Positions 1-64,000 of a stretch of DNA of 64,000 nt are shown here, piece after piece. Numbering within the stretch: the stretch's first letter is position 1; each line of letters begins with the position of its first letter. The notes beneath the pieces are model-generated. The model was not told the origin of the DNA and made no database searches. It worked only from the letters and a program-made list of their open reading frames with translations. The stretch is from Candidatus Omnitrophota bacterium (lineage in GTDB: Bacteria > Omnitrophota > Gorgyraeia > Zapsychrales > Zapsychraceae): contig JADFYE010000010.1 in assembly GCA_015233195.1 (NCBI GenBank), positions 9,869-73,868 of the forward strand, read 5' to 3'. The translations under genes were made by a program, and so were the position numbers.

Positions 1-175
1 ACCACCTTTATCACATTTATCACTTTTCTAAAAAATTTCCCTAAAATCCTATTGCATTAGTCTATGTCCAGTGCTATAGTCGAAATAGCCACGGAGACTT
101 TTAAATTTGTAAAGTTAATGTGGCTTTTTTGTAAAGTTATATTAACTCGAACCATTGATTGAGGGGGGTCATGAC

Positions 176-592
176 ATGGACAGAGAAAAACAACAGACAA
201 GCAGTGTCCGCGAATCCGACGACCGCTATTTACCGCGCTGGGAAGTCGAGAATAAAGTACTTTTTCAACTCGACGACAGTATAGGTATACATGAGGCCGC
301 TACTAAAGATTTAAATTGCTCCGGTGCTTGTATACGCTCAGACAGCGATTTTCATGCAGACCAAAAAGTAAAACTTACCATATATCTCGATGATAATACT
401 CCGGTAACTGTACACGGTAATATCCGCTGGATAAAAAATTCAAACCGTAACCGGGTAAATGAAAAAGAAATTGGGATAAGTTTTTACAACACTCCAGAAT
501 CAGCTCAAGATCTGATATTGCAATACGCTTTTGAATTAAATGAAAGAAAATTGGCTAATTATTGGTTCAAAGATTGGCCGAGTGACAAATAA
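176..592 (+). CDS. PilZ-domain-like protein
   Basis: The track ORF 155..592 starts at TTG. The ATG at 176 follows a GAGGGGGG SD. Arg-rich 'DDRYLPRWEV' followed by 'DLNCSGACIRS' resembles the two PilZ c-di-GMP motifs. Confidence 0.55.
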   Translation: MDREKQQTSSVRESDDRYLPRWEVENKVLFQLDDSIGIHEAATKDLNCSGACIRSDSDFHADQKVKLTIYLDDNTPVTVHGNIRWIKNSNRNRVNEKEIGISFYNTPESAQDLILQYAFELNERKLANYWFKDWPSDK

Positions 593-1373
593 CATCCAGC
601 TCCCCTGCTATTTTAATGTATTGTCCAAGACTTAAACTTTCCGCTCTATCTTGCGAATCAATCCCTAACTTCACAAATATTTTTTCTAAACTTGCCTTAT
701 CCGCAAAACCATTCAAAGAATTAAGAATAGTTTTTCGCCGCTGCTGAAAAGCTGTTCTTATAATCATAAATAATCTTTCTTCTATGTGAAATTCTTGAGG
801 AAGTTTTTTAAACAAGTCATACTTTATAAAACATGATTGAACTTTAGGCATAGGTTGAAAAGCTCCCCGCCCGATTTTAAATAATATTTCAGGCAAACCA
901 TAATACTGAACAAAACAACTGAAAGACCCATAAGTTTTATTTCCTGGCACCGCGCACATTCTTTGCCCATATTCCAACTGTACCATCATAAAAAACTGAT
1001 TAAATTTTCTTCGATGCGCTATGACTTTTTCAATTATAGGCGTGGCAATATTGTATGGAAGATTACTTATGAGCTTGATGTTATCCGGTAGTTTTTCAAA
1101 ATCAAATTTTAATATGTCTTCTGAAAACACCGTTATATTTGTGCCTGTGAATTTTTCATGAAGATATTTAGCCAATGTATGGTCAGCTTCTACCGCCAAT
1201 ACTTGTTTGACTCTCGAGGCGATCCCTTCAGTTATAGCCCCTTTACCTGGTCCAATTTCTAAAACCACATCATCTTTTTTAAGATCACAAACTTCAATTA
1301 TTTTTTTAATAATGGCAGAATTGGTCAGAAAATTTTGCCCTAAGGATTTTTTTGCTCTATGATTTTGTATCAT
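567..1373 (-). CDS. rsmA: 16S rRNA (adenine1518/1519-N6)-dimethyltransferase
   Basis: 'SLGQNFL', SAM motif 'EIGPGKGAIT' and 'NLPYNIATP'. 268 aa. Conserved surA-pdxA-ksgA synteny. Confidence 0.93.
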   Translation of the reverse strand: MIQNHRAKKSLGQNFLTNSAIIKKIIEVCDLKKDDVVLEIGPGKGAITEGIASRVKQVLAVEADHTLAKYLHEKFTGTNITVFSEDILKFDFEKLPDNIKLISNLPYNIATPIIEKVIAHRRKFNQFFMMVQLEYGQRMCAVPGNKTYGSFSCFVQYYGLPEILFKIGRGAFQPMPKVQSCFIKYDLFKKLPQEFHIEERLFMIIRTAFQQRRKTILNSLNGFADKASLEKIFVKLGIDSQDRAESLSLGQYIKIAGELDVICHSANL

Positions 1374-2242
1374 GCGGATAACTCAAAAGCTAATTTTATG
1401 GCTTCAATCATAGACGATGGATCAGCGACATTTTTTCCAGCAATTCCAAACGCAGTACCATGAGCAGTTGAAGTTCGTATAAACGGAAGCCCAATAGTCA
1501 CATTAACTAAATTAGGAAAAAATAAAGCTTTTATAGGACCTAACCCTTGGTCATGATACATCGAAATAATTGCATCATATTTTTCCCCATTTACAGGAAC
1601 AAACAAGGTATCTGCTGCAAATGGACCATATATTTTCATTTTGCGGTCTTGCGCGGCATCTACAGCTTTTGATACTACTTCTTTCTCTTCCATTCCAATC
1701 TTGCCACCTTCACCAGCGTGAGGATTCAAACCACATACCGCGATCTTAGGCTTTTTTATCTTAAACATTTTTTGCAAAACACTATGCGTAAGCTCTATAG
1801 TCTGACTTAACCCTTTTACCGTAATCGCTGACGACACCTGGTTAAGCGGAATATGCCGAGTAGCTATTATCACCTTCCATTTTCCAGCCACGAATAACAT
1901 TTCTACATTTTTAACGTTAAACGCTTCTGCTAAATATTCCGTATGCCCATGAAAACCCGGACAACTCAAAGAAACTAATTCTTTACTCAAAGGTCCGGTT
2001 ACCAAAGCATCAATCTTTTTCTGCTTAATTAACTCGATACCGGTATTCAAATATTCCAAGGAAGCTTTTCCGCTCTGGGCTGAAGGCTTTCCTAATTTCC
2101 ATTTTAAATCATCGCCTATAATAACAAACTTGCCTAGTTTTTTTATATCCGGTCGGCGCAATGCTTTTGCAATTATTTCAGGACCCACACCACAAGGATC
2201 TCCCAGCGTAATACCTATAACTTTATTTTTTAATCTCGACAT
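1370..2242 (-). CDS. pdxA: 4-hydroxythreonine-4-phosphate dehydrogenase
   Basis: 'GDPCGVGPEI', 'HGHTEYLA', 'NPHAGEGG', 'MYHDQGL' and 'IRTSTAHGTAFGIAGK'. Confidence 0.92.
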   Translation of the reverse strand: MSRLKNKVIGITLGDPCGVGPEIIAKALRRPDIKKLGKFVIIGDDLKWKLGKPSAQSGKASLEYLNTGIELIKQKKIDALVTGPLSKELVSLSCPGFHGHTEYLAEAFNVKNVEMLFVAGKWKVIIATRHIPLNQVSSAITVKGLSQTIELTHSVLQKMFKIKKPKIAVCGLNPHAGEGGKIGMEEKEVVSKAVDAAQDRKMKIYGPFAADTLFVPVNGEKYDAIISMYHDQGLGPIKALFFPNLVNVTIGLPFIRTSTAHGTAFGIAGKNVADPSSMIEAIKLAFELSA

Positions 2243-3158
2243 AAGTTTCCGATTTTAATTTACTTAACCACTTATCAAACTTCTCTTTAAATTTATTCCT
2301 ATACACAACTTCCGAGACAAAATTCTTAACCTCTTCAAAGGTCGCTTCTTTTTCCGGAGTATGCCCTAATAATTTAAAAATAAAATATCCAGTAGTTACT
2401 TCAAAAATATCTGAAACTTCATCGGTTTTTAAAGACGCTATCTTTTTTTCTATATCATCTCTTAATTGCCCCTTTTCTACTTTACCTAAAGATGGGGTAT
2501 CCGAATAATCCATAGCAACTTTTTTAAAATCATCGCCCTTTTTAATTTTCTCCAACGCAGTTGCTATCTTAGCGTGTGCCGCTAACTTATTAGAACCAAA
2601 AGCAACATATATCGACTCTAAACTAAAAGATTCTTTAAGTTTAAATTCATTTTTATTTGCTAAATAAAAATCTTCAGCTTCTTTTGGGTTTATATTAATT
2701 TTAGAACGGATCTCTTGATCGATAATATATTTTATTTTTAACTGATCACGAATTTTATTCCGCAAATCAGTTATAGTGGCTCCGTTGCTTACCAAATCAT
2801 TCATAAAATCCACTTCAGAGGTATACTGTGCTTTTAATTGATTTACCCTCGCATCAACCGCAGATTCACGGATTTCCATTTTTAAGTTATTAGCATAACT
2901 AAGAATTATTTTATCCTCGATCATTTTCTCTACGCCATTAACCTCTAAATCCTTCATAATAGCGTCGATCTGTCTCGGGTCAACCCCATCTGCGACCAAA
3001 CTAACATAAGTAGAATGCAAGTAATCTTTAAGATCTTTAAGCGTGATCAATTCTTTATTGACCACTGCCACAATAGCGTCATCAAATGCCTGCACGCTAA
3101 TTATAAAAAAACCGCCGAATAGAATTAAACAAATTAAAAAACATTTTATAAATTTCAT
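2223..3158 (-). CDS. SurA-like periplasmic chaperone / PpiC-type peptidyl-prolyl isomerase
   Basis: N-terminal signal/TM segment and a SurA_N-like helical region. Parvulin-like segment 'GDDFKKVAMDYSDTPS..GKVEKGQL'. Lies upstream of pdxA as in the surA-pdxA-ksgA cluster. Confidence 0.75.
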   Translation of the reverse strand: MKFIKCFLICLILFGGFFIISVQAFDDAIVAVVNKELITLKDLKDYLHSTYVSLVADGVDPRQIDAIMKDLEVNGVEKMIEDKIILSYANNLKMEIRESAVDARVNQLKAQYTSEVDFMNDLVSNGATITDLRNKIRDQLKIKYIIDQEIRSKININPKEAEDFYLANKNEFKLKESFSLESIYVAFGSNKLAAHAKIATALEKIKKGDDFKKVAMDYSDTPSLGKVEKGQLRDDIEKKIASLKTDEVSDIFEVTTGYFIFKLLGHTPEKEATFEEVKNFVSEVVYRNKFKEKFDKWLSKLKSETYVEIKK

Positions 3159-3195
3159 AAAAATCCTTTTTGTATTTTAATGATATTTAAATTTT

Positions 3196-3228
3196 TATAT
3201 GGGCACGAAGTATCGTGCCCCTACGCAT
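3196..3228. repeat. GGGCAC hairpin repeat, copy 1 (gggcacga-agta-tcgtgccc + ctacg)
   Basis: 8-bp perfect stem at 3201-3220. Near-identical copies at 18682-18714 and 48587-48618. Confidence 0.85.
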
Positions 3229-3249
3229 ATCAATACTCTATACTATTTA

Positions 3250-5136
3250 CTAAGCAATTTTAACGTTTTTTTTCAAGTTCTCAACGGATTCTTTTAATAA
3301 ACGACAATACAGATCAAACCCTATACTTGCGATATAACCATGCTGTTCCTGTCCTAAAAGATTACCTGCCCCACGCAATTGCATATCCTCAAACGCGATT
3401 TTAAAACCAGCACCCAGCTCGCAATATTTTTCAATTGCTTCAATCCTCGCTTCAGCTTCCTGACTCAGTGATCGATGTGGCGGAATCAGAAAATAAGCAT
3501 ACGCTTCTCTAGTAAACCGCCCGACCCTGCCGCGCAATTGATGCAAATCCGCTAAACCAAAATGATCAGCGCGGTTAATTATCAAAGTATTAGCATTAGG
3601 AATATCAATACCAGACTCAATGATTGTGGTCGAGATTAAAACATCAACCGAACCTTCCAGCACCTGAATCATAATATGCTCAAGTTCTTTAGCAGACATT
3701 TGACCATGCCCAATAGCTATTCTCGCTTGCGGAACTAAACGTTTAATAATCGCTCCAATATGACTAATATCTTCGACACGGTTATGTATAAAGAACACTT
3801 GACCATGCCGCTTCACTTCCCGCTCGATCGCCTCTTTTATCAGATCCTCGTCGAATTCTTTAACAAAAGTTTTTACCGGTAACCTTTGCTGCGGCGGCGT
3901 ACTGATTACTGACATATCCCTCGCCCCAACCAAAGACATATGCAAAGTGCGCGGTATAGGCGTCGCGCTCATTGTTAAAACATCTGCCAACAAACGAAAA
4001 TGTTTTAATTTTTCTTTTGCCTTAACCCCAAACCGCTGTTCCTCATCAATAATAATCAGCCCTAAATCTTTAAACGAAATATCTTTTGATAAAAGCCGAT
4101 GCGTTCCAATTACCAAATCCACTTTACCATCCGCGAGGTCAACCACAATTTTTTGTTGTTCAGCTTTTGTTTTAAACCGGCTTAACATTGCTACCTTAAC
4201 CGGAAAATTATCCATGCGTCTTGTAAAATTGTAATAATGCTGTTCTGCCAAAATCGTAGTCGGAACCAACACTGCCACTTGTTTATGGTCCATAACTGCT
4301 TTAAATACCGCGCGCATCGCCACTTCAGTTTTACCAAACCCTACGTCGCCGCACAATAAACGATCCATTGGATAAATGGATTCCATATCACGCTTAACAT
4401 CTTCAATCGCCTTGATTTGATCTAAAGTTTCTTCAAAAGGAAACCCCTTTTCAAATTCTTTTTGCCAATCAGTATCAACGCTAAATGCATGTCCACGTAA
4501 ACTCGCCCGTACTGCCTGAGTATGCAACAACTCTGCAGCCATACGCTGCAATCTTTTTTGAATTTGCTGTTTAACCCTTTTCCATTCTGGACTGCCTAAC
4601 TTATAAACTCGAGGAGGACGCTTAGTAAAACTTACATACTTTTGTATCAAGTGGATATCATGTTTAGGCACAAACAATTTATCCCCGCCCTGATACTCAA
4701 TAACAAAATGTTCTTTTACTTCTTTCTGAACCTCAATGGTTTGTAGCCCAATAAACTTACCAATACCATGATAATTATGGACTACATAATCACCCTGCTG
4801 TATATCAACAAAATTATTTAAAGGAATATCTTCAGAAAATACGACCTTCTTATCAGTCCGTGCATGCGGTAAGACCATTACTATCTTATGTTCCCAAATA
4901 GCTTTACCAGAACGGATATTAACACTCGCGATGCGGGAAATTTTTTCATCATCAAAATCAATGCGGATGGGACCGTCAAAATTCACAGGATATATTTCAA
5001 TGATCTCTCCCCTGTGGGCATACTCTCCCTCTTGCAAAGCGTGACGGACGTTTTGATATTTTAATGCGGATAAATTGTTCAAGACCACATCTAAAGCTAT
5101 GGTCTGACCAACAAATAACTCAAGCGACTGGAACAT
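3250..5136 (-). CDS. mfd: transcription-repair coupling factor, compact form (628 aa)
   Basis: CarD/RID-like 'GDYVVHNYHGIGKFIGL..DKLFVP'. Helicase motifs 'GDVGFGKTEVA', 'DEEQRFG', 'SATPIPRT' and 'QLRGRVGR'. TRG-like 'FEDMQLRGAGNLLGQEQHG'. Confidence 0.88.
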   Translation of the reverse strand: MFQSLELFVGQTIALDVVLNNLSALKYQNVRHALQEGEYAHRGEIIEIYPVNFDGPIRIDFDDEKISRIASVNIRSGKAIWEHKIVMVLPHARTDKKVVFSEDIPLNNFVDIQQGDYVVHNYHGIGKFIGLQTIEVQKEVKEHFVIEYQGGDKLFVPKHDIHLIQKYVSFTKRPPRVYKLGSPEWKRVKQQIQKRLQRMAAELLHTQAVRASLRGHAFSVDTDWQKEFEKGFPFEETLDQIKAIEDVKRDMESIYPMDRLLCGDVGFGKTEVAMRAVFKAVMDHKQVAVLVPTTILAEQHYYNFTRRMDNFPVKVAMLSRFKTKAEQQKIVVDLADGKVDLVIGTHRLLSKDISFKDLGLIIIDEEQRFGVKAKEKLKHFRLLADVLTMSATPIPRTLHMSLVGARDMSVISTPPQQRLPVKTFVKEFDEDLIKEAIEREVKRHGQVFFIHNRVEDISHIGAIIKRLVPQARIAIGHGQMSAKELEHIMIQVLEGSVDVLISTTIIESGIDIPNANTLIINRADHFGLADLHQLRGRVGRFTREAYAYFLIPPHRSLSQEAEARIEAIEKYCELGAGFKIAFEDMQLRGAGNLLGQEQHGYIASIGFDLYCRLLKESVENLKKNVKIA

Positions 5137-5142
5137 ATGTTT

Positions 5143-5184
5143 ATAAAAAAGGACAGCGCCCTAGTTAAAAATAGGACGCTGTCT
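5143..5184 (-). terminator. hairpin plus U-run downstream of secDF
   Basis: Minus strand reads gacagcg(t)ccta..tagg(g)cgctgtc followed by cttttttat. It ends only about 6 nt before the mfd ATG, so it may attenuate rather than terminate. Confidence 0.55.
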
Positions 5185-5198
5185 CTTCTTTAAAAAAA

Positions 5199-7412
5199 TT
5201 ATTTCTTCTTTTTTGCAGTATAATCTTCCCAAGCTATAACAATCGAAGATGCCACGAAAATGCTGGAATAAGTACCAAATATAAAACCTACCAATAAACA
5301 AAAAGCGAAAGAATTTAAAACTTCCCCGCCTTTAAAAAACAATGCCAAAACTACTAACGTAGTTGCAACTGATGTCAAAATCGTCCGGCTCAAGGTTTCA
5401 TTAACGCTGACATTAACTAACTGCGCTAAAGGCATTTTTTGTTTCTTAACCATGTTCTCCCGAATACGATCATAGACCACAATAGTATCATTGATCGAAT
5501 AACCTGCAATGGTCATAAGCGCGGTAACGACCAAAAGATCGATCTGGCGACCGCTCATCAACAACACCCCAAATGCCACGATAACGTCGTGGAACAAAGC
5601 AATAACACCGGCTGTAGCAAAATCAAAATGTTTAAATCTAAACCCGATGTAAATCAGAATGCCGACCATGGCAAGGACTATCGCCCAGACTGCAGCTTGA
5701 CGTAAAGCTTTACCAACTACTGGTCCAACTTTTTCAATACGCATAACTTCAAATTTATTATCACTGAAATCTTTTTTAAATATTCCTGACACTAAATTAA
5801 AAGTATCATCAGCAGTACGGATCATGACTGTTTCCGGATTCTTAGCAAATTGCTGAATTACCGCATCCTTAATATTAGCGTCTTTCAATGCTTTACGTAC
5901 CTGATCCGCATTCACTGCTTTTTCAAAACGATATTGCTGGATCTGTCCACCTGAAAAATCAATACCATAAGCAGCGTCACCTTTTTTGAATAACACGACC
6001 AGACTGGTTATAACCAATATGGCGGAAAAACAAATCATAATATAACGAAGCCCGACGAAATTAAAATTCGTATGCTTGAAAAAATTACGCATTTTCAAAG
6101 CTTTGATCCAACCGTTTTCCAAAGCCAAAGAGAATAAATCGCGGCTGACCAAAACTGAAGTGAACAAACTTGCAGCCAACCCGATCGACAAAGTAACTGC
6201 GAAACCTTTGATTGGTCCAGAACCGAACTGGAATAACATAAAAGCAGCAATAAAATTAGTAACGTGAGTATCAATGATGGTCGTCAAAGCGCGTTTAAAC
6301 CCCGCAGTAATCGCGGCGGGTAAAGGTCTGCCATTACTAATCTCCTCGCGAATACGTTCGTTAATAAGGATATTACCGTCAACTGCCATACCTAAAGTCA
6401 AAATAACACCAGCTATACCAGGTAAAGTTAAAGTTAATGGCGAGCCTGGCATTAATTTATTAACTAAACCCATAATCCCAAATAACATTACCAAATTTAT
6501 CAATAAAGCAATGTTAGCAATGATACCTGATTCCCAATAATAAAATAACATGAACAAAAATACTAAAACCCCGCCGATAACTGTAGCAGTGATCCCGTCA
6601 CGAATCGAATCTTTTCCAAGTAAAGGTCCGATAGTGCGTTCTTCTTCGATTTTCATAGGCGCTGGTAAAGCACCAGAACGAAGCGCTAAACTCAAAACTG
6701 ACGCTTCTTCAAAAGTAAAATTACCAGATATACTGGCAGTCCCGCCTAATATCGCTTCTTTAATATTAGGAGCTGAAAGAACTTCACCGTCCATAACAAT
6801 TGCTAATCTGCGGTTAACATTATTCTGAGTCAATATTCCGAAATTCTTTGCGCCTTCAGCATTAAATTTAAGCGAGATACTCGGCTGTCCAAAACTTTGT
6901 GAATTATAATCAACCCTGGCATCAGCTACAGTGTCGCCTTTTAAAGCTACAGCTTTATCTATCAAAACTGGAGGAGCTCCGCCTTCTTTTTTAACATACT
7001 TAATTTCATAACCTTCAGGGATGTTACCTTTTAATGCGTCACTTACTTTGGTAGGATCATCATTTACCAAATGAAATTCCAATTGCGCTACCCGTCCAAT
7101 AATTGATAAAGCTTTTTCACGGTCAGTTACGCCAGGCAACTGAACTAATATTTCATCTTCGCCCTGTCTTTGAATAACTGTTTCACCAACTCCCATACCA
7201 TCAATACGATTACGCAAAATTTCAATCGCCCGTAACACTGCGTCATTTTTTGCATTACCCTCTATCTTAGTAGTATCGACCTGCAAAACTAAATGCATAC
7301 CACCTTTAAGGTCTAAACCTAAGTTAATATGATCTTTTATCGGGAAAGTAAACAATAAAGATACAACAATTATGGCGCCTACCCATAAAAGCCGAACACG
7401 TAAATTCTTCAT
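5199..7412 (-). CDS. secDF: protein translocase subunit SecDF (fused)
   Basis: 737 aa. SecD-like periplasmic domain plus two 6-TM SecD/SecF modules ('GLDLKGGMHLVLQV', 'GIDFSGG', 'DTIVVYDRIREN'). Confidence 0.92.
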   Translation of the reverse strand: MKNLRVRLLWVGAIIVVSLLFTFPIKDHINLGLDLKGGMHLVLQVDTTKIEGNAKNDAVLRAIEILRNRIDGMGVGETVIQRQGEDEILVQLPGVTDREKALSIIGRVAQLEFHLVNDDPTKVSDALKGNIPEGYEIKYVKKEGGAPPVLIDKAVALKGDTVADARVDYNSQSFGQPSISLKFNAEGAKNFGILTQNNVNRRLAIVMDGEVLSAPNIKEAILGGTASISGNFTFEEASVLSLALRSGALPAPMKIEEERTIGPLLGKDSIRDGITATVIGGVLVFLFMLFYYWESGIIANIALLINLVMLFGIMGLVNKLMPGSPLTLTLPGIAGVILTLGMAVDGNILINERIREEISNGRPLPAAITAGFKRALTTIIDTHVTNFIAAFMLFQFGSGPIKGFAVTLSIGLAASLFTSVLVSRDLFSLALENGWIKALKMRNFFKHTNFNFVGLRYIMICFSAILVITSLVVLFKKGDAAYGIDFSGGQIQQYRFEKAVNADQVRKALKDANIKDAVIQQFAKNPETVMIRTADDTFNLVSGIFKKDFSDNKFEVMRIEKVGPVVGKALRQAAVWAIVLAMVGILIYIGFRFKHFDFATAGVIALFHDVIVAFGVLLMSGRQIDLLVVTALMTIAGYSINDTIVVYDRIRENMVKKQKMPLAQLVNVSVNETLSRTILTSVATTLVVLALFFKGGEVLNSFAFCLLVGFIFGTYSSIFVASSIVIAWEDYTAKKKK

Positions 7413-7429
7413 ATTAAAACTCCTTTTGC

Positions 7430-7708
7430 CTATTTCTTAACTACACTAATTATTGCTTCTTTTTCAAATTCGATTTTTACTTTTTCATCCACCCTAAGCA
7501 CCACCGTCTTATCCTTGATCAAAGTTACAACGCCGTGAATACCAGACGAAGTAATGACCTCATCATCTTTTTGCAAATTTTTACGACGAGCTTCTAATTC
7601 TTTTTGTTGTTTATTCTGCGGACGGATCACCAAAAAATAAAATATAAAAAACACAACTACAAACGGGAACATCTGTATTAAAGCATTTCCTGCAGGTTGA
7701 GTAGGCAT
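7430..7708 (-). CDS. yajC: preprotein translocase subunit YajC
   Basis: 92 aa with a single TM. 'RPQNKQQKE' and 'GDEVITSSGIHGVV' are YajC signatures. Adjacent to secDF. Confidence 0.88.
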   Translation of the reverse strand: MPTQPAGNALIQMFPFVVVFFIFYFLVIRPQNKQQKELEARRKNLQKDDEVITSSGIHGVVTLIKDKTVVLRVDEKVKIEFEKEAIISVVKK

Positions 7709-7742
7709 AACTGCTCCTTAATAAAACAAATTTAGTACTGTC

Positions 7743-8000
7743 TTACGCTGCGACAGCTTTTTTATTTTTGTTGACCAGGGCTTTAACAGTATTCGTCATT
7801 CTAGCACCCTTTTTAAGCCATTTTTCAATCTTTTCATGACGAATAAGAACTTCTGCCGGCTTCTTGGTTGGATTATAATGCCCGAGGATTTCTAAATTTT
7901 TTGAATCACGGCTCTGATTCTTGCTCATTGCCACGATACGAAAACAATTAGATAATTTTGTGATTTTACCGATTTTTTGTAAACGAATACTTACTTCCAT
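7743..8000 (-). CDS. rpsP: 30S ribosomal protein S16
   Basis: 'IRLQKIGK...FRIVAM..SRDSK.LEILGHYNP' matches the S16 N-terminal pattern. AGGAGA SD. Confidence 0.9.
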   Translation of the reverse strand: MEVSIRLQKIGKITKLSNCFRIVAMSKNQSRDSKNLEILGHYNPTKKPAEVLIRHEKIEKWLKKGARMTNTVKALVNKNKKAVAA

Positions 8001-8047
8001 TAACTATTTCTCCTGTTTAATTTATATTGGTGATAAATAAGGTCTAA

Positions 8048-8076
8048 ATAATATATTATATATAAGCCATTGTCAA
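8048..8076 (-). promoter_or_regulatory. sigma70-like promoter for rpsP
   Basis: Minus strand TTGACA (8076-8071), 17-nt spacer, TATTAT (8053-8048). Confidence 0.55.
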
Positions 8077-10100
8077 TTTTTAATTTTTAACGTTTTTACT
8101 TTCTTCATTAAATCCAGTAATTCCGAATTATTCGGGTTCATTTTCAAGCCCTGATCAATAGCTTTTAAAGCTTCATCAAAATTGCCAATATGACCCATTA
8201 ATTTACCTATACCAACATAAGCAGGTACAAACGAAGCATCGACTTTAAGTGCTTTATAATAAAAATCAAAAGCTGGCATTAGCATTTTATGAAAAGCACA
8301 AATATTACCAGCTTTTACTAAAATATCTTTATCCGCAGATTCTTTACTTAGTTTCTCAATCCAAAAATTAATTTTATCCTGCTCATGATTTAAAAAAACC
8401 ATACGAAATATATCAAATTTTATATTTTCATCAGTGGGTTCTATTTCTGAAGCCTTTTCATAAAATTTTTGCGCATTAATAAAATCTTTATTTTTTTCAT
8501 AAGCAAGCGCTAAATTCATAGCCAATATTTTATTTTGCTGACCTAATGCATAAGCCCTGAAAAATTCTTTCACAGCTTCTTCAAATTTACCAGATTCACT
8601 ATAAGCATTAGCAAGATTATTCAAGATATCAGGCTGATTAGGAGACAACTCCAAAGCTTTTTTAAAATATTCAACCGCTAAGTTTAAATTGTTTTCTTTC
8701 GCAGCTAATACTCCTAAATTAGATAAATCTTTCCATCGATCAGATAATTTTACCTTAGCAGCCTTTTGAAATAAATCCTGAGCTTTAGAATAATTTTTTT
8801 CTTTAAAATAGGCTGCAGCCTGAAACGAATCTATTAGCTTAAATTTAGCAGTTGCAATTGTATTTCTCCAAAAATCACAATATACAACTTCATCACCCCA
8901 TATAGCATTCATAACAATGGACTGAGTTATTAATGCAAATATTATGCTTAATATCAAGCCGCCAACTAATATTTTTGAATATCGTCTAAACAAATACAAC
9001 AAAACCCAAGCTACAAAAACAAAAAAACCTATAGAATTAAAACAAAACCAATGCGGTTCCGTAACAATACCAAAACTACTGAATGATAAAGAAGCTAAAC
9101 CCGCAATAACAATTCCAAAAATAAAAACTACTGACAAAACCGCATATATTCTTTTATCATTAACTATAAATTTAAAAATAACTAAACATGCAATTAAAAT
9201 AAAAACCAATAAAACACTTATCAATAACCAAATATCTTGCTTTACTACATCCGTCGCCCATATCAATACAACACCTTTAGGATCCAACAACTGCCCCAAA
9301 TACCAAAACCACGCCTTCGATACAGAAGCTAACCACTGATACGGCGATATACCCATATTCTTATACGAACCTAATATCGAACCGCCTACGTTTGAAAATT
9401 TAGCCCGGAATAATAAAAGTATGCCTAATATTAAAAATAAAACAACCGTGTATTTTATGGTTTGTCGAATAGATAAACGATGAGCGATTAAACAAAGACC
9501 TGCCGCATAGAAAGGTAAAAAATATGCAGTTTCATGACATAAACAAGAAATTAAATACAACAACCCTGCACCTAATATTGAAACACGTTTTATGAATTTA
9601 TCAGAAGTTAATATGCTGCGATGGATTAACCATAAAGAAACTACCATTAATATAAACTGCAATATAAGAACATTAGCAGTTATATAATTCACAAAAATTC
9701 CGTTAATCGGATGGATACAAAACAAAACCGTGCTCAAAACTGCAAGCCAATAATCTTTGAGCAAATCAAATAAAAAAAAGAATATAAAAACACAGAGAAG
9801 AAAAAACAGCAGACAGTTTGTTATATGGTAACCTAGCGGATTATATTGAAACGCATTAAAATATAAAACCTGCATCACACTTCTAATCGGACGAAAATGA
9901 GCAGAAACATTATCCTCTGATAACCCATTCCCCGACGAAAAAGCAAAAAATAAATTCTTTATATTATGTGTGTTGTAATTCGAAACAAAATGATTCGCGT
10001 CATCCATCATGAACGCATTATTTAAACTATTAAAATAAGTCAAGAACACTAAAAAAAATAATACCACTAAAAAAAATATTTTATTTTTAGTTTCGATCAT
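8073..10100 (-). CDS. GT-C (PMT/TMTC-like) membrane glycosyltransferase with C-terminal TPR domain, paralog 1
   Basis: About 400 aa polytopic N-terminus with a loop-1 'MMDD' acidic motif, 'HPINGIFVNYITANV' and 'CHETAYFLPFY'. C-terminal TPR repeats. Confidence 0.7.
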   Translation of the reverse strand: MIETKNKIFFLVVLFFLVFLTYFNSLNNAFMMDDANHFVSNYNTHNIKNLFFAFSSGNGLSEDNVSAHFRPIRSVMQVLYFNAFQYNPLGYHITNCLLFFLLCVFIFFFLFDLLKDYWLAVLSTVLFCIHPINGIFVNYITANVLILQFILMVVSLWLIHRSILTSDKFIKRVSILGAGLLYLISCLCHETAYFLPFYAAGLCLIAHRLSIRQTIKYTVVLFLILGILLLFRAKFSNVGGSILGSYKNMGISPYQWLASVSKAWFWYLGQLLDPKGVVLIWATDVVKQDIWLLISVLLVFILIACLVIFKFIVNDKRIYAVLSVVFIFGIVIAGLASLSFSSFGIVTEPHWFCFNSIGFFVFVAWVLLYLFRRYSKILVGGLILSIIFALITQSIVMNAIWGDEVVYCDFWRNTIATAKFKLIDSFQAAAYFKEKNYSKAQDLFQKAAKVKLSDRWKDLSNLGVLAAKENNLNLAVEYFKKALELSPNQPDILNNLANAYSESGKFEEAVKEFFRAYALGQQNKILAMNLALAYEKNKDFINAQKFYEKASEIEPTDENIKFDIFRMVFLNHEQDKINFWIEKLSKESADKDILVKAGNICAFHKMLMPAFDFYYKALKVDASFVPAYVGIGKLMGHIGNFDEALKAIDQGLKMNPNNSELLDLMKKVKTLKIKN

Positions 10101-10104
10101 TAAA

Positions 10105-12144
10105 TTACCTTTTTAATTCTTTAGCCTGCTTAATCAACAATTCAAACTCTTGGAGATTATTCGTAAATTTTTCTCCCTCACGCCAAACTTTGATCGCATC
10201 ATCAAAACGATTCATATTACCAAGTAACTTTCCTAATTCCATATACACTCTAAAAAACTTTGGATCAACAGTAATAGCTTTATGATAAAAATCTAAAGCA
10301 TCCACAACATAACCAGACTTAGCCAACAGACTGCCAACTGATGTAAGTACGTCAGCAGAACGAAGCTTACTCAATTGAAGCATAAAACTTTTTGCTTTCT
10401 GACTATATCCATCAACTCTTAAATAACAATCCAATAAATTTATTTTGACTTTATCTTGTGATGGATCAACATCAATAACCACCTCATAAAGCGAGGCTGC
10501 CTCAAAAAAATTTTTTTCATTATAATAAACTTGGGCAAGTAATATTTTAGGTTGAATCCAAAAAGGATTAAAATGAATAGCTTCTAAACAGTATTTTTCC
10601 GCTTTTATCAAATCATTCTTTTTGAAATATAAATATCCTATATTTGTATTAATTATTGAAGACTGGGGATTAACCGCATTTGCTTTTTCAAAAAATTCTC
10701 CAGCCTTATCAAATTCATTCCGTTTAATATTAATCAAACCAAGGTTATTATATACCTGCCAATCAACACGGGAACCGTGTAATGACGCAAAATAAAATTT
10801 TTCTGCGTTTTCTATATCATTTTTATCTTGATATACTAATGCCTTATAAAAATCTATTGAAGCTATATTTTTATCTATATTTTGTGACCAATAATCCAAA
10901 TATCTTAAGGGATCTCCCCAAAAATAATTATTTATATGGGCTGCCCACATAAGGCTAAATATAATTGTTAAAATCAACCCTGAAACAACATATTTATTTG
11001 ATTTTTCAAATAATCCACATAAAAATAATGCCAATAAAAAGAAAAACCCTAACGAATTAAAAATTATCCAATGCGGTTCAATCATTACACCATCAATAGG
11101 ATTATAAAATGCCGGTAGTAAAATTACACAAATACTGAACAAAAAAATAAAACCTGCCCATGCAGCTATAAAGTTTTTACGCTTATAAAACCCAAAACAT
11201 ATTAATACAACCGCAAAAATGAAAATTATAAATAATAAACTTCTTAACTCTAAATAATTTGTTACAGCTCTTGTATTCCAGATAAGTACAATACCTTGAG
11301 GATTACACAACTTACTCAAATACCAAAACCAAACCTTTGATAAAACCGCCACATAAGAAAGAAAACCTATTCCTTGATTAGCAACTTTATCTAACACGCT
11401 TATTTTCAAGTCCGCATAAAAAAATCTAAAAAGAATAAATATTGATAAAACAATCCATAAACCTAAAGTTATTTTAAAAGCACTCCCAAAACTTTTCCTT
11501 CGTACAATGATTAAAAATCCTATAATATAAAATGGTAAGAAATAACTTGTTTCATGACACAAGCATGTAAAAATAAACAAAATTACTCCACAAATATGCC
11601 AAAGCCAAGTATTACTTTTTTCGTCCTTATTCGCAAAACATAACATGGTCAATATCATTAAAATGATTTGAACAGTATACACGTTAGCCGTTAAATAATT
11701 GACCAATAATCCATTTATTGGGTGAATAATAAAAATGATAGCGGTTAAAAACGAAACTACCTTATTTTTACTTAAATAGAACCAAAAATAAAATATAATT
11801 AGTGCACATAACCAGAGCAAAACCATATTAAAAATTCGCAAACTTTCTTTATTCAAATGAAATAATTGGTAAGCTACTGCTGGAGTTAAATGCGCAAGCG
11901 GACGATAATAAACCGCCCTTGACCGATCATCAAGATTCAAATTTTTATTTATATCAGGAATAAACTGTAAATAAAAATTTTGAACATTACGTATCTGATA
12001 ATTATCAGTTATCAGAGTATCATCAATCAAAAACTCATTATGAATACTATTAAAATAAGTAGCAAATACAAATCCCAATAATACCAAAGCTGAATATATT
12101 TTATTTCGAATAATAGCTGATACTAAATTTTGAATAAATATCAT
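10105..12144 (-). CDS. GT-C (PMT/TMTC-like) membrane glycosyltransferase with C-terminal TPR domain, paralog 2
   Basis: Tandem paralog of 8073..10100, sharing 'YFNSI.NEF.IDD', 'HPINGLLVNYLTANV', 'CHETSYFLPFY' and 'EPHW..FNS.GFF'. TPR tail. Confidence 0.7.
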   Translation of the reverse strand: MIFIQNLVSAIIRNKIYSALVLLGFVFATYFNSIHNEFLIDDTLITDNYQIRNVQNFYLQFIPDINKNLNLDDRSRAVYYRPLAHLTPAVAYQLFHLNKESLRIFNMVLLWLCALIIFYFWFYLSKNKVVSFLTAIIFIIHPINGLLVNYLTANVYTVQIILMILTMLCFANKDEKSNTWLWHICGVILFIFTCLCHETSYFLPFYIIGFLIIVRRKSFGSAFKITLGLWIVLSIFILFRFFYADLKISVLDKVANQGIGFLSYVAVLSKVWFWYLSKLCNPQGIVLIWNTRAVTNYLELRSLLFIIFIFAVVLICFGFYKRKNFIAAWAGFIFLFSICVILLPAFYNPIDGVMIEPHWIIFNSLGFFFLLALFLCGLFEKSNKYVVSGLILTIIFSLMWAAHINNYFWGDPLRYLDYWSQNIDKNIASIDFYKALVYQDKNDIENAEKFYFASLHGSRVDWQVYNNLGLINIKRNEFDKAGEFFEKANAVNPQSSIINTNIGYLYFKKNDLIKAEKYCLEAIHFNPFWIQPKILLAQVYYNEKNFFEAASLYEVVIDVDPSQDKVKINLLDCYLRVDGYSQKAKSFMLQLSKLRSADVLTSVGSLLAKSGYVVDALDFYHKAITVDPKFFRVYMELGKLLGNMNRFDDAIKVWREGEKFTNNLQEFELLIKQAKELKR

Positions 12145-12150
12145 ATTAAG

Positions 12151-12501
12151 CTATACCGGAATAGTTCTATAAAAACACGATCTTTGGTTAGTGTGGCATG
12201 CAGCATCAACTTGTTCTACTTTAATTAAAAGACAGTCGCAGTCACAATCAAAACGCACTTCTTTGACATACTGAAAATGTCCGGAAGTCATACCCTTTAC
12301 CCAAAATTCTTGTCTGGATCTCGACCAGTAACAGGCTTTTTTATCCGTTAAAGTTCGGCGCAAAGATTCCTGATTCATCCATGCCATCATCAACACTTCA
12401 TTATTCTGCACATCCTGCACAATAACAGGAATAAGACCATCTTTACCATATTTAAGTTGATCAATATTATTTATAGTAACTTGTATTTCTTCAGGTTTCA
12501 T
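12151..12501 (-). CDS. hisI: phosphoribosyl-AMP cyclohydrolase (no HisE domain)
   Basis: 'GLIPVIVQD', '[10 protein letters not shown]', '[16 protein letters not shown]' and '[13 protein letters not shown]...ACHT'. Confidence 0.92.
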
Positions 12502-13253
12502 GCGCGTATCCCAATCCCTTCTTTTTTTAAATATTGTTTCACCTGCCCAATCGTTAATTCTCCATAATGAAAAACTGAAGCAGCCAAAGCCGCGTCAGCA
12601 CTAGTAAGTTTAAACACTTGGGCAAAATCATCTAACTTACCTGCCCCGCCTGAAGCGATAACTGGAATATTTACTGCCCGGCAAACTGCGTCAGTTAAAG
12701 CAATATCATACCCATCTTTAGTTCCGTCAGCATCCATACTAGTCAATAAAATCTCACCTGCGCCTAATTCTTCAACCTGCTTTGCCCACATAACCGCGTT
12801 TTTTCCAGTAGGTATGCGACCGCCATTAATAAATACTTCCCATTTATCACCCACCCTTTTGCCGTCTATAGCGACCACAATACACTGACTTCCAAATTTC
12901 TCAGCAGCTTGGCGAACTAATTCAGGATTTTTTATTGCAGCAGAATTGATAGAAACTTTATCAGTTCCCGCATTTAAAAGTCTGCGTATATCTTCAAGTG
13001 TATTTATCCCCCCACCTACAGTGAGCGGCATAAATACTTTTTCTGCAGTACGATTAACCACATCAATAATAATCGAACGTTTTTCATGGCTGGCTGTAAT
13101 ATCCAAGAATACTATCTCATCAGCACCTGCGCGGTCATAACCTTCTGCCACGTCTACAGGATCTCCAGCGTCGCGTAAATTAACAAAATTAACGCCCTTA
13201 ACCACTCGTCCGTCTTTAACATCCAAACATGGAATTATTCTTTTAGTTAACAT
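12498..13253 (-). CDS. hisF: imidazole glycerol phosphate synthase cyclase subunit
   Basis: '[17 protein letters not shown]', '[13 protein letters not shown]' and 'VIASGGAG'. Confidence 0.95.
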
Positions 13254-13254
13254 A

Positions 13255-14754
13255 TTATTTTAAAATATCAAACAGCCATTCTTGTTTATTATTATGAAGA
13301 TAATTCATAAATTTTTCATCAGTTTTAGTGTCTGTCCACACAATTTTTTTAAACACCTCATCGGATAAAATAAATTTAGCTAGAAAACTTAATTTACGAA
13401 CCGAATATCGCAATACCCTCGCTTCGCCATAAATATTATTATCTTTTATATCTATTGGTATACCTTTATACGCGTGATTAACATAAGCTGAAACATTTTT
13501 ATTTAAACTCACAAATAATATTTGAAGCTCTTTACTTTCTGCATGTATAGCAACGGCATTGTCATATCTATCCAACGCGCCTATTGCAACCATAACAAAA
13601 CACAACATCACAACTACCATTGTTTTAGTTTTTTCTACAAACTGATTTGATTCTTTCAAATATACATCAGCAAAAAACGCGTAACAAACAGCTAATAACA
13701 TAACTGGAAAAACATAATACCTGGGCAACCATAAACGATGTTCTCCCCAAGAAGTTCTAAATATAAATATAATTAGCGTACTGAATAATCCTACAAAGAC
13801 AAAAAACCAAATTTTATTCCAATCAATTTTATTAGAATAATTTTTTATTATAAATATAGCTCCGTAAAAATAACCAAACGAAAAATACTGAAAAGATAAC
13901 AACATTGGGATAACACTAAAAAGAAGAAATCTGCATAAATAATAAAAAGACTGAGAATAATTAGCTATTTTATCTAAAGACCCTCCTCTGCCGATATAGT
14001 GTTCTGAAAAAAATATATTATGCACATTCATAGCATACACCACGATTCCAATCAAAGAACCCATAACATAATATACGAGCAATGACTTATCATTTTTCCT
14101 AACATCTTTCGGAATACAAAGAAAATGAAACGCTATAACATAAAAAATCATAAACATGCCTAACGCGAAAGTAAGCATACTGAGTAAAAATGACAGCATC
14201 CAAACCACACGCCAAATCCAATTAGGACGTAAAGCATTTTTATATTGAGCAAAAAATACTAATAAAACGCCTAATAGACAATATAAAATATGCGCGTCAG
14301 TAAAAATAAAAACCGCTCTATCAAAAAGATTTGAAGCTGCAAATATTGAACATCCCAACAGCGCCCCATTTGATGAAACCTTTAGTAGCTTTAACAAATG
14401 ATATAAAACAACAATTACCCCAATCGTAACCAAAAATGTTAGTAAATGAAAAAATTCAGTGTAAAGCCAAAAATTTTTGTAAGAAAAAAGATATAAATAC
14501 TTCATTATTGGTATTACATGTTCATTGTGCGCGCTGAATATCCACCCCCATTCAGTATTATCCCGTATAGAGCTAACCATTTTGTCTAAATAGTCGATAT
14601 CATCAACCATATAAGGAATATGAATGGCTGGTAAAACTGAGTAAAGGTAAACTGAAGATATAATTAACAACATAAATGTATAAATGCGTTCAGTATTTTG
14701 CTTTGCCATTAAAAATACTAAAACACCAATCAGCGAGAAAACACAAAAATTCAT
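13255..14754 (-). CDS. polytopic membrane protein, GT-C-like (no TPR tail), embedded in the his operon
   Basis: 499 aa with more than 10 hydrophobic segments. Early-loop '[10 protein letters not shown]' acidic motif. 1-nt gaps to both hisA and hisF. Confidence 0.5.
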
Positions 14755-14755
14755 A

Positions 14756-15475
14756 TTAAATTTCCTTTAATTTTTTCAAATCAATCTTGCCTTCATAAAT
14801 CGCTTTGCCGGTAATAACCCCGACCACACCTTTTGATTCCAAAGTTTTGATCTGCTTTATATCGTCTATACATGACACCCCACCTGAAGCAATAATATTT
14901 ACTCCTTGCACGCTTTCTGCCAATGCTTTCAAAGCCGCAATGTTCGGACCAGTCAGCATACCGTCACGAGCAATATCAGTAAAAATAATCCATTTAACGC
15001 CTATCGTCTGCAATTTTTTCACAAAATCTGTTGCAATTATATCTGAGGTTTCTGCCCAGCCATGCTTAGCCACCATGCCATTATGACAATCTAAACTGAC
15101 TGCGATTTTGTCGCCCCAAATAGCAATTATCTCCCGTAAAAAATCCAGATCTTGAATAACTTTAGTCCCTAAAATAACCCGGCTAATACCACCGTCAATC
15201 AAACTCTTTATATCATCTTTGGTCCGTATCCCGCCGCCCATCTCAATTGGGATCTTAACTGTCTTTGCAATATCAAGAATGACCTTTTTATTACGCATCA
15301 CTCCGTATTTAGCGCCGTCAAGATCAACTACATGCAGCCACTTGGCGCCTTCTTTTTCCAAATACTGTGCCATAACCAATGGGTCGCGGCTGTATTCAGT
15401 GACCTGGTCGAATTTGCCTTGAGTAAGGCGTACGACTTTGCCGTCTTTAATATCTATCGCTGGGAAAATTATCAT
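14756..15475 (-). CDS. hisA: ProFAR isomerase
   Basis: 'IIFPAIDIKDGKVVRL.QG', 'LHVVDLDGA' and 'IASGGVS' typical of HisA. Confidence 0.93.
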   Translation of the reverse strand: MIIFPAIDIKDGKVVRLTQGKFDQVTEYSRDPLVMAQYLEKEGAKWLHVVDLDGAKYGVMRNKKVILDIAKTVKIPIEMGGGIRTKDDIKSLIDGGISRVILGTKVIQDLDFLREIIAIWGDKIAVSLDCHNGMVAKHGWAETSDIIATDFVKKLQTIGVKWIIFTDIARDGMLTGPNIAALKALAESVQGVNIIASGGVSCIDDIKQIKTLESKGVVGVITGKAIYEGKIDLKKLKEI

Positions 15476-15510
15476 GCATATCCTATCTTATATACATTTT
15501 TCAATTTGAT

Positions 15511-15938
15511 CCCTTCTACCCTTTGGGGAGAAGGTTAGGATGAGGGGATAATTTCTTCAATTTTATTTTCAATAACTTCGTAAACCCCATCCATGTTTAT
15601 CAGAACATCGTTATTTGCAAACCGCAAAATTTTTATGCCTTGAGATTCTAAATATTTACTTCGAGTTTTATCTTTACGCTCACCAATATCTTCATAATGC
15701 TGACCCCCATCTATTTCAATTGCTAATTTAATTGATGGAGCATAAAAATCGATTATGTAATTCCCGATTGAAAATTGTCTCCTAAATTTAATATTTTTAA
15801 TTTGTTGATTTCTAACATACAACCAAATTAATTTTTCAGCGTCTGTTTGCTCTTTACGAAGATCTCGACAATAATCAATATTCGGTCTTTTTGGCATTAC
15901 CCCTCACCCTAACCCTCTCCCCAGAGGCTGGAGAGGGG
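15511..15938 (-). mobile_element. DUF559 endonuclease gene bracketed by inverted ~38-nt hairpin repeats (cassette-like insertion in the his operon)
   Basis: Left arm 15511-15547 is the reverse complement of right arm 15900-15938 at most positions. The gene fills the interval almost exactly. The same repeat occurs solo elsewhere. Confidence 0.45.
15535..15897 (-). CDS. DUF559 (Vsr/restriction-endonuclease-fold) protein
   Basis: 'TDAEKLIW..VRN', 'FRRQFSIGNYIIDFY', 'LAIEIDGGQH' and 'GIKILRFANNDV' match the DUF559 pattern. Confidence 0.85.
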   Translation of the reverse strand: MPKRPNIDYCRDLRKEQTDAEKLIWLYVRNQQIKNIKFRRQFSIGNYIIDFYAPSIKLAIEIDGGQHYEDIGERKDKTRSKYLESQGIKILRFANNDVLINMDGVYEVIENKIEEIIPSS

Positions 15939-15961
15939 ACTTTCCCATCTATCTATACTCT

Positions 15962-16564
15962 CTACTCTATACTAATAAAGTTTTTAATTATTTCCAACCC
16001 TACTTCCTGGCTTTTTTCTGGGTGGAATTGGACTCCAAAAATATTATTCGAACATATCGACGAGCAATAATCTATACCATAATTAGTGGTTGTTGCAATA
16101 ATACTCTGATCCTTAGGTTTTACATAATACGAATGACAAAAATATACATTCGACTGATCTGGAATATTTTTAAAAATAGCGCAATTCTTATTAGAAATAT
16201 TTAACTGATTCCATCCCATTTGCGGCACTTTTAATTTAGTAAATTTTTCAACGCTACCTTTTAATATTCCCAGCCCCTCAACTTTACCGCCTTCATAACC
16301 AACTTCAAACAATATCTGAAATCCCAAGCATATACCAAAAAACGGTTTATTCTCGTTGACCACATTTTTTATCACAGGAATAAGCCCGAGTTCAGTTAAT
16401 TTTTCCATAGCTGGACGCATCGCGCCTACCCCGGGAAGCACGATTTTTTGAGCAGCTTTAATATCACTGGCTTTTTGCGTAACTACAGTTTCTGCTCCGG
16501 CTTTTTCAAAAGCCTTTTGCACGCTGCGTAAATTACCCATGCCATAGTCGATGATTGCAATCAT
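15962..16564 (-). CDS. hisH: imidazole glycerol phosphate synthase glutaminase subunit
   Basis: 'IAIIDYGMGNLRSV', 'LPGVGA', catalytic 'GICLGFQ' and 'FGVQFHPEKS'. Confidence 0.94.
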   Translation of the reverse strand: MIAIIDYGMGNLRSVQKAFEKAGAETVVTQKASDIKAAQKIVLPGVGAMRPAMEKLTELGLIPVIKNVVNENKPFFGICLGFQILFEVGYEGGKVEGLGILKGSVEKFTKLKVPQMGWNQLNISNKNCAIFKNIPDQSNVYFCHSYYVKPKDQSIIATTTNYGIDYCSSICSNNIFGVQFHPEKSQEVGLEIIKNFISIE

Positions 16565-16567
16565 GTG

Positions 16568-17179
16568 TTAATCAATTATACCTTTTGTCGATGGAACAGA
16601 ATCTGGTCTTGCTGGATTGATCCGGGTTGCTTCATGCAAAGCCAAACCCAAGGCTTTAAACGCAGCCTCTAAGTTGGTATGCAGATCTTCGCTAGTTCCC
16701 TCGATCTTTACGTTAACAGTAGCGCCGATATTATGCGCGAAAGATTCAAGGAAATGTTCAAGGTAAGCCATAGTATAGCCATCTTCATTTTTAATATTCA
16801 CTTTATCCATATTTTCAATGGTCAAAGTCAAATAACCCCGACCGCTAATATCAACCACTGCCCGTCCTAAAGTAGACTCCATCGGAGCATATGCAGAACC
16901 AAAACGTTTAATCCCTTGCATTTCACCCAAAGCTTTTTTAAACAATTTGCCTAACACTATACCAATATCTTCATTAGTATGATGGATATCAATTTCCAAA
17001 TCAGCTTTCTTCACTGCCAATTCCAAATCAAAACAAGCATGGAACGCGAACAGATCCAACATATGGTCGAGCAAACCAATATTAGTCTTGATCTTACTCT
17101 TGCCCCGCCCATCAATATTTATTGACGCGGTAATTTCAGTTTCTTTACTTTTTCGCTCCAGCTGCGCTTTTCGTTCCAT
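16568..17179 (-). CDS. hisB: imidazoleglycerol-phosphate dehydratase
   Basis: 'HMLD', 'HHTNEDIGI' and 'HNIGA/HFLESF' IGPD motifs. The track start 17227 is a GTG inside the repeat (translated 'PSPASGERARVRG'). ATG 17179 ('MERKAQLERK') is preferred. Confidence 0.92.
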   Translation of the reverse strand: MERKAQLERKSKETEITASINIDGRGKSKIKTNIGLLDHMLDLFAFHACFDLELAVKKADLEIDIHHTNEDIGIVLGKLFKKALGEMQGIKRFGSAYAPMESTLGRAVVDISGRGYLTLTIENMDKVNIKNEDGYTMAYLEHFLESFAHNIGATVNVKIEGTSEDLHTNLEAAFKALGLALHEATRINPARPDSVPSTKGIID

Positions 17180-17183
17180 ATTT

Positions 17184-17221
17184 CCCCTCACCCTTGCCCT
17201 CTCCCCAGAGGCTGGAGAGGG
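17184..17221. repeat. 38-nt CU/GA hairpin repeat (cccctcaccc..ccctctcc..ggagaggg)
   Basis: One of 7 copies: 15511-15547, 15900-15938, 17184-17221, 21835-21871, 21897-21933, 41684-41722 and 50543-50575. Confidence 0.9.
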
Positions 17222-17246
17222 AATCACTTTAATTTATTATTTAAAA

Positions 17247-17423
17247 ACAAATTTTTAAAAATTAAAAGGCGCAGGTATTTAAGCGGACGTTGATAATTCG
17301 AGCGGGCACGGTTTGGACGAGTTTTATCGTCCAAGAGCGAGAATTATCTTCGAGCGTAGTTTAGTCTCGCAGGGACTAGCAAGCGTTCCGCGAAATACCG
17401 AAGACTTTTATCTAAAAATTTGT
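17247..17423. repeat. ~170-nt branched-hairpin intergenic element, copy 1 (candidate structured RNA or MITE)
   Basis: Terminal inverted repeats acaaattttt/aaaaatttgt. Nested helices aaaag.c/g.ctttt, ggtattt/aaatacc, gcgga/tccgc and gataattc/gaattatc. Two tip hairpins. Confidence 0.85.
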
Positions 17424-17438
17424 TAATTATATCACTTT

Positions 17439-18662
17439 TTACTTAAATCTAACCTTGACCGATTCAGAATGTTTCTCCAATCCTTCCAAACTCGCAATCT
17501 GAATTATAGCATCTTTTACCTTTTCCAAAGCCTTTTTTGAATACGAAATAACATGACTCTTTTTCATAAAATGATCAGTGCCTAGACCAGAAAAATACTT
17601 TGCAGATCCTAAAGTCGGCAGAACATGACTGGGTCCTGCAGCATAATCCCCTAAAGCTGTTGGACTGTACGGTCCCAAAAATATCGCCCCAGCATTTATT
17701 ATACGTTTAGCAATAACATTTGGATTATTAGTCATAATTTCTAAATGTTCAGGCGCTATTTTATTAGCAATATCAGCAGCTTCCTCAATATTTTTCGCTA
17801 ATACACCATATCCAGCCGGCACACGATTACGCATTTGTTTCAATAATTGTTTTGAAGTTGAAATCAAAATTGCTAATCCACCCAAATGCTCTATCTGCCC
17901 TTCCATATCTGCAGCAATAAAATCCGGATTAGAATGACGGTTAGCAATGATCGCTAACTCCGACGGTCCAGCTAACATATCAATATCCACAAACCCAAAA
18001 ACCTGACGTTTCGCTTCAGTAACATACATATTACCCGGACCAACAATTTTATGCACCCTAGGTATAGTCTTAGTACCTAAAGCCAAAGCCGCGATCGCTT
18101 GCGCTCCTCCAACTTTATAAATTTCATTCACCTTTAATAAATTCGCAACAGCCAATACATAAGGATTAACATGACCATTTTTATTCGGTGGAGTCATGAT
18201 AACAATACGTTTAACACCTGCGACTTTAGCTGGGATTACTGTCATATATACCGTCGACACTAACGGAGCAGTGCCTGCTGGAATATAAATACCAACCGCG
18301 TCCAAAGGTAAAATTGTTTCTCTTAATATAACCCCTTCTTCAGCTTTAACAAAACATGGACTCTGTTTATGAGTCTTGTAGAACGTAGTCACGTTCTTAA
18401 TTATCATTTTTAAATTTTCAACAAAATCAGTCGTGATATTCTGGAACGCAGCGCTTATCTCGCTTTCAGGCACCCGCAAATCTTTGGCTGTCAGCTTAAC
18501 TCCGTCGAACTTACGAGTATATTTAATCACCGCGTCATCGCCCTGCAAACGCACATCTTCGATTATTTGACGGACTTTCTCGCCCAAGCTTCTTTTATGT
18601 ACTTGAACATCACGGTTATAAATATCTTGTAAACTTTTTCCGGTTTGAGTCAGAATTTTCAT
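17439..18662 (-). CDS. hisD: histidinol dehydrogenase
   Basis: 407 aa. 'GGAQAIAALA.GT', 'IVGPGN.YV..AK', 'AGPSE' and 'EH' motifs. Confidence 0.93.
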   Translation of the reverse strand: MKILTQTGKSLQDIYNRDVQVHKRSLGEKVRQIIEDVRLQGDDAVIKYTRKFDGVKLTAKDLRVPESEISAAFQNITTDFVENLKMIIKNVTTFYKTHKQSPCFVKAEEGVILRETILPLDAVGIYIPAGTAPLVSTVYMTVIPAKVAGVKRIVIMTPPNKNGHVNPYVLAVANLLKVNEIYKVGGAQAIAALALGTKTIPRVHKIVGPGNMYVTEAKRQVFGFVDIDMLAGPSELAIIANRHSNPDFIAADMEGQIEHLGGLAILISTSKQLLKQMRNRVPAGYGVLAKNIEEAADIANKIAPEHLEIMTNNPNVIAKRIINAGAIFLGPYSPTALGDYAAGPSHVLPTLGSAKYFSGLGTDHFMKKSHVISYSKKALEKVKDAIIQIASLEGLEKHSESVKVRFK

Positions 18663-18681
18663 ATATTTGCTCGTTTAATTT

Positions 18682-18714
18682 TATTTGGGCACGAAGTATC
18701 GTGCCCCTACGAAT
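18682..18714. repeat. GGGCAC hairpin repeat, copy 2
   Basis: gggcacgaagtatcgtgccc at 18687-18706. The conserved 'cctacg' tail contains the alaS stop codon. Confidence 0.85.
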
Positions 18715-21376
18715 TTTTTCTATCGTCTATCTTCTTCTTTGTTATTTGATAAGCAGCGTCAACAGCTCTATCTAAATTTTTTGTATCCTTGCTTCCAGCC
18801 TGCGCCATTTGTGGTCTGCCGCCGCCTTTACCACTAAATAAATCAGCTGCGTCTTTAATAAGCTCATTCGCATTTAAGCCTTGTTTCACCAGATCATCTG
18901 AAACTGTTATCAAAATTGTAGCACTATCTACTGATCTGGCTCCTAAAATCGATACTGACGACTTAACTTTTTGTTTTATCAAATCTGATAACTTACGTAG
19001 AATATTTATATCAACGTCTTCTAAAACCTGCACAACAATCTTACTGTCTTTAACCTGCGTTCCTTTTTGAATAATCTGATCTATGCCAGATTTTACCGCC
19101 TCAAACTTAAATTGTTCTAACTGTTTTTCAAGATCCTTAACCCGAGCGGATTGAGCAATAGTTTTATCTGCCAATTCTGTTACCGGACATTTAAATAAAT
19201 CAGCCAATTTATCTAACGTGCTTTCCTGCTCTTCAACAAACATAACTGCGTCCATACCAGTCTTAGCTTCAATCCGACGGATGCCCTGTGCGATCGCACT
19301 CTCTCCCACAATTTTAAATAAACCAATTTCACCTGTTGAATCCAAATGTGTACCACCGCAAAATTCTTTTGAATAATCACCAATAGAAATAACTCTGACT
19401 ACATCGCCGTATTTTTCCGCAAAAAATGCTAAAGCACCAGTTGATTTAGCCTCTGTAATAGGCAAGAATTCTTTGGTAACGCAGTCACAAGCTAAAATAT
19501 ATTCATTCACTCTGCGTTCAACTTTAAGTAAGTCAGCTCTTGTAATAGCTTGGTGATGTGTAAAATCCAAACGTAAACGATCATCGGAAACATACGAACC
19601 TTGCTGTTGAACATGCGTGCCTAAAATTTCCCTCAAAGCAGCTTGCAAAAGATGAGTTGCAGTATGATTACGCATAACTGCCCAGCGTCGATCAATATCA
19701 ATTTCAGCTGCCACTAAATCACCAACCTCGAACTTTCCTTTTTCTACCACACCCAAATGCAAAAACACTTCTGAAATTTTCTGAGTATCAGTGATCTTTA
19801 AAATATTTTCGCCTTTACTAATATATCCAACATCGCCAATCTGCCCGCCGGATTCAGCATAAAAAGGTGATCGATCTAAAACTATTTTTGCCTGATCCCC
19901 TTGTTTAATTTCATGAACTGGTTTATTATCCTTAAATATTCTCAAAATCGAATCTGTGGTCTTAAAATGTTTATAACCAGTAAAATCCGTCTTAGGAATA
20001 TTTAGCTCTAAAGTATTATTAGTAAATACATCGCCAGTCATTTTGCTCGATGCCCTGGATTTTTCCTGCTGCTCTGCCATTAAATGATCAAACTCGTTTT
20101 TTACCGAAGAAAAAAATGAGCTGTCATTTCCAAACACTTTAATCAAAGGCTCTTTCATGGTCTCTAAAGTCAAACCATACGTGTCACGGAAATTAAACAA
20201 TATTACTCCTACTTCTTTGTGCGCCAAATTTACAGCTAATCCCTTTTCTTTAATTTTAACCAATTCTTTTTCAAATTCCGGTATGCGTTCTTTCCTTAAC
20301 TTTATATAACCAGCCTCAATATTTTTAACTAAATTCTCAATGTCTTTATGCTTAGCTTTTATCTCAGGATATTGATCTGCCATAGCTTCGATCACAGAAG
20401 GTATTAATTTATAAACACAAGGTTCATGCTTACCGCTGCGGATTGCTATATCAGAGATAGTGATAATCAATTTTTTCATGATATAACCACGTCCTTCATT
20501 AGAAGGAATTACCCCGTCTGAAATACCAAAAGTAACTGCCCGGATATGATCAGCCATAACCCGTTTTTCCCGCAAAGACAATTTCGCGTTTACATTCTGA
20601 TCAATTGATTTTAAAATCGGTTCAAACAAAGTAGTATCAAAATTATTATGTTTACCCTGCATTAAAGCAGTTAAACGTTCCAAGCCCATACCTGTATCAA
20701 TGTTCTTATTGGGTAATGGTTCCAAAACCCCTCCGTCTTTACGCTCAAACTGTGTAAATACCAAATTCCAAATTTCACAAAAACGTCCCATTTCATCGTC
20801 TGGGTCTTTGGGCGCGTTTTTAATTCCTTTTGTTTCCCATTCATAATCAAAAAATATTTCAGAACAAGGACCACACGGACCATTCGGACCATTAAGCCTA
20901 GCATTAGACGGCCAAAAATTACTTTTATCGCCTAAACGAAAAAGTTTTATATCTTTAATACCTACTTCTTTAAGCCAAATTTGTTCAGCTTCTTTGTCTT
21001 CTTTATTTACTGATACCCATAATTTTTCCGAAGGAATGCCTAATTCTTTGGTCAAGAATTCCCACGCCCAGAAAATCGCCTCGCGTTTAAAATAATCTCC
21101 AAAAGAAAAATTACCCAACATCTCGAAAAAAGTATGATGAAAGTCGGTCTTACCTACCTCGTCCAGATCATCAGTACGCAAACATTTTTGAGCAGTAGCT
21201 GCTCGTCTGAAATCAGTAATATCCCCTAGAAATTGGCGTTTGAATTGCTGCATACCTGCAGTAGTGAACAAAACAGTTGGGTCATCTTTAGGCACTAATG
21301 AATCGCTTGCAATAACCTTATGCCCTTTAGAAGCAAAAAAATTCAAATATTTTCTGCGGATTTCGCTAGTCGTCAT
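18707..21376 (-). CDS. alaS: alanine--tRNA ligase
   Basis: 889 aa. 'FTTAGM..FK', 'QKC.R..D...VG', editing-domain 'HTATHLL' and 'CGGTH'. C-terminal DHHA1-like region. Confidence 0.96.
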   Translation of the reverse strand: MTTSEIRRKYLNFFASKGHKVIASDSLVPKDDPTVLFTTAGMQQFKRQFLGDITDFRRAATAQKCLRTDDLDEVGKTDFHHTFFEMLGNFSFGDYFKREAIFWAWEFLTKELGIPSEKLWVSVNKEDKEAEQIWLKEVGIKDIKLFRLGDKSNFWPSNARLNGPNGPCGPCSEIFFDYEWETKGIKNAPKDPDDEMGRFCEIWNLVFTQFERKDGGVLEPLPNKNIDTGMGLERLTALMQGKHNNFDTTLFEPILKSIDQNVNAKLSLREKRVMADHIRAVTFGISDGVIPSNEGRGYIMKKLIITISDIAIRSGKHEPCVYKLIPSVIEAMADQYPEIKAKHKDIENLVKNIEAGYIKLRKERIPEFEKELVKIKEKGLAVNLAHKEVGVILFNFRDTYGLTLETMKEPLIKVFGNDSSFFSSVKNEFDHLMAEQQEKSRASSKMTGDVFTNNTLELNIPKTDFTGYKHFKTTDSILRIFKDNKPVHEIKQGDQAKIVLDRSPFYAESGGQIGDVGYISKGENILKITDTQKISEVFLHLGVVEKGKFEVGDLVAAEIDIDRRWAVMRNHTATHLLQAALREILGTHVQQQGSYVSDDRLRLDFTHHQAITRADLLKVERRVNEYILACDCVTKEFLPITEAKSTGALAFFAEKYGDVVRVISIGDYSKEFCGGTHLDSTGEIGLFKIVGESAIAQGIRRIEAKTGMDAVMFVEEQESTLDKLADLFKCPVTELADKTIAQSARVKDLEKQLEQFKFEAVKSGIDQIIQKGTQVKDSKIVVQVLEDVDINILRKLSDLIKQKVKSSVSILGARSVDSATILITVSDDLVKQGLNANELIKDAADLFSGKGGGRPQMAQAGSKDTKNLDRAVDAAYQITKKKIDDRKNS

Positions 21377-21828
21377 ATTTGGTCAATTACTTTCTTGATC
21401 GACGAGAAACCAAAACCCCGTCGTAATAAAAAATTATAAATACGTTGTTTGAATTTATCATTATCGGAGTGAACGCCATGCTGCAGTTTACGGTCTACTA
21501 ATGAACGGATCATTGCAAGTTCATCGTATTCCTCGCTGGCAAAGCCTAAAGTCTTTTTTAAAATTTCTTTATCAATACCCTTATCGAGCAATTCTCGTCT
21601 GATCCGGTTTATGCCAAAAGGCTTATTTAAACGCGAATTCACCCATGCCTTAGCAAAATCCTCATCATTGACCAAACCGGTGTTCTTAAAATATTCAATA
21701 GTCTGGTCTATAACTGATAGATCAAATTTTTTCTCTTTAAGTTTTGCCTTTAACTCGTATTCACTCCGCGGCCGATAATTCAAGAGCCGGTAAACTGCGT
21801 TTTTTGCTGACGATAAATCATTTTTCAT
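21373..21828 (-). CDS. recX: recombination regulator RecX
   Basis: 151 aa helical repeat protein ('YLNYRPRSEYEL..KL', 'FGINRIRRELLDKGI') between recA and alaS. Confidence 0.8.
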   Translation of the reverse strand: MKNDLSSAKNAVYRLLNYRPRSEYELKAKLKEKKFDLSVIDQTIEYFKNTGLVNDEDFAKAWVNSRLNKPFGINRIRRELLDKGIDKEILKKTLGFASEEYDELAMIRSLVDRKLQHGVHSDNDKFKQRIYNFLLRRGFGFSSIKKVIDQI

Positions 21829-21834
21829 TTTTAT

Positions 21835-21933
21835 CTCTTCTCCCCTCCGGGGAGAAGATTAAGATGAGGGGTTTTAATAATTTTTATTTTTTAATTCCCC
21901 TCACCCTGCCCTCTCCCCATAGGTTGGAGAGGG
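21835..21933. repeat. inverted pair of the 38-nt hairpin repeat with a 25-nt AT-only spacer (gene-less counterpart of the DUF559 cassette arms)
   Basis: 21835-21871 (ctcttctcccctccggggagaagattaagatgagggg) and 21897-21933 (cccctcaccctgccctctccccataggttggagaggg) have the same relative orientation as the arms at 15511 and 15900. Confidence 0.85.
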
Positions 21934-21934
21934 T

Positions 21935-22951
21935 TTATTTCAACCCTAACTTCGTCTTAATTTCTTTTTCAATCTTCGCTAAAATTTTTGGATTCTCTTT
22001 TAAAAATTTGCGAGAATTTTCTTTTCCCTGCCCAATCTTTTCATTTTCAAAAGCAAACCAAGCACCAGATTTTACTACCACATTATTCTTAGCGCCTAAT
22101 TCCAAAATATCCGCTTCCTTGGAAATACCTTCTGAAAAATACGTCTCAAATTCAGCTTCTTTAAAAGGCGCAGCAACTTTATTCTTAACAATCTTGGCTT
22201 TTACCAAATTGCCTATAAATTCATCGCCTTGTTTCAAGCTCTCGATCTTGCGCAACTCAATACGTACTGAAGAATAAAATTTTAAAGCGCGTCCACCGGT
22301 AGTAGTTTCAGGATTGCCAAACATAACCCCGATCTTCATGCGGATCTGATTAATAAAAATGATGCAAGTATTGGATTTATTGATCGCTGCAGTCAATTTT
22401 CTTAATGCTTGCGACATCAAACGGGCATGTAAACCCATATGCGAATCACCCATTTCACCTTCAATCTCTGCCCGAGGAGTTAAGGCAGCGACTGAATCAA
22501 TGACTACCAAATCAACTGCGCTGGAACGAACCAAAGTCTCAGCGATTTCAAGTGCCTGTTCTCCGGTATCAGGTTGAGAAATCAAAAGATCCTCAAGTTT
22601 AATCCCTAATTTTTTTGCATAATTCGCGTCAAACGCATGTTCAGCGTCTATAAAAGCAGCAGTACCGCCCATTTTTTGTACTTGTTTAATAATACTTAAA
22701 GTCAGAGTAGTTTTTCCTGAAGACTCCTGCCCAAATATCTCGATAACCCTTCCCCGAGGCACCCCGCCCACACCTAAAGCCACATCTAAAGTCAATGAAC
22801 CAGTAGGAATAGCTTCAATGTCAAAGCTCAGACTTCCGTCCAGCTTCATGATTGAACCTTTCCCAAATTGCTTTTCAATTTGAGATAATGCTAATTCTAA
22901 TGCTTTTTTCTTGTTCTCCAACTCCACATTAATTTTTTTCTCTTCAGCCAC
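21935..22951 (-). CDS. recA: recombinase RecA
   Basis: Walker A '[10 protein letters not shown]', 'AFIDAEHA' and 'VVIDSVAAL'. GTG start. Confidence 0.97.
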
Positions 22952-22998
22952 AGTAACATCCTTTCTTATCCTGGGGGTGTATTGGGAAAGTGTGAAGA

Positions 22999-23027
22999 AT
23001 TATACCCCACTGAAAATTTGTTGTCAA
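22999..23027 (-). promoter_or_regulatory. consensus sigma70-type promoter for recA
   Basis: Minus strand TTGACA (23027-23022), 17 nt, TATAAT (23004-22999). Confidence 0.65.
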
Positions 23028-23118
23028 TCAATTCGATTTTCGTCCAACTTTCGACTAAAAAATATTAATTTTTTGATATTTTATAGCATAAATTAAATAT
23101 AACTTTTATAATGCCTTT

Positions 23119-24873
23119 ATGAAATTATCTCTAAACAACAAAAATAAATATATATTTACCTCGATTTTACTTATAGCAATATGCTTTATTACCTATTGGC
23201 CAGTGCTTACACATAAATTTATGGTCGATGATCCGGCATTTGTAATAAAAAAATATAGTAAATTTTTTACTCAACCCTCAGATTTTTTTATACAAACCCC
23301 AGCTACTCATCATTATGAACCATTCAACAATATTATAAATGTTAACCTATTTAATATTTTTGAACAACCCGCGCCGTTATATTTAATCAATATTTTTCTC
23401 TTTAGCTTTAACTGTATTTTATTTTTTTCTTTACTATTTAAAACTTCAAAAAATTACAAATTAGCTTTAATCTCCTCAATATTATTCTGTTTGCATCCGT
23501 ACAATGCAGATCTGATCCAACACATAACTTTTAATATAATATTTTTTACTTCAGCAGCAATGTGTCTAAGCCTTATTTGCCTTACCTCCCACTTAGAAAA
23601 GCCCTCCCGAGCCTTGTATATATCAAGCATCTTACTTGCCTTATTAGCCTCTTTCTCCCAAGCAATATCCATAATTATGCCAGCTTACGCATTTGTATTT
23701 CTCCTATACTATAGAACTAATTTTAAAAAACTCGTCTTGATAATAACCCCATTTATTCTGATAAGTATTAATCAACTAGTGATTTGGTTTATGCTGGTTG
23801 GAAGTAAATTTAAACTTGGAACACGTTTAGAAATATTGCATTTATCCATTTGGGAAATTATCAGAAATTACGCTCATATTATTTGGTTATACTTGTCTAA
23901 TTTAATTAATCCCAAAACCATTGTGTTCATGTATAATTTTCAACCACTACGAGATAACATTTCTTTATATTGCGGCATAACCTTCATTACCGTGTTAGCA
24001 GTCTTAATTAGTCTAATTATTGCCCGAAATAAATTCTATTTTCTCGCCTTACCTTTATTTATAACCGGATTTTTAATTACAATACCAGCTGCTGTAGCCC
24101 GTCCAGAGCAAGGCTTCACCTTTGAGCCTTACTGGATGTACTTTTCTTCGATTTGGATATTTTGTTTATTTGGATCATTAATCATAAAACTCGCCACAAA
24201 AATAAATCGTACACTTCTTATTCTGTTTATCGCCATCATAAGTTTATTTTTATTTATACATTCACAAAAACAATTATCATATGGAACATCAGAAATCCGA
24301 TATACAGTATATTGGCTTAAATCTTCACCTGGTAATGCTTTGGCTAACCAAATTTTTGGCGAACTTTACTTTTCTAATGATTTGCCAGTAATTGACGAAA
24401 TGGTCGATCCACTACTCGAACAGATAAACGCTTATATTAAAAACGATCAACCTGCATTAGCAATTACTTTATGCAATAAAATATTTAAAAATAAACTTAA
24501 ACCGGAAATAATAAAGAGAACTGCAATTCTAAAAGCTGCAGCGTATGAAAAAGATAAAAAACCAAAAAAAAATAAACTGATGTTAAGACAAATAATTGAT
24601 ACATACAAAAAGCCGGATATTTATATACAAATCAGCTCCACCTTTGACCAGCTCAAAATGTCTGATACAGCAATTAACGTGCTTGACGAATGTTTACTAA
24701 CATATCCAAAATATAAAGAAGCCCTCTTATTAAAAGGCATTATCTTAGGAAATAAAGAAAAATATTCGGAAAGTATTGAGATTTGGAAAAAAGGATTAGA
24801 AATTGATCCTGCAGACCAGCGTTTTATCACACTTATCAATGCGGCAGAAAAATTATTAAATAATAAACATTAA
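23119..24873 (+). CDS. GT-C (PMT/TMTC-like) membrane glycosyltransferase with C-terminal TPR-like domain, paralog 3
   Basis: 'YWPVLTHKFMVDDPAFV', 'HPYNADLIQHITF' and 'FEPYWMYFSS'. Polytopic. C-terminal helical repeats. Confidence 0.6.
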   Translation: MKLSLNNKNKYIFTSILLIAICFITYWPVLTHKFMVDDPAFVIKKYSKFFTQPSDFFIQTPATHHYEPFNNIINVNLFNIFEQPAPLYLINIFLFSFNCILFFSLLFKTSKNYKLALISSILFCLHPYNADLIQHITFNIIFFTSAAMCLSLICLTSHLEKPSRALYISSILLALLASFSQAISIIMPAYAFVFLLYYRTNFKKLVLIITPFILISINQLVIWFMLVGSKFKLGTRLEILHLSIWEIIRNYAHIIWLYLSNLINPKTIVFMYNFQPLRDNISLYCGITFITVLAVLISLIIARNKFYFLALPLFITGFLITIPAAVARPEQGFTFEPYWMYFSSIWIFCLFGSLIIKLATKINRTLLILFIAIISLFLFIHSQKQLSYGTSEIRYTVYWLKSSPGNALANQIFGELYFSNDLPVIDEMVDPLLEQINAYIKNDQPALAITLCNKIFKNKLKPEIIKRTAILKAAAYEKDKKPKKNKLMLRQIIDTYKKPDIYIQISSTFDQLKMSDTAINVLDECLLTYPKYKEALLLKGIILGNKEKYSESIEIWKKGLEIDPADQRFITLINAAEKLLNNKH

Positions 24874-24877
24874 AAAA

Positions 24878-26485
24878 TTATTTTTTTTCACTAAGTAACC
24901 GGCGAACTATTTCTTTATTATTTAAAGTATTTCTATCATTAGGTTGAATACTTAAAGCTTTATTATAATCTAACAAAGCTTTACTTAATTCCCCTTTATA
25001 AAAATATACGCCTCCTCGACTAAACAATGCCTGAAAATAATATGGAAAAATTTCCAAGGCTTGATTATATTCTTTCAATGCTTCATCCCATTTTTGCGTC
25101 TTCATATAAATAACGCCCTTAGTATAATGCGCAGTATAATATTTATGGTCTAAACTTAAAGCTTTATCACATAATGCTATTGCAAAACTATAATTTTTCT
25201 TATCAAGATAATAGCCAGCTAAATTATCATAACCCAAAGGATGCTTTGGATATTTTTTTACAACATCCGCCCATAAAGTACCACTATTTTTCCAGACTTT
25301 ACTTCTTTGAAAAGTTAAAAAACTAAACCAAACTGCTATAAAAACTAAAATCACAAGTAGATAATATCTTTTATTAAATGACGCAGTTAAAATATACTGT
25401 TCAATATAAAACCCTGTAGCAAATGCCAACCCTAAATATGGTAAATAAGTAAACCGATCCGCACTTATAGAATATCCCGCGCCAAAACACGGCAGATTAA
25501 ACACAATGGTAAAAACAAAAAAGCTTAAACCAAATATCAAAACTCTTTGCCGCTTAAAATTTTTTAAAATTAGCCATATCAAACCAACAAAACCTAACAT
25601 ATAAATGCTCAAATATAAATTCAATAACCCTCCTGATTTAGGATAAGGATAAAAAAATGATAAATTAAAAGGCAAAAAAAACTTAACCATATAATCCCAT
25701 AAAGCATATGTCGACAATAAGACTCGTTCAACAAAGTTAAAATTAAGCTGTTCCGGTGAAACTATTTCATAAGCCATAAATGGGGTTTGAGCCGCGTATA
25801 AAGCTATGCAACCAAAAATCAGAGATAATATAAAAAATGGAGTCTTATCGAAAATTTGCTTTTTATCAATTTTTCCTGATCGATAATAATCAATTAATAA
25901 TAAGACTATTGGAAAAGAAACCGCTGTAGGTTTGGATAAAAGTGCCAAAATAAAAAACAATAAAACTAAAAAATTTTTAAATATTTTATTTAAAATCCGA
26001 TCAAATAACACACAATAAATTATCAAGCCCCACATATAAAAAAATAAAAATAATACATCTTTCCTTTCTGATACCCATACCACAGACTCAACATGCATTG
26101 GATGCACCAAAAAAAATACACTTACAAACAAAGCAATAAACCAATTTCTGCATAACAAAATAATAAACCAACATACTAGTCCAGCATTACCCAAATGTAA
26201 TAATAAATTAGTAAGATGAAAAAAGAATGGTTTTAGTTGAAATATTTTATAGTCTATAGCAAATGATAAAATAGTAAGCGGCTGATAATTACCTACTACG
26301 AACTCGGAAAAAATCTTAGCTAATGAACTTACTGATAAAGAACGTATCTGTTCATTATTAATAATATAACTTGTATCATCTAACCCGGAAAAATCATTAC
26401 CTAAAGATGGTATATATGCTGCTGCACCAAGCAACAAGACCAAAAATATCAATAACCATACTTTGTAACGTGTCATTATAATCAT
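24878..26485 (-). CDS. GT-C (TMTC/DUF1736-like) membrane glycosyltransferase with C-terminal TPR domain, paralog 4
   Basis: 'GNDFSGLDDTSYI', 'NYQPLT' and 'VHPMHVESVVWVSERKDVL'. Three or more C-terminal TPRs. Confidence 0.7.
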   Translation of the reverse strand: MIIMTRYKVWLLIFLVLLLGAAAYIPSLGNDFSGLDDTSYIINNEQIRSLSVSSLAKIFSEFVVGNYQPLTILSFAIDYKIFQLKPFFFHLTNLLLHLGNAGLVCWFIILLCRNWFIALFVSVFFLVHPMHVESVVWVSERKDVLFLFFYMWGLIIYCVLFDRILNKIFKNFLVLLFFILALLSKPTAVSFPIVLLLIDYYRSGKIDKKQIFDKTPFFILSLIFGCIALYAAQTPFMAYEIVSPEQLNFNFVERVLLSTYALWDYMVKFFLPFNLSFFYPYPKSGGLLNLYLSIYMLGFVGLIWLILKNFKRQRVLIFGLSFFVFTIVFNLPCFGAGYSISADRFTYLPYLGLAFATGFYIEQYILTASFNKRYYLLVILVFIAVWFSFLTFQRSKVWKNSGTLWADVVKKYPKHPLGYDNLAGYYLDKKNYSFAIALCDKALSLDHKYYTAHYTKGVIYMKTQKWDEALKEYNQALEIFPYYFQALFSRGGVYFYKGELSKALLDYNKALSIQPNDRNTLNNKEIVRRLLSEKK

Positions 26486-26490
26486 AAATT

Positions 26491-27222
26491 TTATTTTAAA
26501 AAAATCTGACTAAATGCCATCACACTTATTGCCGCAGTTTCTACTCTTAATATATTAGCACCTAAAGTAACTGGAATGCATCCTTTTTGAAATGCCAAAG
26601 CATATTCTTCAGGCGTGAAATCCCCTTCTGGTCCGATAAAAAAAGAAAATGCGTTTTTATTCGACTGATTCAATAACACATCTTTTAACAGCTTACGCTC
26701 TCCCATTAAACTTGGAATAATAACAGTTGATTTATCAACCAGGACATCCAACGCCTTATCAAATTTTGTAAACTCGTGTATTTTCGGGAAATAAGCTCTT
26801 TGGCATTGCTTGCAAGCATTCAGCGCAACCGTCTTAAACCTGTCAACTTTATGACCGCCTGCGTATTTAACCCGTCCGAATTCAGTTCTTTGGGTCAATA
26901 AAGGCACGATCTCACTCACTCCCAGCTCAGTAGCTTTTTCAACGATTAATTCAAATTTACTATTCTTCGGAATAGCGCATGCCAATATCAAACGCGGCAA
27001 AGATTCAGATATTTGTTCGAAGTTATGCGTAAATATTTTTATTAATTTAGGCGAAATCTCCTCAATAACCCCTTGTGCTTGCAAACCTTTTCCGTTAAAT
27101 ACAGAAACAATGTCGCCTGATTTTACCCGCAAGACATTCTTTAAATGATGAACTTCATCAACATCAGTAATAACACACTGTTTTGAGTTTAATATTAGAC
27201 CAGGAAAGTACGCGCGCATCAT
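26491..27222 (-). CDS. rsmE: 16S rRNA (uracil1498-N3)-methyltransferase
   Basis: 'HH..NVLR.K.GD' PUA-like N-terminus, 'KFE.IVEKATELGV' and 'GPEGDFT..E', with C-terminal 'LRVETAAI'. Confidence 0.88.
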   Translation of the reverse strand: MMRAYFPGLILNSKQCVITDVDEVHHLKNVLRVKSGDIVSVFNGKGLQAQGVIEEISPKLIKIFTHNFEQISESLPRLILACAIPKNSKFELIVEKATELGVSEIVPLLTQRTEFGRVKYAGGHKVDRFKTVALNACKQCQRAYFPKIHEFTKFDKALDVLVDKSTVIIPSLMGERKLLKDVLLNQSNKNAFSFFIGPEGDFTPEEYALAFQKGCIPVTLGANILRVETAAISVMAFSQIFLK

Positions 27223-27809
27223 GAACAGCTCTGCTGCGGAGGACGGATAATGGTTGTATATTCAACTTGCGGATTTTGCATGGGATTAACTGGCAAAGTA
27301 GGACTTTGTCTTAACTGAAAATATAATTTTACATTACAATTTGTCACCGAGGTATAACGAAAATCAGCCACAACAACTTGTGAAGATATAATTTCTGAAT
27401 TAGCAGCACAAGACATTGGCGGCGCATAAATAGCATTGCCAACCCAACGACAAATACGATATCTTGGATAATCATGCCTATAATATATCCAAGATGTAAC
27501 ACTTGCAGGAGGAGGTGAGACAGATCTAAAAGCTATCCAAAGACTGACACCTGGAGTAGCCAGATCCTCAATAGCTGATCTAATCGCAGAATCCGTAACA
27601 TTCCCATCAGCATTGGAAACATCCGCACTTATACGAGCCGCAATACTCATTGCTTCCATATGCAGAAGCGCGGAACGCTGGGAGGTTGAACCAAAACGTT
27701 TTATAGTCAGGTCAAAACCAACAATACCGAGCATAACTATGCCGATAAGAACAGTCGCAATCAAAAGTTCAGCTAAAGTTATTGCGTGATTATTTAAAAT
27801 TTTTTTCAT
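27219..27809 (-). CDS. minor pseudopilin-like protein (PilW/GspJ-like)
   Basis: N-terminal 'AITLAELLIATVLIGIV' prepilin-like helix with conserved Glu. Paralog of 27836..28390. Confidence 0.6.
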   Translation of the reverse strand: MKKILNNHAITLAELLIATVLIGIVMLGIVGFDLTIKRFGSTSQRSALLHMEAMSIAARISADVSNADGNVTDSAIRSAIEDLATPGVSLWIAFRSVSPPPASVTSWIYYRHDYPRYRICRWVGNAIYAPPMSCAANSEIISSQVVVADFRYTSVTNCNVKLYFQLRQSPTLPVNPMQNPQVEYTTIIRPPQQSCS

Positions 27810-27835
27810 TATTATAAATCCTAATATTTTTTTAA

Positions 27836-28390
27836 CTACATACTAGTCAATACGGAATTCAAACCTCCAGATAAAGTATACCTGGGATTTTTCATCGGGT
27901 CAAAGGGTTGCGAAATATCATATAACACTGATATTTTAATTTGCAGACGAGTTCCAGATGCCTGCGTTACCTGAAAAGTTTCCACGTTACTTAAAAGCTC
28001 CTCATTTCCTGAAGAACAAGTTCCCGTTTTATCTGACACACATGAAAACAGCGAGTTATTCAATATATAATACGTAATCCAAGTATCGTCGCTATAATCC
28101 GTAGTCTGCGGATTGTTCCGATCTTCCCGCATGGTAATGCGCTGTCCTCCGCCACTCAAAATTATAGCTGGATCTGTAGCATTACCAATAGCTTGATAAA
28201 TATTATGGGTCAAATTAGCAAAAACACTGTTTAACCTGATATTAACAATTGCAGTTTTTTGATTATTAGATTGAAACCGTTGGATGGTAAGGCTGAATCC
28301 TATGACCCCCAGTAAAATTACACTAACTAATATAGACGCAGTCATAAGTTCAACTAAAGTCAGACCGTATTTTCCGCGCAAATATTTCAT
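27836..28390 (-). CDS. minor pseudopilin-like protein (PilW/GspJ-like)
   Basis: 'KYGLTLVELMTASILVSVIL' prepilin-type N-terminus. Shares 'F.LTI.RF.S' and 'P.NPM.NP' with its neighbour. Confidence 0.65.
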   Translation of the reverse strand: MKYLRGKYGLTLVELMTASILVSVILLGVIGFSLTIQRFQSNNQKTAIVNIRLNSVFANLTHNIYQAIGNATDPAIILSGGGQRITMREDRNNPQTTDYSDDTWITYYILNNSLFSCVSDKTGTCSSGNEELLSNVETFQVTQASGTRLQIKISVLYDISQPFDPMKNPRYTLSGGLNSVLTSM

Positions 28391-28743
28391 TAATCAACCC
28401 AATTAACCGTCATGTTGATATCACGGGCAGAAGTTGCTGCATTAGCAGTAATAGTATACCTTACTGTAAAATTACCTATGGTATTTGTATAATAACCAGG
28501 ATTTAATGGACTTGTTGGATTTTCCGCAGCACACCAAGTACTAGCATCAACTGACGAACGTAATTTTGATAAAACATCTTTTGCCACATAAATCGCTTCA
28601 ATTTCTTTAGACGATGTTGTAGCTTTTGGACGAAGCATGGATACTGTACTGATAATACCTACAGCAGCGACTAAAAAAATCACAGCAGTGATAATTATCT
28701 CTACCATTGAAGCCACGCCGTCTTTTTTTAAAATCTTTAACAT
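28390..28743 (-). CDS. minor pseudopilin-like protein (PilV/GspI-like)
   Basis: 'GVASMVEIIITAVIFLVAAVGI' hydrophobic N-terminal helix with Glu. 117 aa. Confidence 0.5.
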   Translation of the reverse strand: MLKILKKDGVASMVEIIITAVIFLVAAVGIISTVSMLRPKATTSSKEIEAIYVAKDVLSKLRSSVDASTWCAAENPTSPLNPGYYTNTIGNFTVRYTITANAATSARDINMTVNWVD

Positions 28744-28764
28744 AACATTTTTAATCCAACCATA

Positions 28765-29190
28765 TTAATCCGGACAATTTGTTCCTGCACACGACGGATT
28801 ACGTGTTGCAAGTAAAGGCGAAGAATCAGTAACTTGAGTTTGATCCAACGTAAAATCACAAACACCAGCCGTAGTATACTTATAAGTTGCGTTATAAGTG
28901 GTTGTACTCGTATAATTATACATAAAATCCATATTTTTTATGCTTACTAAATTAATACTCATTCCTGGATTAACCACTGTCAAATTTCCACTACTATTAT
29001 AATAACGCCCCTGCTCTGCTCTCCAAATAGTATTTGCCCCGCTAAAAGCAATTAGCTGTGCTCTGGCTTGCCTGCACGCATTGTTACGTGTAGTTTTTTG
29101 ATATCCTGGAATAGAGATTGAAGCCAATATCCCAATGATCACGACTACAATCATTAATTCCATTAAAGTAAAACCAGATTTTTTTGTCAT
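28765..29190 (-). CDS. type IV pilin / GspG-like pseudopilin
   Basis: Canonical 'KSGFTLMELMIVVVIIGILASISIPGY' prepilin N-terminus (G/F cleavage site, Glu+5). Confidence 0.85.
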   Translation of the reverse strand: MTKKSGFTLMELMIVVVIIGILASISIPGYQKTTRNNACRQARAQLIAFSGANTIWRAEQGRYYNSSGNLTVVNPGMSINLVSIKNMDFMYNYTSTTTYNATYKYTTAGVCDFTLDQTQVTDSSPLLATRNPSCAGTNCPD

Positions 29191-29204
29191 TAAATCACTT
29201 ACTT

Positions 29205-29242
29205 TTTTTAAAAAAAGGGAGGGTAAAACCCTCCCTTTTTAA
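29205..29242 (-). terminator. Rho-independent terminator after the major pilin gene
   Basis: aaaagggaggg-(t)aaaa-ccctccctttt hairpin with T/A runs on both sides (bidirectional). Confidence 0.75.
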
Positions 29243-29252
29243 TTAAGCAGTA

Positions 29253-29669
29253 TTATTTTACACCAACAAATTTACTTGAGCCAAATCTCGTAACACCTGT
29301 TGAAGAAACAGTAAGAATAACTTTATCACCAGCGGTTCCACCATCAATAGTATTACGGGTTGCTGTAATAGTCATAGCACCAGCAGTATCCAAACCTGTA
29401 ACTGAATAGGTAAAATGCGTACCACCTGTTTTATCTGGATCTGCCATATCTAATTCGGATGTTGAACAAGATGCAGAAGCTCCTGTAGATAAAATACATC
29501 TTCCCAGAGAATCACGCAGAGAACCCATTACGTTCAAAGATTCAGAAGCGCGTGAAAATTCAACTGTACCAAACAACTTAGGTAATGCCAAACTTGCTAA
29601 AACACCTAAAATAATTACTACAATGATAATTTCCAATAATGTAAACCCTTTTTTACTATTAACCTTCAT
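29253..29669 (-). CDS. type IV pilin-like protein (probable major subunit)
   Basis: 'KKGFTLLEIIIVVIILGVLASLALPK'. Own promoter and terminator. Strong AAAGGAG SD. Confidence 0.85.
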   Translation of the reverse strand: MKVNSKKGFTLLEIIIVVIILGVLASLALPKLFGTVEFSRASESLNVMGSLRDSLGRCILSTGASASCSTSELDMADPDKTGGTHFTYSVTGLDTAGAMTITATRNTIDGGTAGDKVILTVSSTGVTRFGSSKFVGVK

Positions 29670-29714
29670 TTTAAAACTCCTTTCTTAATCTGCTTAATAA
29701 TTACTCCTATTTCA

Positions 29715-29743
29715 AATATACCATATCCCTTATACTCAGTCAA
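29715..29743 (-). promoter_or_regulatory. sigma70-like promoter for the major pilin gene
   Basis: Minus strand TTGACT (29743-29738), 17 nt, TATATT (29720-29715). Confidence 0.55.
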
Positions 29744-29770
29744 AAGCGAAAACATTTATTTCTTTCTTAT

Positions 29771-31006
29771 CTATATCCCTCCTGTTGACATTTTAAATAA
29801 TGGCAAGAACATAGCTATAACTATAGTACCAATTACAGCACCCATAAATACTATCATAGCCGGTTCAATTAGAGTCGAAACCCGTTTAATATAAGTTTCT
29901 ACCAATTCCTGATAATACTTTGAAACATGCTTCAACATTTTACTTAACTCTCCGGTTTCCTCTCCTACACTTATCAACTGCACGCACATAGCAGGAAAGA
30001 AACCACTTTTTTCCATAGGCGTTACTAACAATTCACCTTTTTTTACACCTTCTTTTATATTACGCACGATCTTCCCGCAAGTAATATTATCTACTAATTT
30101 TTCCGCAATATCCAAAGCTGCTAAAATCGGTACACCAGCCTCAATAAGAATCGCCATTTGTCCGGCAAAACGCTCTACAACAATCAAACGGAATATCTGA
30201 CCAATACTTGGAACTTTAAATAAAAATCTTTCAAACATTTCTTTGCCTTTATGCGTTTTTATAGACTGCAGAAATAAAAATATTGAAATAACTATTGCTC
30301 CAACGATATAAAAAAAATAATTACGCACAAACGCGAATGTCGCCAATAGTATTACAGTAATCAAAGGCAATTTAATACTCATCTGATTAAAAATCCCTTC
30401 AAAACGCGGTCCCACAAACAAAGCAAAAAAAGCAATAGCGCCGCAAGCCACGAAGAACAATAAAGCCGGATAAATAACGCTAGAAATAACTGTGCTACGG
30501 AACGCGTTCTGCTGGTCAAGATAAAAAGTCAATTTATTCAAAACCATTGGTAAAGTACCTGAAGCTTCACCAACCTCGACTAAACTAACCCAGAACTGGT
30601 TAAATGCTCGAGGATGTTTTGACAAAGCCTGACTCAAAGAAAGACCTTTTTCAACATCATTCTTAACTTTAGCTACTATATTCGATAAACGTTCGCTCTC
30701 AACTTGTCCGCTGATAACTTCCAAACTCCGCATCAAAGAAACCCCTGCCTCAAGCATGGTAGCTAACTGCCGAGCAAAAACTATCACGTCCTGAAGTTTA
30801 ATTTTTTTATGTTTATGCTTTATAGTAACCCGGTGTACTGGTCCGCCTCTTTTCTGCTGGGCTTGCATTGAAAATTCAGTGATACTTATAACAAAATAAC
30901 CCTGACGCTGCAGAAGGTCTGAAGCTGCTATACGATCAGACGCGTCAATAAAATTCTCGATTGACCGTCCATTTTTATCTTTGGCTATAAAACTAAAACG
31001 CGGCAA
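29771..31006 (-). CDS. type II secretion / type IV pilus platform protein (GspF/PilC family)
   Basis: 411 aa with two T2SSF repeats ('FARQLATMLEAGVSL', 'FAGQMAILIEAGVPIL') and 3 TM segments. Confidence 0.9.
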   Translation of the reverse strand: MPRFSFIAKDKNGRSIENFIDASDRIAASDLLQRQGYFVISITEFSMQAQQKRGGPVHRVTIKHKHKKIKLQDVIVFARQLATMLEAGVSLMRSLEVISGQVESERLSNIVAKVKNDVEKGLSLSQALSKHPRAFNQFWVSLVEVGEASGTLPMVLNKLTFYLDQQNAFRSTVISSVIYPALLFFVACGAIAFFALFVGPRFEGIFNQMSIKLPLITVILLATFAFVRNYFFYIVGAIVISIFLFLQSIKTHKGKEMFERFLFKVPSIGQIFRLIVVERFAGQMAILIEAGVPILAALDIAEKLVDNITCGKIVRNIKEGVKKGELLVTPMEKSGFFPAMCVQLISVGEETGELSKMLKHVSKYYQELVETYIKRVSTLIEPAMIVFMGAVIGTIVIAMFLPLFKMSTGGI

Positions 31007-31017
31007 TTTTAAACTCC

Positions 31018-32760
31018 TTAATCAACGCTTACGCAAACATTTCCGATTTCTTCAAAACTGGTAATACCTTTTTCAACTAATTTTAATCCTGAATCAAACA
31101 AAGTATCCATACCATTTTTACGCGCGGTATCTTTTATTTTCTGATATCCAGCGTTCTGGGCGATCAAAGACCGGATCTCTTCATTTACTTCAAGCACTTC
31201 ACCAATAACAATCCGACCTTTATATCCGGTATGATTACATAACTGGCAGCCTTTAGCTTTATATATCAAATCACTTTTGAATTTTATATTACCATGTGCG
31301 AGCGCGTCCGGCTCATACGCTTCTTTGCAATTCTGACACAGCCGTTTTGCCAGACGCTGAGCTAATATCATTACCATAGACGGAGTTAACAAATAATTCG
31401 GCACACCAATATCAATCAAACGGGAAATCGCAGACGGAGCATCATTAGTGTGGAGCGTACTCATGACAAAGTGACCAGTCAAAGCCGCGCGTACGCAGAT
31501 CTGCGCGGTTTCTAAATCCCGGGTTTCCCCGACCATCATGATATCCGGATCCTGACGCAAAAAAGCTTTCAAAGCTGTGGCAAAAGTCAAACCAATATCC
31601 GGCTTAACATTAACCTGATTTATCCCCTCTAATTTATACTCGACAGGATCTTCAACTGTAATAATATTTTTCCGAGGATCTCTGGTCTCATTAACTGCCG
31701 CGTATAATGTGGTGGATTTCCCGCTGCCAGTAGGTCCAGTTACAAAAAATAAACCATAAGGCATTTTCAACGCCTTTTTCATTATATCAACCTGCTTAGT
31801 ATCAAATCCTAACCCGGATAAAGCTAATGGGACTGAGCCTTTATCCAGAATACGCATTACCACTTTCTCACCCCAAATCGTCGGAATAGTCGAAACGCGA
31901 AGATCAACATTACGGTCTTCCAATTTCGCGGAAATCGCGCCATCTTGAGGCAAACGTTTTTCCGCTATATCCAACTTAGCCAAAATTTTGATCCTGGATA
32001 CTATGGGAAGTAGCAGATGCGGTGCTGGCGGCGGAAGATCTACCAAACTTCCGTCAATGCGGTAGCGCAATTTAATTTTATTTTCAAATGGTTCAATATG
32101 GATATCACTAGCTTTTTCATCTATAGCCTGACGGATAATAAGATCAACTAATTTTATGACCGGAGCTTCCCCTGCTTTGGCAATAAGCTTATCCATGCTC
32201 AATTCAGCAGAAGCAGTTTTAAATACTACTACGCCTTCATCAGAATCATCAGAATAAGAACTCTCAACCGCCCGGGTCAACATAGTTTGGTCAGAATTTA
32301 AATTAGCCGGAGATCCGTGATACAGCAGATTAATAGCTTTTTGGATTGAGCTCTTAGTAGCAATGACCAGATTCAGTTCACATCCAGTCATACGTTTTAA
32401 ATTATCAATCAAGAGTAAATCTAAAGGATCCGCAACAGCACACGTTAATGAATGCATATGTTTAGAAAGCGGCAGCGCGTCATTCTTACGGGCAAAACTT
32501 TCAGAAATTAATTTTTTTAAATCTTCTTTTTGGTCTTCAGAAGTAGTCAATAACTGCGGATTTTCAGACGAGTAAAACGGTATAGCTAACTGCGTACCAA
32601 TAGCTTGGGTCATGTTCTCTTCTGTAACAAAACCTAACCTGACCAAAGTTTCACCAATACGAGTTTTCTCTACTTTTTGAACCTGAATGGCTTTATCTAA
32701 CTGCTCCTGCGTGATAAAGCCCTGCTTTATCAAAATCTCGCCTAATTTTAAACGCATCAT
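31018..32760 (-). CDS. GspE/PilB-family assembly ATPase with N-terminal MshEN domain
   Basis: Walker A 'GPTGSGKSTT', 'DPDIMMVGETRD' and His box 'TLHTNDA'. Tetracysteine 'CQNC...CQLC'. N-terminal tandem 24-aa MshEN motifs. Confidence 0.92.
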   Translation of the reverse strand: MMRLKLGEILIKQGFITQEQLDKAIQVQKVEKTRIGETLVRLGFVTEENMTQAIGTQLAIPFYSSENPQLLTTSEDQKEDLKKLISESFARKNDALPLSKHMHSLTCAVADPLDLLLIDNLKRMTGCELNLVIATKSSIQKAINLLYHGSPANLNSDQTMLTRAVESSYSDDSDEGVVVFKTASAELSMDKLIAKAGEAPVIKLVDLIIRQAIDEKASDIHIEPFENKIKLRYRIDGSLVDLPPPAPHLLLPIVSRIKILAKLDIAEKRLPQDGAISAKLEDRNVDLRVSTIPTIWGEKVVMRILDKGSVPLALSGLGFDTKQVDIMKKALKMPYGLFFVTGPTGSGKSTTLYAAVNETRDPRKNIITVEDPVEYKLEGINQVNVKPDIGLTFATALKAFLRQDPDIMMVGETRDLETAQICVRAALTGHFVMSTLHTNDAPSAISRLIDIGVPNYLLTPSMVMILAQRLAKRLCQNCKEAYEPDALAHGNIKFKSDLIYKAKGCQLCNHTGYKGRIVIGEVLEVNEEIRSLIAQNAGYQKIKDTARKNGMDTLFDSGLKLVEKGITSFEEIGNVCVSVD

Positions 32761-34304
32761 TTTTGATCGCCTAATTTCTCAACCATTGAAAGTTCATGAT
32801 TAATATAATCCATTTGACTTGAAGGAATATCCTGTTCCCTTACTAATTGATTATATTTTACACCCTGAAGCGCAACATTACTATCTTTCATAATATGCGG
32901 AGTCAAAAATATTACCAATTCCCGCTCCTGAACTTTTTCATCTTTATGCCTAAATGCAGCGCCAACTATTGGCAGTTTGGATAATACCGGCACATTAGTC
33001 TTAGTTTTCTTTGTATCTTTTCGCAGTAACCCGCCTAAAACAATAGTATCTCCATCTTTAACTCTTAAAGTTGATTTTGTACCACGTTCTTCCGGATCTC
33101 TAAATTCAAAAATTTGATTAGCTTGCCCTCCAACAGAAGTAGTTAAAGTATTAGGAATGGTCTGAACTACCCGAGGACGTATTGACATAGTTATCTCATT
33201 TAAATCAAGATTAACTTGCGGTGTAACTCTTAACGAAACTCCGGTTTCATACCGTTCAGCAGTAACTGAGGTAAGAGTTCCACTGCTACCACTGCCAGAA
33301 GAACTACTATTTGAATTTACACCAATAGATTCTTGAGTAGTAATTTTAATTTCAGCAGTTTCATTATTTAAAGTCATTATCCTTGGTCTGGCTAAAGTTT
33401 GAGTATCAGAACAAGTACGTAAAAAATTTATAGCAGCGCCTAGTCCATCAAAATTTTGAACGCCGGATGTAAACCGCGGCGTTACATAAGTAAATTTATC
33501 TCCATCTTGAGAAAACGGCCACGGCATTTGTTGATTAGCGCCATGAAATGTCATAGGCGTATCTCCCCACTTAACCCCCAACAAATCTGAGTTAGATTTA
33601 GAAATATCTAATATCTCAGCTTCAATTAATAACTGGGATACCGGCACATCCAATTTTGCAATGGTCTGATCAATTAACGGAAATTGTGACGGCAAATCCG
33701 AAACTATTAAACTGTTAGTCCGAGGATCCTGCGCTATAGAACCATCCTTGGTCAGCATGGATTTAATAATGGTTACGATATCCGAATTTTCTTTTGCGCC
33801 AGGGCTGGAATCGCTGTCAGAAGAACTGCTGCTTGAACTACCGGTCCCATCATCTTTCTTTATTTCATAAGTCTTATTTATTTTTGAAGCGGGAATAATC
33901 GCGTTCTTTAATGTATAAACTTTAGTAATAACAGATTTATCTGGTTTAGGAACAGTTTGAACAATAAAAATATTACTGCCAGGTTTTAATTCATACGTTA
34001 ACCCATTAGCAGCTAAAATCCGTTCCAACGCCTGTTCAACTGGAACTTTATCCAGAAAAATATCCACAGTTTTTTCAGCAATAGTAGAATCTGCTATAAA
34101 ATTCATACCTGATTGCTGAGAAAAAACTTTCAGCACGTCATTCAGATTTGCTTTCTTAAAATCCATAGAAATGGTTTTAGACGAGTCAAACTCCATCAAA
34201 CGCTTAATGTCTTCGTCCACTTCGTAGTATGACGCTTTAGCAAACGACGACCACATCGCAACAATCGCGATCGCAAATAAAAATGTTCTTTTATTGAATA
34301 TCAT
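32757..34304 (-). CDS. secretin (GspD/PilQ family)
   Basis: Signal peptide, N-domains and secretin C-domain: 'RPRIMTLNNETAEI', 'GDTIVLGGLL', 'VPVLSKLPIVGAAFR' and 'ELVIFLTPHI'. Confidence 0.9.
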   Translation of the reverse strand: MIFNKRTFLFAIAIVAMWSSFAKASYYEVDEDIKRLMEFDSSKTISMDFKKANLNDVLKVFSQQSGMNFIADSTIAEKTVDIFLDKVPVEQALERILAANGLTYELKPGSNIFIVQTVPKPDKSVITKVYTLKNAIIPASKINKTYEIKKDDGTGSSSSSSSDSDSSPGAKENSDIVTIIKSMLTKDGSIAQDPRTNSLIVSDLPSQFPLIDQTIAKLDVPVSQLLIEAEILDISKSNSDLLGVKWGDTPMTFHGANQQMPWPFSQDGDKFTYVTPRFTSGVQNFDGLGAAINFLRTCSDTQTLARPRIMTLNNETAEIKITTQESIGVNSNSSSSGSGSSGTLTSVTAERYETGVSLRVTPQVNLDLNEITMSIRPRVVQTIPNTLTTSVGGQANQIFEFRDPEERGTKSTLRVKDGDTIVLGGLLRKDTKKTKTNVPVLSKLPIVGAAFRHKDEKVQERELVIFLTPHIMKDSNVALQGVKYNQLVREQDIPSSQMDYINHELSMVEKLGDQK

Positions 34305-34370
34305 ATTCTCTCCTGTTTTTAAAGTGCCCCCCGGCCCTTATTCACTTAAAAAACTATTAAACCAAAAAAT

Positions 34371-34850
34371 TTATTTAATTATATGGTTTTCGCCCTGGAA
34401 AGAGACTTCTACTCCCTCCCGGGTTATAGATAATATTTTAATTGTCGTGTCTTGCGCCTGTTCTTGATTCCCGCCTTCAGGCGCTTGATTATTACTATCA
34501 AATTTAAACGGTAAAATATCGCCTTCTTTATAAACTTGGTCATCAATTATCGCTTGCGGCATGTCAGAATTCCAAACCAGACCTTTTACTTTAAAACTCG
34601 GCAAACTTAATTTTTTAGGCGGCACTTCTGGCTGCTCAGTTGTCGTCTGATTTTGCGAATTATTATTATTATTCGCAACCGGCTCTCCTACTTGCCTGTT
34701 TTGTTGATAATTAGACTCCTGCTTTGTAGGCTCAGGCAAAGGCATTTGTATTTCAAATGGATCCCGTTCAAACTCGGTTTCTTCAGCATAAACCACGCTG
34801 AAAAAAACCAGCATAAACACCAATATTATCGAAAAGATATATTTATTCAT
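34371..34850 (-). CDS. PilP-like periplasmic protein
   Basis: Signal peptide, 'RDPF' motif, N/Q-rich linker and a C-terminal beta domain ('VKGLVWNSDMPQAIIDDQVYKEGD'). Sits between PilO-like and secretin genes. Confidence 0.5.
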   Translation of the reverse strand: MNKYIFSIILVFMLVFFSVVYAEETEFERDPFEIQMPLPEPTKQESNYQQNRQVGEPVANNNNNSQNQTTTEQPEVPPKKLSLPSFKVKGLVWNSDMPQAIIDDQVYKEGDILPFKFDSNNQAPEGGNQEQAQDTTIKILSITREGVEVSFQGENHIIK

Positions 34851-35436
34851 TTTTCAATACAATGGTTTTTATTGAAACTTGCGCCCGGATAAATGACGAA
34901 TTTTCTTTAGACTTATTTTCATAATTAACCGGCATCACGTTGATATCATCTACCATTATTGCGAATTCAGTATTTTCTAACCCTTTAATAAACTCTCCTA
35001 AATTTTTATATCTCGCAGCCGTAACCTCAATCCGCATAGAATAAAAATAATGATAGGTACTGTCAGCTTTTTGACCAGGAGACAAACTGCTTATCTCAAT
35101 ACCATTTTTTAACGCAATACTGGATATAAGCGCGGTAAGCTGGTCAGAATCACACGCTTTAGGAAAACTTCCCTTAATATCACTTTGTTTTTTTTCGCTG
35201 CTCTTAATCTGATTTACCAAATCCAGCTTAGACTTTCCCTCTGATATCTTTACCTTTATTCCCTGGATCTCTTGTTTGGGTCCAGTACTAAAATTTATAC
35301 AAATAATAATCGTAGCTATAGTCACCAAAACATTAACTATAATATCCGGGCGTCGTCTAACAAATTCCTTTAGAAACAACGGATCCATATCTTTAAAATC
35401 ATCCAATTGAATCTGTTTTAATTGTTTTAAGTCCAT
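34843..35436 (-). CDS. PilO-like pilus assembly protein
   Basis: Single TM, then coiled-coil and a ferredoxin-like C-terminus. Position in the pilMNOPQ order. Confidence 0.5.
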   Translation of the reverse strand: MDLKQLKQIQLDDFKDMDPLFLKEFVRRRPDIIVNVLVTIATIIICINFSTGPKQEIQGIKVKISEGKSKLDLVNQIKSSEKKQSDIKGSFPKACDSDQLTALISSIALKNGIEISSLSPGQKADSTYHYFYSMRIEVTAARYKNLGEFIKGLENTEFAIMVDDINVMPVNYENKSKENSSFIRAQVSIKTIVLKNE

Positions 35437-35440
35437 AAGT

Positions 35441-36985
35441 TTATCTGAGCTTTACAGAAAAAGCTGTTACTTTATGTCCATTAATATCTCGTGAAGTCAT
35501 ATCTTCCCTATATATGTCTTCTGGTTTATAAAAATTCTTTAGTTTAGAATTTTTCCTTAAATTATCCAAAAATTCCGCGATCAAATTTATCTGATTTGAA
35601 GCAACTTCATCATACGCATATCCGCTCAACGCTATATTTGGTGATTTTTTTTTCGAAGCGGAATCTTTTGAATCAAAAGAATTATTTTGCGAATAAGCAA
35701 CAGAAAAATTAGTAAGCCAAATTCCTTTAGCTGGTAAAGCTGCAGGTACAGCATTTATAAAATACGCGACTTTGCTTTTTGAAGGAACCAGCTCTAAACC
35801 TTTAACCTTTTCTTCAATAGTCGTTTTCTTCGTCTTAAGATCTTCAATGCTACTGCTATTATAAAGACCTAATTTTCCACTAATACTTTTAAATTCAGCT
35901 CGTGCCTGCTCTAACGGTATTTGCTGCGCCAGTCTAACTATAAAACAAATTACTACCGCGATCACAATAAAAATTCCCATCAAAATATAATTAGGCGGTT
36001 TAATAGCATTAAAATCAAATTTTACAACATCTTTTTTGGTCTCTATTTCTTTTATGGCTAGATTAAACGCGGCTGGCAATACCACATCCAAACAACTGCC
36101 CATAGCTTTTAAAAACGCGGTATTATCGACGATCTGATTTTCAATTAAAGTCCGGGATTTACACTCAGTTACCGCTATACCCAAATCCGTAGTTAACGCA
36201 GTCTGCAACTGCGCTTCTTCAGCCGACGATATAAGCACTGCTTCTTTTACGGTTATGCTGTTTTCTTGACGAGCAAAATAATCCAGAGATACCCTGGTTT
36301 CATTAATAAATTTCTGGGTATAATCTCCTTTATCCGGAGTGCCTGCAGCAACTTGAAAATCGCGCACAAATAAAGGCAGCCCTTTATCTACTACAGTAAT
36401 TTTTCCGCCGGTACCTTCATGTTCTATCAATGCCACGGTCTTATCCATGGTGATTTTATTTTTAAACGCCAAGATTTTCAGCAAACTATTTACCGACGGT
36501 TCGGTAATATTTATATTTATCCCGATCTTATGGAACAGGTTTTCATATTTCTGCAAAGTTGAATAACGGATGGCTACGAATATTACTTGAATTTTTTTCA
36601 TGCCCCCGAGATTTATCGGGTTCCAATGATAAACATTCCGTAATTCTTCGATCCGGAAAGGAATATATTTATTTACCTCGAATTGAATAACCCCTTCCAA
36701 TTCATTCGGCTGCATCCAAGGCACAATAAAAGACCGGAAAATAATATCTTTTCCCGGTAAAGACAAATTAGCTTCTTTGGTTGTAATATGATGTTCAGCT
36801 AAAGCGGTGTTGATTTTATTGGCAAGATTATTTGACGGTGCTAAAAATTGATTAGTCTCAAACTCATTAAAATCGTCTTGAGATAATTCAATAGAAAATG
36901 ACTGTTCCAATCTTCCGTCGAAAACTTCAGCAAAATAGACAGAATCATGGCTAAAATATACGCCTAGTTGTTTTTTCTCCCCCAT
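35441..36985 (-). CDS. PilM-PilN-like fusion (actin-like ATPase domain + TM + periplasmic domain)
   Basis: The N-terminal ~330 aa resembles PilM. TM 'YILMGIFIVIAVVICFIV' at about residue 335. C-terminal periplasmic part. Confidence 0.6.
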   Translation of the reverse strand: MGEKKQLGVYFSHDSVYFAEVFDGRLEQSFSIELSQDDFNEFETNQFLAPSNNLANKINTALAEHHITTKEANLSLPGKDIIFRSFIVPWMQPNELEGVIQFEVNKYIPFRIEELRNVYHWNPINLGGMKKIQVIFVAIRYSTLQKYENLFHKIGININITEPSVNSLLKILAFKNKITMDKTVALIEHEGTGGKITVVDKGLPLFVRDFQVAAGTPDKGDYTQKFINETRVSLDYFARQENSITVKEAVLISSAEEAQLQTALTTDLGIAVTECKSRTLIENQIVDNTAFLKAMGSCLDVVLPAAFNLAIKEIETKKDVVKFDFNAIKPPNYILMGIFIVIAVVICFIVRLAQQIPLEQARAEFKSISGKLGLYNSSSIEDLKTKKTTIEEKVKGLELVPSKSKVAYFINAVPAALPAKGIWLTNFSVAYSQNNSFDSKDSASKKKSPNIALSGYAYDEVASNQINLIAEFLDNLRKNSKLKNFYKPEDIYREDMTSRDINGHKVTAFSVKLR

Positions 36986-36998
36986 AGTTCATTCCCCG

Positions 36999-37032
36999 AA
37001 TTTCAAACCTAAATATATATAAGTTTGAAATT
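36999..37032. promoter_or_regulatory. 10-bp perfect inverted repeat upstream of pilMN-like gene
   Basis: aatttcaaac-N14-gtttgaaatt, 14 nt upstream of the ATG at 36985. Confidence 0.35.
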
Positions 37033-37111
37033 GCAATTTTATTGTATGTGAAAGAATAAGTTACGTCTATAGTATTTTAAAAATTTTTACTTATGTTTTT
37101 ATTTGCCAAGT

Positions 37112-37516
37112 TTAATTCGCATCACAAGTTACTGATAATGGACAAGTGCCGTCTATTGCACTAGCCCCGACACATGGTGAACCAACTGCTGGTGGCGCCT
37201 GCTTCTGCACCATAATGTTATACGTCAAGTTATCCATAGTAACTGTATAAGCTTTGCAGTAATCAAATCCACTAGGACAAGGGCTTGGCGATGTAGCAGG
37301 AAGACCTTTATTTGCATACTCAGACAAAAATGAATTCAAAATCCCTTCGCTTAATATCTCACACTTTAGTTTTTTGGTCTCTTCTTTACTTACCACACTT
37401 TGACTTACATTCATACTTATAATACTTACTACTAATATCATCATTACCGCAATAATAATCACTACAGTAATCAACACAATCCCTGACTCTTTTCCAATTT
37501 TTCTGAACATAGCCAC
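37112..37516 (-). CDS. PilX/GspK-N-like pseudopilin candidate, Cys-rich C-terminus
   Basis: 'GIVLITVVIIIAVMMILVVSIISMNV' N-terminal helix. Six Cys in the C-terminal half. Confidence 0.4.
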   Translation of the reverse strand: MAMFRKIGKESGIVLITVVIIIAVMMILVVSIISMNVSQSVVSKEETKKLKCEILSEGILNSFLSEYANKGLPATSPSPCPSGFDYCKAYTVTMDNLTYNIMVQKQAPPAVGSPCVGASAIDGTCPLSVTCDAN

Positions 37517-37523
37517 ACTCCTA

Positions 37524-37754
37524 TTAAGCCCGAACGTTAATGTAACATTCGCATTGCGGACAACGGGTTAAGGTTTCTGTGTTTCTTTCCCGTATAAAAA
37601 ATACCTGACCACAATATTCACATTGACAAAAATCCCGCACCACCTTCGTATATTGCCTCTTTCTTAAAGTATAGGATAGAGCAAAAATAAATACAAGCAG
37701 TAATATGAAAAATATCAGCCCGGAAATAGCCCAGTCTATCGAAACGCTTATCAT
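37524..37754 (-). CDS. small membrane-anchored zinc-ribbon protein
   Basis: One TM, then 'CQCEYCG...CPQCEC' (CxxC x2). Confidence 0.45.
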   Translation of the reverse strand: MISVSIDWAISGLIFFILLLVFIFALSYTLRKRQYTKVVRDFCQCEYCGQVFFIRERNTETLTRCPQCECYINVRA

Positions 37755-38164
37755 CGCGTATCCAAACGTAAAGGTTTATATGTTTCAAATGTTATGCCGC
37801 TTATATCCGCCTTATTTATATTATCCGCATTATCAACTCCCAGCTTTTTCCCCTTAAACAAAGTTACGGCAGAAACTACTGTTCCAGACTGCGCCACTGA
37901 CTTTTTTTTAAGCGCAGGCAGCTTATCCAGCGGCGCAGGTTGAACAAAAGCAGAAGACTTAGAAATCACCTCAATATCTTCTACCCCTTTAGAAGTTTTT
38001 ATTACTGTATTCTTGGAATCTAAAAACCCTCCTATTGCTATTAAAGTAGGCTGGGCGTCCTGGACTTTATATGGAATATTAATTGAAAATAGACTTGAAA
38101 ATAAAATATGCGTGATCAATGCTATGACCAAAGCGCTATAAATAAAATTTTTTGTTCTTATCAT
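37751..38164 (-). CDS. membrane-anchored protein in the TonB/TolA position
   Basis: N-terminal TM. Follows the ExbB/ExbD-like genes with 4-nt coupling. No recognisable TonB C-terminal motif. Confidence 0.3.
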   Translation of the reverse strand: MIRTKNFIYSALVIALITHILFSSLFSINIPYKVQDAQPTLIAIGGFLDSKNTVIKTSKGVEDIEVISKSSAFVQPAPLDKLPALKKKSVAQSGTVVSAVTLFKGKKLGVDNADNINKADISGITFETYKPLRLDTR

Positions 38165-38167
38165 ATT

Positions 38168-38569
38168 TTATTTTGTCGTAGCCACATTTATCTTATCAAT
38201 ACCTGCCCTACGGCATATATCCCAAATATCCATTATTCTGCCAGCAGATGCGCGACGGTCTGACCTAATCAAAAATTGATTCTCTCCCCATGATTTACTT
38301 TTTAATTCTTTCTCAAGTTCTTTTACCGTCGTGATTTTATTATTAAAATAAATCACATTCTCTCCGGTAATTGTTATAACCATTCCCATGCCACTAACTA
38401 CCTGACTAGTAACTGTCTTAGGAAGCTTGACTGTAATCGTTGTATCAACTGTAAAAAAAGAAAAAATATAAATTAGTACCGCTGTTAAAAAAAGAACATT
38501 TACCAGCGGGATGAGCAGAACCGAATGCATATCCGACGAATAATTTAATAATCTGTAATTTTTAAACAT
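38168..38569 (-). CDS. ExbD/TolR-family protein
   Basis: 133 aa with a single TM ('LIPLVNVLFLTAVLIYIF'). Periplasmic 'IRSDRRASAGRIMDIWDICRRAG' is typical of ExbD. Confidence 0.8.
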   Translation of the reverse strand: MFKNYRLLNYSSDMHSVLLIPLVNVLFLTAVLIYIFSFFTVDTTITVKLPKTVTSQVVSGMGMVITITGENVIYFNNKITTVKELEKELKSKSWGENQFLIRSDRRASAGRIMDIWDICRRAGIDKINVATTK

Positions 38570-39194
38570 TGTGTTTTTCCATTAACTCAACTGCTGAGCG
38601 ATCCATCTCATTAATAAACTGCGTTATCCTGTACTCACAATAATTATAAGCAATAAAAGCCAAAATACCGACCAACATGCCAGCTACTGTAGTTAAAATC
38701 GCGGACCACACTCCAAAAGCAAGATCTCCAGTAGTGAATGGCTGTAAAGCTTTAGTCTTTACTTCAATCGTACGAAAAATTACTGCCATACCAGTAGCTG
38801 TTCCTAATAATCCGAGCAATGGACTTATATACGTTATGCTAGAAAGAAAAATAAGATTGATTTTAAACTCCGGAATCAGCAAATCGCCCGCGTTTTTCAT
38901 GCTTTCTTTTATTTCAATTCTCGACGCGCTGAACTTAATTAATCCGGCTTTAATAATCTTAGCTGAAGGAGAACTACTGCCTTCACATATCGCGTAAGCT
39001 TCCTTAAGTTTATTGAGACTAATCAAATCAAATACCCGGTCTTTTAATAACTGCACGTCGGCTCTTATTGAATTAAAATACATCAGTCTTTCAATAAAAA
39101 TCGTCAAAGTTATCACCGAACATAATATGATCGGGATCAAAATCGGTCCGCCGGAAATTATCAATTGAAAAAAATTCATAGCACTATTTTCCAT
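38562..39194 (-). CDS. MotA/TolQ/ExbB-family proton channel
   Basis: 3 TM segments. 'ISPLLGLLGTATGM' and 'AILTTVAGMLVGI' signatures. Confidence 0.85.
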   Translation of the reverse strand: MENSAMNFFQLIISGGPILIPIILCSVITLTIFIERLMYFNSIRADVQLLKDRVFDLISLNKLKEAYAICEGSSSPSAKIIKAGLIKFSASRIEIKESMKNAGDLLIPEFKINLIFLSSITYISPLLGLLGTATGMAVIFRTIEVKTKALQPFTTGDLAFGVWSAILTTVAGMLVGILAFIAYNYCEYRITQFINEMDRSAVELMEKHNV

Positions 39195-41676
39195 TCGTTG
39201 TAATTACTTTATTATTAATCCAATCCAATCGCTCTTGCGCGAATTTTTTCTCCTCTACATTATAACTAAGCACTTTCTGATAAATCTGTTTTGCTTTAAT
39301 CCACTCATCCTGGTCTTCAAATATTCTCGCAACTCTAAGGTACGCCTTAACTGCCCATAAAGTCTGATCAATATAAAGATATGGAATCTTCAAATATTCG
39401 TCGAGAGCCTTATCCGTGTTATTCATCAACTCATAATCGTCTGCCAGACTAAACCTGATCTCAGCGTCAGGCGTGTGGCTCTGTCCTTTTACTGATTTCA
39501 AAGCATTTTCATAATATTGTGCTGCCTTTTGCTGATCATTCTGGCTCTTATATATTTCCGCGATTTTAAATAACGCATCTTTTGCAAAACTTGGGACTTT
39601 ATCCAGCATAGTCTTATACGTAGCAATCGCTGCATCAGGATCCATTTTTTGGGATAGAATTTCAGCTATCGCGCTCTTAGCTTTAACAAATATTTCCGGA
39701 GAAACTGTCTCAGAAATATTTTTAAACGACTCAATCGCTGCCTTATAGTCATTATTAGCTTTATATGCCTGACCTAAAGAATAATATACTTCGACCAGCC
39801 TCTTATTACCGGGGAAACTTTTAATGAATTCATTATAATGACTGATCGCGTAATTATAATCTCCGGCTTCCAAATAATGGTCGCCCAGCCAAATTAAAGC
39901 TTCTTGTCCAGCGTCGGAATCATGATATTTTGTTGCAACATTCCTAAATCTTTTCAAAGCTTCATTAATATTTCCGTTTTTATATAAACACTTTGCGATA
40001 TGCAATTCTGAATTTTTTACAATATTAGAATCACTCGGATACTCCTTTATTATTTTCTGAAAGACTGCTGCAGCTTCCGTGTATTTAGCTAAATTAAAAT
40101 TTGATAATCCTAATATATAATTCGCTTCTGAACGAAACTCGCTGCTATCCGTAGATTCTTTAAGAAAAGCACTCGCCTGCTCCATAGCGGTCTGCCATTG
40201 TTCCTGTTTAAAATATGCGACTGCAAGATAATATTTAGCGTCTTTTAAATATTTACTTTTTGGAAAGTTGGCTTGTAAAGTCTGTAAAGATAAAGTAGCA
40301 GCTTCGATCTTATTTTGTTTTAATAGGGTTACTGCCTGACGATATTGAACATAATCCGTATATGGACCAGCCGGAAATTCACCTAATATCTTGTCATAAA
40401 CTTCTACTGCTTGGTCCAACTGTCCGGCTTCCTGATACGCGTCTCCAATCTGGGTCATAGCGCTGATACGAATCGTATTATTATCAGTCTTACTTTGAAT
40501 GGTCTCAAAAGTATGAATTGAAAGATCCAGCGCCCCAGCTTTCATGTAACTCCACCCTAACGCGAAATAAGCTTTCTCCACAATATCAGGATAATCAGCG
40601 GACGCTTCATATTTATTTATTATCGCCCGGTAATCTTTTATTGCTGCATCATATTTCTGTTCTTGATAATAAGTGTTGCCTCTGCCTAATAATGCTTCGG
40701 GTACTCTCGGGCTATCTTGATATTTATTGACTATCTCAGAATAAGCGGACAAAGCCTTATCCACATTATTAGTCTCAGAATACAAAGATGCCAATCCCAA
40801 ATAAACATCATCTGCAGGTATACTCTTACTCTGCGCAAAACTTAAAGCATCGTTAAAATTTTTTTCTGAAAGATCATATTTCCCCAACTTTAAATAACAC
40901 CAACCCAAGCTTACCTTAGACGCAAAAATAGTCTTATTATCATACGATAAGCTCGCGGATTTTGCATAATACCCTACCGCATCCAACGGCTGGTTAAGAT
41001 AATAAAATGATTCTCCAATATAAAAATATGCCTCAGGATGTTTGACTGAATCCGGATAAGTATTTATATATTTTATGAAATGTTCCGTAGTTTTTTCATA
41101 ATTTTTTTGGGTATATAATATCTCACCTATTTTAAAAGCAGCGTCTTCAGCTAACTGATTGTCTGGAAATTTTTTTAAAATTTTTTCAAATATATCCTGA
41201 GCCTTCGTATAATCATTCTGAACAAAATATGTCCAGCCTAGAGAATAATAAGCCTGCGGCGCGTAAATCGAATCCGGATACGCGTCAATAACTTGTTTAT
41301 ACATTTCTTCAGCCTGTTTATAGTCCGAACCTTTTAAATACGTCTCACCCAGCCAGAATAAAGTAGCATCTTTAAATTGGGAGTATTGACTGGTTTCTTT
41401 AAAATAATTGAATGCCTTTAAATATTCACTTTTGAAAAAATAACATTGTCCTAATAAAAGTTTTGACTCAACTGACTTCGTGGTCTGAGGATAGTCCCGC
41501 ATTAATTGTTCGATATACCGGATGGATATATCATAGAACCCGTCGTCAAAAGCCTTTTGCGCTACTAAAAATAATTCTTCATCGCCTTCGGCAAAGGCGT
41601 CACGCGCGGTAAAACTAACTGCGGTTAAAACGACAAAAATAAAAACCAATATTATTCTTAAAAACTTCTTATTCAT
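39184..41676 (-). CDS. large secreted TPR protein (YbgF/BamD-type repeats)
   Basis: Signal peptide, then repeated '..YP(D/K)S....EA.Y.LG..Y' units. The track start 41691 is the GTG inside the repeat. ATG 41676 ('MNKKFLRI') is preferred. Confidence 0.75.
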   Translation of the reverse strand: MNKKFLRIILVFIFVVLTAVSFTARDAFAEGDEELFLVAQKAFDDGFYDISIRYIEQLMRDYPQTTKSVESKLLLGQCYFFKSEYLKAFNYFKETSQYSQFKDATLFWLGETYLKGSDYKQAEEMYKQVIDAYPDSIYAPQAYYSLGWTYFVQNDYTKAQDIFEKILKKFPDNQLAEDAAFKIGEILYTQKNYEKTTEHFIKYINTYPDSVKHPEAYFYIGESFYYLNQPLDAVGYYAKSASLSYDNKTIFASKVSLGWCYLKLGKYDLSEKNFNDALSFAQSKSIPADDVYLGLASLYSETNNVDKALSAYSEIVNKYQDSPRVPEALLGRGNTYYQEQKYDAAIKDYRAIINKYEASADYPDIVEKAYFALGWSYMKAGALDLSIHTFETIQSKTDNNTIRISAMTQIGDAYQEAGQLDQAVEVYDKILGEFPAGPYTDYVQYRQAVTLLKQNKIEAATLSLQTLQANFPKSKYLKDAKYYLAVAYFKQEQWQTAMEQASAFLKESTDSSEFRSEANYILGLSNFNLAKYTEAAAVFQKIIKEYPSDSNIVKNSELHIAKCLYKNGNINEALKRFRNVATKYHDSDAGQEALIWLGDHYLEAGDYNYAISHYNEFIKSFPGNKRLVEVYYSLGQAYKANNDYKAAIESFKNISETVSPEIFVKAKSAIAEILSQKMDPDAAIATYKTMLDKVPSFAKDALFKIAEIYKSQNDQQKAAQYYENALKSVKGQSHTPDAEIRFSLADDYELMNNTDKALDEYLKIPYLYIDQTLWAVKAYLRVARIFEDQDEWIKAKQIYQKVLSYNVEEKKFAQERLDWINNKVITTNGK

Positions 41677-41683
41677 ATAACAA

Positions 41684-41722
41684 CCCCTCACCCTAACCCT
41701 CTCCCCATAGGCTGGAGAGGGG
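41684..41722. repeat. 38-nt CU/GA hairpin repeat
   Basis: cccctcaccctaaccctctccccataggctggagagggg. On the minus strand it ends GAGGGG, 7 nt before the TPR gene ATG. Confidence 0.9.
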
Positions 41723-41773
41723 AAAATTTAGTTTTTCTATTTTAAATTCACAGATAAAATTAAATATATATAA

Positions 41774-41948
41774 GCAAATTTTTTATATTAAAAGACGCAG
41801 GTATTTCAGCGGACGTTGATAATTCGAGCAGGCACGGTTCGTACATGCTTCACCGTACGAGAGCGAGAATTATCGTCGAGCGCAGTTAGACTAGCCGGGG
41901 CTAACCAGCGTTCCGCAAAATACCTAAGTCTTTTAACCAAAAATTTGC
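41774..41948. repeat. ~170-nt branched-hairpin intergenic element, copy 2
   Basis: TIR gcaaattttt/aaaaatttgc. P1 aaaagac/gtctttt. Tip hairpins tcgtac/gtacga and gttag/ctaac. Confidence 0.85.
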
Positions 41949-41954
41949 TAATCC

Positions 41955-44750
41955 CTATTTCAAAATTTTCCCCAAAAACTGTCCCGTATACGACTTTGCA
42001 CATTTTACTATTTCTTCAGGCGTGCCGCAAGCTATCACCTCTCCGCCTTTATCCCCGCCTTCAGGTCCAAGATCAATTATATGATCCGCGCTTTTTACCA
42101 CATCTAAATTATGCTCAATTATTAATATAGTATTGCCTCGATCAACTAACCGCTGCAAGACGCTCAATAATTTTTCAACATCCGCAAAATGCAAGCCTGT
42201 AGTCGGCTCGTCTAAAATATAAAAAGTCTGTCCAGTAGACTGTTTGCACAATTCACTTGCCAATTTAACCCGCTGCGCTTCACCGCCTGACAATGTAGTC
42301 GCGCTTTGACCTAATTTTATATATCCTAATCCTACATCATTTAAAGTCTCTAATACTTTACGAATTTTAGGCACATTTTCAAATACGTTCAAAGCTTCTA
42401 CTACCGAAGTGTTAAGAATATCATTAATATTCTTTCCCTTAAATTGTACTTCCAACGTCTGATCATTAAACCTGCGTCCGCCGCAAATTTCACATTGCAC
42501 ATAAACATCCGGTAAAAAATGCATTTCAATTTTCTTGATACCGTCGCCATTACACGCTTCACACCTACCGCCTTTGACATTAAAACTAAACCGCCCAGGT
42601 TTATAACCACGCATCTTTGAATCTGGCAGCATAGTAAATACATTACGGATATGGTCAAACATTCCGGTATAAGTCGCGGGATTAGATCGCGGCGTCCGAC
42701 CTATAGGAGATTGATCTACCACAATAAATTTATCAATCAGCTCCATGCCGGTTATTTTTTTTACTTTTCCGGGCTTTTCTTTAGAACTATAAAATTTCTG
42801 GGCTAAAGACTTATGAATAATTTCTTCGACTAATGTTGATTTTCCAGAACCGGAAACTCCGGTGATACAAGTAAAAGTTCCTAATGGTATCGCAATATCA
42901 ATATTTTTTAAGTTGTGCGCAGCAGCACCAAATATTTTTAATTGTTTTTTAAAATCAATATTACGTCTTATTTTAGGCACTGGGATAGTTAATTTACCGT
43001 TAAGATACTGACCAGTTAAAGATTTTTCAGACTTTAACAAAGCCGGCACGTCACCTTCAAATATTATTTCTCCGCCAAAAGCTCCAGCTCCCGGACCAAG
43101 ATCTATTACATGATCAGCCCTGCGTATTGTATCTTCGTCGTGCTCAACCACAATCAAGCTGTTACCCATATCCCTTAAAGCGTGCAAAGTTGAAAGCAGC
43201 CGGTCATTATCCCGTTGATGTAAGCCAATACTGGGTTCATCTAAAATATAAATAACCCCGACCAGCCCAGAACCTACTTGGGTTGCTAGACGGATACGTT
43301 CAGCTTCACCGCCTGACAATGTGCCGCTCTTCCTATCCAAAGTTAAATAATCTAAACCGACGTTTATACAAAAATCTAACCGTCTTTCAATCTCTTTTAA
43401 AATCGCTGCGCTGATTATCTTCTGATCAGCAGTTAATTTTAACTCGCGAAAAAATCGTTTAGCTTCTTTAATCGAAAAAGCGGATACTTCCGCTATATTT
43501 TTATCATTAATCTTAACTGCCAGAGATTCTTTTTTAAGACGAGCGCCATTACACTCCGGGCATGGTTTCAAAGACATATAATTACTTATCTCATCTTTCA
43601 ACCAATCACTATCCGTATCATTAAACATCCGCTCTAAATATCTAACTGCCCCTTCATACTTCTTTCCCCATATCTCGTCCATAGATCCATACAACAAAAT
43701 TTTCTTAAAAGAAGCTGAGAGTTTGTTGAATGGCGTATAAGGATCAACATCATATAGACCAGCCAACTCCCGCATCATCGCCCGATAATACATCAAATAA
43801 TTTCTGCGACCACGTTTAGAAGGGGCTATCGCATTAATCCAAGGCTTTGCCTCATCCGGTATTAAAATATCCGGATCTATTTCCATTTTAGTTCCCAGTC
43901 CATTACACGACGGACAAGCGCCATACGGAGAATTAAATGAAAAAGTTCTGGGCTCAATTTCAATAATACTTATACCGCAGTCAACACACGCAAAATGCTC
44001 GCTAAAAATCCTATCAATGGTTTTATTCTCTTCAGTAATTGAAACAATAACCAAGCCCTTGCCAAACTCTAAAGCCGTTTCAATCGAATCAGTCAAACGC
44101 TTTTTAGTATCCGGTTTAATCGTCAATCTATCGACCACAACTTCAACATTATGGATTTTATACTTATCCATTTTAATTTTATCTTCAGTGGTATAGATTT
44201 GACCATCCACCCGTAAACGCGAAAATCCCGCTTTAGTAACATCCACATTGATTTTACGATACTCCCCTTTGCGTCCTCTGATCAAAGGCGCCATAATAAT
44301 AATCTTAGTGCCTTCCCTATAATTAAATAACTGATCAACTATTTCCTGAGCATGCTGCTTCTCGATCTTTTTACCGCAATTCGGACAATAAGCAATTCCT
44401 ATGCGGGCAAACAACAGCCGCAAATAATCATTTATCTCCGTCTGAGTCGCGACTGTAGAGCGGGGATTCTTACTCGTAGTTTTTTGTTCAATCGATATTG
44501 TTGGAGATAGTCCGTCAATGGACTCAACGTTGGGTTTCTGTAATTGTTCCAGAAATTGCCGGGCATACGCAGACAAACTCTCAACATACCTACGCTGCCC
44601 TTCAGCATAGATAGTATCAAAAGCCAAAGAAGATTTACCCGAACCGCTCAACCCCGTGACTACTACAAATTTATTCCTCGGGATCTTAATGTCGAGATCT
44701 TTAAGATTATGCTCCTTGGCACCTTTAATAATTATAAAATCATTATCCAT
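41955..44750 (-). CDS. uvrA: excinuclease ABC subunit A
   Basis: 931 aa. 'GAKEHNLK', two ABC modules ('[10 protein letters not shown]', '[10 protein letters not shown]', 'LSGGEAQR') and zinc-finger CxxC pairs. Confidence 0.97.
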
Positions 44751-44760
44751 AAGTGGGAAC

Positions 44761-44789
44761 AGTATAAAGTATCAAATATGTAGTGTAAA
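44761..44789 (-). promoter_or_regulatory. sigma70-like promoter for uvrA (near-leaderless)
   Basis: Minus strand TTTACA (44789-44784), 17 nt, TATACT (44766-44761). Only 10 nt separate it from the ATG, with no SD. Confidence 0.45.
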
Positions 44790-44794
44790 GTATA

Positions 44795-44838
44795 AATAAA
44801 ACGACTCTTGCGAGGATATCACAAGAGTCGTTTTTTAT
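44795..44838 (-). terminator. Rho-independent terminator after the small basic protein gene
   Basis: acgactcttg/caagagtcgt 10-bp stem with an 11-nt loop, flanked by T/A runs. Confidence 0.75.
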
Positions 44839-44854
44839 TCTAAGGTAAGAAAAA

Positions 44855-45157
44855 TTACTTTTTCTTAGCTTTTTTTGCTGCTTTTTTTGCCGGTTTTTTT
44901 GCTGCTTTTTTTGCCGGTTTTTTTGACTTTTTTTTGCCGCCTCTTACCATTGCTGCGCAGGAGATATCGCCATCTTTATCGATGAAATACAAGAAACCTG
45001 CTTGTTTTTTCAAACCGACTTTAGTGACTTTTTTAGGTTTTCCGCCTTTTTCTCCGCCGCGTGCCATCTTCGCGCAGGAAATATCTCCGTCTTTATCGAC
45101 GAAATATAAAAATCCTGCTTCCTTCTTGATACCTACTTTAGCTGCTTTCTTTGACAT
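44855..45157 (-). CDS. small lysine-rich protein: two ~38-aa repeats plus histone-H1-like KKPAKKAA tail
   Basis: 'KVG(I/L)KK(E/Q)AGFLYF(V/I)DKDGDISCA.M.RGG' occurs twice. Tail is 'KKPAKKAAKKPAKKAAKKAKKK'. AAAGGGGA SD and its own terminator. Confidence 0.7.
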   Translation of the reverse strand: MSKKAAKVGIKKEAGFLYFVDKDGDISCAKMARGGEKGGKPKKVTKVGLKKQAGFLYFIDKDGDISCAAMVRGGKKKSKKPAKKAAKKPAKKAAKKAKKK

Positions 45158-45202
45158 TGTACTGTCCCCTTTCTTGGGTTGTTGGACACCTCGTCCAGGT
45201 TA

Positions 45203-46033
45203 TTATGTGCCAATTCTTACAACTGAACTATAATCCTTCAAAGTTTGTATCGCGGATAATACTGCCAAATAACTAGTCTTAGGATTATCCGGACAAATCT
45301 CATTATCAGTCTTAGTCATAATAGTACCAAAATCGCCTTTTACAACAATCTCATGCGAATTTAATTTAGCCTTAGGTGACGCTATTAATTGAATTTTAAC
45401 TTTTGATATATCACCGCAAGCCAAAGCTAAAGTCGCGGCAACATTAACATTTTGGGGAAAAGCTTTTACAGCCGCAGCCACATTCCCGCTAAACAATACT
45501 GTATCTTTTTTAATCTTACCTAAATCAAAACCTTTATTCTCTAAATATATGTTATTCCGGAAAGCCTTAACCGGCTTACGACTACTCAAAGTCACAGAAC
45601 GCAATTTCACGCTGCTACCAGCTTTTATAGCATCAATACCAGCAATAGCTCCAGACGGTATTAAAACCTTAGCGCCATATTTTTCTGCTGATTTTAAAAC
45701 CTTGAGATCTTTCAATAATTGACCCACACTCATAACTAAAACAATTTTTTTAGCTTTGATTGTGCGAGCAACCAAATCAATCGTGCAATCAGAAGCAACT
45801 GCCTCGACTACTAAATCACAATTGACCAGTAAATTTTCAAAAGAAGATCGAACTATATTTTTAAGATGAAGATTTTTTTGTAGACGTGAAGATTTAAGCG
45901 GGTCAACATCATACAAGGCAGTGAGTTGATATCGGAATTTTTTAAGTTCCCCGGATATGCTTTTAGCTATTCCTGAACCAATAGCGCCGCAACCCAAAAC
46001 ACCAACTCGAATATATTTTTTGTCTATATCCAT
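45203..46033 (-). CDS. nadX: L-aspartate dehydrogenase-like protein
   Basis: 'VGVLGCGAIG', 'IPSGAIAGIDAIKA', 'FPQNVNVAATLALA' and 'NPKTSYLAVLS'. Confidence 0.75.
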   Translation of the reverse strand: MDIDKKYIRVGVLGCGAIGSGIAKSISGELKKFRYQLTALYDVDPLKSSRLQKNLHLKNIVRSSFENLLVNCDLVVEAVASDCTIDLVARTIKAKKIVLVMSVGQLLKDLKVLKSAEKYGAKVLIPSGAIAGIDAIKAGSSVKLRSVTLSSRKPVKAFRNNIYLENKGFDLGKIKKDTVLFSGNVAAAVKAFPQNVNVAATLALACGDISKVKIQLIASPKAKLNSHEIVVKGDFGTIMTKTDNEICPDNPKTSYLAVLSAIQTLKDYSSVVRIGT

Positions 46034-46039
46034 AAAAAG

Positions 46040-46879
46040 TTAAATGATGATGTTATCAATCAAACGCGTTGATCCGAAATATACCGCGACTGCTATCATA
46101 GCGTCTTTGCGGCATTCTTTTAAAGGTTCAAGCGTATTTTTATCGACGATACAAACATATTGTACTTTCGCCGAACTTTTTTCTGTAATATGCGTCATAA
46201 TAGCAGTTACAACTTTACCCGAATTATATTCGCCGGAACGTATCATGTCTTGTGCAGATCGTAATGCCTGCCATAATACTGGAGCCTGCTGCCGCTCCTC
46301 ATCGTTAAGGTAACGATTCCGTGAACTCATAGCCAAACCATCTTTTTCCCGAACTGTTTTTACTACTTTAACTTTGACCGGAAAATTAAGATCGTTTACC
46401 ATGCGTTTCAGCACTGCCACTTGCTGTCCGTCTTTCTGTCCGAGATATATCGCATCTGGCATAATAATGTTCAACAATTTTGCAACTACAGTTGCCACAC
46501 CTTTAAAATGCCCGGGACGATACGCCCCACATAAACCTTCTGAGACGGACTCCACATTCACATATGTCAAATAACCCCGCGGATACACCATTTCTACCGT
46601 CGGGTAAAATACCACATCAACTTTTTCATCGTCTAACAATAGACTATCTTGTTTAATTTGTCGAGGATATTTTTTAAAATCTTCAGAAGGTCCAAATTGA
46701 ACCGGATTAACAAAAATACTGACTATAACAATCGCATTTTCTCGACGAGCTTCTTTGACAAGCTTAAGATGTCCCTGATGCAGCGCCCCCATGGTAGGAA
46801 CAAACCCGATCGTTTTGTTTTTACCGCGGACTTGTTTTATATATTTTTGCACCGAAAAAATCGAACGCAAAATTTTCAT
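46040..46879 (-). CDS. panC: pantoate--beta-alanine ligase
   Basis: 'GFVPTMGALHQGHL', 'VSIFVNP.QF' and 'GQKD.QQ'. Confidence 0.94.
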   Translation of the reverse strand: MKILRSIFSVQKYIKQVRGKNKTIGFVPTMGALHQGHLKLVKEARRENAIVIVSIFVNPVQFGPSEDFKKYPRQIKQDSLLLDDEKVDVVFYPTVEMVYPRGYLTYVNVESVSEGLCGAYRPGHFKGVATVVAKLLNIIMPDAIYLGQKDGQQVAVLKRMVNDLNFPVKVKVVKTVREKDGLAMSSRNRYLNDEERQQAPVLWQALRSAQDMIRSGEYNSGKVVTAIMTHITEKSSAKVQYVCIVDKNTLEPLKECRKDAMIAVAVYFGSTRLIDNIII

Positions 46880-48582
46880 TTATAAATTTCTTTCAAAGGT
46901 TTTAAAACAAAATCTCTTTCATTCATCCTCGGATGCGGGATCGTTAATTCTTCAGATTCAATTTGTATATTGTCGTACAAAAGTATATCAATGTCAATGG
47001 TTCGCGGACCATTAACAATAGTACGTTCCCGCCCCAGATCATGCTCAACTGAATGAATTAGATTTAATAATTCATAAGGGGAAAGTTTTGTTTCAACTTT
47101 TGCTGCGGCATTAATATACTTCGGCTGCGACGGACCGCCGACCGGATCAGTTTCGATCAAAGAAGATTGTCGCACAATATGTACTCCGGATCGCTCAAGC
47201 AAAACAATGGCATCTTTAATATTCTTATGCCGATCACCTAAATTCGAACCAAAACCAAGATAAACGATACTCATATTTTGTTTAAACCACACTACACTAT
47301 TCCACTTCCGGCATTTTTCCAATGAATACTGCCATGACGGAAAAAAACGGGTTACTGATCTAAATGCGCCATGCTTTTTTATCCACTCTGCGTACTCAAC
47401 ATATTCAGGATAATTTGATAAATGATTCTCTTCCGTCCTAGCTCGAACATAATAAATCAATGATATTACGCCTAATGCCATGCAATATTTAAACGCGACC
47501 AAGGATCCATGTATTGAAAAGAACGGTAAATATATCAACCACCAGCTTGATACTTTACAAATATATGCAGGATGTTTCGTGTAACGATACGGACCATCTG
47601 TAATTATCCCCCGATAAGTTAAATTCGACATCCGATAACCTAAGGCGACTGTGGCAAAACCATACACCATAGATAAAATAATTATGGTCCCGCCAATAAA
47701 ATAATATGACCATGGAGAAAGACTCAACCAATGCATCCAATAAAACCCGTCACTATAAACCAAATAATTATCTATAATTGTAAAAGGATAATAACACGCC
47801 AGACAGGATAACCAACCCCAAAAATGCGGTTCAGTAGAGCGGATATGTGTATCCATTATCCGGCACGTAAAAATATAACCCAAAGACCCATAAATCAAAT
47901 CTAAAGTATAAGAAATCAGTACCAAGAAAAAATAAACCGACAAAAATAGTTTTGGCTGAGCTTGCCATTTAAATGCCAAAAGCTCCTCTATATTACCGGC
48001 TAAAGCCCCAATCATAATCGGAGTAAAAAAAGCTTTTATAAACCAAACAGCAAAGTGCTCTCTAAGCATTATCCAATTTACATTCTTGAATTTTCCGAGT
48101 AGCAGTCTACCCATCTGCCAGTATCCATCACGGGGTTCAACTTGCCTGCGGTCGATTATAGGGAAATATACTAAACAAATAATAACCAAAAACGGTCCGG
48201 CAATTTTTAATAGATCAAAAAATGGGATATAAAAAGATTTACGAAAAAACGGCAGGTACCAATATAAAACAAGGATAATTGTAAAAGTTCCAAATAAACC
48301 TAACAACTTTGTTAATACTCGTGATATATCTACGGCATTTAATTTATCCGCAAGACCAGTTGATTCTCTTCGGTGTACTTTTAAAACCAGAATTTCATAA
48401 ACTACTAAAGGAAAAAGTACAGCCAATAAACTAAATGACATTAACCAAACAGATTTTAAATTTGGGAAAAAGTAGTGCAAAAAATAAATTGCAGCAAAGA
48501 AGAATCCCAAAGCAAAAAAATTCGCCCAATAACTTGAGCTAGATCGAGGAAGATGAGCATCTTGTCCTGATATATTTGGCAT
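46876..48582 (-). CDS. folK: fusion: polytopic ICMT/PEMT-like methyltransferase + HPPK
   Basis: N-terminal ~420 aa is multi-TM with 'GPYRYTKHPAYI' and 'RTEENHL..YPEY.EY'. C-terminal ~155 aa has 'YLGFGSNLGD', 'RTIDIDILLY' and 'IPHPRM.ERDFVL.PL'. No in-frame stop between the parts. Confidence 0.8.
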   Translation of the reverse strand: MPNISGQDAHLPRSSSSYWANFFALGFFFAAIYFLHYFFPNLKSVWLMSFSLLAVLFPLVVYEILVLKVHRRESTGLADKLNAVDISRVLTKLLGLFGTFTIILVLYWYLPFFRKSFYIPFFDLLKIAGPFLVIICLVYFPIIDRRQVEPRDGYWQMGRLLLGKFKNVNWIMLREHFAVWFIKAFFTPIMIGALAGNIEELLAFKWQAQPKLFLSVYFFLVLISYTLDLIYGSLGYIFTCRIMDTHIRSTEPHFWGWLSCLACYYPFTIIDNYLVYSDGFYWMHWLSLSPWSYYFIGGTIIILSMVYGFATVALGYRMSNLTYRGIITDGPYRYTKHPAYICKVSSWWLIYLPFFSIHGSLVAFKYCMALGVISLIYYVRARTEENHLSNYPEYVEYAEWIKKHGAFRSVTRFFPSWQYSLEKCRKWNSVVWFKQNMSIVYLGFGSNLGDRHKNIKDAIVLLERSGVHIVRQSSLIETDPVGGPSQPKYINAAAKVETKLSPYELLNLIHSVEHDLGRERTIVNGPRTIDIDILLYDNIQIESEELTIPHPRMNERDFVLKPLKEIYK

Positions 48583-48586
48583 TTTT

Positions 48587-48618
48587 TATTTGGGCACAAA
48601 TTATTGTGCCCCTACGAA
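48587..48618. repeat. GGGCAC hairpin repeat, copy 3
   Basis: gggcacaa-atta-ttgtgccc at 48592-48611. It carries a compensated G-C to A-T change relative to copies 1 and 2. Confidence 0.85.
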
Positions 48619-48638
48619 TAACTATATTCTTTTACAAT

Positions 48639-49799
48639 CTATAAGATTTTCTGTATCCGATGCACTGCTTCAGTAATCCGATCAGTCGATACTGTTAAAG
48701 CCATGCGAATATAACCTTCACCAAATTCTCCAAATCCAACACCCGGCGTCATTACAATATTAGCTTGATCTAAAAATGCTTTAGCAGCAGTCATAGAATC
48801 AGAAAATTTTTCAGGAATTTTTGCCCAAACATAAAACGCGGCTTTTGGCGGCTGAATCTTCCACCCGATCGCGCGTAACCCGTTTATCAAAGCGTCACGT
48901 CTGGTCTGAAATATTTCACGCATATCTTCTGTAACTTCAGGACCGCTTTGCAACGCGGCAATACCAGCGACCTGAATTGCCTGAAAAATACCTGAATCAA
49001 AATTACTTTTTACTTTCGCTAGCGCAGCTACCAAAGTCGGATTGCCGCACGCCCAGCCAATACGCCAGCCAGTCATGCAATAAGTTTTTGACAAAGAATG
49101 GAATTCAATCGCCACATCTTTTGCCCCATCAATTTCAAAAATACTTAACGGTTTTTCACCGTCATAATAAACTTCTGAATACGCCATGTCAGATACCAGA
49201 ATAAATCCTTTTTCTTTCGCAAGCGCGACCAACTGCGTATAAAACTCACGCGTTGCAACAGCGGCTGTCGGATTATTTGGATAATTAATATACATGGCTT
49301 TTAAATGTTTTAATTCCGCGACTTGTGTTAAATTCGGAAGAAAATCATTGCCAGGCTTCATCGGCACATAAATAATTCTCCCTCCCGCAAATTCAACTGA
49401 TGGACGATATGCCGGATAACAAGGATTAGTTAAGACCACTTTGTCGCCTGGATTAATTATACCTAAAGGTAAATGTGCCAAACCTTCTTTAGAACCAATT
49501 AACGGATAAATTTCAGCATCCGGATCTAAAGCCACATTGAATCTATTTTGAAACCATTTAGCAATTTCTTTTCGTAATTCAGGTAAACCAGCGTCGAAAG
49601 CGTAGTGATGGTTATTCGGATCAGCCACTGCTTTTTGCATAGCTTTAATAATGTGTTCCGGCGTAGCTATATCCGGGTCGCCAATACCTAAATTTATAAT
49701 ATCCCGACCTTCGGCAATGGCAGCACGTTTTGCTTTGTCAATCTCAACGAATAAATACGGAGGTAAAACTTTCAATCGTTCTGCAAATTCAATATTCAT
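48639..49799 (-). CDS. dapL: LL-diaminopimelate aminotransferase-type class I aminotransferase
   Basis: 'LPPYLFVEIDKAK', 'INLGIGDPD..TP' and 'SLSKTY.MTGWRIG'. Flanked by dapB, dapA, dapF and lysA. Confidence 0.75.
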   Translation of the reverse strand: MNIEFAERLKVLPPYLFVEIDKAKRAAIAEGRDIINLGIGDPDIATPEHIIKAMQKAVADPNNHHYAFDAGLPELRKEIAKWFQNRFNVALDPDAEIYPLIGSKEGLAHLPLGIINPGDKVVLTNPCYPAYRPSVEFAGGRIIYVPMKPGNDFLPNLTQVAELKHLKAMYINYPNNPTAAVATREFYTQLVALAKEKGFILVSDMAYSEVYYDGEKPLSIFEIDGAKDVAIEFHSLSKTYCMTGWRIGWACGNPTLVAALAKVKSNFDSGIFQAIQVAGIAALQSGPEVTEDMREIFQTRRDALINGLRAIGWKIQPPKAAFYVWAKIPEKFSDSMTAAKAFLDQANIVMTPGVGFGEFGEGYIRMALTVSTDRITEAVHRIQKIL

Positions 49800-49813
49800 T
49801 TTTTATATTCTTT

Positions 49814-50536
49814 CTATTCTAATCCCAACACTTGTTTCATTGTAAACAGCCCGTTTTTCTTATCCATGACAAATTTAGCTGCAGCCAGACCGCCTTTCGC
49901 GAACATGCCGCGGTTTTTCGCGTTATGGATCAGCGTCAATGTATCTTCCGGAGTCTCAAACGTGATCTTATGATATCCGACGACTTCGCCTTCACGAATT
50001 GATTCAACTGGCTTGACTTTTAAATTAGAAAATTTCTCCGCGATTTGAAGCATGGTCTTAGCCGTCCCTGACGGCGCGTCTTTTTTATGGATATGATGCG
50101 TTTCTGTAATCTTGATGTCATCAATTCCGACTAGCATTTTCGATGCCAACTCAATCATCTTGAATAAAACATTAACGCCGATTGACATGTTCGAAGAAAA
50201 TACGATCGGGATTTTTTTAGACGCTGATTCGATTTTTTTTACCTGCTCCTCATTTAATCCTGTTGTTCCAATGACCATGCGCACCCCGTATTTCAAACAT
50301 ACTTCTAAATTCTGCATCGTAGCCTCAGGAGATGTGAATTCGATCAGTACGTCGCAACCCTTCAACGCATTGTTATCCGCCGAAGGCATAACACCGCAGA
50401 CACTTTCTTTGATCTTGGGATGCGTCGCAATTTCAAAAAGCGTTTTGATATGGAACCTTGGATCTTTTTTTGCTGAATCACAAATCGCCTGACCCACCCG
50501 ACCGTGACACCCGCTAATTGCTAATTTAATGCTCAT
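49814..50536 (-). CDS. dapB: 4-hydroxy-tetrahydrodipicolinate reductase
   Basis: 'KLAISGCHGRVG', 'VIGTTG' and 'E.HH..K.DAPSGTA'. The track start 50566 lies in the repeat. ATG 50536 is preferred. Confidence 0.93.
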   Translation of the reverse strand: MSIKLAISGCHGRVGQAICDSAKKDPRFHIKTLFEIATHPKIKESVCGVMPSADNNALKGCDVLIEFTSPEATMQNLEVCLKYGVRMVIGTTGLNEEQVKKIESASKKIPIVFSSNMSIGVNVLFKMIELASKMLVGIDDIKITETHHIHKKDAPSGTAKTMLQIAEKFSNLKVKPVESIREGEVVGYHKITFETPEDTLTLIHNAKNRGMFAKGGLAAAKFVMDKKNGLFTMKQVLGLE

Positions 50537-50542
50537 AAAATT

Positions 50543-50575
50543 CCCCTCACCTAACCTCTCCCACAAAGGGAGAGG
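50543..50575. repeat. 38-nt CU/GA hairpin repeat (shorter variant)
   Basis: cccctcacctaacctctcccacaaagggagagg. Its minus-strand GAGGGG lies 6 nt before the dapB ATG. Confidence 0.85.
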
Positions 50576-50622
50576 AAAATTAATCTATCTTTATTTTAAA
50601 ATTCGTAAACGACATTGTACGA

Positions 50623-50791
50623 ACAAATTTTTTAAATAAAAGTCGAAGGTATTTAAGCGGACATTGGTAATTCGAGCGGGCACGGTTCGTACGCCAAAAG
50701 CGTACGAGAGCGAGAATTACCGCGAGCGTAGTTTAACACGCTGGGTTAAACAAGCGTTCCGCGAAATACCGAAGACTTTTAAAAAAATTTG
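50623..50791. repeat. ~170-nt branched-hairpin intergenic element, copy 3
   Basis: P1 aaaagtc/gactttt. P4 ggtaattc/gaattacc, a double compensatory change relative to copies 1 and 2. Tip hairpins tcgtacgc/gcgtacga and gtttaac/gttaaac. Confidence 0.85.
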
Positions 50792-50846
50792 CCCATCCGA
50801 CATCTATCCTCCCAAGGACACATGAATTTTAAACTATTCATATACC

Positions 50847-51725
50847 CTATTTAATCAATCCATAATTTATTAGCGCCTGACGAAGCTTCTCTTTATTATC
50901 CGCCCCCATCTCGCACAACGGCAGACGCACTTCATCCGAACACAATCCCATCATACCCATCGCAGTTTTGACAGGTACTGGATTAGTTTCAATAAACATG
51001 GCTTTTACCAACGGTAGCATTTTGTAATGCAGTTTCTTCGCGCTGGCAAAATCCCCTTTTTCAAAACACTGGACCATCTTCGCAGTATCTGACGGAATAA
51101 TATTTGCGACCACAGAAATTATACCTGTACCGCCAATAGACATAAGCGGTAAAGTTAAAACATCATCGCCTGATAAAAGATCAAATTTATCGCCGCAAGC
51201 CGCTTTTACGTCCATCATCTGACTCAAAGAGCCTGATGCCTCTTTTACGCCTACGATATTCTTACAATCTTTAGCTAAACGCGCTAAAGTTGAAGTTTCA
51301 ATATTAACTGCAGTACGTCCAGCAATATTATAAACAATAATTGGTATCTTAACCGTATCAGCTATCTTTTTAAAATGACGGTATAACCCTTCCTGCGTCG
51401 GACGATTATAATACGGACTTACGATCAATGCCGCGTCAGCGCCTGACTCTTTTGCGTGCTGAGTCAATTCAATGGCTTCAGCTGTAGAATTAGATCCTGT
51501 TCCAGCAATAACCGGTACTTTGCCTTTAGCTTCTTCAATACATATCTCAATCACCCGGTAATGTTCTTTATATGACAACGTCGGAGATTCGCCAGTAGTA
51601 CCACACGGAACAATACCATCAGTCCCTTGTTTAATATGCCATTGCACTAATTTGCGTAATGTCTTTTCGTCCACCTGATCATTTTGAAAAGGTGTGGCAA
51701 CAGCAACAATTGAACCTCTAAACAT
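50847..51725 (-). CDS. dapA: 4-hydroxy-tetrahydrodipicolinate synthase
   Basis: 'MFRGSIVAVATPF', 'GTTGESPTL' and 'YN.P.RT'. The internal ATG at 51725 is preferred over the track start 51743. Confidence 0.94.
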   Translation of the reverse strand: MFRGSIVAVATPFQNDQVDEKTLRKLVQWHIKQGTDGIVPCGTTGESPTLSYKEHYRVIEICIEEAKGKVPVIAGTGSNSTAEAIELTQHAKESGADAALIVSPYYNRPTQEGLYRHFKKIADTVKIPIIVYNIAGRTAVNIETSTLARLAKDCKNIVGVKEASGSLSQMMDVKAACGDKFDLLSGDDVLTLPLMSIGGTGIISVVANIIPSDTAKMVQCFEKGDFASAKKLHYKMLPLVKAMFIETNPVPVKTAMGMMGLCSDEVRLPLCEMGADNKEKLRQALINYGLIK

Positions 51726-52542
51726 ACAATTCTCCTTTAGCAATAAATTTTGCGTTTCCCTTTAGCCAAACATTATTAATAACACCGTTATTAATGTCAA
51801 ACCTTACTTCTAAAATATCACCACTTAAAGTTTGTACTTTCATTAAAGCAGCTTTTTTATCTTTTATATACGGGTGTGTTTTTAAATATGTCACAATAGC
51901 TGCAGCTACACTCCCGGTACCGCAAGCTTTGGTCTCAGCTTCAACCCCTCGCTCATAAGTACGGTTACGCACTAAAACATCATTAACCTGCTCGACAAAA
52001 TTAACGTTTGTTCCTTTAGGTTTAAACTGGTCGTGAAAACGTATTGCTTTGCCAATCTGATCAACATTTATCTGGTCGAGATCTTGCACAAATATAATCA
52101 CATGCGGAACCCCGGTATTTAAAAAGTTTACTTTCATAACCTTAGTATTAACCTTTATTGGAATATCCGGTAAATATCCGCTCGGAGCGCTTAACCGCAC
52201 ATTAGCAGTTTCCCCTTTTGCTTCACATAATATCTGTCCAGCTAAAGTCTCGAGGGTAAACTGTTCTTTTTTAGGTTTACGGGTTTCTTTAATATACACT
52301 GCCATACAACGCGCTCCATTGCCGCACATTTCCGCTTCTGACCCGTCGGCATTTATAATGCGCATCTTATAATCTGCCTTCTTGGATTTCTCACATACTA
52401 AAATCCCGTCAGCACCCAACCCAGTTGAGCGGTCACACGCAATCTTAGCAAAAGTCTTTACATTCAATCCCGTAACCGGTTCAATAACAATAAAATCATT
52501 TCCCGTTCCAGCCATCTTAGTAAAATTAATTTTCTTTTTCAT
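51718..52542 (-). CDS. dapF: diaminopimelate epimerase
   Basis: 'KM.GTGNDFIVI', 'MCGNGARC' and 'ACGTG' catalytic Cys motifs. Confidence 0.94.
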   Translation of the reverse strand: MKKKINFTKMAGTGNDFIVIEPVTGLNVKTFAKIACDRSTGLGADGILVCEKSKKADYKMRIINADGSEAEMCGNGARCMAVYIKETRKPKKEQFTLETLAGQILCEAKGETANVRLSAPSGYLPDIPIKVNTKVMKVNFLNTGVPHVIIFVQDLDQINVDQIGKAIRFHDQFKPKGTNVNFVEQVNDVLVRNRTYERGVEAETKACGTGSVAAAIVTYLKTHPYIKDKKAALMKVQTLSGDILEVRFDINNGVINNVWLKGNAKFIAKGELYV

Positions 52543-53783
52543 ACTCTCTGTCCTTTAATTAGATCCTTAAACGTTTCTCGCTCCCGAACCACAAAATATT
52601 TATTCCCCTTTACCAAAACTTCAACCGCACGAGTACGGGAATTATAATTACTCGACATAACGTGACCATAAGCACCCGCGCTCATTATAGCTAAAAAATC
52701 GCCTTTCTTTAATGAAACATTTACCTGCCGGTCTTTGGCAAAATAATCGCCGCTTTCGCAGATCGGACCAACTATATCCATTTTTTCTTTTCTGCCAGTC
52801 AGTTTACGCAGCGGAACTATCTCATGATATGCATCATACATCGACGGTCTTACCAAATCATTCATGCCGCTGTCAACGATCAAAAACTTTTTCACCCCAT
52901 TATCTTTGAGATATAAAATTTTTGTGGCTAATATGCCAGAATTACCGCAAATAAATCTTCCTGGTTCCATGATTATTTTTAAACCGGTTTTCTTTAATAT
53001 CGGTATGATCGCTTTAGCAAAATCCTTAACGCAAAAAGGATCCTCTTGGTTATACACAATACCAAACCCTCCGCCAATATCAAAATATTCAAGCCCAATT
53101 CCATCGACTTTTAACTCGTCAATAAACGCCGCCACTTTTTTAATCGCACTTATAAACGGATTTTTAGATGTGATCTGTGAACCAATATGCATATGCACAC
53201 CGCAAATATCCACATATTTGTATTTTTTACGATTTTTAAGAATCTTATGCGCAGTCAAAAGATCAATGCCGAATTTTTTTTGCAAAGTTCCAGTCGTAAT
53301 CCGGTCATGGGTCGCAGCTTTAACATCCGGATTAATCCGTAAAGCCGCCTTAGTCTTTTTACCCAACTTTTTTGCAATGCGCTCGATCTCTTCCAATTCT
53401 GGTAAAGATTCAACATTAAACAACAATATACCAGCTTTTAAAGACGCCTTGATCTCTTCTTCGGTTTTTCCGACTGACGCATACACAATTTTTTTAGGAT
53501 CAGTCTTAACTGCCAAAGCTTTATATAATTCTCCGCCTGAAACAATATCACAGCCAGCGCCTTGATCGACCAGAGATTTAACTACTGCCAAATTATCATT
53601 GGCTTTCATGGCAAAACAGATCAATGGTTTAATCTCTGCAAATGCTTCCTTTAATTTCATAAATTGGCTCAACAACGATTTATAACTGTAAATGTAGCTT
53701 GGCGTGCCAACAGCTTTTACAATAGAGCTGACTTTAACATTTTCACAATATAACTCGTTAGAACGATAATTAAATTCTGACAT
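52539..53783 (-). CDS. lysA: diaminopimelate decarboxylase
   Basis: 'FAMKAN', 'HMHIGSQ', 'DIGGGFG', 'EPGR' and 'CESGD'. Confidence 0.94.
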   Translation of the reverse strand: MSEFNYRSNELYCENVKVSSIVKAVGTPSYIYSYKSLLSQFMKLKEAFAEIKPLICFAMKANDNLAVVKSLVDQGAGCDIVSGGELYKALAVKTDPKKIVYASVGKTEEEIKASLKAGILLFNVESLPELEEIERIAKKLGKKTKAALRINPDVKAATHDRITTGTLQKKFGIDLLTAHKILKNRKKYKYVDICGVHMHIGSQITSKNPFISAIKKVAAFIDELKVDGIGLEYFDIGGGFGIVYNQEDPFCVKDFAKAIIPILKKTGLKIIMEPGRFICGNSGILATKILYLKDNGVKKFLIVDSGMNDLVRPSMYDAYHEIVPLRKLTGRKEKMDIVGPICESGDYFAKDRQVNVSLKKGDFLAIMSAGAYGHVMSSNYNSRTRAVEVLVKGNKYFVVRERETFKDLIKGQRV

Positions 53784-55152
53784 TTAGCGATTTCTTCCAT
53801 TTATTGATCTGTTTTTTGACCAGATCAGGGTTGGTGGAACCAAATGACTTTTTATTCTTAACTGATACTTGCGGATCTAAAAGTTTTTTAACGTCTATCT
53901 CGAATTTAAGAGAATATTTTTTTAGATCAGACTTAGAAAAATTTTTTATACTGTTTCCTTTATCCAGACATTCTTTAACCATCTTACCGACAATATCATG
54001 TGCTTCCCGATAAGAAACGCCTTTCTTGATCAAATAATCCATTATATCAACTGTAAAAAATGACTCATTATTAATTTTCGCCTTAATAACATCCTTATTA
54101 ACCTTTAACGTATTGAACAAAGCCGTAAAAAGTCCGAGCATATCGCCCACTTTTTCCACAGATTCAAACAAAGGCGGTTTGTCCAATTGCAAATCCCGGT
54201 TATACGTCAACGGTAATGCTTTGGTTAAAATCAATAATTTGTTCAAATTCGCATATAAGGTCGCAGTCTCACCTCGGACCAATTCCATAATATCCGGATT
54301 CTTTTTATGCGGCATAATAGACGAGCCGGTACACAGCGACCAATCAATATTCACAAAATTAAATTCCTGCGTCGACCATATTATCATATCTTCGGCTATT
54401 CGAGAAAAATGCATCCCTAAAATAGCCAGAGCAGATAATGCTTCAATAATAAAATCCCGGTCGCTGACAGAATCAATACTGTTAGCTGTAACTTTTGGAA
54501 AACCTAATTGTTCAGCTACCATTTCCCGTTTGATCGGTAATGATGTGCCAGATAAAGCACAGCTTCCCAAAGGCATAGTATCCATCCGGCTTAACGCGTC
54601 GAATAACCGACTTTTATCCCGTTCTAACATTTCAACGTATGCTAATAATTGATGCGCCAATAAAACTACCTGTGCTGATTGCAGATGTGTGTACGCAGGA
54701 ATTATCACGTCAATATTCTTATCCGCAAACTGCACTATCGCTTTCTGAACCTGGGCGATCTTATTTACAATCATGGTCAACTCATATAAACAATACAATT
54801 TCATATCCAAGACGATCAAATCATTCCGCGACCGGGCAGTATGTAATTTATCAGCCGAAGTTCCAATTAATTTTTTTAGTTCCGTTTGAATATTGGAATG
54901 AATGTCCTCTTCTTTGAAATCAAATTTAAAAGTTCCCTGCTCGATTTTTTTACCGATCTTAGCTAATCCAGTCGCAATCTTCTTTGATTCAGCCTGAGAA
55001 ATTATACCGCATTGCCCAAGCATAGTCGCATGAGCAATGCTGCCCATCACGTCGTACAAAGCCAGTTTGTGATCGTAAGCAATACTGAAACTAAACTTAT
55101 CCGCCAAAGCGGAAGTTCCTTTTTCAAATCTGCTACCCCAAAATTTAGACAT
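53770..55152 (-). CDS. argH: argininosuccinate lyase
   Basis: 'WGSRF', 'TARSRND', 'YTHLQ.AQ' and 'GSSIMPHKKNPD'. Confidence 0.95.
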   Translation of the reverse strand: MSKFWGSRFEKGTSALADKFSFSIAYDHKLALYDVMGSIAHATMLGQCGIISQAESKKIATGLAKIGKKIEQGTFKFDFKEEDIHSNIQTELKKLIGTSADKLHTARSRNDLIVLDMKLYCLYELTMIVNKIAQVQKAIVQFADKNIDVIIPAYTHLQSAQVVLLAHQLLAYVEMLERDKSRLFDALSRMDTMPLGSCALSGTSLPIKREMVAEQLGFPKVTANSIDSVSDRDFIIEALSALAILGMHFSRIAEDMIIWSTQEFNFVNIDWSLCTGSSIMPHKKNPDIMELVRGETATLYANLNKLLILTKALPLTYNRDLQLDKPPLFESVEKVGDMLGLFTALFNTLKVNKDVIKAKINNESFFTVDIMDYLIKKGVSYREAHDIVGKMVKECLDKGNSIKNFSKSDLKKYSLKFEIDVKKLLDPQVSVKNKKSFGSTNPDLVKKQINKWKKSLNVRI

Positions 55153-55160
55153 ACGACTCC

Positions 55161-56330
55161 TTATTTTTTAAATGGAGTTGTCCACAATTTAATAAAACCT
55201 TCAGCTAAAGACTGATCAAATTTATCACCTTTACCATAGGTCGCTAATTTGTGACTATAGCGTGAATGCGGCGACTTACGTCCGACCACATCACAATTAC
55301 CTTTGAACAAACGCAGCCGAACCACGCCGCTGGTATGCTCATGCACTTTATTAAAAAACGCATCTAACTGCTCTTTCAACGGTATCCACCAAAGACCGTT
55401 ATAAATTAATTCAGAATATTTTTGCGACAACGCGGTTTTAAATTTCATTGTTTCTCTATCAAGCACCAAACTTTCCAAATCATTTAACGCCTTAAACAAC
55501 ATAGTGCCTGCCGGATTTTCATAAACCTCTCGCGATTTAATCCCGACCAGACGATTCTCAATCATATCTACCCGCCCAACGCCATGTTTCCCGCCTAATT
55601 TGTTCAAAGTCTCAATCAATTTCACTGGTTCATAAGCTTCCCCATTTACTTTTTTAGGGAGACCTTTTACAAACTCGATCTCAACGTATTCAGCTTTTGC
55701 CGGAGCTTTTTGAGGCGACACAGTTAAAGTGAATACATCTTCAGGCGGCTCAACCCACGGATCTTCGAGCACACCGCATTCAATCGCTTTACCATAAACA
55801 TTCGTATCAATGCTGTACGGCTTTTTCTTGGTCACATTAATTACAAAACCTTTAGACTTCAAATAATCAATTTCCTCGTCGCGGGTCTTAAATTCCCAAC
55901 CGCGTACCGGAGCAATAACTTCAATATCCGGATCTGTCAGACGATAAGTTACTTCAAACCGTACCTGATCATTGCCTTTTCCAGTACAACCATGCGCGAC
56001 TGCAGTAGCGCCTTCTTTTTTCGCAATCAGCATTTGATGTTTTGCAATAACTGGACGTGATAAAGCGCAGGCTAAAATATATTTTCCTTCATAAAGCGCG
56101 CCCGCCTTTATAGACGGAAAAACATATTCCTCAATAAATTCTTTTTGAAGGTTCAAACAATATACTTTACTTGCACCCAATTTCAATGCCCTGCTTTTTA
56201 CCTCTTCAAAATCATCACCCTGACCAACATCACCGACCACAGCAATAACATCATATTGGCGTTCTTTTAACCAAGCAATAATACAGCTGGTATCCAACCC
56301 GCCCGAATAAGCCAAAACAACTTTTTTCAT
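55161..56330 (-). CDS. argG: argininosuccinate synthase
   Basis: 'VLAYSGGLDTS', 'AHGCTGKGNDQVRFE' and 'D.N..G...E'. Confidence 0.95.
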   Translation of the reverse strand: MKKVVLAYSGGLDTSCIIAWLKERQYDVIAVVGDVGQGDDFEEVKSRALKLGASKVYCLNLQKEFIEEYVFPSIKAGALYEGKYILACALSRPVIAKHQMLIAKKEGATAVAHGCTGKGNDQVRFEVTYRLTDPDIEVIAPVRGWEFKTRDEEIDYLKSKGFVINVTKKKPYSIDTNVYGKAIECGVLEDPWVEPPEDVFTLTVSPQKAPAKAEYVEIEFVKGLPKKVNGEAYEPVKLIETLNKLGGKHGVGRVDMIENRLVGIKSREVYENPAGTMLFKALNDLESLVLDRETMKFKTALSQKYSELIYNGLWWIPLKEQLDAFFNKVHEHTSGVVRLRLFKGNCDVVGRKSPHSRYSHKLATYGKGDKFDQSLAEGFIKLWTTPFKK

Positions 56331-56333
56331 ATT

Positions 56334-57251
56334 TTAACCTTTCATTAAAAATACCAGGATCGCTTTTTGAGTGTGCAAACGGTTTTCAGCCTGATCAAAC
56401 ACAATTGAATGTCCGCCGTCAATAATTTCTCCAGTAACTTCCTGTCCTCTATGCGCAGGCAAACAATGCATGAAAACATATCCAGGCTTTGCATGTTTAA
56501 CTAATTCTTTATTTATCTGAAAATTCGCAAAATCCCGAATCCTTTGCTGAGTCTCAACTTCCTGCCCCATACTTACCCAAACATCTGAATAGATCACATC
56601 AACATCTTTAACACCCTCGATCGGTGAATGCGTAATAACTATATCCGAACCATTTTGTTTGGCAAAAGCTTTAGCCTGCATGATCACATTCACATTCGGC
56701 TCATATCCTGCTGGAGTTGCAATTTTAATATCAACTCCAATCTTTGCGCAGCACATTAAAAGCGAATGACAAACATTATTACCGTCGCCGATGTAACTGA
56801 CAGTCACATCTTTCAGTTTTGGAAATTTTTCCATTACTGAAAACACATCAGTCAACGCCTGACAAGGATGATACATATCGCACAAACCATTAATTACTGG
56901 AACAGACGCGTTTTGCGCCAAAGCCATAACATCCCGATTAGAATTAACCCGGGCAACTATCGCATCAAGATACCGGGATAATGTCCGAGCCACATCTTCC
57001 GTAGTTTCCCGCACGCCTAAATTTATCTCAGACGGACTCAAATAAACACAATGTCCGCCAAGCTGTGTGATCCCGACTTCAAAAGAAACCCGGGTCCGGT
57101 TCGAAGGTTTTTGAAAAACCAGTCCAACTGACTTATTTTTCAACGCAGTATTCATTGAGAACCGGTCTTTCTTCAACTTTGAAGTAAGCTCCAATATATG
57201 CAAAATTTCTTCTTTTGTAAGATCTTTTACGTCGATCAAATCACGTTTCAT
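56334..57251 (-). CDS. argF: ornithine carbamoyltransferase
   Basis: 'FQKPSNRTRVSFE', 'HPCQ' and 'HCLPA.RG.E'. Confidence 0.93.
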   Translation of the reverse strand: MKRDLIDVKDLTKEEILHILELTSKLKKDRFSMNTALKNKSVGLVFQKPSNRTRVSFEVGITQLGGHCVYLSPSEINLGVRETTEDVARTLSRYLDAIVARVNSNRDVMALAQNASVPVINGLCDMYHPCQALTDVFSVMEKFPKLKDVTVSYIGDGNNVCHSLLMCCAKIGVDIKIATPAGYEPNVNVIMQAKAFAKQNGSDIVITHSPIEGVKDVDVIYSDVWVSMGQEVETQQRIRDFANFQINKELVKHAKPGYVFMHCLPAHRGQEVTGEIIDGGHSIVFDQAENRLHTQKAILVFLMKG

Positions 57252-58432
57252 AATTTTACCTCACTTAATGCTTTTTCGATTATATACATTGCTTTTTTAA
57301 TTTGTCTCTCAGTTACATCCAATGCCGGCATGATCCGCAATATTTTTCCCTGGGTACAATTTATTATCAAACCGTTTTCCAAACATGCTTTAACGATCGG
57401 AGCACCTTCAATACTTAACTCAACTCCTAACATTAAGCCTAAACCCCTAACATCTACGATAAAATCAAATTTTGATTTCAGTTTATTTAATTGATCTTTT
57501 AAATACTTGCCCATAGCCTTGGCATTCTTAAGCATTTTCCCAGTATGGATCGCTTTAAACGCGCCTAATGCTGCCTTACATACTAAAGGACTGCCGCCAA
57601 AAGTTGAAGCATGCATACCCGGCTTAAACACGTCCGCATATTTTTCTTTCACTACCAAAACGCCGATGGGTAAACCGCCACCTAAAGCTTTTGCCAAGAT
57701 CATCAAATCCGGTTCAACTCCATAATTTTCATAAGCGAACATGGTTCCAGTCCGCCCCATACCCGTCTGAACTTCATCAAATATCAAAAGCATATTTTTA
57801 TCGTCGCAAATCTTCCGTAATTCCTCAATATACGTTTTATCAGCTATATTGATCCCGCCTTCGCCCTGAACTAATTCCAAATTTATCGCTATGGTTTTAG
57901 GTGTTATTGCTTTCTTTAACTGGTCGAGATCATTAAAATCAACTGATACAAAACCCGGAGTCAAAGGATGAAAATCCTTTTGGTATTTATTCTGCGCTGT
58001 AGCAGCTAATGCGCCCATTGTCCGTCCATGGAACGACTGGTTCATGGTAATAATTTCAAACCGCTCGCCTTTCCCATAAGCCCGCGAAAATTTTATAGCT
58101 GCTTCATTTCCTTCAGCACCGCTATTACAAAAAAATACTTTTCCCGGAAACGAGCACCGAATTATCTCCTGCGCCAGTTTTGCCTGGTTAGGATGATAAA
58201 AATTATTTGGAACAAAAATTAGTTTGCCGATCTGATCGCGCACTGCTGAAACCACTTTAGGATTGCAATGCCCAACGTTATTTACGCCCCAGCCTGGAAA
58301 AAAATCCAAATACTTTTTCCCGTCAACGTCGATCAATTCCGAACCCTTACCCTTAACAAAAACTACCGGCGTCTTGGTATAAGTATTCAAAATATATTTA
58401 TCGTATGATTTAATTATCTCGTCTTTTTTCAC
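57248..58432 (-). CDS. argD: acetylornithine aminotransferase
   Basis: 'NSGAEGNEAAIK', 'DEVQTGMGRTG' and 'LAKALGGG'. Confidence 0.92.
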   Translation of the reverse strand: MKKDEIIKSYDKYILNTYTKTPVVFVKGKGSELIDVDGKKYLDFFPGWGVNNVGHCNPKVVSAVRDQIGKLIFVPNNFYHPNQAKLAQEIIRCSFPGKVFFCNSGAEGNEAAIKFSRAYGKGERFEIITMNQSFHGRTMGALAATAQNKYQKDFHPLTPGFVSVDFNDLDQLKKAITPKTIAINLELVQGEGGINIADKTYIEELRKICDDKNMLLIFDEVQTGMGRTGTMFAYENYGVEPDLMILAKALGGGLPIGVLVVKEKYADVFKPGMHASTFGGSPLVCKAALGAFKAIHTGKMLKNAKAMGKYLKDQLNKLKSKFDFIVDVRGLGLMLGVELSIEGAPIVKACLENGLIINCTQGKILRIMPALDVTERQIKKAMYIIEKALSEVKL

Positions 58433-58451
58433 GATTTTTCCTCTTTTACCT

Positions 58452-59303
58452 CTATTTCAAAATTTGCGTTCCAATACCCTGATTGGTAAAGAACTCCAAA
58501 AGCAACGCGTGTTCAATTTGCGCGTCTACGATGTGGACTTTATTAACTCCTGCCTGCAATGCTTCGATGCAAGAGCTGACCTTTGGGATCATACCTCCGT
58601 TAATTACTCCAGTCTTAATTAAATCCATTACCTCATTCAAAGTCAAAGTCGGAATTAATGAATTCGGATCCTGAACATCTTTCATCACGCCTGCTACATC
58701 AGTCAATAATACCAATTTTTCAGCGTTCATGGATGTAGCAATGGCGCTCGCTACTTCATCCGCATTAACGTTGTATGTTTGTTCTTTTTCGCCCACCCCT
58801 AACGGAGATATAACGGTTATGTGTCCGCGTTTTAAATGCGCTTCCAATAGCTCTCGATTTATATCTGTAACAGTTCCGACAAATCCTAGATCTTTATCGG
58901 ATTCTCTCTTTATTACAGAAACCAAGTTTTCATTACCGATAATTCCCGTAACGTCGCCTTTAAGCTCTTTTATTTCTTTTACAATCCGTTTATTAAGCGT
59001 AGTCAACTCTTCAGTAACAATCTTCAAAGTCGGTTCATCCGTCACCCGGATTCCATTATGAAAAACCGGCTGAACTCCAATCTCTTTTAACCGCGAACTT
59101 ATATGCGGTCCACCGCCGTGAACTAATATAGTCCTGATACCTACATAACTTAAAAACACAATATCTTCTAACACGTTCTTGCGTATTTCCGGATCTTCCA
59201 AAATACTTCCGCCATATTTAATAACAAACACTTTATGCCGGAAAGCATGAATATACGGAATAGCCTCGACCAAAACTCCTGCTTTTTTAATTATATTCTG
59301 CAT
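58452..59303 (-). CDS. argB: acetylglutamate kinase
   Basis: 'VIKYGGS', 'LVHGGGP' and 'NVNAD..A' AAK motifs. Confidence 0.93.
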   Translation of the reverse strand: MQNIIKKAGVLVEAIPYIHAFRHKVFVIKYGGSILEDPEIRKNVLEDIVFLSYVGIRTILVHGGGPHISSRLKEIGVQPVFHNGIRVTDEPTLKIVTEELTTLNKRIVKEIKELKGDVTGIIGNENLVSVIKRESDKDLGFVGTVTDINRELLEAHLKRGHITVISPLGVGEKEQTYNVNADEVASAIATSMNAEKLVLLTDVAGVMKDVQDPNSLIPTLTLNEVMDLIKTGVINGGMIPKVSSCIEALQAGVNKVHIVDAQIEHALLLEFFTNQGIGTQILK

Positions 59304-60429
59304 TGATCCTCACATATTCATTCGACAAATCCGACGTATAGACTGTCGCGTTTTGTTTACCCTGGGTGAAAATTACAGAAATCGATATTTCCTTTTTATT
59401 AAACGGACTAAACTCAATCTTCATATGATTCTCATTCACATACGATATACCAAGCGAACCAACTGCTTGCGCTACCCGTCCCCAGTTAGGATTACAGCCA
59501 AATGCCGCAGTCTTAACCAAATTAGAATTTGCAACTGCCATTGCCATATCATGAGCGTGTTTTTCCGTCTTAGCTCCGATAATATTTACAGTAATGAATT
59601 TTGTTGCGCCTTCACCGTCTAAAACTATTTTTTTTGCCAGATCCAAACACACAAAATTCAAAGCTTCTTGAAATTTTTCAAAATCCTTGCCCTTGGTGCT
59701 AATAACTTTATTGCCCGCTAAACCATTCGCGAATACCGTAACCATATCATTGGTACTCATACATCCATCTACAGTTATCCGGTTAAAAGACAACTCATTA
59801 GCTTTTTGTAAAGCTTCTTTTAAAAGCTTTGGAGTTATCGCAGCGTCAGTAGTAATAAAACCCAGCATAGTCGCCATATTCGGAGCTATCATTCCTGAAC
59901 CTTTAGCACATCCGCCGATAATGACTTTCTTCCCGCCGATAATTATCTCAACAGTTTTTTCTTTTTCAGCCAGATCAGTAGTAAGAATAGCTTGTTCAAA
60001 ATTCTTTGACCCGGTCTTAGACAAACCGGATACCAATTTATCAACTGCTTTCTCAATTTTTTCAAAAGGCAGAGCCTTACCGATTATTCCCGTCGAAGTT
60101 ACTAAAACATCATTTACTGCTATGCCTAATTTATTAGCAAAAATCTCTGTAGTCAGATAAGCCTGCAGCAAACCTAACTCTCCGGTATAACAATTAGCAT
60201 TGCCGCTGTTGACTATCATTGCCTGAGCTTTACCGTTCTTAATATGTTTCTTGGATATCACCAAAGGAGCTGCCACGACCGAGTTTTTTGTGAAGACACC
60301 AGCAGCAACACATGGCTTTTCAGAATAAAACATGCCCAGGTCAAACTTGCCAGATTTTCTTATGCCACAGCAAAGCCCGTTAGCCTTGAACCCTTGAGGT
60401 TTTGTTATCCCACCAGTAATTATTTTCAT
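59287..60429 (-). CDS. argJ: bifunctional ornithine acetyltransferase / N-acetylglutamate synthase
   Basis: 'GFKANG..CGI' and self-cleavage site 'ATMLGFITTDA'. Confidence 0.93.
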   Translation of the reverse strand: MKIITGGITKPQGFKANGLCCGIRKSGKFDLGMFYSEKPCVAAGVFTKNSVVAAPLVISKKHIKNGKAQAMIVNSGNANCYTGELGLLQAYLTTEIFANKLGIAVNDVLVTSTGIIGKALPFEKIEKAVDKLVSGLSKTGSKNFEQAILTTDLAEKEKTVEIIIGGKKVIIGGCAKGSGMIAPNMATMLGFITTDAAITPKLLKEALQKANELSFNRITVDGCMSTNDMVTVFANGLAGNKVISTKGKDFEKFQEALNFVCLDLAKKIVLDGEGATKFITVNIIGAKTEKHAHDMAMAVANSNLVKTAAFGCNPNWGRVAQAVGSLGISYVNENHMKIEFSPFNKKEISISVIFTQGKQNATVYTSDLSNEYVRINAEYN

Positions 60430-60430
60430 T

Positions 60431-61453
60431 TTAAAGTAGTCCCATCGTTTCGTTGAAACCGAACATAATATTCATGTTTTGTATTGCTTGACTAGCCGCG
60501 CCTTTATACAAATTATCAATAACACTAGTTATGACCAGCAATTTCCCATTTGCGCTCATTGCCATTCCTATATCACAAAAATTCGTATTAACTACATTCT
60601 TTACTTCCGGCTGCACACCCAAATCCATTACTCGAACAAATGTTTCTGAATGATAAAAACGTTTATATACTTTATGCACCTCGGCTAAAGAAATTTTTTC
60701 ATTCAAATGCACATATATCGTCTCAAGTATGCCCTGATTGATCGGCAATAAATGCGCGACAAAATTAAAATCAAAATCACCTTCCACCGCGATCTTTTTC
60801 AAATACATTTCAATTTCAGGCGAATGTTGATGTTCTAATACTTTATACGCCTTAAAACTTTCATTAACCTCACAAAAACTAAGATCGCTAGAAGCTTTTT
60901 TACCAGCGCCTGAAGTTCCAGATTTAGCGTCTATGACCACATTATCAATAATTGAAGTGAATATTGATACCATAGGCGCAAGACCCAATAAAGCCGCAGT
61001 CGGATAACATCCCGGATTCGAAATAAATCCGGATTTTTTAATCTTTACCCGAAACAATTCCGGAAGACCATAAACTGCTTTTTTCAAATTTAACGGATCA
61101 GTATGTTCCACGCCGTACCACTGCTTATAAGTGCGCGCATTCTTTAGACGATAATCCCCGCTTAGATCAATAACCTTTAATCCTTTTTTCAAAAGCAAAG
61201 GCGTAACTTCCATAGATACTTTATGCGGCACAGCTAAAAATACCACGTCACATTTTTCTGCTGCCACATTAGCGTCAAATTTAACACATTCTAATTTAGT
61301 TAATCCCCGAAGCTGAGACCATATATCACTTAATTTACCGGTCGTAGTATTCGCACTGACGTAAGTTAGTCTTACTTCAGGATGTTTTAAAAGTAATTTT
61401 AAGGCGATCAGACCAGAATAACCACTAACTCCAACAATTCCGACTTTTATCAT
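60431..61453 (-). CDS. argC: N-acetyl-gamma-glutamyl-phosphate reductase
   Basis: 'VGIVGVSGYSG', 'NPGCYPTA' and 'DNL.KGAA.QA.QN.N'. Confidence 0.94.
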   Translation of the reverse strand: MIKVGIVGVSGYSGLIALKLLLKHPEVRLTYVSANTTTGKLSDIWSQLRGLTKLECVKFDANVAAEKCDVVFLAVPHKVSMEVTPLLLKKGLKVIDLSGDYRLKNARTYKQWYGVEHTDPLNLKKAVYGLPELFRVKIKKSGFISNPGCYPTAALLGLAPMVSIFTSIIDNVVIDAKSGTSGAGKKASSDLSFCEVNESFKAYKVLEHQHSPEIEMYLKKIAVEGDFDFNFVAHLLPINQGILETIYVHLNEKISLAEVHKVYKRFYHSETFVRVMDLGVQPEVKNVVNTNFCDIGMAMSANGKLLVITSVIDNLYKGAASQAIQNMNIMFGFNETMGLL

Positions 61454-61492
61454 ATATGTCCTTTGTTTCCGTCGTGAAACGGATTAGTTATC

Positions 61493-61556
61493 ATAAAATA
61501 AAAAACCTATCCCGTCAACTGAATTAACAGCAGAAAGAGATAGGTTCTTTTTTTCT
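61493..61556 (-). terminator. possible terminator after rpsI (large-loop hairpin)
   Basis: aacctatc/gataggtt stem with a 27-nt loop, flanked by A/T runs on both sides. Confidence 0.35.
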
Positions 61557-61577
61557 AAAACTATGTGCGGCTTAAGC

Positions 61578-61973
61578 TTAACGTTTAACCCACTGGAATT
61601 TCCTACGCGCCCCTTTCTGTCCGGGTTTTTTGCGTTCCTTCATCCTTGGGTCACGCCTAAGCATATCAGCTTTTTTAAGAGTAGATCTAGTTTCTAAATC
61701 AAATAAAGTTAATGCCCGAGACAAACCTAAACGCATAGCGCCTGCTTGTCCGGTTGAACCGCCGCCATTAACATTTACCGTAATGTCAAATTTCTCTGCT
61801 GTATTAGTAAGTTTCAAAGGCTCTGTGATCAAAATACGGTCAGTTTCACGAGTAAAATAATTCGTGAATTCACGTTTGTTGACCCGGATAACCCCTTTTC
61901 CAGGAGTTAACACAACCCGCGCGATTGAACTTTTTCTACGACCTGTAGCTGCATATTTAACGACTTCTACCAT
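61578..61973 (-). CDS. rpsI: 30S ribosomal protein S9
   Basis: 'GRRK.S.ARV', 'GGG..GQA.A...G..RAL' and C-terminal 'RRD.R..ERKK.G..KARR..Q..KR'. Confidence 0.96.
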   Translation of the reverse strand: MVEVVKYAATGRRKSSIARVVLTPGKGVIRVNKREFTNYFTRETDRILITEPLKLTNTAEKFDITVNVNGGGSTGQAGAMRLGLSRALTLFDLETRSTLKKADMLRRDPRMKERKKPGQKGARRKFQWVKR

Positions 61974-61990
61974 ATTCGTTCCTACTCCTG

Positions 61991-62434
61991 TTAGACTTCA
62001 ACTGCTATTGGTTTTTGAGCTGTGTGCGGATGAACATCTCCGGCATACACCTTAAGTTTAGTTTGAACTTTATTGCCTAAAGGTCCTTTTGGGATCATGC
62101 GAGTGATCGCTAATTCCAAAACTTTAGTCGGTCTATTTTGTAACATATCCTTTAAAGCTACGCGTTGTTGACCGCTTGGATAACCAGAATAACGTAAATA
62201 AAATTTATCCGTTAATTTAGCTCCAGTAACCTTTACTTTGCTAGCATTGATAACTATAACCATATCGCCGGTATCAACATGCGGAGTAAAAGTTGCCTTA
62301 TGTTTACCACGTAATAAAACCGCAGCCTTGGTAGCTACCCTGCCCAGAACTTTGTTTTCCGCATCAATCAAATAACATTTGCGCTCAACGGTTTCAGCCT
62401 TAGCCATAAAAGTTTTTTTAGTTGCATTAACCAT
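61991..62434 (-). CDS. rplM: 50S ribosomal protein L13
   Basis: 'VERKCYLIDA...LGR.A...A..LRGKHK..FTPH.D.GD'. The start choice (ATG 62434 after GGTGA versus the track GTG 62446) is uncertain. Confidence 0.93.
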   Translation of the reverse strand: MVNATKKTFMAKAETVERKCYLIDAENKVLGRVATKAAVLLRGKHKATFTPHVDTGDMVIVINASKVKVTGAKLTDKFYLRYSGYPSGQQRVALKDMLQNRPTKVLELAITRMIPKGPLGNKVQTKLKVYAGDVHPHTAQKPIAVEV

Positions 62435-62483
62435 CTTCATCACCACTTATTGTATAGAGTTAACCTAAATTAATGAGACAACA

Positions 62484-62511
62484 AATATAACATTTAGTTG
62501 TAAAAAGTCAA
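62484..62511 (-). promoter_or_regulatory. sigma70-like promoter for rplM-rpsI
   Basis: Minus strand TTGACT (62511-62506), 16 nt, TATATT (62489-62484). Confidence 0.5.
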
Positions 62512-62527
62512 TAGGTTTTTTACAGTG

Positions 62528-64000
62528 TCATTTTACAAACAATTGACCTAAACTATCAAACTCTGTGACACTTATAATAACCGGCTTGATGCCTGACATA
62601 TCTGAATTCATGCCTTTCCCCAACATGGCTTGATCCATTGCGAAATTTATACCAGAACCTTTTTGATCAATCATTATATCGCCCATATCAATACCACCGA
62701 CGTCTTTTGATAAAACCGCTTTATCTAAAGAATTTTCGGCTAATAACTTCGCGTTTTCTTCAGTTATTTTTTTAACCAAATCTCTTTCATATTCAGCAAT
62801 GCTCTCTAAAGCTCCTTGAATGATCAAATCAACATTCTCGTCTTTATTTTCAACAGCCTGAAAAACTGGAAGAAAAATTTCCATAAGTTTATCAATATCC
62901 GCGTAATATTTAAATGTTTTTTGTCTAGCTGCTTTATTTATACTTGCAACAGTATGCACTGGAACTCCCCAATATTTTGAAGCAGCTTCTGCAAATAACC
63001 CTACCCGAACTGAACTGGCTATATCTCCGCTAATTATTACCGGTACCCCATTCTTTACTGCCTGCATAATTATAAAACATAAATTACGCAATAATGGCGG
63101 TTTGGGGTTAGTAAAATATTCAGCATATTGCGGATTATTTCTGGCAAAATCTTTAATAAATTTCGTATATATAGACTGGATCAAATCATTTGTACCCACT
63201 TCTATAATCGTACTATTAGGATAGTGATAGTAAAAATCAGGAATATGATCAATCGCGTCTGTAGTTTCAACATAAAACCCAAATTCTATCCGAGACATAA
63301 CTGTACGCATTTCACCTTCGGTTTTACCCAGCTCCTTAACAATTTGCGCCTTAGCATCGTCAATTAAAACCCGCACTTTTTCAATTGAAACAATTTCATT
63401 CTCCTGCATATTTGGAAAAGTAATGCCAATATGCTTTTCTGCCTTAGCTGATGCTTTGATCAAGTTCTTTATCTGCCGCACCCCAAAATCATAAAAAGGT
63501 CGCTTTCCTTCATATTCATAAAAATAAAATGCCACGCCTGAATAATTTTCCAGTATATCTTTTTTTACTTGTGCCCGTTCATGTTCCGGAACTCCAGCAA
63601 GAAACTGTTCAAAAACGAAAGCTGGTTTATCCTGCTGATTATCTGCAATACGAAAAATTACCGGAACATTATCAGTATTTTTATAATTATGGTTAGCCGC
63701 AGAAATAAATTCATAAAACAATTCAGACATTTCATCATCCGCAAACTCAATCCATCTTCCAGCTTCATAATTAGCAAACAAGCTTTCTAACCTGATTAAA
63801 GCATATCCATCTGCACCTTCAGCTTCAAAATAAAAAATATCACTATGCCGCGCGGCATCCGCATACGTTTTCGATTGCTGTAAATGTCCGTCAAGAGTAG
63901 CAATATAACGATAATAAATTTGAAAAGCTCTTTGTTCATCTTCTTCTTTATATGCCTGAACCCGTTCATGTACAGTCGGATTGATTATCAATTCCGCTTT
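62528..64000 (-). CDS. PEP-utilizing-enzyme (PtsI/PPDK TIM-barrel)-like protein, partial (open to window edge)
   Basis: 'VGTNDLIQSIY' (compare the GTNDL.QY signature), 'FRIADNQQDK', 'ITFPNM' and 'FGFYVETTDA'. C-terminal 'GGIDMG...IKPVIISV' module. The frame stays open upstream of the TTG at 63991. Confidence 0.55.
   Translation of the reverse strand, partial: KAELIINPTVHERVQAYKEEDEQRAFQIYYRYIATLDGHLQQSKTYADAARHSDIFYFEAEGADGYALIRLESLFANYEAGRWIEFADDEMSELFYEFISAANHNYKNTDNVPVIFRIADNQQDKPAFVFEQFLAGVPEHERAQVKKDILENYSGVAFYFYEYEGKRPFYDFGVRQIKNLIKASAKAEKHIGITFPNMQENEIVSIEKVRVLIDDAKAQIVKELGKTEGEMRTVMSRIEFGFYVETTDAIDHIPDFYYHYPNSTIIEVGTNDLIQSIYTKFIKDFARNNPQYAEYFTNPKPPLLRNLCFIIMQAVKNGVPVIISGDIASSVRVGLFAEAASKYWGVPVHTVASINKAARQKTFKYYADIDKLMEIFLPVFQAVENKDENVDLIIQGALESIAEYERDLVKKITEENAKLLAENSLDKAVLSKDVGGIDMGDIMIDQKGSGINFAMDQAMLGKGMNSDMSGIKPVIISVTEFDSLGQLFVK

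Follow-up and report, generated by a model that had tools for sequence, protein, structure and literature searches.

The window analysed here, a 64-kb stretch (64,000 nt) of an Omnitrophota genome, contains three composite repeats, located at the hisD|hisB, uvrA|TPR gene and dapA|dapB junctions. Each of them runs from a rod-like element of ~170 nt through an AT-rich spacer and a CCCTCTCC/GGAGAGGG hairpin to the block GGGTGAGGGG and an ATG, which lies 4, 7 and 6 nt past GAGGGG at hisB, the TPR gene and dapB, respectively. These ATGs are the true starts of IGPD/HisB, the TPR protein and DapB, the last being 100% identical to P0001. An earlier note on this DNA had described this series of rod, linker, hairpin, GAGGGG and start codon at the three loci, exactly at operon junctions; we recovered every part where it had been placed, and the junction placement was borne out for all three composites. 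When rod, linker and hairpin were aligned, mean column identity across the three stretches was 81%. The proposal that each ensemble is one module of ~240-265 bp was not upheld: the composite consists of two unrelated repeat elements side by side, the known BoxC/PIT element and an undescribed rod. The two belong to independent families, BoxC being found alone in the window and in E. coli, and rods being found elsewhere without BoxC.

The hairpin and GAGGGG, listed by the earlier note as separate parts, together correspond by their sequence to the BoxC/PIT/TM(ECO) intrastrand-triplex motif (Bachellier et al.; Hoyne et al. 2000; Holder et al. 2015, PMC4666352), GAGGGG being the third block of this one known three-block motif. 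The motif is defined by three consecutive blocks, each of at least 7-9 nt, with short loops between them. All five copies in the window show this organisation, with a pyrimidine block (CCCTCTCC), a complementary purine block (GGGGAGAGGG) and a second purine block (GGGTGAGGGG), a layout that agrees with Table 1 of PMC4666352. They also follow the BoxC consensus, CCCTC[T/G]CCC..GGGAGAGGG-TTA or CCG-GGGTGAGGG. By blastn, identity to E. coli was 93% over 96% of the 46-nt query, and matches were obtained in 5416 of 5426 E. coli genomes, at a median of 17 places per genome. Within the window, the pattern CCTCTCC-N3-12-GGAGAGG was matched five times, compared to 0 expected in shuffles.

BoxC was strictly intergenic and multi-copy, all five copies in the 64 kb lying in gene junctions and on the minus strand. 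The copy at 17184-17221 reads CCCTCTCC-loop-GGGGAGAGGG-CAA-GGGTGAGGGG, with 4 nt left between its end and the hisB ATG at 17179, whereas the one at 41684-41722 is of type A (TTA second loop) and ends 7 nt before the ATG of the TPR gene at 41676. At 50543-50575 the blocks are shortened (CCTCTCCC-TTTGT-GGGAGAGG-TTA-GGTGAGGGG) and 6 nt separate the end of the copy from the dapB ATG at 50536. The hairpin had been presented as tied to the rod, which is true of these three loci but not of the other two, which are rod-free. One lies at 15900-15938, between hisH and a DUF559 gene, and stops 2 nt short of the ATG at 15897; the other, at 21897-21933 in the recA|recX junction, directly follows the recA stop codon, and between it and the recX ATG at 21828 lie an inverted partial copy (CCCCTCA) and a further Y/R hairpin, CTTCTCCCC-GGA-GGGGAGAAG. 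The type A TTA loop is thus present in three of the five copies (15900, 41684 and 50543), with CAA at 17184 and CA at 21897.

These copies resemble BoxC/PIT of E. coli in their CCCTCTCC(C)-loop-GGGAGAGGG-TTA-GGGTGAGGG(G) blocks, nearly identical in sequence, and in being intergenic, multi-copy and sometimes accompanied by an inverted partial copy, here at recA|recX. BoxC loci have been described as always intergenic, without strand bias or link to gene function, and as more variable (PMC4666352). In contrast to E. coli, where no strand bias is seen, the five window copies are all oriented in the sense of the genes. Four of them end 2-7 nt before a start codon, a distance of 10 to 310 nt in E. 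coli; the first loop, at 8 nt, is longer in all but one copy; and the host is an Omnitrophota genome of 36.5% GC. A motif so close to that of E. coli in a candidate-phylum genome of this composition adds to an unexplained cross-phylum conservation. According to PMC4666352, the E. coli sequence forms an intrastrand triplex in vitro, as observed by CD and NMR, and a G-quadruplex reading has been put forward (bioRxiv 10.1101/032615); with one pyrimidine and two purine blocks, BoxC may fold as a hairpin, as an intrastrand triplex or into a G-quadruplex.

The second element, the rod, was found exactly three times in the window with a covariance model (R1), the next best match scoring 9.5 bits. All three copies are on the plus strand. 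Copy 1 (hisD|hisB, 17248-17423; R1 match 17259-17414, 110.3 bits) is an imperfect palindrome of ~176 nt with a three-way junction; copy 2 (uvrA|TPR gene) spans 41775-41947 (R1 match 41785-41939, 97.1 bits) and copy 3 (dapA|dapB) spans 50624-50791 (R1 match 50633-50785, 106.3 bits). The full spans include the terminal inverted repeats, CAAATTTTT...AAAAATTTG, which can be read from the sequence. The window rods appear to be old or constrained, since they are only ~81% alike. In the predicted fold a long helix closes the element, which also has a three-way junction and an asymmetric internal loop that is conserved, 5'-UUC|GAGCGGGCACGGUU ... AGAGCGA|GAA-3', with tandem G.A pairs. The AGCG junction strands and a CACGCUGG hairpin loop are conserved as well, and GAGCG forms a direct repeat on both arms, inside the conserved core. 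No covariation was found that would support a pseudoknot between the CACGCUGG loop and an AGCG strand. The better-folding strand in the window is the plus strand, antisense to hisB, the TPR gene and dapB; the sense-strand rod in the operon mRNA is still predicted to fold at -41 to -58 kcal/mol, and in predicted folds of the whole junctions the rod folds independently of BoxC.

The rod is a previously undescribed structured element of 155-175 nt that occurs across Omnitrophota. It was carried by 12 loci in Omnitrophota MAGs and 51 loci in metagenomes, and model R1 gave 78 matches in these MAGs and metagenomes, 75 of them outside the three window sites. The initial search had relied on a 17-mer pattern, AACCGTGCCNGCTCGAA, for which 12 of 116 loci were real, the rest being mostly chance matches in high-GC genomes. 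BoxC was absent from the 167 non-window loci searched, 63 of which bear a rod. A forward-strand MAFFT alignment gave 14 pairs in RNAalifold; covariation was taken from a realignment of the opposite strand and the covariance model. On this basis, both partners change in 28 of the 35 pairs (matched by 0 of 500 shuffles) and 96.4% of cells are paired, compared to 36-51% in slid-alignment controls. The fold is strand-specific: G-U cells outnumber A-C cells (175 vs 28), and the strand that folds as the window plus strand is the more stable in 54 of 55 copies, with a mean margin of 11.5 kcal/mol. Orientation is even, both to flanking genes (20 vs 18) and to GC skew (27 vs 27). In one copy (L141), a G-C to A-U change in the core is compensated.

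Several observations bear on how the rod is dispersed. Near-identical rods from one metagenome (L119, L121, L123, L129 and L155) differ at few positions, and their upstream flanks gave no mutual blastn match. Rods adjoin inverted neighbouring rods as well as a second palindrome family of ~190 nt, and two copies (L096 and L102) lie at contig ends. For 60 distinct copies, 25 nt of flank showed neither a target-site duplication nor a conserved target. Nor did the 25 commonest neighbour families, plasmids, phages or IMG/VR point to an autonomous partner element, and the mobility of the rod can be inferred only from its dispersal and presence or absence. Sequence conservation across ~60 copies stops at the palindrome on both sides, and so the rod has no shared promoter or terminator. 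Its neighbours are diverse housekeeping genes (180 Pfam families in 150 ORFs), and no transposase, RT, Cas, RAYT or integrase family was among the 25 commonest of these families. Rod-like repeats of this kind break Omnitrophota assemblies and enlarge the intergenic regions at operon junctions.

Database searches with the rod yielded no match in plasmids, phages or IMG/VR. In Rfam 15 no rod match was obtained for the window at gathering thresholds or for copy 3 at E<=10, and consensus-type copies (L158, L104 and L131) were without match in Rfam at E<=1. Weak Rfam matches to SpF22, STnc630 and microRNAs fell on a spacer, on BoxC or elsewhere and were attributed to chance. No tRNA or tmRNA was found, and literature searches for the rod core string and for Omnitrophota repeats gave nothing specific. 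A small ORF was discarded as an explanation of the rod since its ATG is not conserved in the window copies, and a riboswitch or leader on account of the random orientation and the unrelated downstream genes. Copy number and the lack of an Rfam match excluded 6S, SRP, RNase P and Y RNA. There were two grounds for setting aside retron ncRNA, IS110 bridge RNA and TnpB/IscB omega RNA: the 25 commonest neighbour families include no RT, recombinase or nuclease, and the rod internal loop is conserved, not variable. With 78 copies, 28 covarying pairs and no entry in Rfam, the rod is a candidate for Rfam-type curation and structure probing.

ERIC/IRU and Correia/NEMIS elements, of enterobacteria and Neisseria, are MITE-like imperfect palindromes that are co-transcribed with flanking genes. 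Like them, the rod is a 100-170-nt imperfect palindrome, intergenic including operon junctions and present in either orientation, which forms a long hairpin in transcripts and is variably present among relatives; it has the traits of an ERIC/Correia-type structured intergenic repeat, a functional class and not a homology family. Unlike them, the rod has no sequence similarity to either, lacks a detectable target-site duplication and folds in a strongly strand-asymmetric manner. MITEs have conserved termini, the reverse of the rod pattern: most rod copies carry terminal inverted repeats (TTAGCGGG...CCCGCTAA) as MITE ends do, yet these ends and the terminal helices covary, and it is the core, with its three-way junction and internal loop, that is conserved. 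The family sizes of ERIC and NEMIS are listed in PMC2267715.

The rod also shares with REP/REPIN sequences a structure-dependent, non-autonomous, hairpin-forming nature and an occurrence in intergenic clusters. REPs are palindromes of 20-40 nt with a conserved GTAG or CGTC tetranucleotide at one end, REPINs are inverted doublets of them, and both are mobilised by RAYT transposases (PMC3733652), whereas a search of the rod ends revealed neither tag nor inverted doublet, the rod is 4-5 times longer than a REP and no RAYT was seen near it. A separate GTAG-tagged REP family is present in the window, at 3192-3239, 18678-18725 and 48583-48630. Integron attC sites are imperfect palindromes of 57-141 nt or more in which structure rather than sequence is conserved; they carry R''/L'' and L'/R' boxes (RYYYAAC ... 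GTTRRRY) and stand in cassette arrays with an IntI nearby. The rod is likewise conserved in structure, folds on one strand and lies between genes; in contrast to attC, its ends, when checked, had no R''/R' (RYYYAAC/GTTRRRY) boxes, no integrase domain was among the 25 commonest neighbour families, and its neighbours are syntenic housekeeping genes rather than cassettes, with rods in both orientations. The rod is best read as a newly found repeat of the ERIC/Correia/REPIN kind; it might instead be a new structured RNA or ssDNA motif. Its conserved loop and three-way junction exceed what is typical of MITEs and argue for a specific partner that binds the rod, or for a specific activity.

We then considered the association between the two elements. 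All three rods fall in the five BoxC-bearing junctions, in the same order and orientation. Over all 59 junctions of the window, the hypergeometric probability of this outcome is 10/32509 = 3e-4; when the count is limited to the 23 junctions whose gap is 25 nt or more, it is 10/1771 = 6e-3. The co-location of rod and BoxC is non-random. The AT-rich spacers that separate them measure 26 nt (spacer 1, 17222-17247), 52 nt (spacer 2, 41723-41774) and 48 nt (spacer 3, 50576-50623), all read on the minus strand, and spacer 1 was not significantly similar to the others. A linker common to the three loci had been proposed. GAATTT(T)AAAATA is indeed common to copies 2 and 3, but once the rod terminal repeat was set aside the likeness of the spacers was no better than that of composition-matched shuffles (p = 0.12-0.40), and the variable lengths and lack of demonstrable homology of the spacers argue against a single module. 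The additional hairpin described in the copy-3 linker was confirmed as a 6-bp stem, TTCGTA-N10-TACGAA, at 50602-50623.

Another suggestion of the earlier note was that the module combines a terminator or processing site, an internal promoter and a ribosome-binding site (RBS). Promoter-like sites numbered one per module, compared to 0.6-1.1 expected in shuffles, with inconsistent positions and strands; no terminator-like site was found in the three modules by a scan for up to 20 stem pairs and 3-8-nt loops, which cannot score the rod closing helix. Neither kind of site is thus commoner than in shuffles. For E. coli, PMC4666352 likewise cites earlier work in which neither promoter nor terminator activity was found for PIT/BoxC. 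Any terminator or processing part that is directional should show an orientation preference, and the even orientation of the rod family to genes argues against this role; nor does the rod suit a sense-strand cassette part, the strand that keeps the G-U pairs being the plus strand, antisense to hisB, the TPR gene and dapB. The RBS fared better. Nothing resembling a Shine-Dalgarno sequence precedes the three start codons other than the BoxC block GGGTGAGGGG, 4-7 nt away, and a fourth case is provided by the rod-free BoxC site with a 2-nt gap to its ATG. In predicted mRNA folds this block is made partly inaccessible by pairing with the pyrimidine block, with P(unpaired) of 0.29-0.55. A role of BoxC block 3 as RBS donor would be plausible.

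The junctions were compared with those of four syntenic relatives. Their dapA/dapB gap is -4 to 15 nt and their uvrA/TPR gap 28-104 nt, and neither rod nor BoxC is present at the corresponding junctions. Given that the junctions are tight in these relatives, whatever inserted had to keep the downstream gene translated. One relative carries other stem-forming inserts at operon junctions.

With moderate confidence, we favour nested insertions of rod and BoxC at formerly tight junctions that were permissive or unstable. Two unrelated interspersed repeats would have entered such operon junctions of this Omnitrophota lineage: BoxC, which occurs in numerous bacteria and is linked to local genomic instability, and the rod, which would spread or persist as a dispersed, structure-dependent, non-autonomous repeat, like ERIC, Correia or REPIN. 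Their co-location could reflect the small number of junctions that tolerate insertions and a proneness of BoxC sites to rearrangement. An insertion between tightly packed genes, which may be translationally coupled, would survive only if the downstream gene kept an RBS, and the third BoxC block could supply it 4-7 nt before the ATG. Effects of the rod on mRNA processing, stability or read-through would then be secondary consequences and not those of a designed cassette. Against nested insertion, the co-location of all three rods also fits a composite formed once and then copied, or kept for function; the spacers of copies 2 and 3 have GAATTT(T)AAAATA in common; no target-site duplication, conserved target or autonomous partner was found for the rod; the window rods are only ~81% alike; their internal loop and three-way junction go beyond a typical MITE; and the analysis covered 64 kb of the source genome. 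A further reading, possible though on the unlikely side, makes the rod more than selfish DNA: a new Omnitrophota-specific class of ~165-nt three-way-junction RNA or ssDNA, which in this lineage would have been exapted, together with BoxC, as an intercistronic control point; if it were true, the GAGCGGGCACGGUU/AGAGCGA loop with its tandem G.A pairs, the AGCG strands and the CACGCUGG loop would be a protein-binding or catalytic core.

We consider it unlikely that rod, spacer and BoxC make up one functional, portable intercistronic cassette, in which the rod would be a processing site (e.g. for RNase III) or partial terminator in the sense mRNA, the BoxC hairpin would cap and shield the new 5' end and block 3 would act as RBS, giving independent downstream expression. 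The arrangement of the parts, alike in order, orientation and position at the three operon junctions, the non-random co-location, the start codons 4-7 nt past the purine block, the stable and BoxC-independent predicted fold of the sense rod and the stem-forming inserts in a relative are all consistent with a cassette, as is the tightness of the ancestral junctions, since a self-contained RBS would be needed there. These points are countered by the independence of the two families, the variable spacing and non-homologous spacers, promoter and terminator signals at chance level, the lack of such activity in E. coli reported for PIT/BoxC in earlier work cited by PMC4666352, the random rod orientation family-wide with the structure-preserving strand antisense here, and the predicted partial sequestration of block 3. 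Quite improbable in our view is a multi-copy structured ncRNA or cis-antisense RNA made from the window plus strand, with BoxC incidental, a promoter in the AT-rich spacer upstream on that strand and an internal loop that binds a protein or carries an activity. Nothing outside the palindrome is conserved across ~60 copies, no consistently placed sigma-70-like promoter was found in the three spacers, and the high copy number, abutting inverted pairs and contig-end breaks are features of repeats, not of sRNA genes; such an RNA would nevertheless explain the strand asymmetry in favour of the plus strand, the covariation through all helices, the conserved asymmetric loop, junction strands and hairpin loop and the compensated core change in L141, and would suit an element not in Rfam. 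We rate lowest, as decidedly doubtful, a rod that acts as DNA, whether extruded, single-stranded or in duplex form, and that is recognised by a recombinase, an HUH enzyme or a nucleoid protein (cf. REP/RAYT, BIME-IHF/gyrase, attC-like), the adjoining BoxC reflecting shared non-B DNA behaviour. HUH/ssDNA systems often show replication-strand bias, and the rod has none (27 vs 27); its ends lack both a GTAG/CGTC tag and R'/R'' boxes, the 25 commonest neighbour families include no integrase, RAYT or transposase, and no cassette-array organisation was seen. A DNA-level role does agree with a strand-specific fold that has no orientation preference to transcription, with the GAGCG direct repeat on both arms of the conserved core, with the presence of GTAG-type REPs in the same genome and with the formation of non-B DNA by BoxC in vitro (PMC4666352).

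BoxC has been without an assigned function since the 1990s, and its placement at start codons here provides a concrete one for testing: with its last purine block at ribosome-binding distance from four start codons, it may serve as an RBS donor or a translational attenuator.

The arrangement described in the earlier note was recovered at three operon junctions. Read on the minus strand, a ~170-nt imperfect palindrome (the rod), an AT-rich stretch, a CCCTCTCC...GGAGAGGG hairpin, GGGTGAGGGG and a start codon follow one another between hisD and hisB (IGPD; rod 17248-17423, hairpin 17184-17221), uvrA and a TPR-protein gene (41775-41947 and 41684-41722) and dapA and dapB (50624-50791 and 50543-50575), as assigned by Pfam, with the start codon 4, 7 and 6 nt after GGGTGAGGGG, respectively. 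In a three-way alignment of these composites, column identity averaged 81%, being highest in the rod and the hairpin. The window has 59 junctions, of which 23 leave 25 nt or more between the genes. The hairpin unit is present at five junctions and the rod at three, and all three rod-bearing junctions also bear the hairpin. This co-location is non-random (hypergeometric, 10/32509 = 3e-4 for all junctions and 10/1771 = 6e-3 for gapped junctions only). Of the 60 genes listed in the junction table, 58 are minus-strand genes, and plus-strand GC skew is very strong and uniform across the window (-0.16 to -0.26). The window is therefore confined to a single replichore, and orientation to transcription and to replication is thus inseparable on the basis of the window alone.

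The hairpin pattern matched five times in the window, in a single orientation, versus none expected; the two rod-less units lie at 15900-15938, ahead of a DUF559 gene within the his operon, and at 21897-21933 (minus strand), at the recA/recX junction. A 46-nt query across the unit had matches in 5416 of 5426 complete E. coli genomes (~93% identity, 96% of length), at a median of 17 places per genome; the places listed overlap no annotated feature, one example lying between gabT and gabP. Judged by its sequence, the hairpin with GAGGGG is the already known BoxC repeat of the 1990s, alias PIT (potential intrastrand triplex) element or TM(ECO), with the consensus CCCTC[T/G]CCC - loop - GGGAGAGGG - TTA or CCG - GGGTGAGGG(G) (Holder et al. 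2015, PMC4666352). GAGGGG is therefore the third block of a single known motif rather than a Shine-Dalgarno part of its own. In MG1655, BoxC is intergenic without exception, shows no strand bias and lies 10-310 nt from ORFs; its presence is unrelated to gene function, and its loci are unusually variable among strains (PMC4666352). The earlier work cited in that paper, as summarized there, found neither promoter nor terminator activity. The purine tract has been read as a G-quadruplex/hairpin switch in a preprint.

Compared with E. coli, BoxC placement in the window is unusual, all five copies being sense to genes; in four of the five, the 3' end lies 2-7 nt ahead of an ATG. Folding predictions for the junction mRNAs pair the pyrimidine block with one or the other purine block, so that the SD-like block is partly paired: it was 29-55% unpaired at the three rod-bearing junctions and 32% at hisH/DUF559, and at the recX site the SD window, located in a different hairpin, was 6% unpaired. 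Block 3 could serve as an RBS donor or an attenuator. The recA/recX junction (21829-21934) holds three stacked hairpins: BoxC; a second formed by BoxC block 3 (TGAGGGG) with a CCCCTCA downstream of it, reminiscent of how BoxC forms inverted pairs in E. coli; and a separate CTTCTCCCC-GGA-GGGGAGAAG, 8 nt ahead of the recX ATG. The DUF559 gene (Vsr-like endonuclease fold, 15535-15897), which stands between hisH and the next gene with a rod-less BoxC ahead of it, has the appearance of a selfish gene that inserted there.

The composite had been proposed to be a single, portable expression cassette. With the rod's terminal repeat (AAAAATTTG) counted as rod, the spacers measured 26, 52 and 48 nt and resembled one another no more than did composition-matched shuffles (p = 0.12-0.40); the GAATTT(T)AAAATA string that copies 2 and 3 share is unremarkable in such an AT-rich context. 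Promoter-like sites numbered one per module, versus 0.6-1.1 expected, at inconsistent positions, and no terminator-like sites were found in the modules. Because the spacers are variable and dissimilar and these signals are at chance or nil, the data favour two separate elements at variable distance. BoxC also occurs without the rod, and the rod without BoxC. A 17-mer from the rod's conserved core, scanned against a single genome from each species, gave 116 loci, 12 of them nhmmer-confirmed rods, every one in a Candidatus Omnitrophota MAG; a more specific two-block pattern gave 51 metagenome rod loci. The BoxC motif was absent from all 167 loci, the 12 MAG and 51 metagenome rod loci among them. 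The cassette proposal thus keeps its RBS-like end and its placement at junctions, and loses the single module, the internal promoter and the terminator or processing site.

Four relatives with the same gene order (L168, L170, L171 and L172; DapB 62-69% identical to the window's) carry neither rod nor BoxC. Their dapA/dapB gap is -4 to 15 nt, versus 310 nt in the window, and their uvrA/TPR gap 28-104 nt, versus 278 nt. This comparison indicates that rod and BoxC are both lineage-specific insertions. In the closest relative, L168, arg/lys operon junctions that are tight in the window, L170 and L172 are expanded to 150-350 nt (1161-1310, 2497-2688, 5109-5330; also 3605-3937, 7955-8303 and 19885-19971). 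Each of these inserts starts right after the stop codon with a heptamer array, (GTATGTR)n or GTAACNGAGT-type units, has an AT-rich core and closes with the reverse complement of that array just ahead of the next RBS; compared with the window composites, they represent another route to a junction-spanning stem.

A covariance model of the rod (R1) recovered exactly three rods in the window and 78 hits in 65 sources, among them several pairs of inverted neighbours and diverged copies in which the search pattern is missing. On the folding strand, RNAalifold gave 35 pairs, 22 with compensatory changes; in the model alignment 96.4% of cells were paired and both sides had changed in 28 of 35 pairs (348 cells), a covariation reached in 0 of 500 shuffles, with slid controls 36-51% paired. 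The more stable strand was the reverse complement of gene sense (window +) in 54 of 55 copies folded both ways, the mean difference being 11.5 kcal/mol. Paired cells held 175 G-U versus only 28 A-C, and therefore one strand is the folding strand, which in the window runs antisense to hisB, the TPR gene and dapB. The architecture is a three-way junction, with a long closing helix whose sequence is wholly different among lineages (AT-rich AAAAG.../...CTTTT in the window, TTAGCGGG.../...CCCGCTAA elsewhere), a variable hairpin with a conserved CACGCUGG loop, and an arm with a conserved asymmetric internal loop, 5'-UUC|GAGCGGGCACGGUU...AGAGCGA|GAA-3', where tandem G.A/A.G stands beside two G-C pairs, one covarying to A-U in a diverged copy. 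No Rfam 15 family matched the rod, nor did any plasmid, phage or IMG/VR sequence. The rod forms a family of its own, widespread and strongly structured.

Relative to flanking ORFs, rods were oriented (-,-) in 20 cases, (+,+) in 18 and mixed in 10, and by local GC skew the folding strand was G-rich in 27 and C-rich in 27. Neighbouring genes were mainly housekeeping: the 150 ORFs matched 180 Pfam families, and the 25 most frequent of these include no mobile-element enzyme; in the flanks, neither sequence conservation outside the palindrome nor target-site duplication was found. Near-identical rods stand at separate places in one metagenome (e.g. L119, L121, L123, L129 and L155, by alignment), their upstream flanks giving no mutual blastn match; rods also lie at contig ends (L096, L102) and often adjoin other repeats. 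In these respects the rod behaves as do dispersed, structure-dependent repeats of the ERIC, Correia and REPIN type; it is new as a family, yet of a known kind of element. A directional cis-regulatory RNA and an sRNA gene with its own promoter were also considered; orientation, neighbours, flanks, dispersal and clustering fit neither.

Another family of imperfect palindromes, ~190 nt long and unrelated to the rod (AAGCTTTCCGGCTTTTGCTGGAGGCAC...GTGCAAGGAATTACG...CGTAAACCGCAGCACACGGCGAAAATCTTCGTGCC...CCGGAAAGCTT) lies directly on the rod's gene-sense 3' side in several Omnitrophota genomes (L002 ~5930-6120, L122, L118, L143, L049, L163, L145, L140), so repeat nests are common in the phylum. Adjacent inverted rod pairs, head-to-head or tail-to-tail and sometimes sharing boundary bases (L009 4597-4755/4806-4972; L144 480-651/648-816; L166 1926-2094/2129-2263), resemble the inverted pairs that BoxC, and REPs in BIMEs, are reported to form.

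We consider it somewhat better than an even chance that the composites are nested repeats. Several causes may lie behind the non-random co-location of rod and BoxC: few junctions may be permissive to insertion, BoxC loci may be unstable, as reported in PMC4666352, and an insertion between tightly packed genes would have to leave the downstream gene an RBS, for which block 3 could serve. With only three copies in 64 kb, it is also possible that the composite arose once and was then duplicated. A functional cassette, to which the RBS-like end and junction placement would belong, is unlikely given the spacers and the missing signals. A noncoding RNA from the + strand, the strand that folds, appears less probable again beside the rod's genomic habits, and a DNA-level recognition site, to be set beside the conserved internal loop and the even split by skew, the least probable. 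There is a minority possibility that the rod represents a structured RNA or ssDNA motif of a truly new sort, with a core for specific binding.

A third intergenic family, CGTAGGGGCACG-loop-CGTGCCC-AAATAAAA on the minus strand (3192-3239, 18678-18725 and 48583-48630), forms a hairpin with the GTAG tag that RAYT-associated REP elements typically carry (compare PMC3733652). The copies all occupy short junctions and are closely followed by a start codon, and L168 has similar GTAG hairpins (e.g. GCGTAGGGGCGATCGCCCCTAC). At 44859-44930, a 12-nt tandem periodicity (TTTTTTGCTGCT / TTTTTTGCCGGT) within a small minus-strand ORF (44855-45157) probably encodes a lysine/alanine-rich repeat, resembling a histone-like or nucleoid-protein-like tail.
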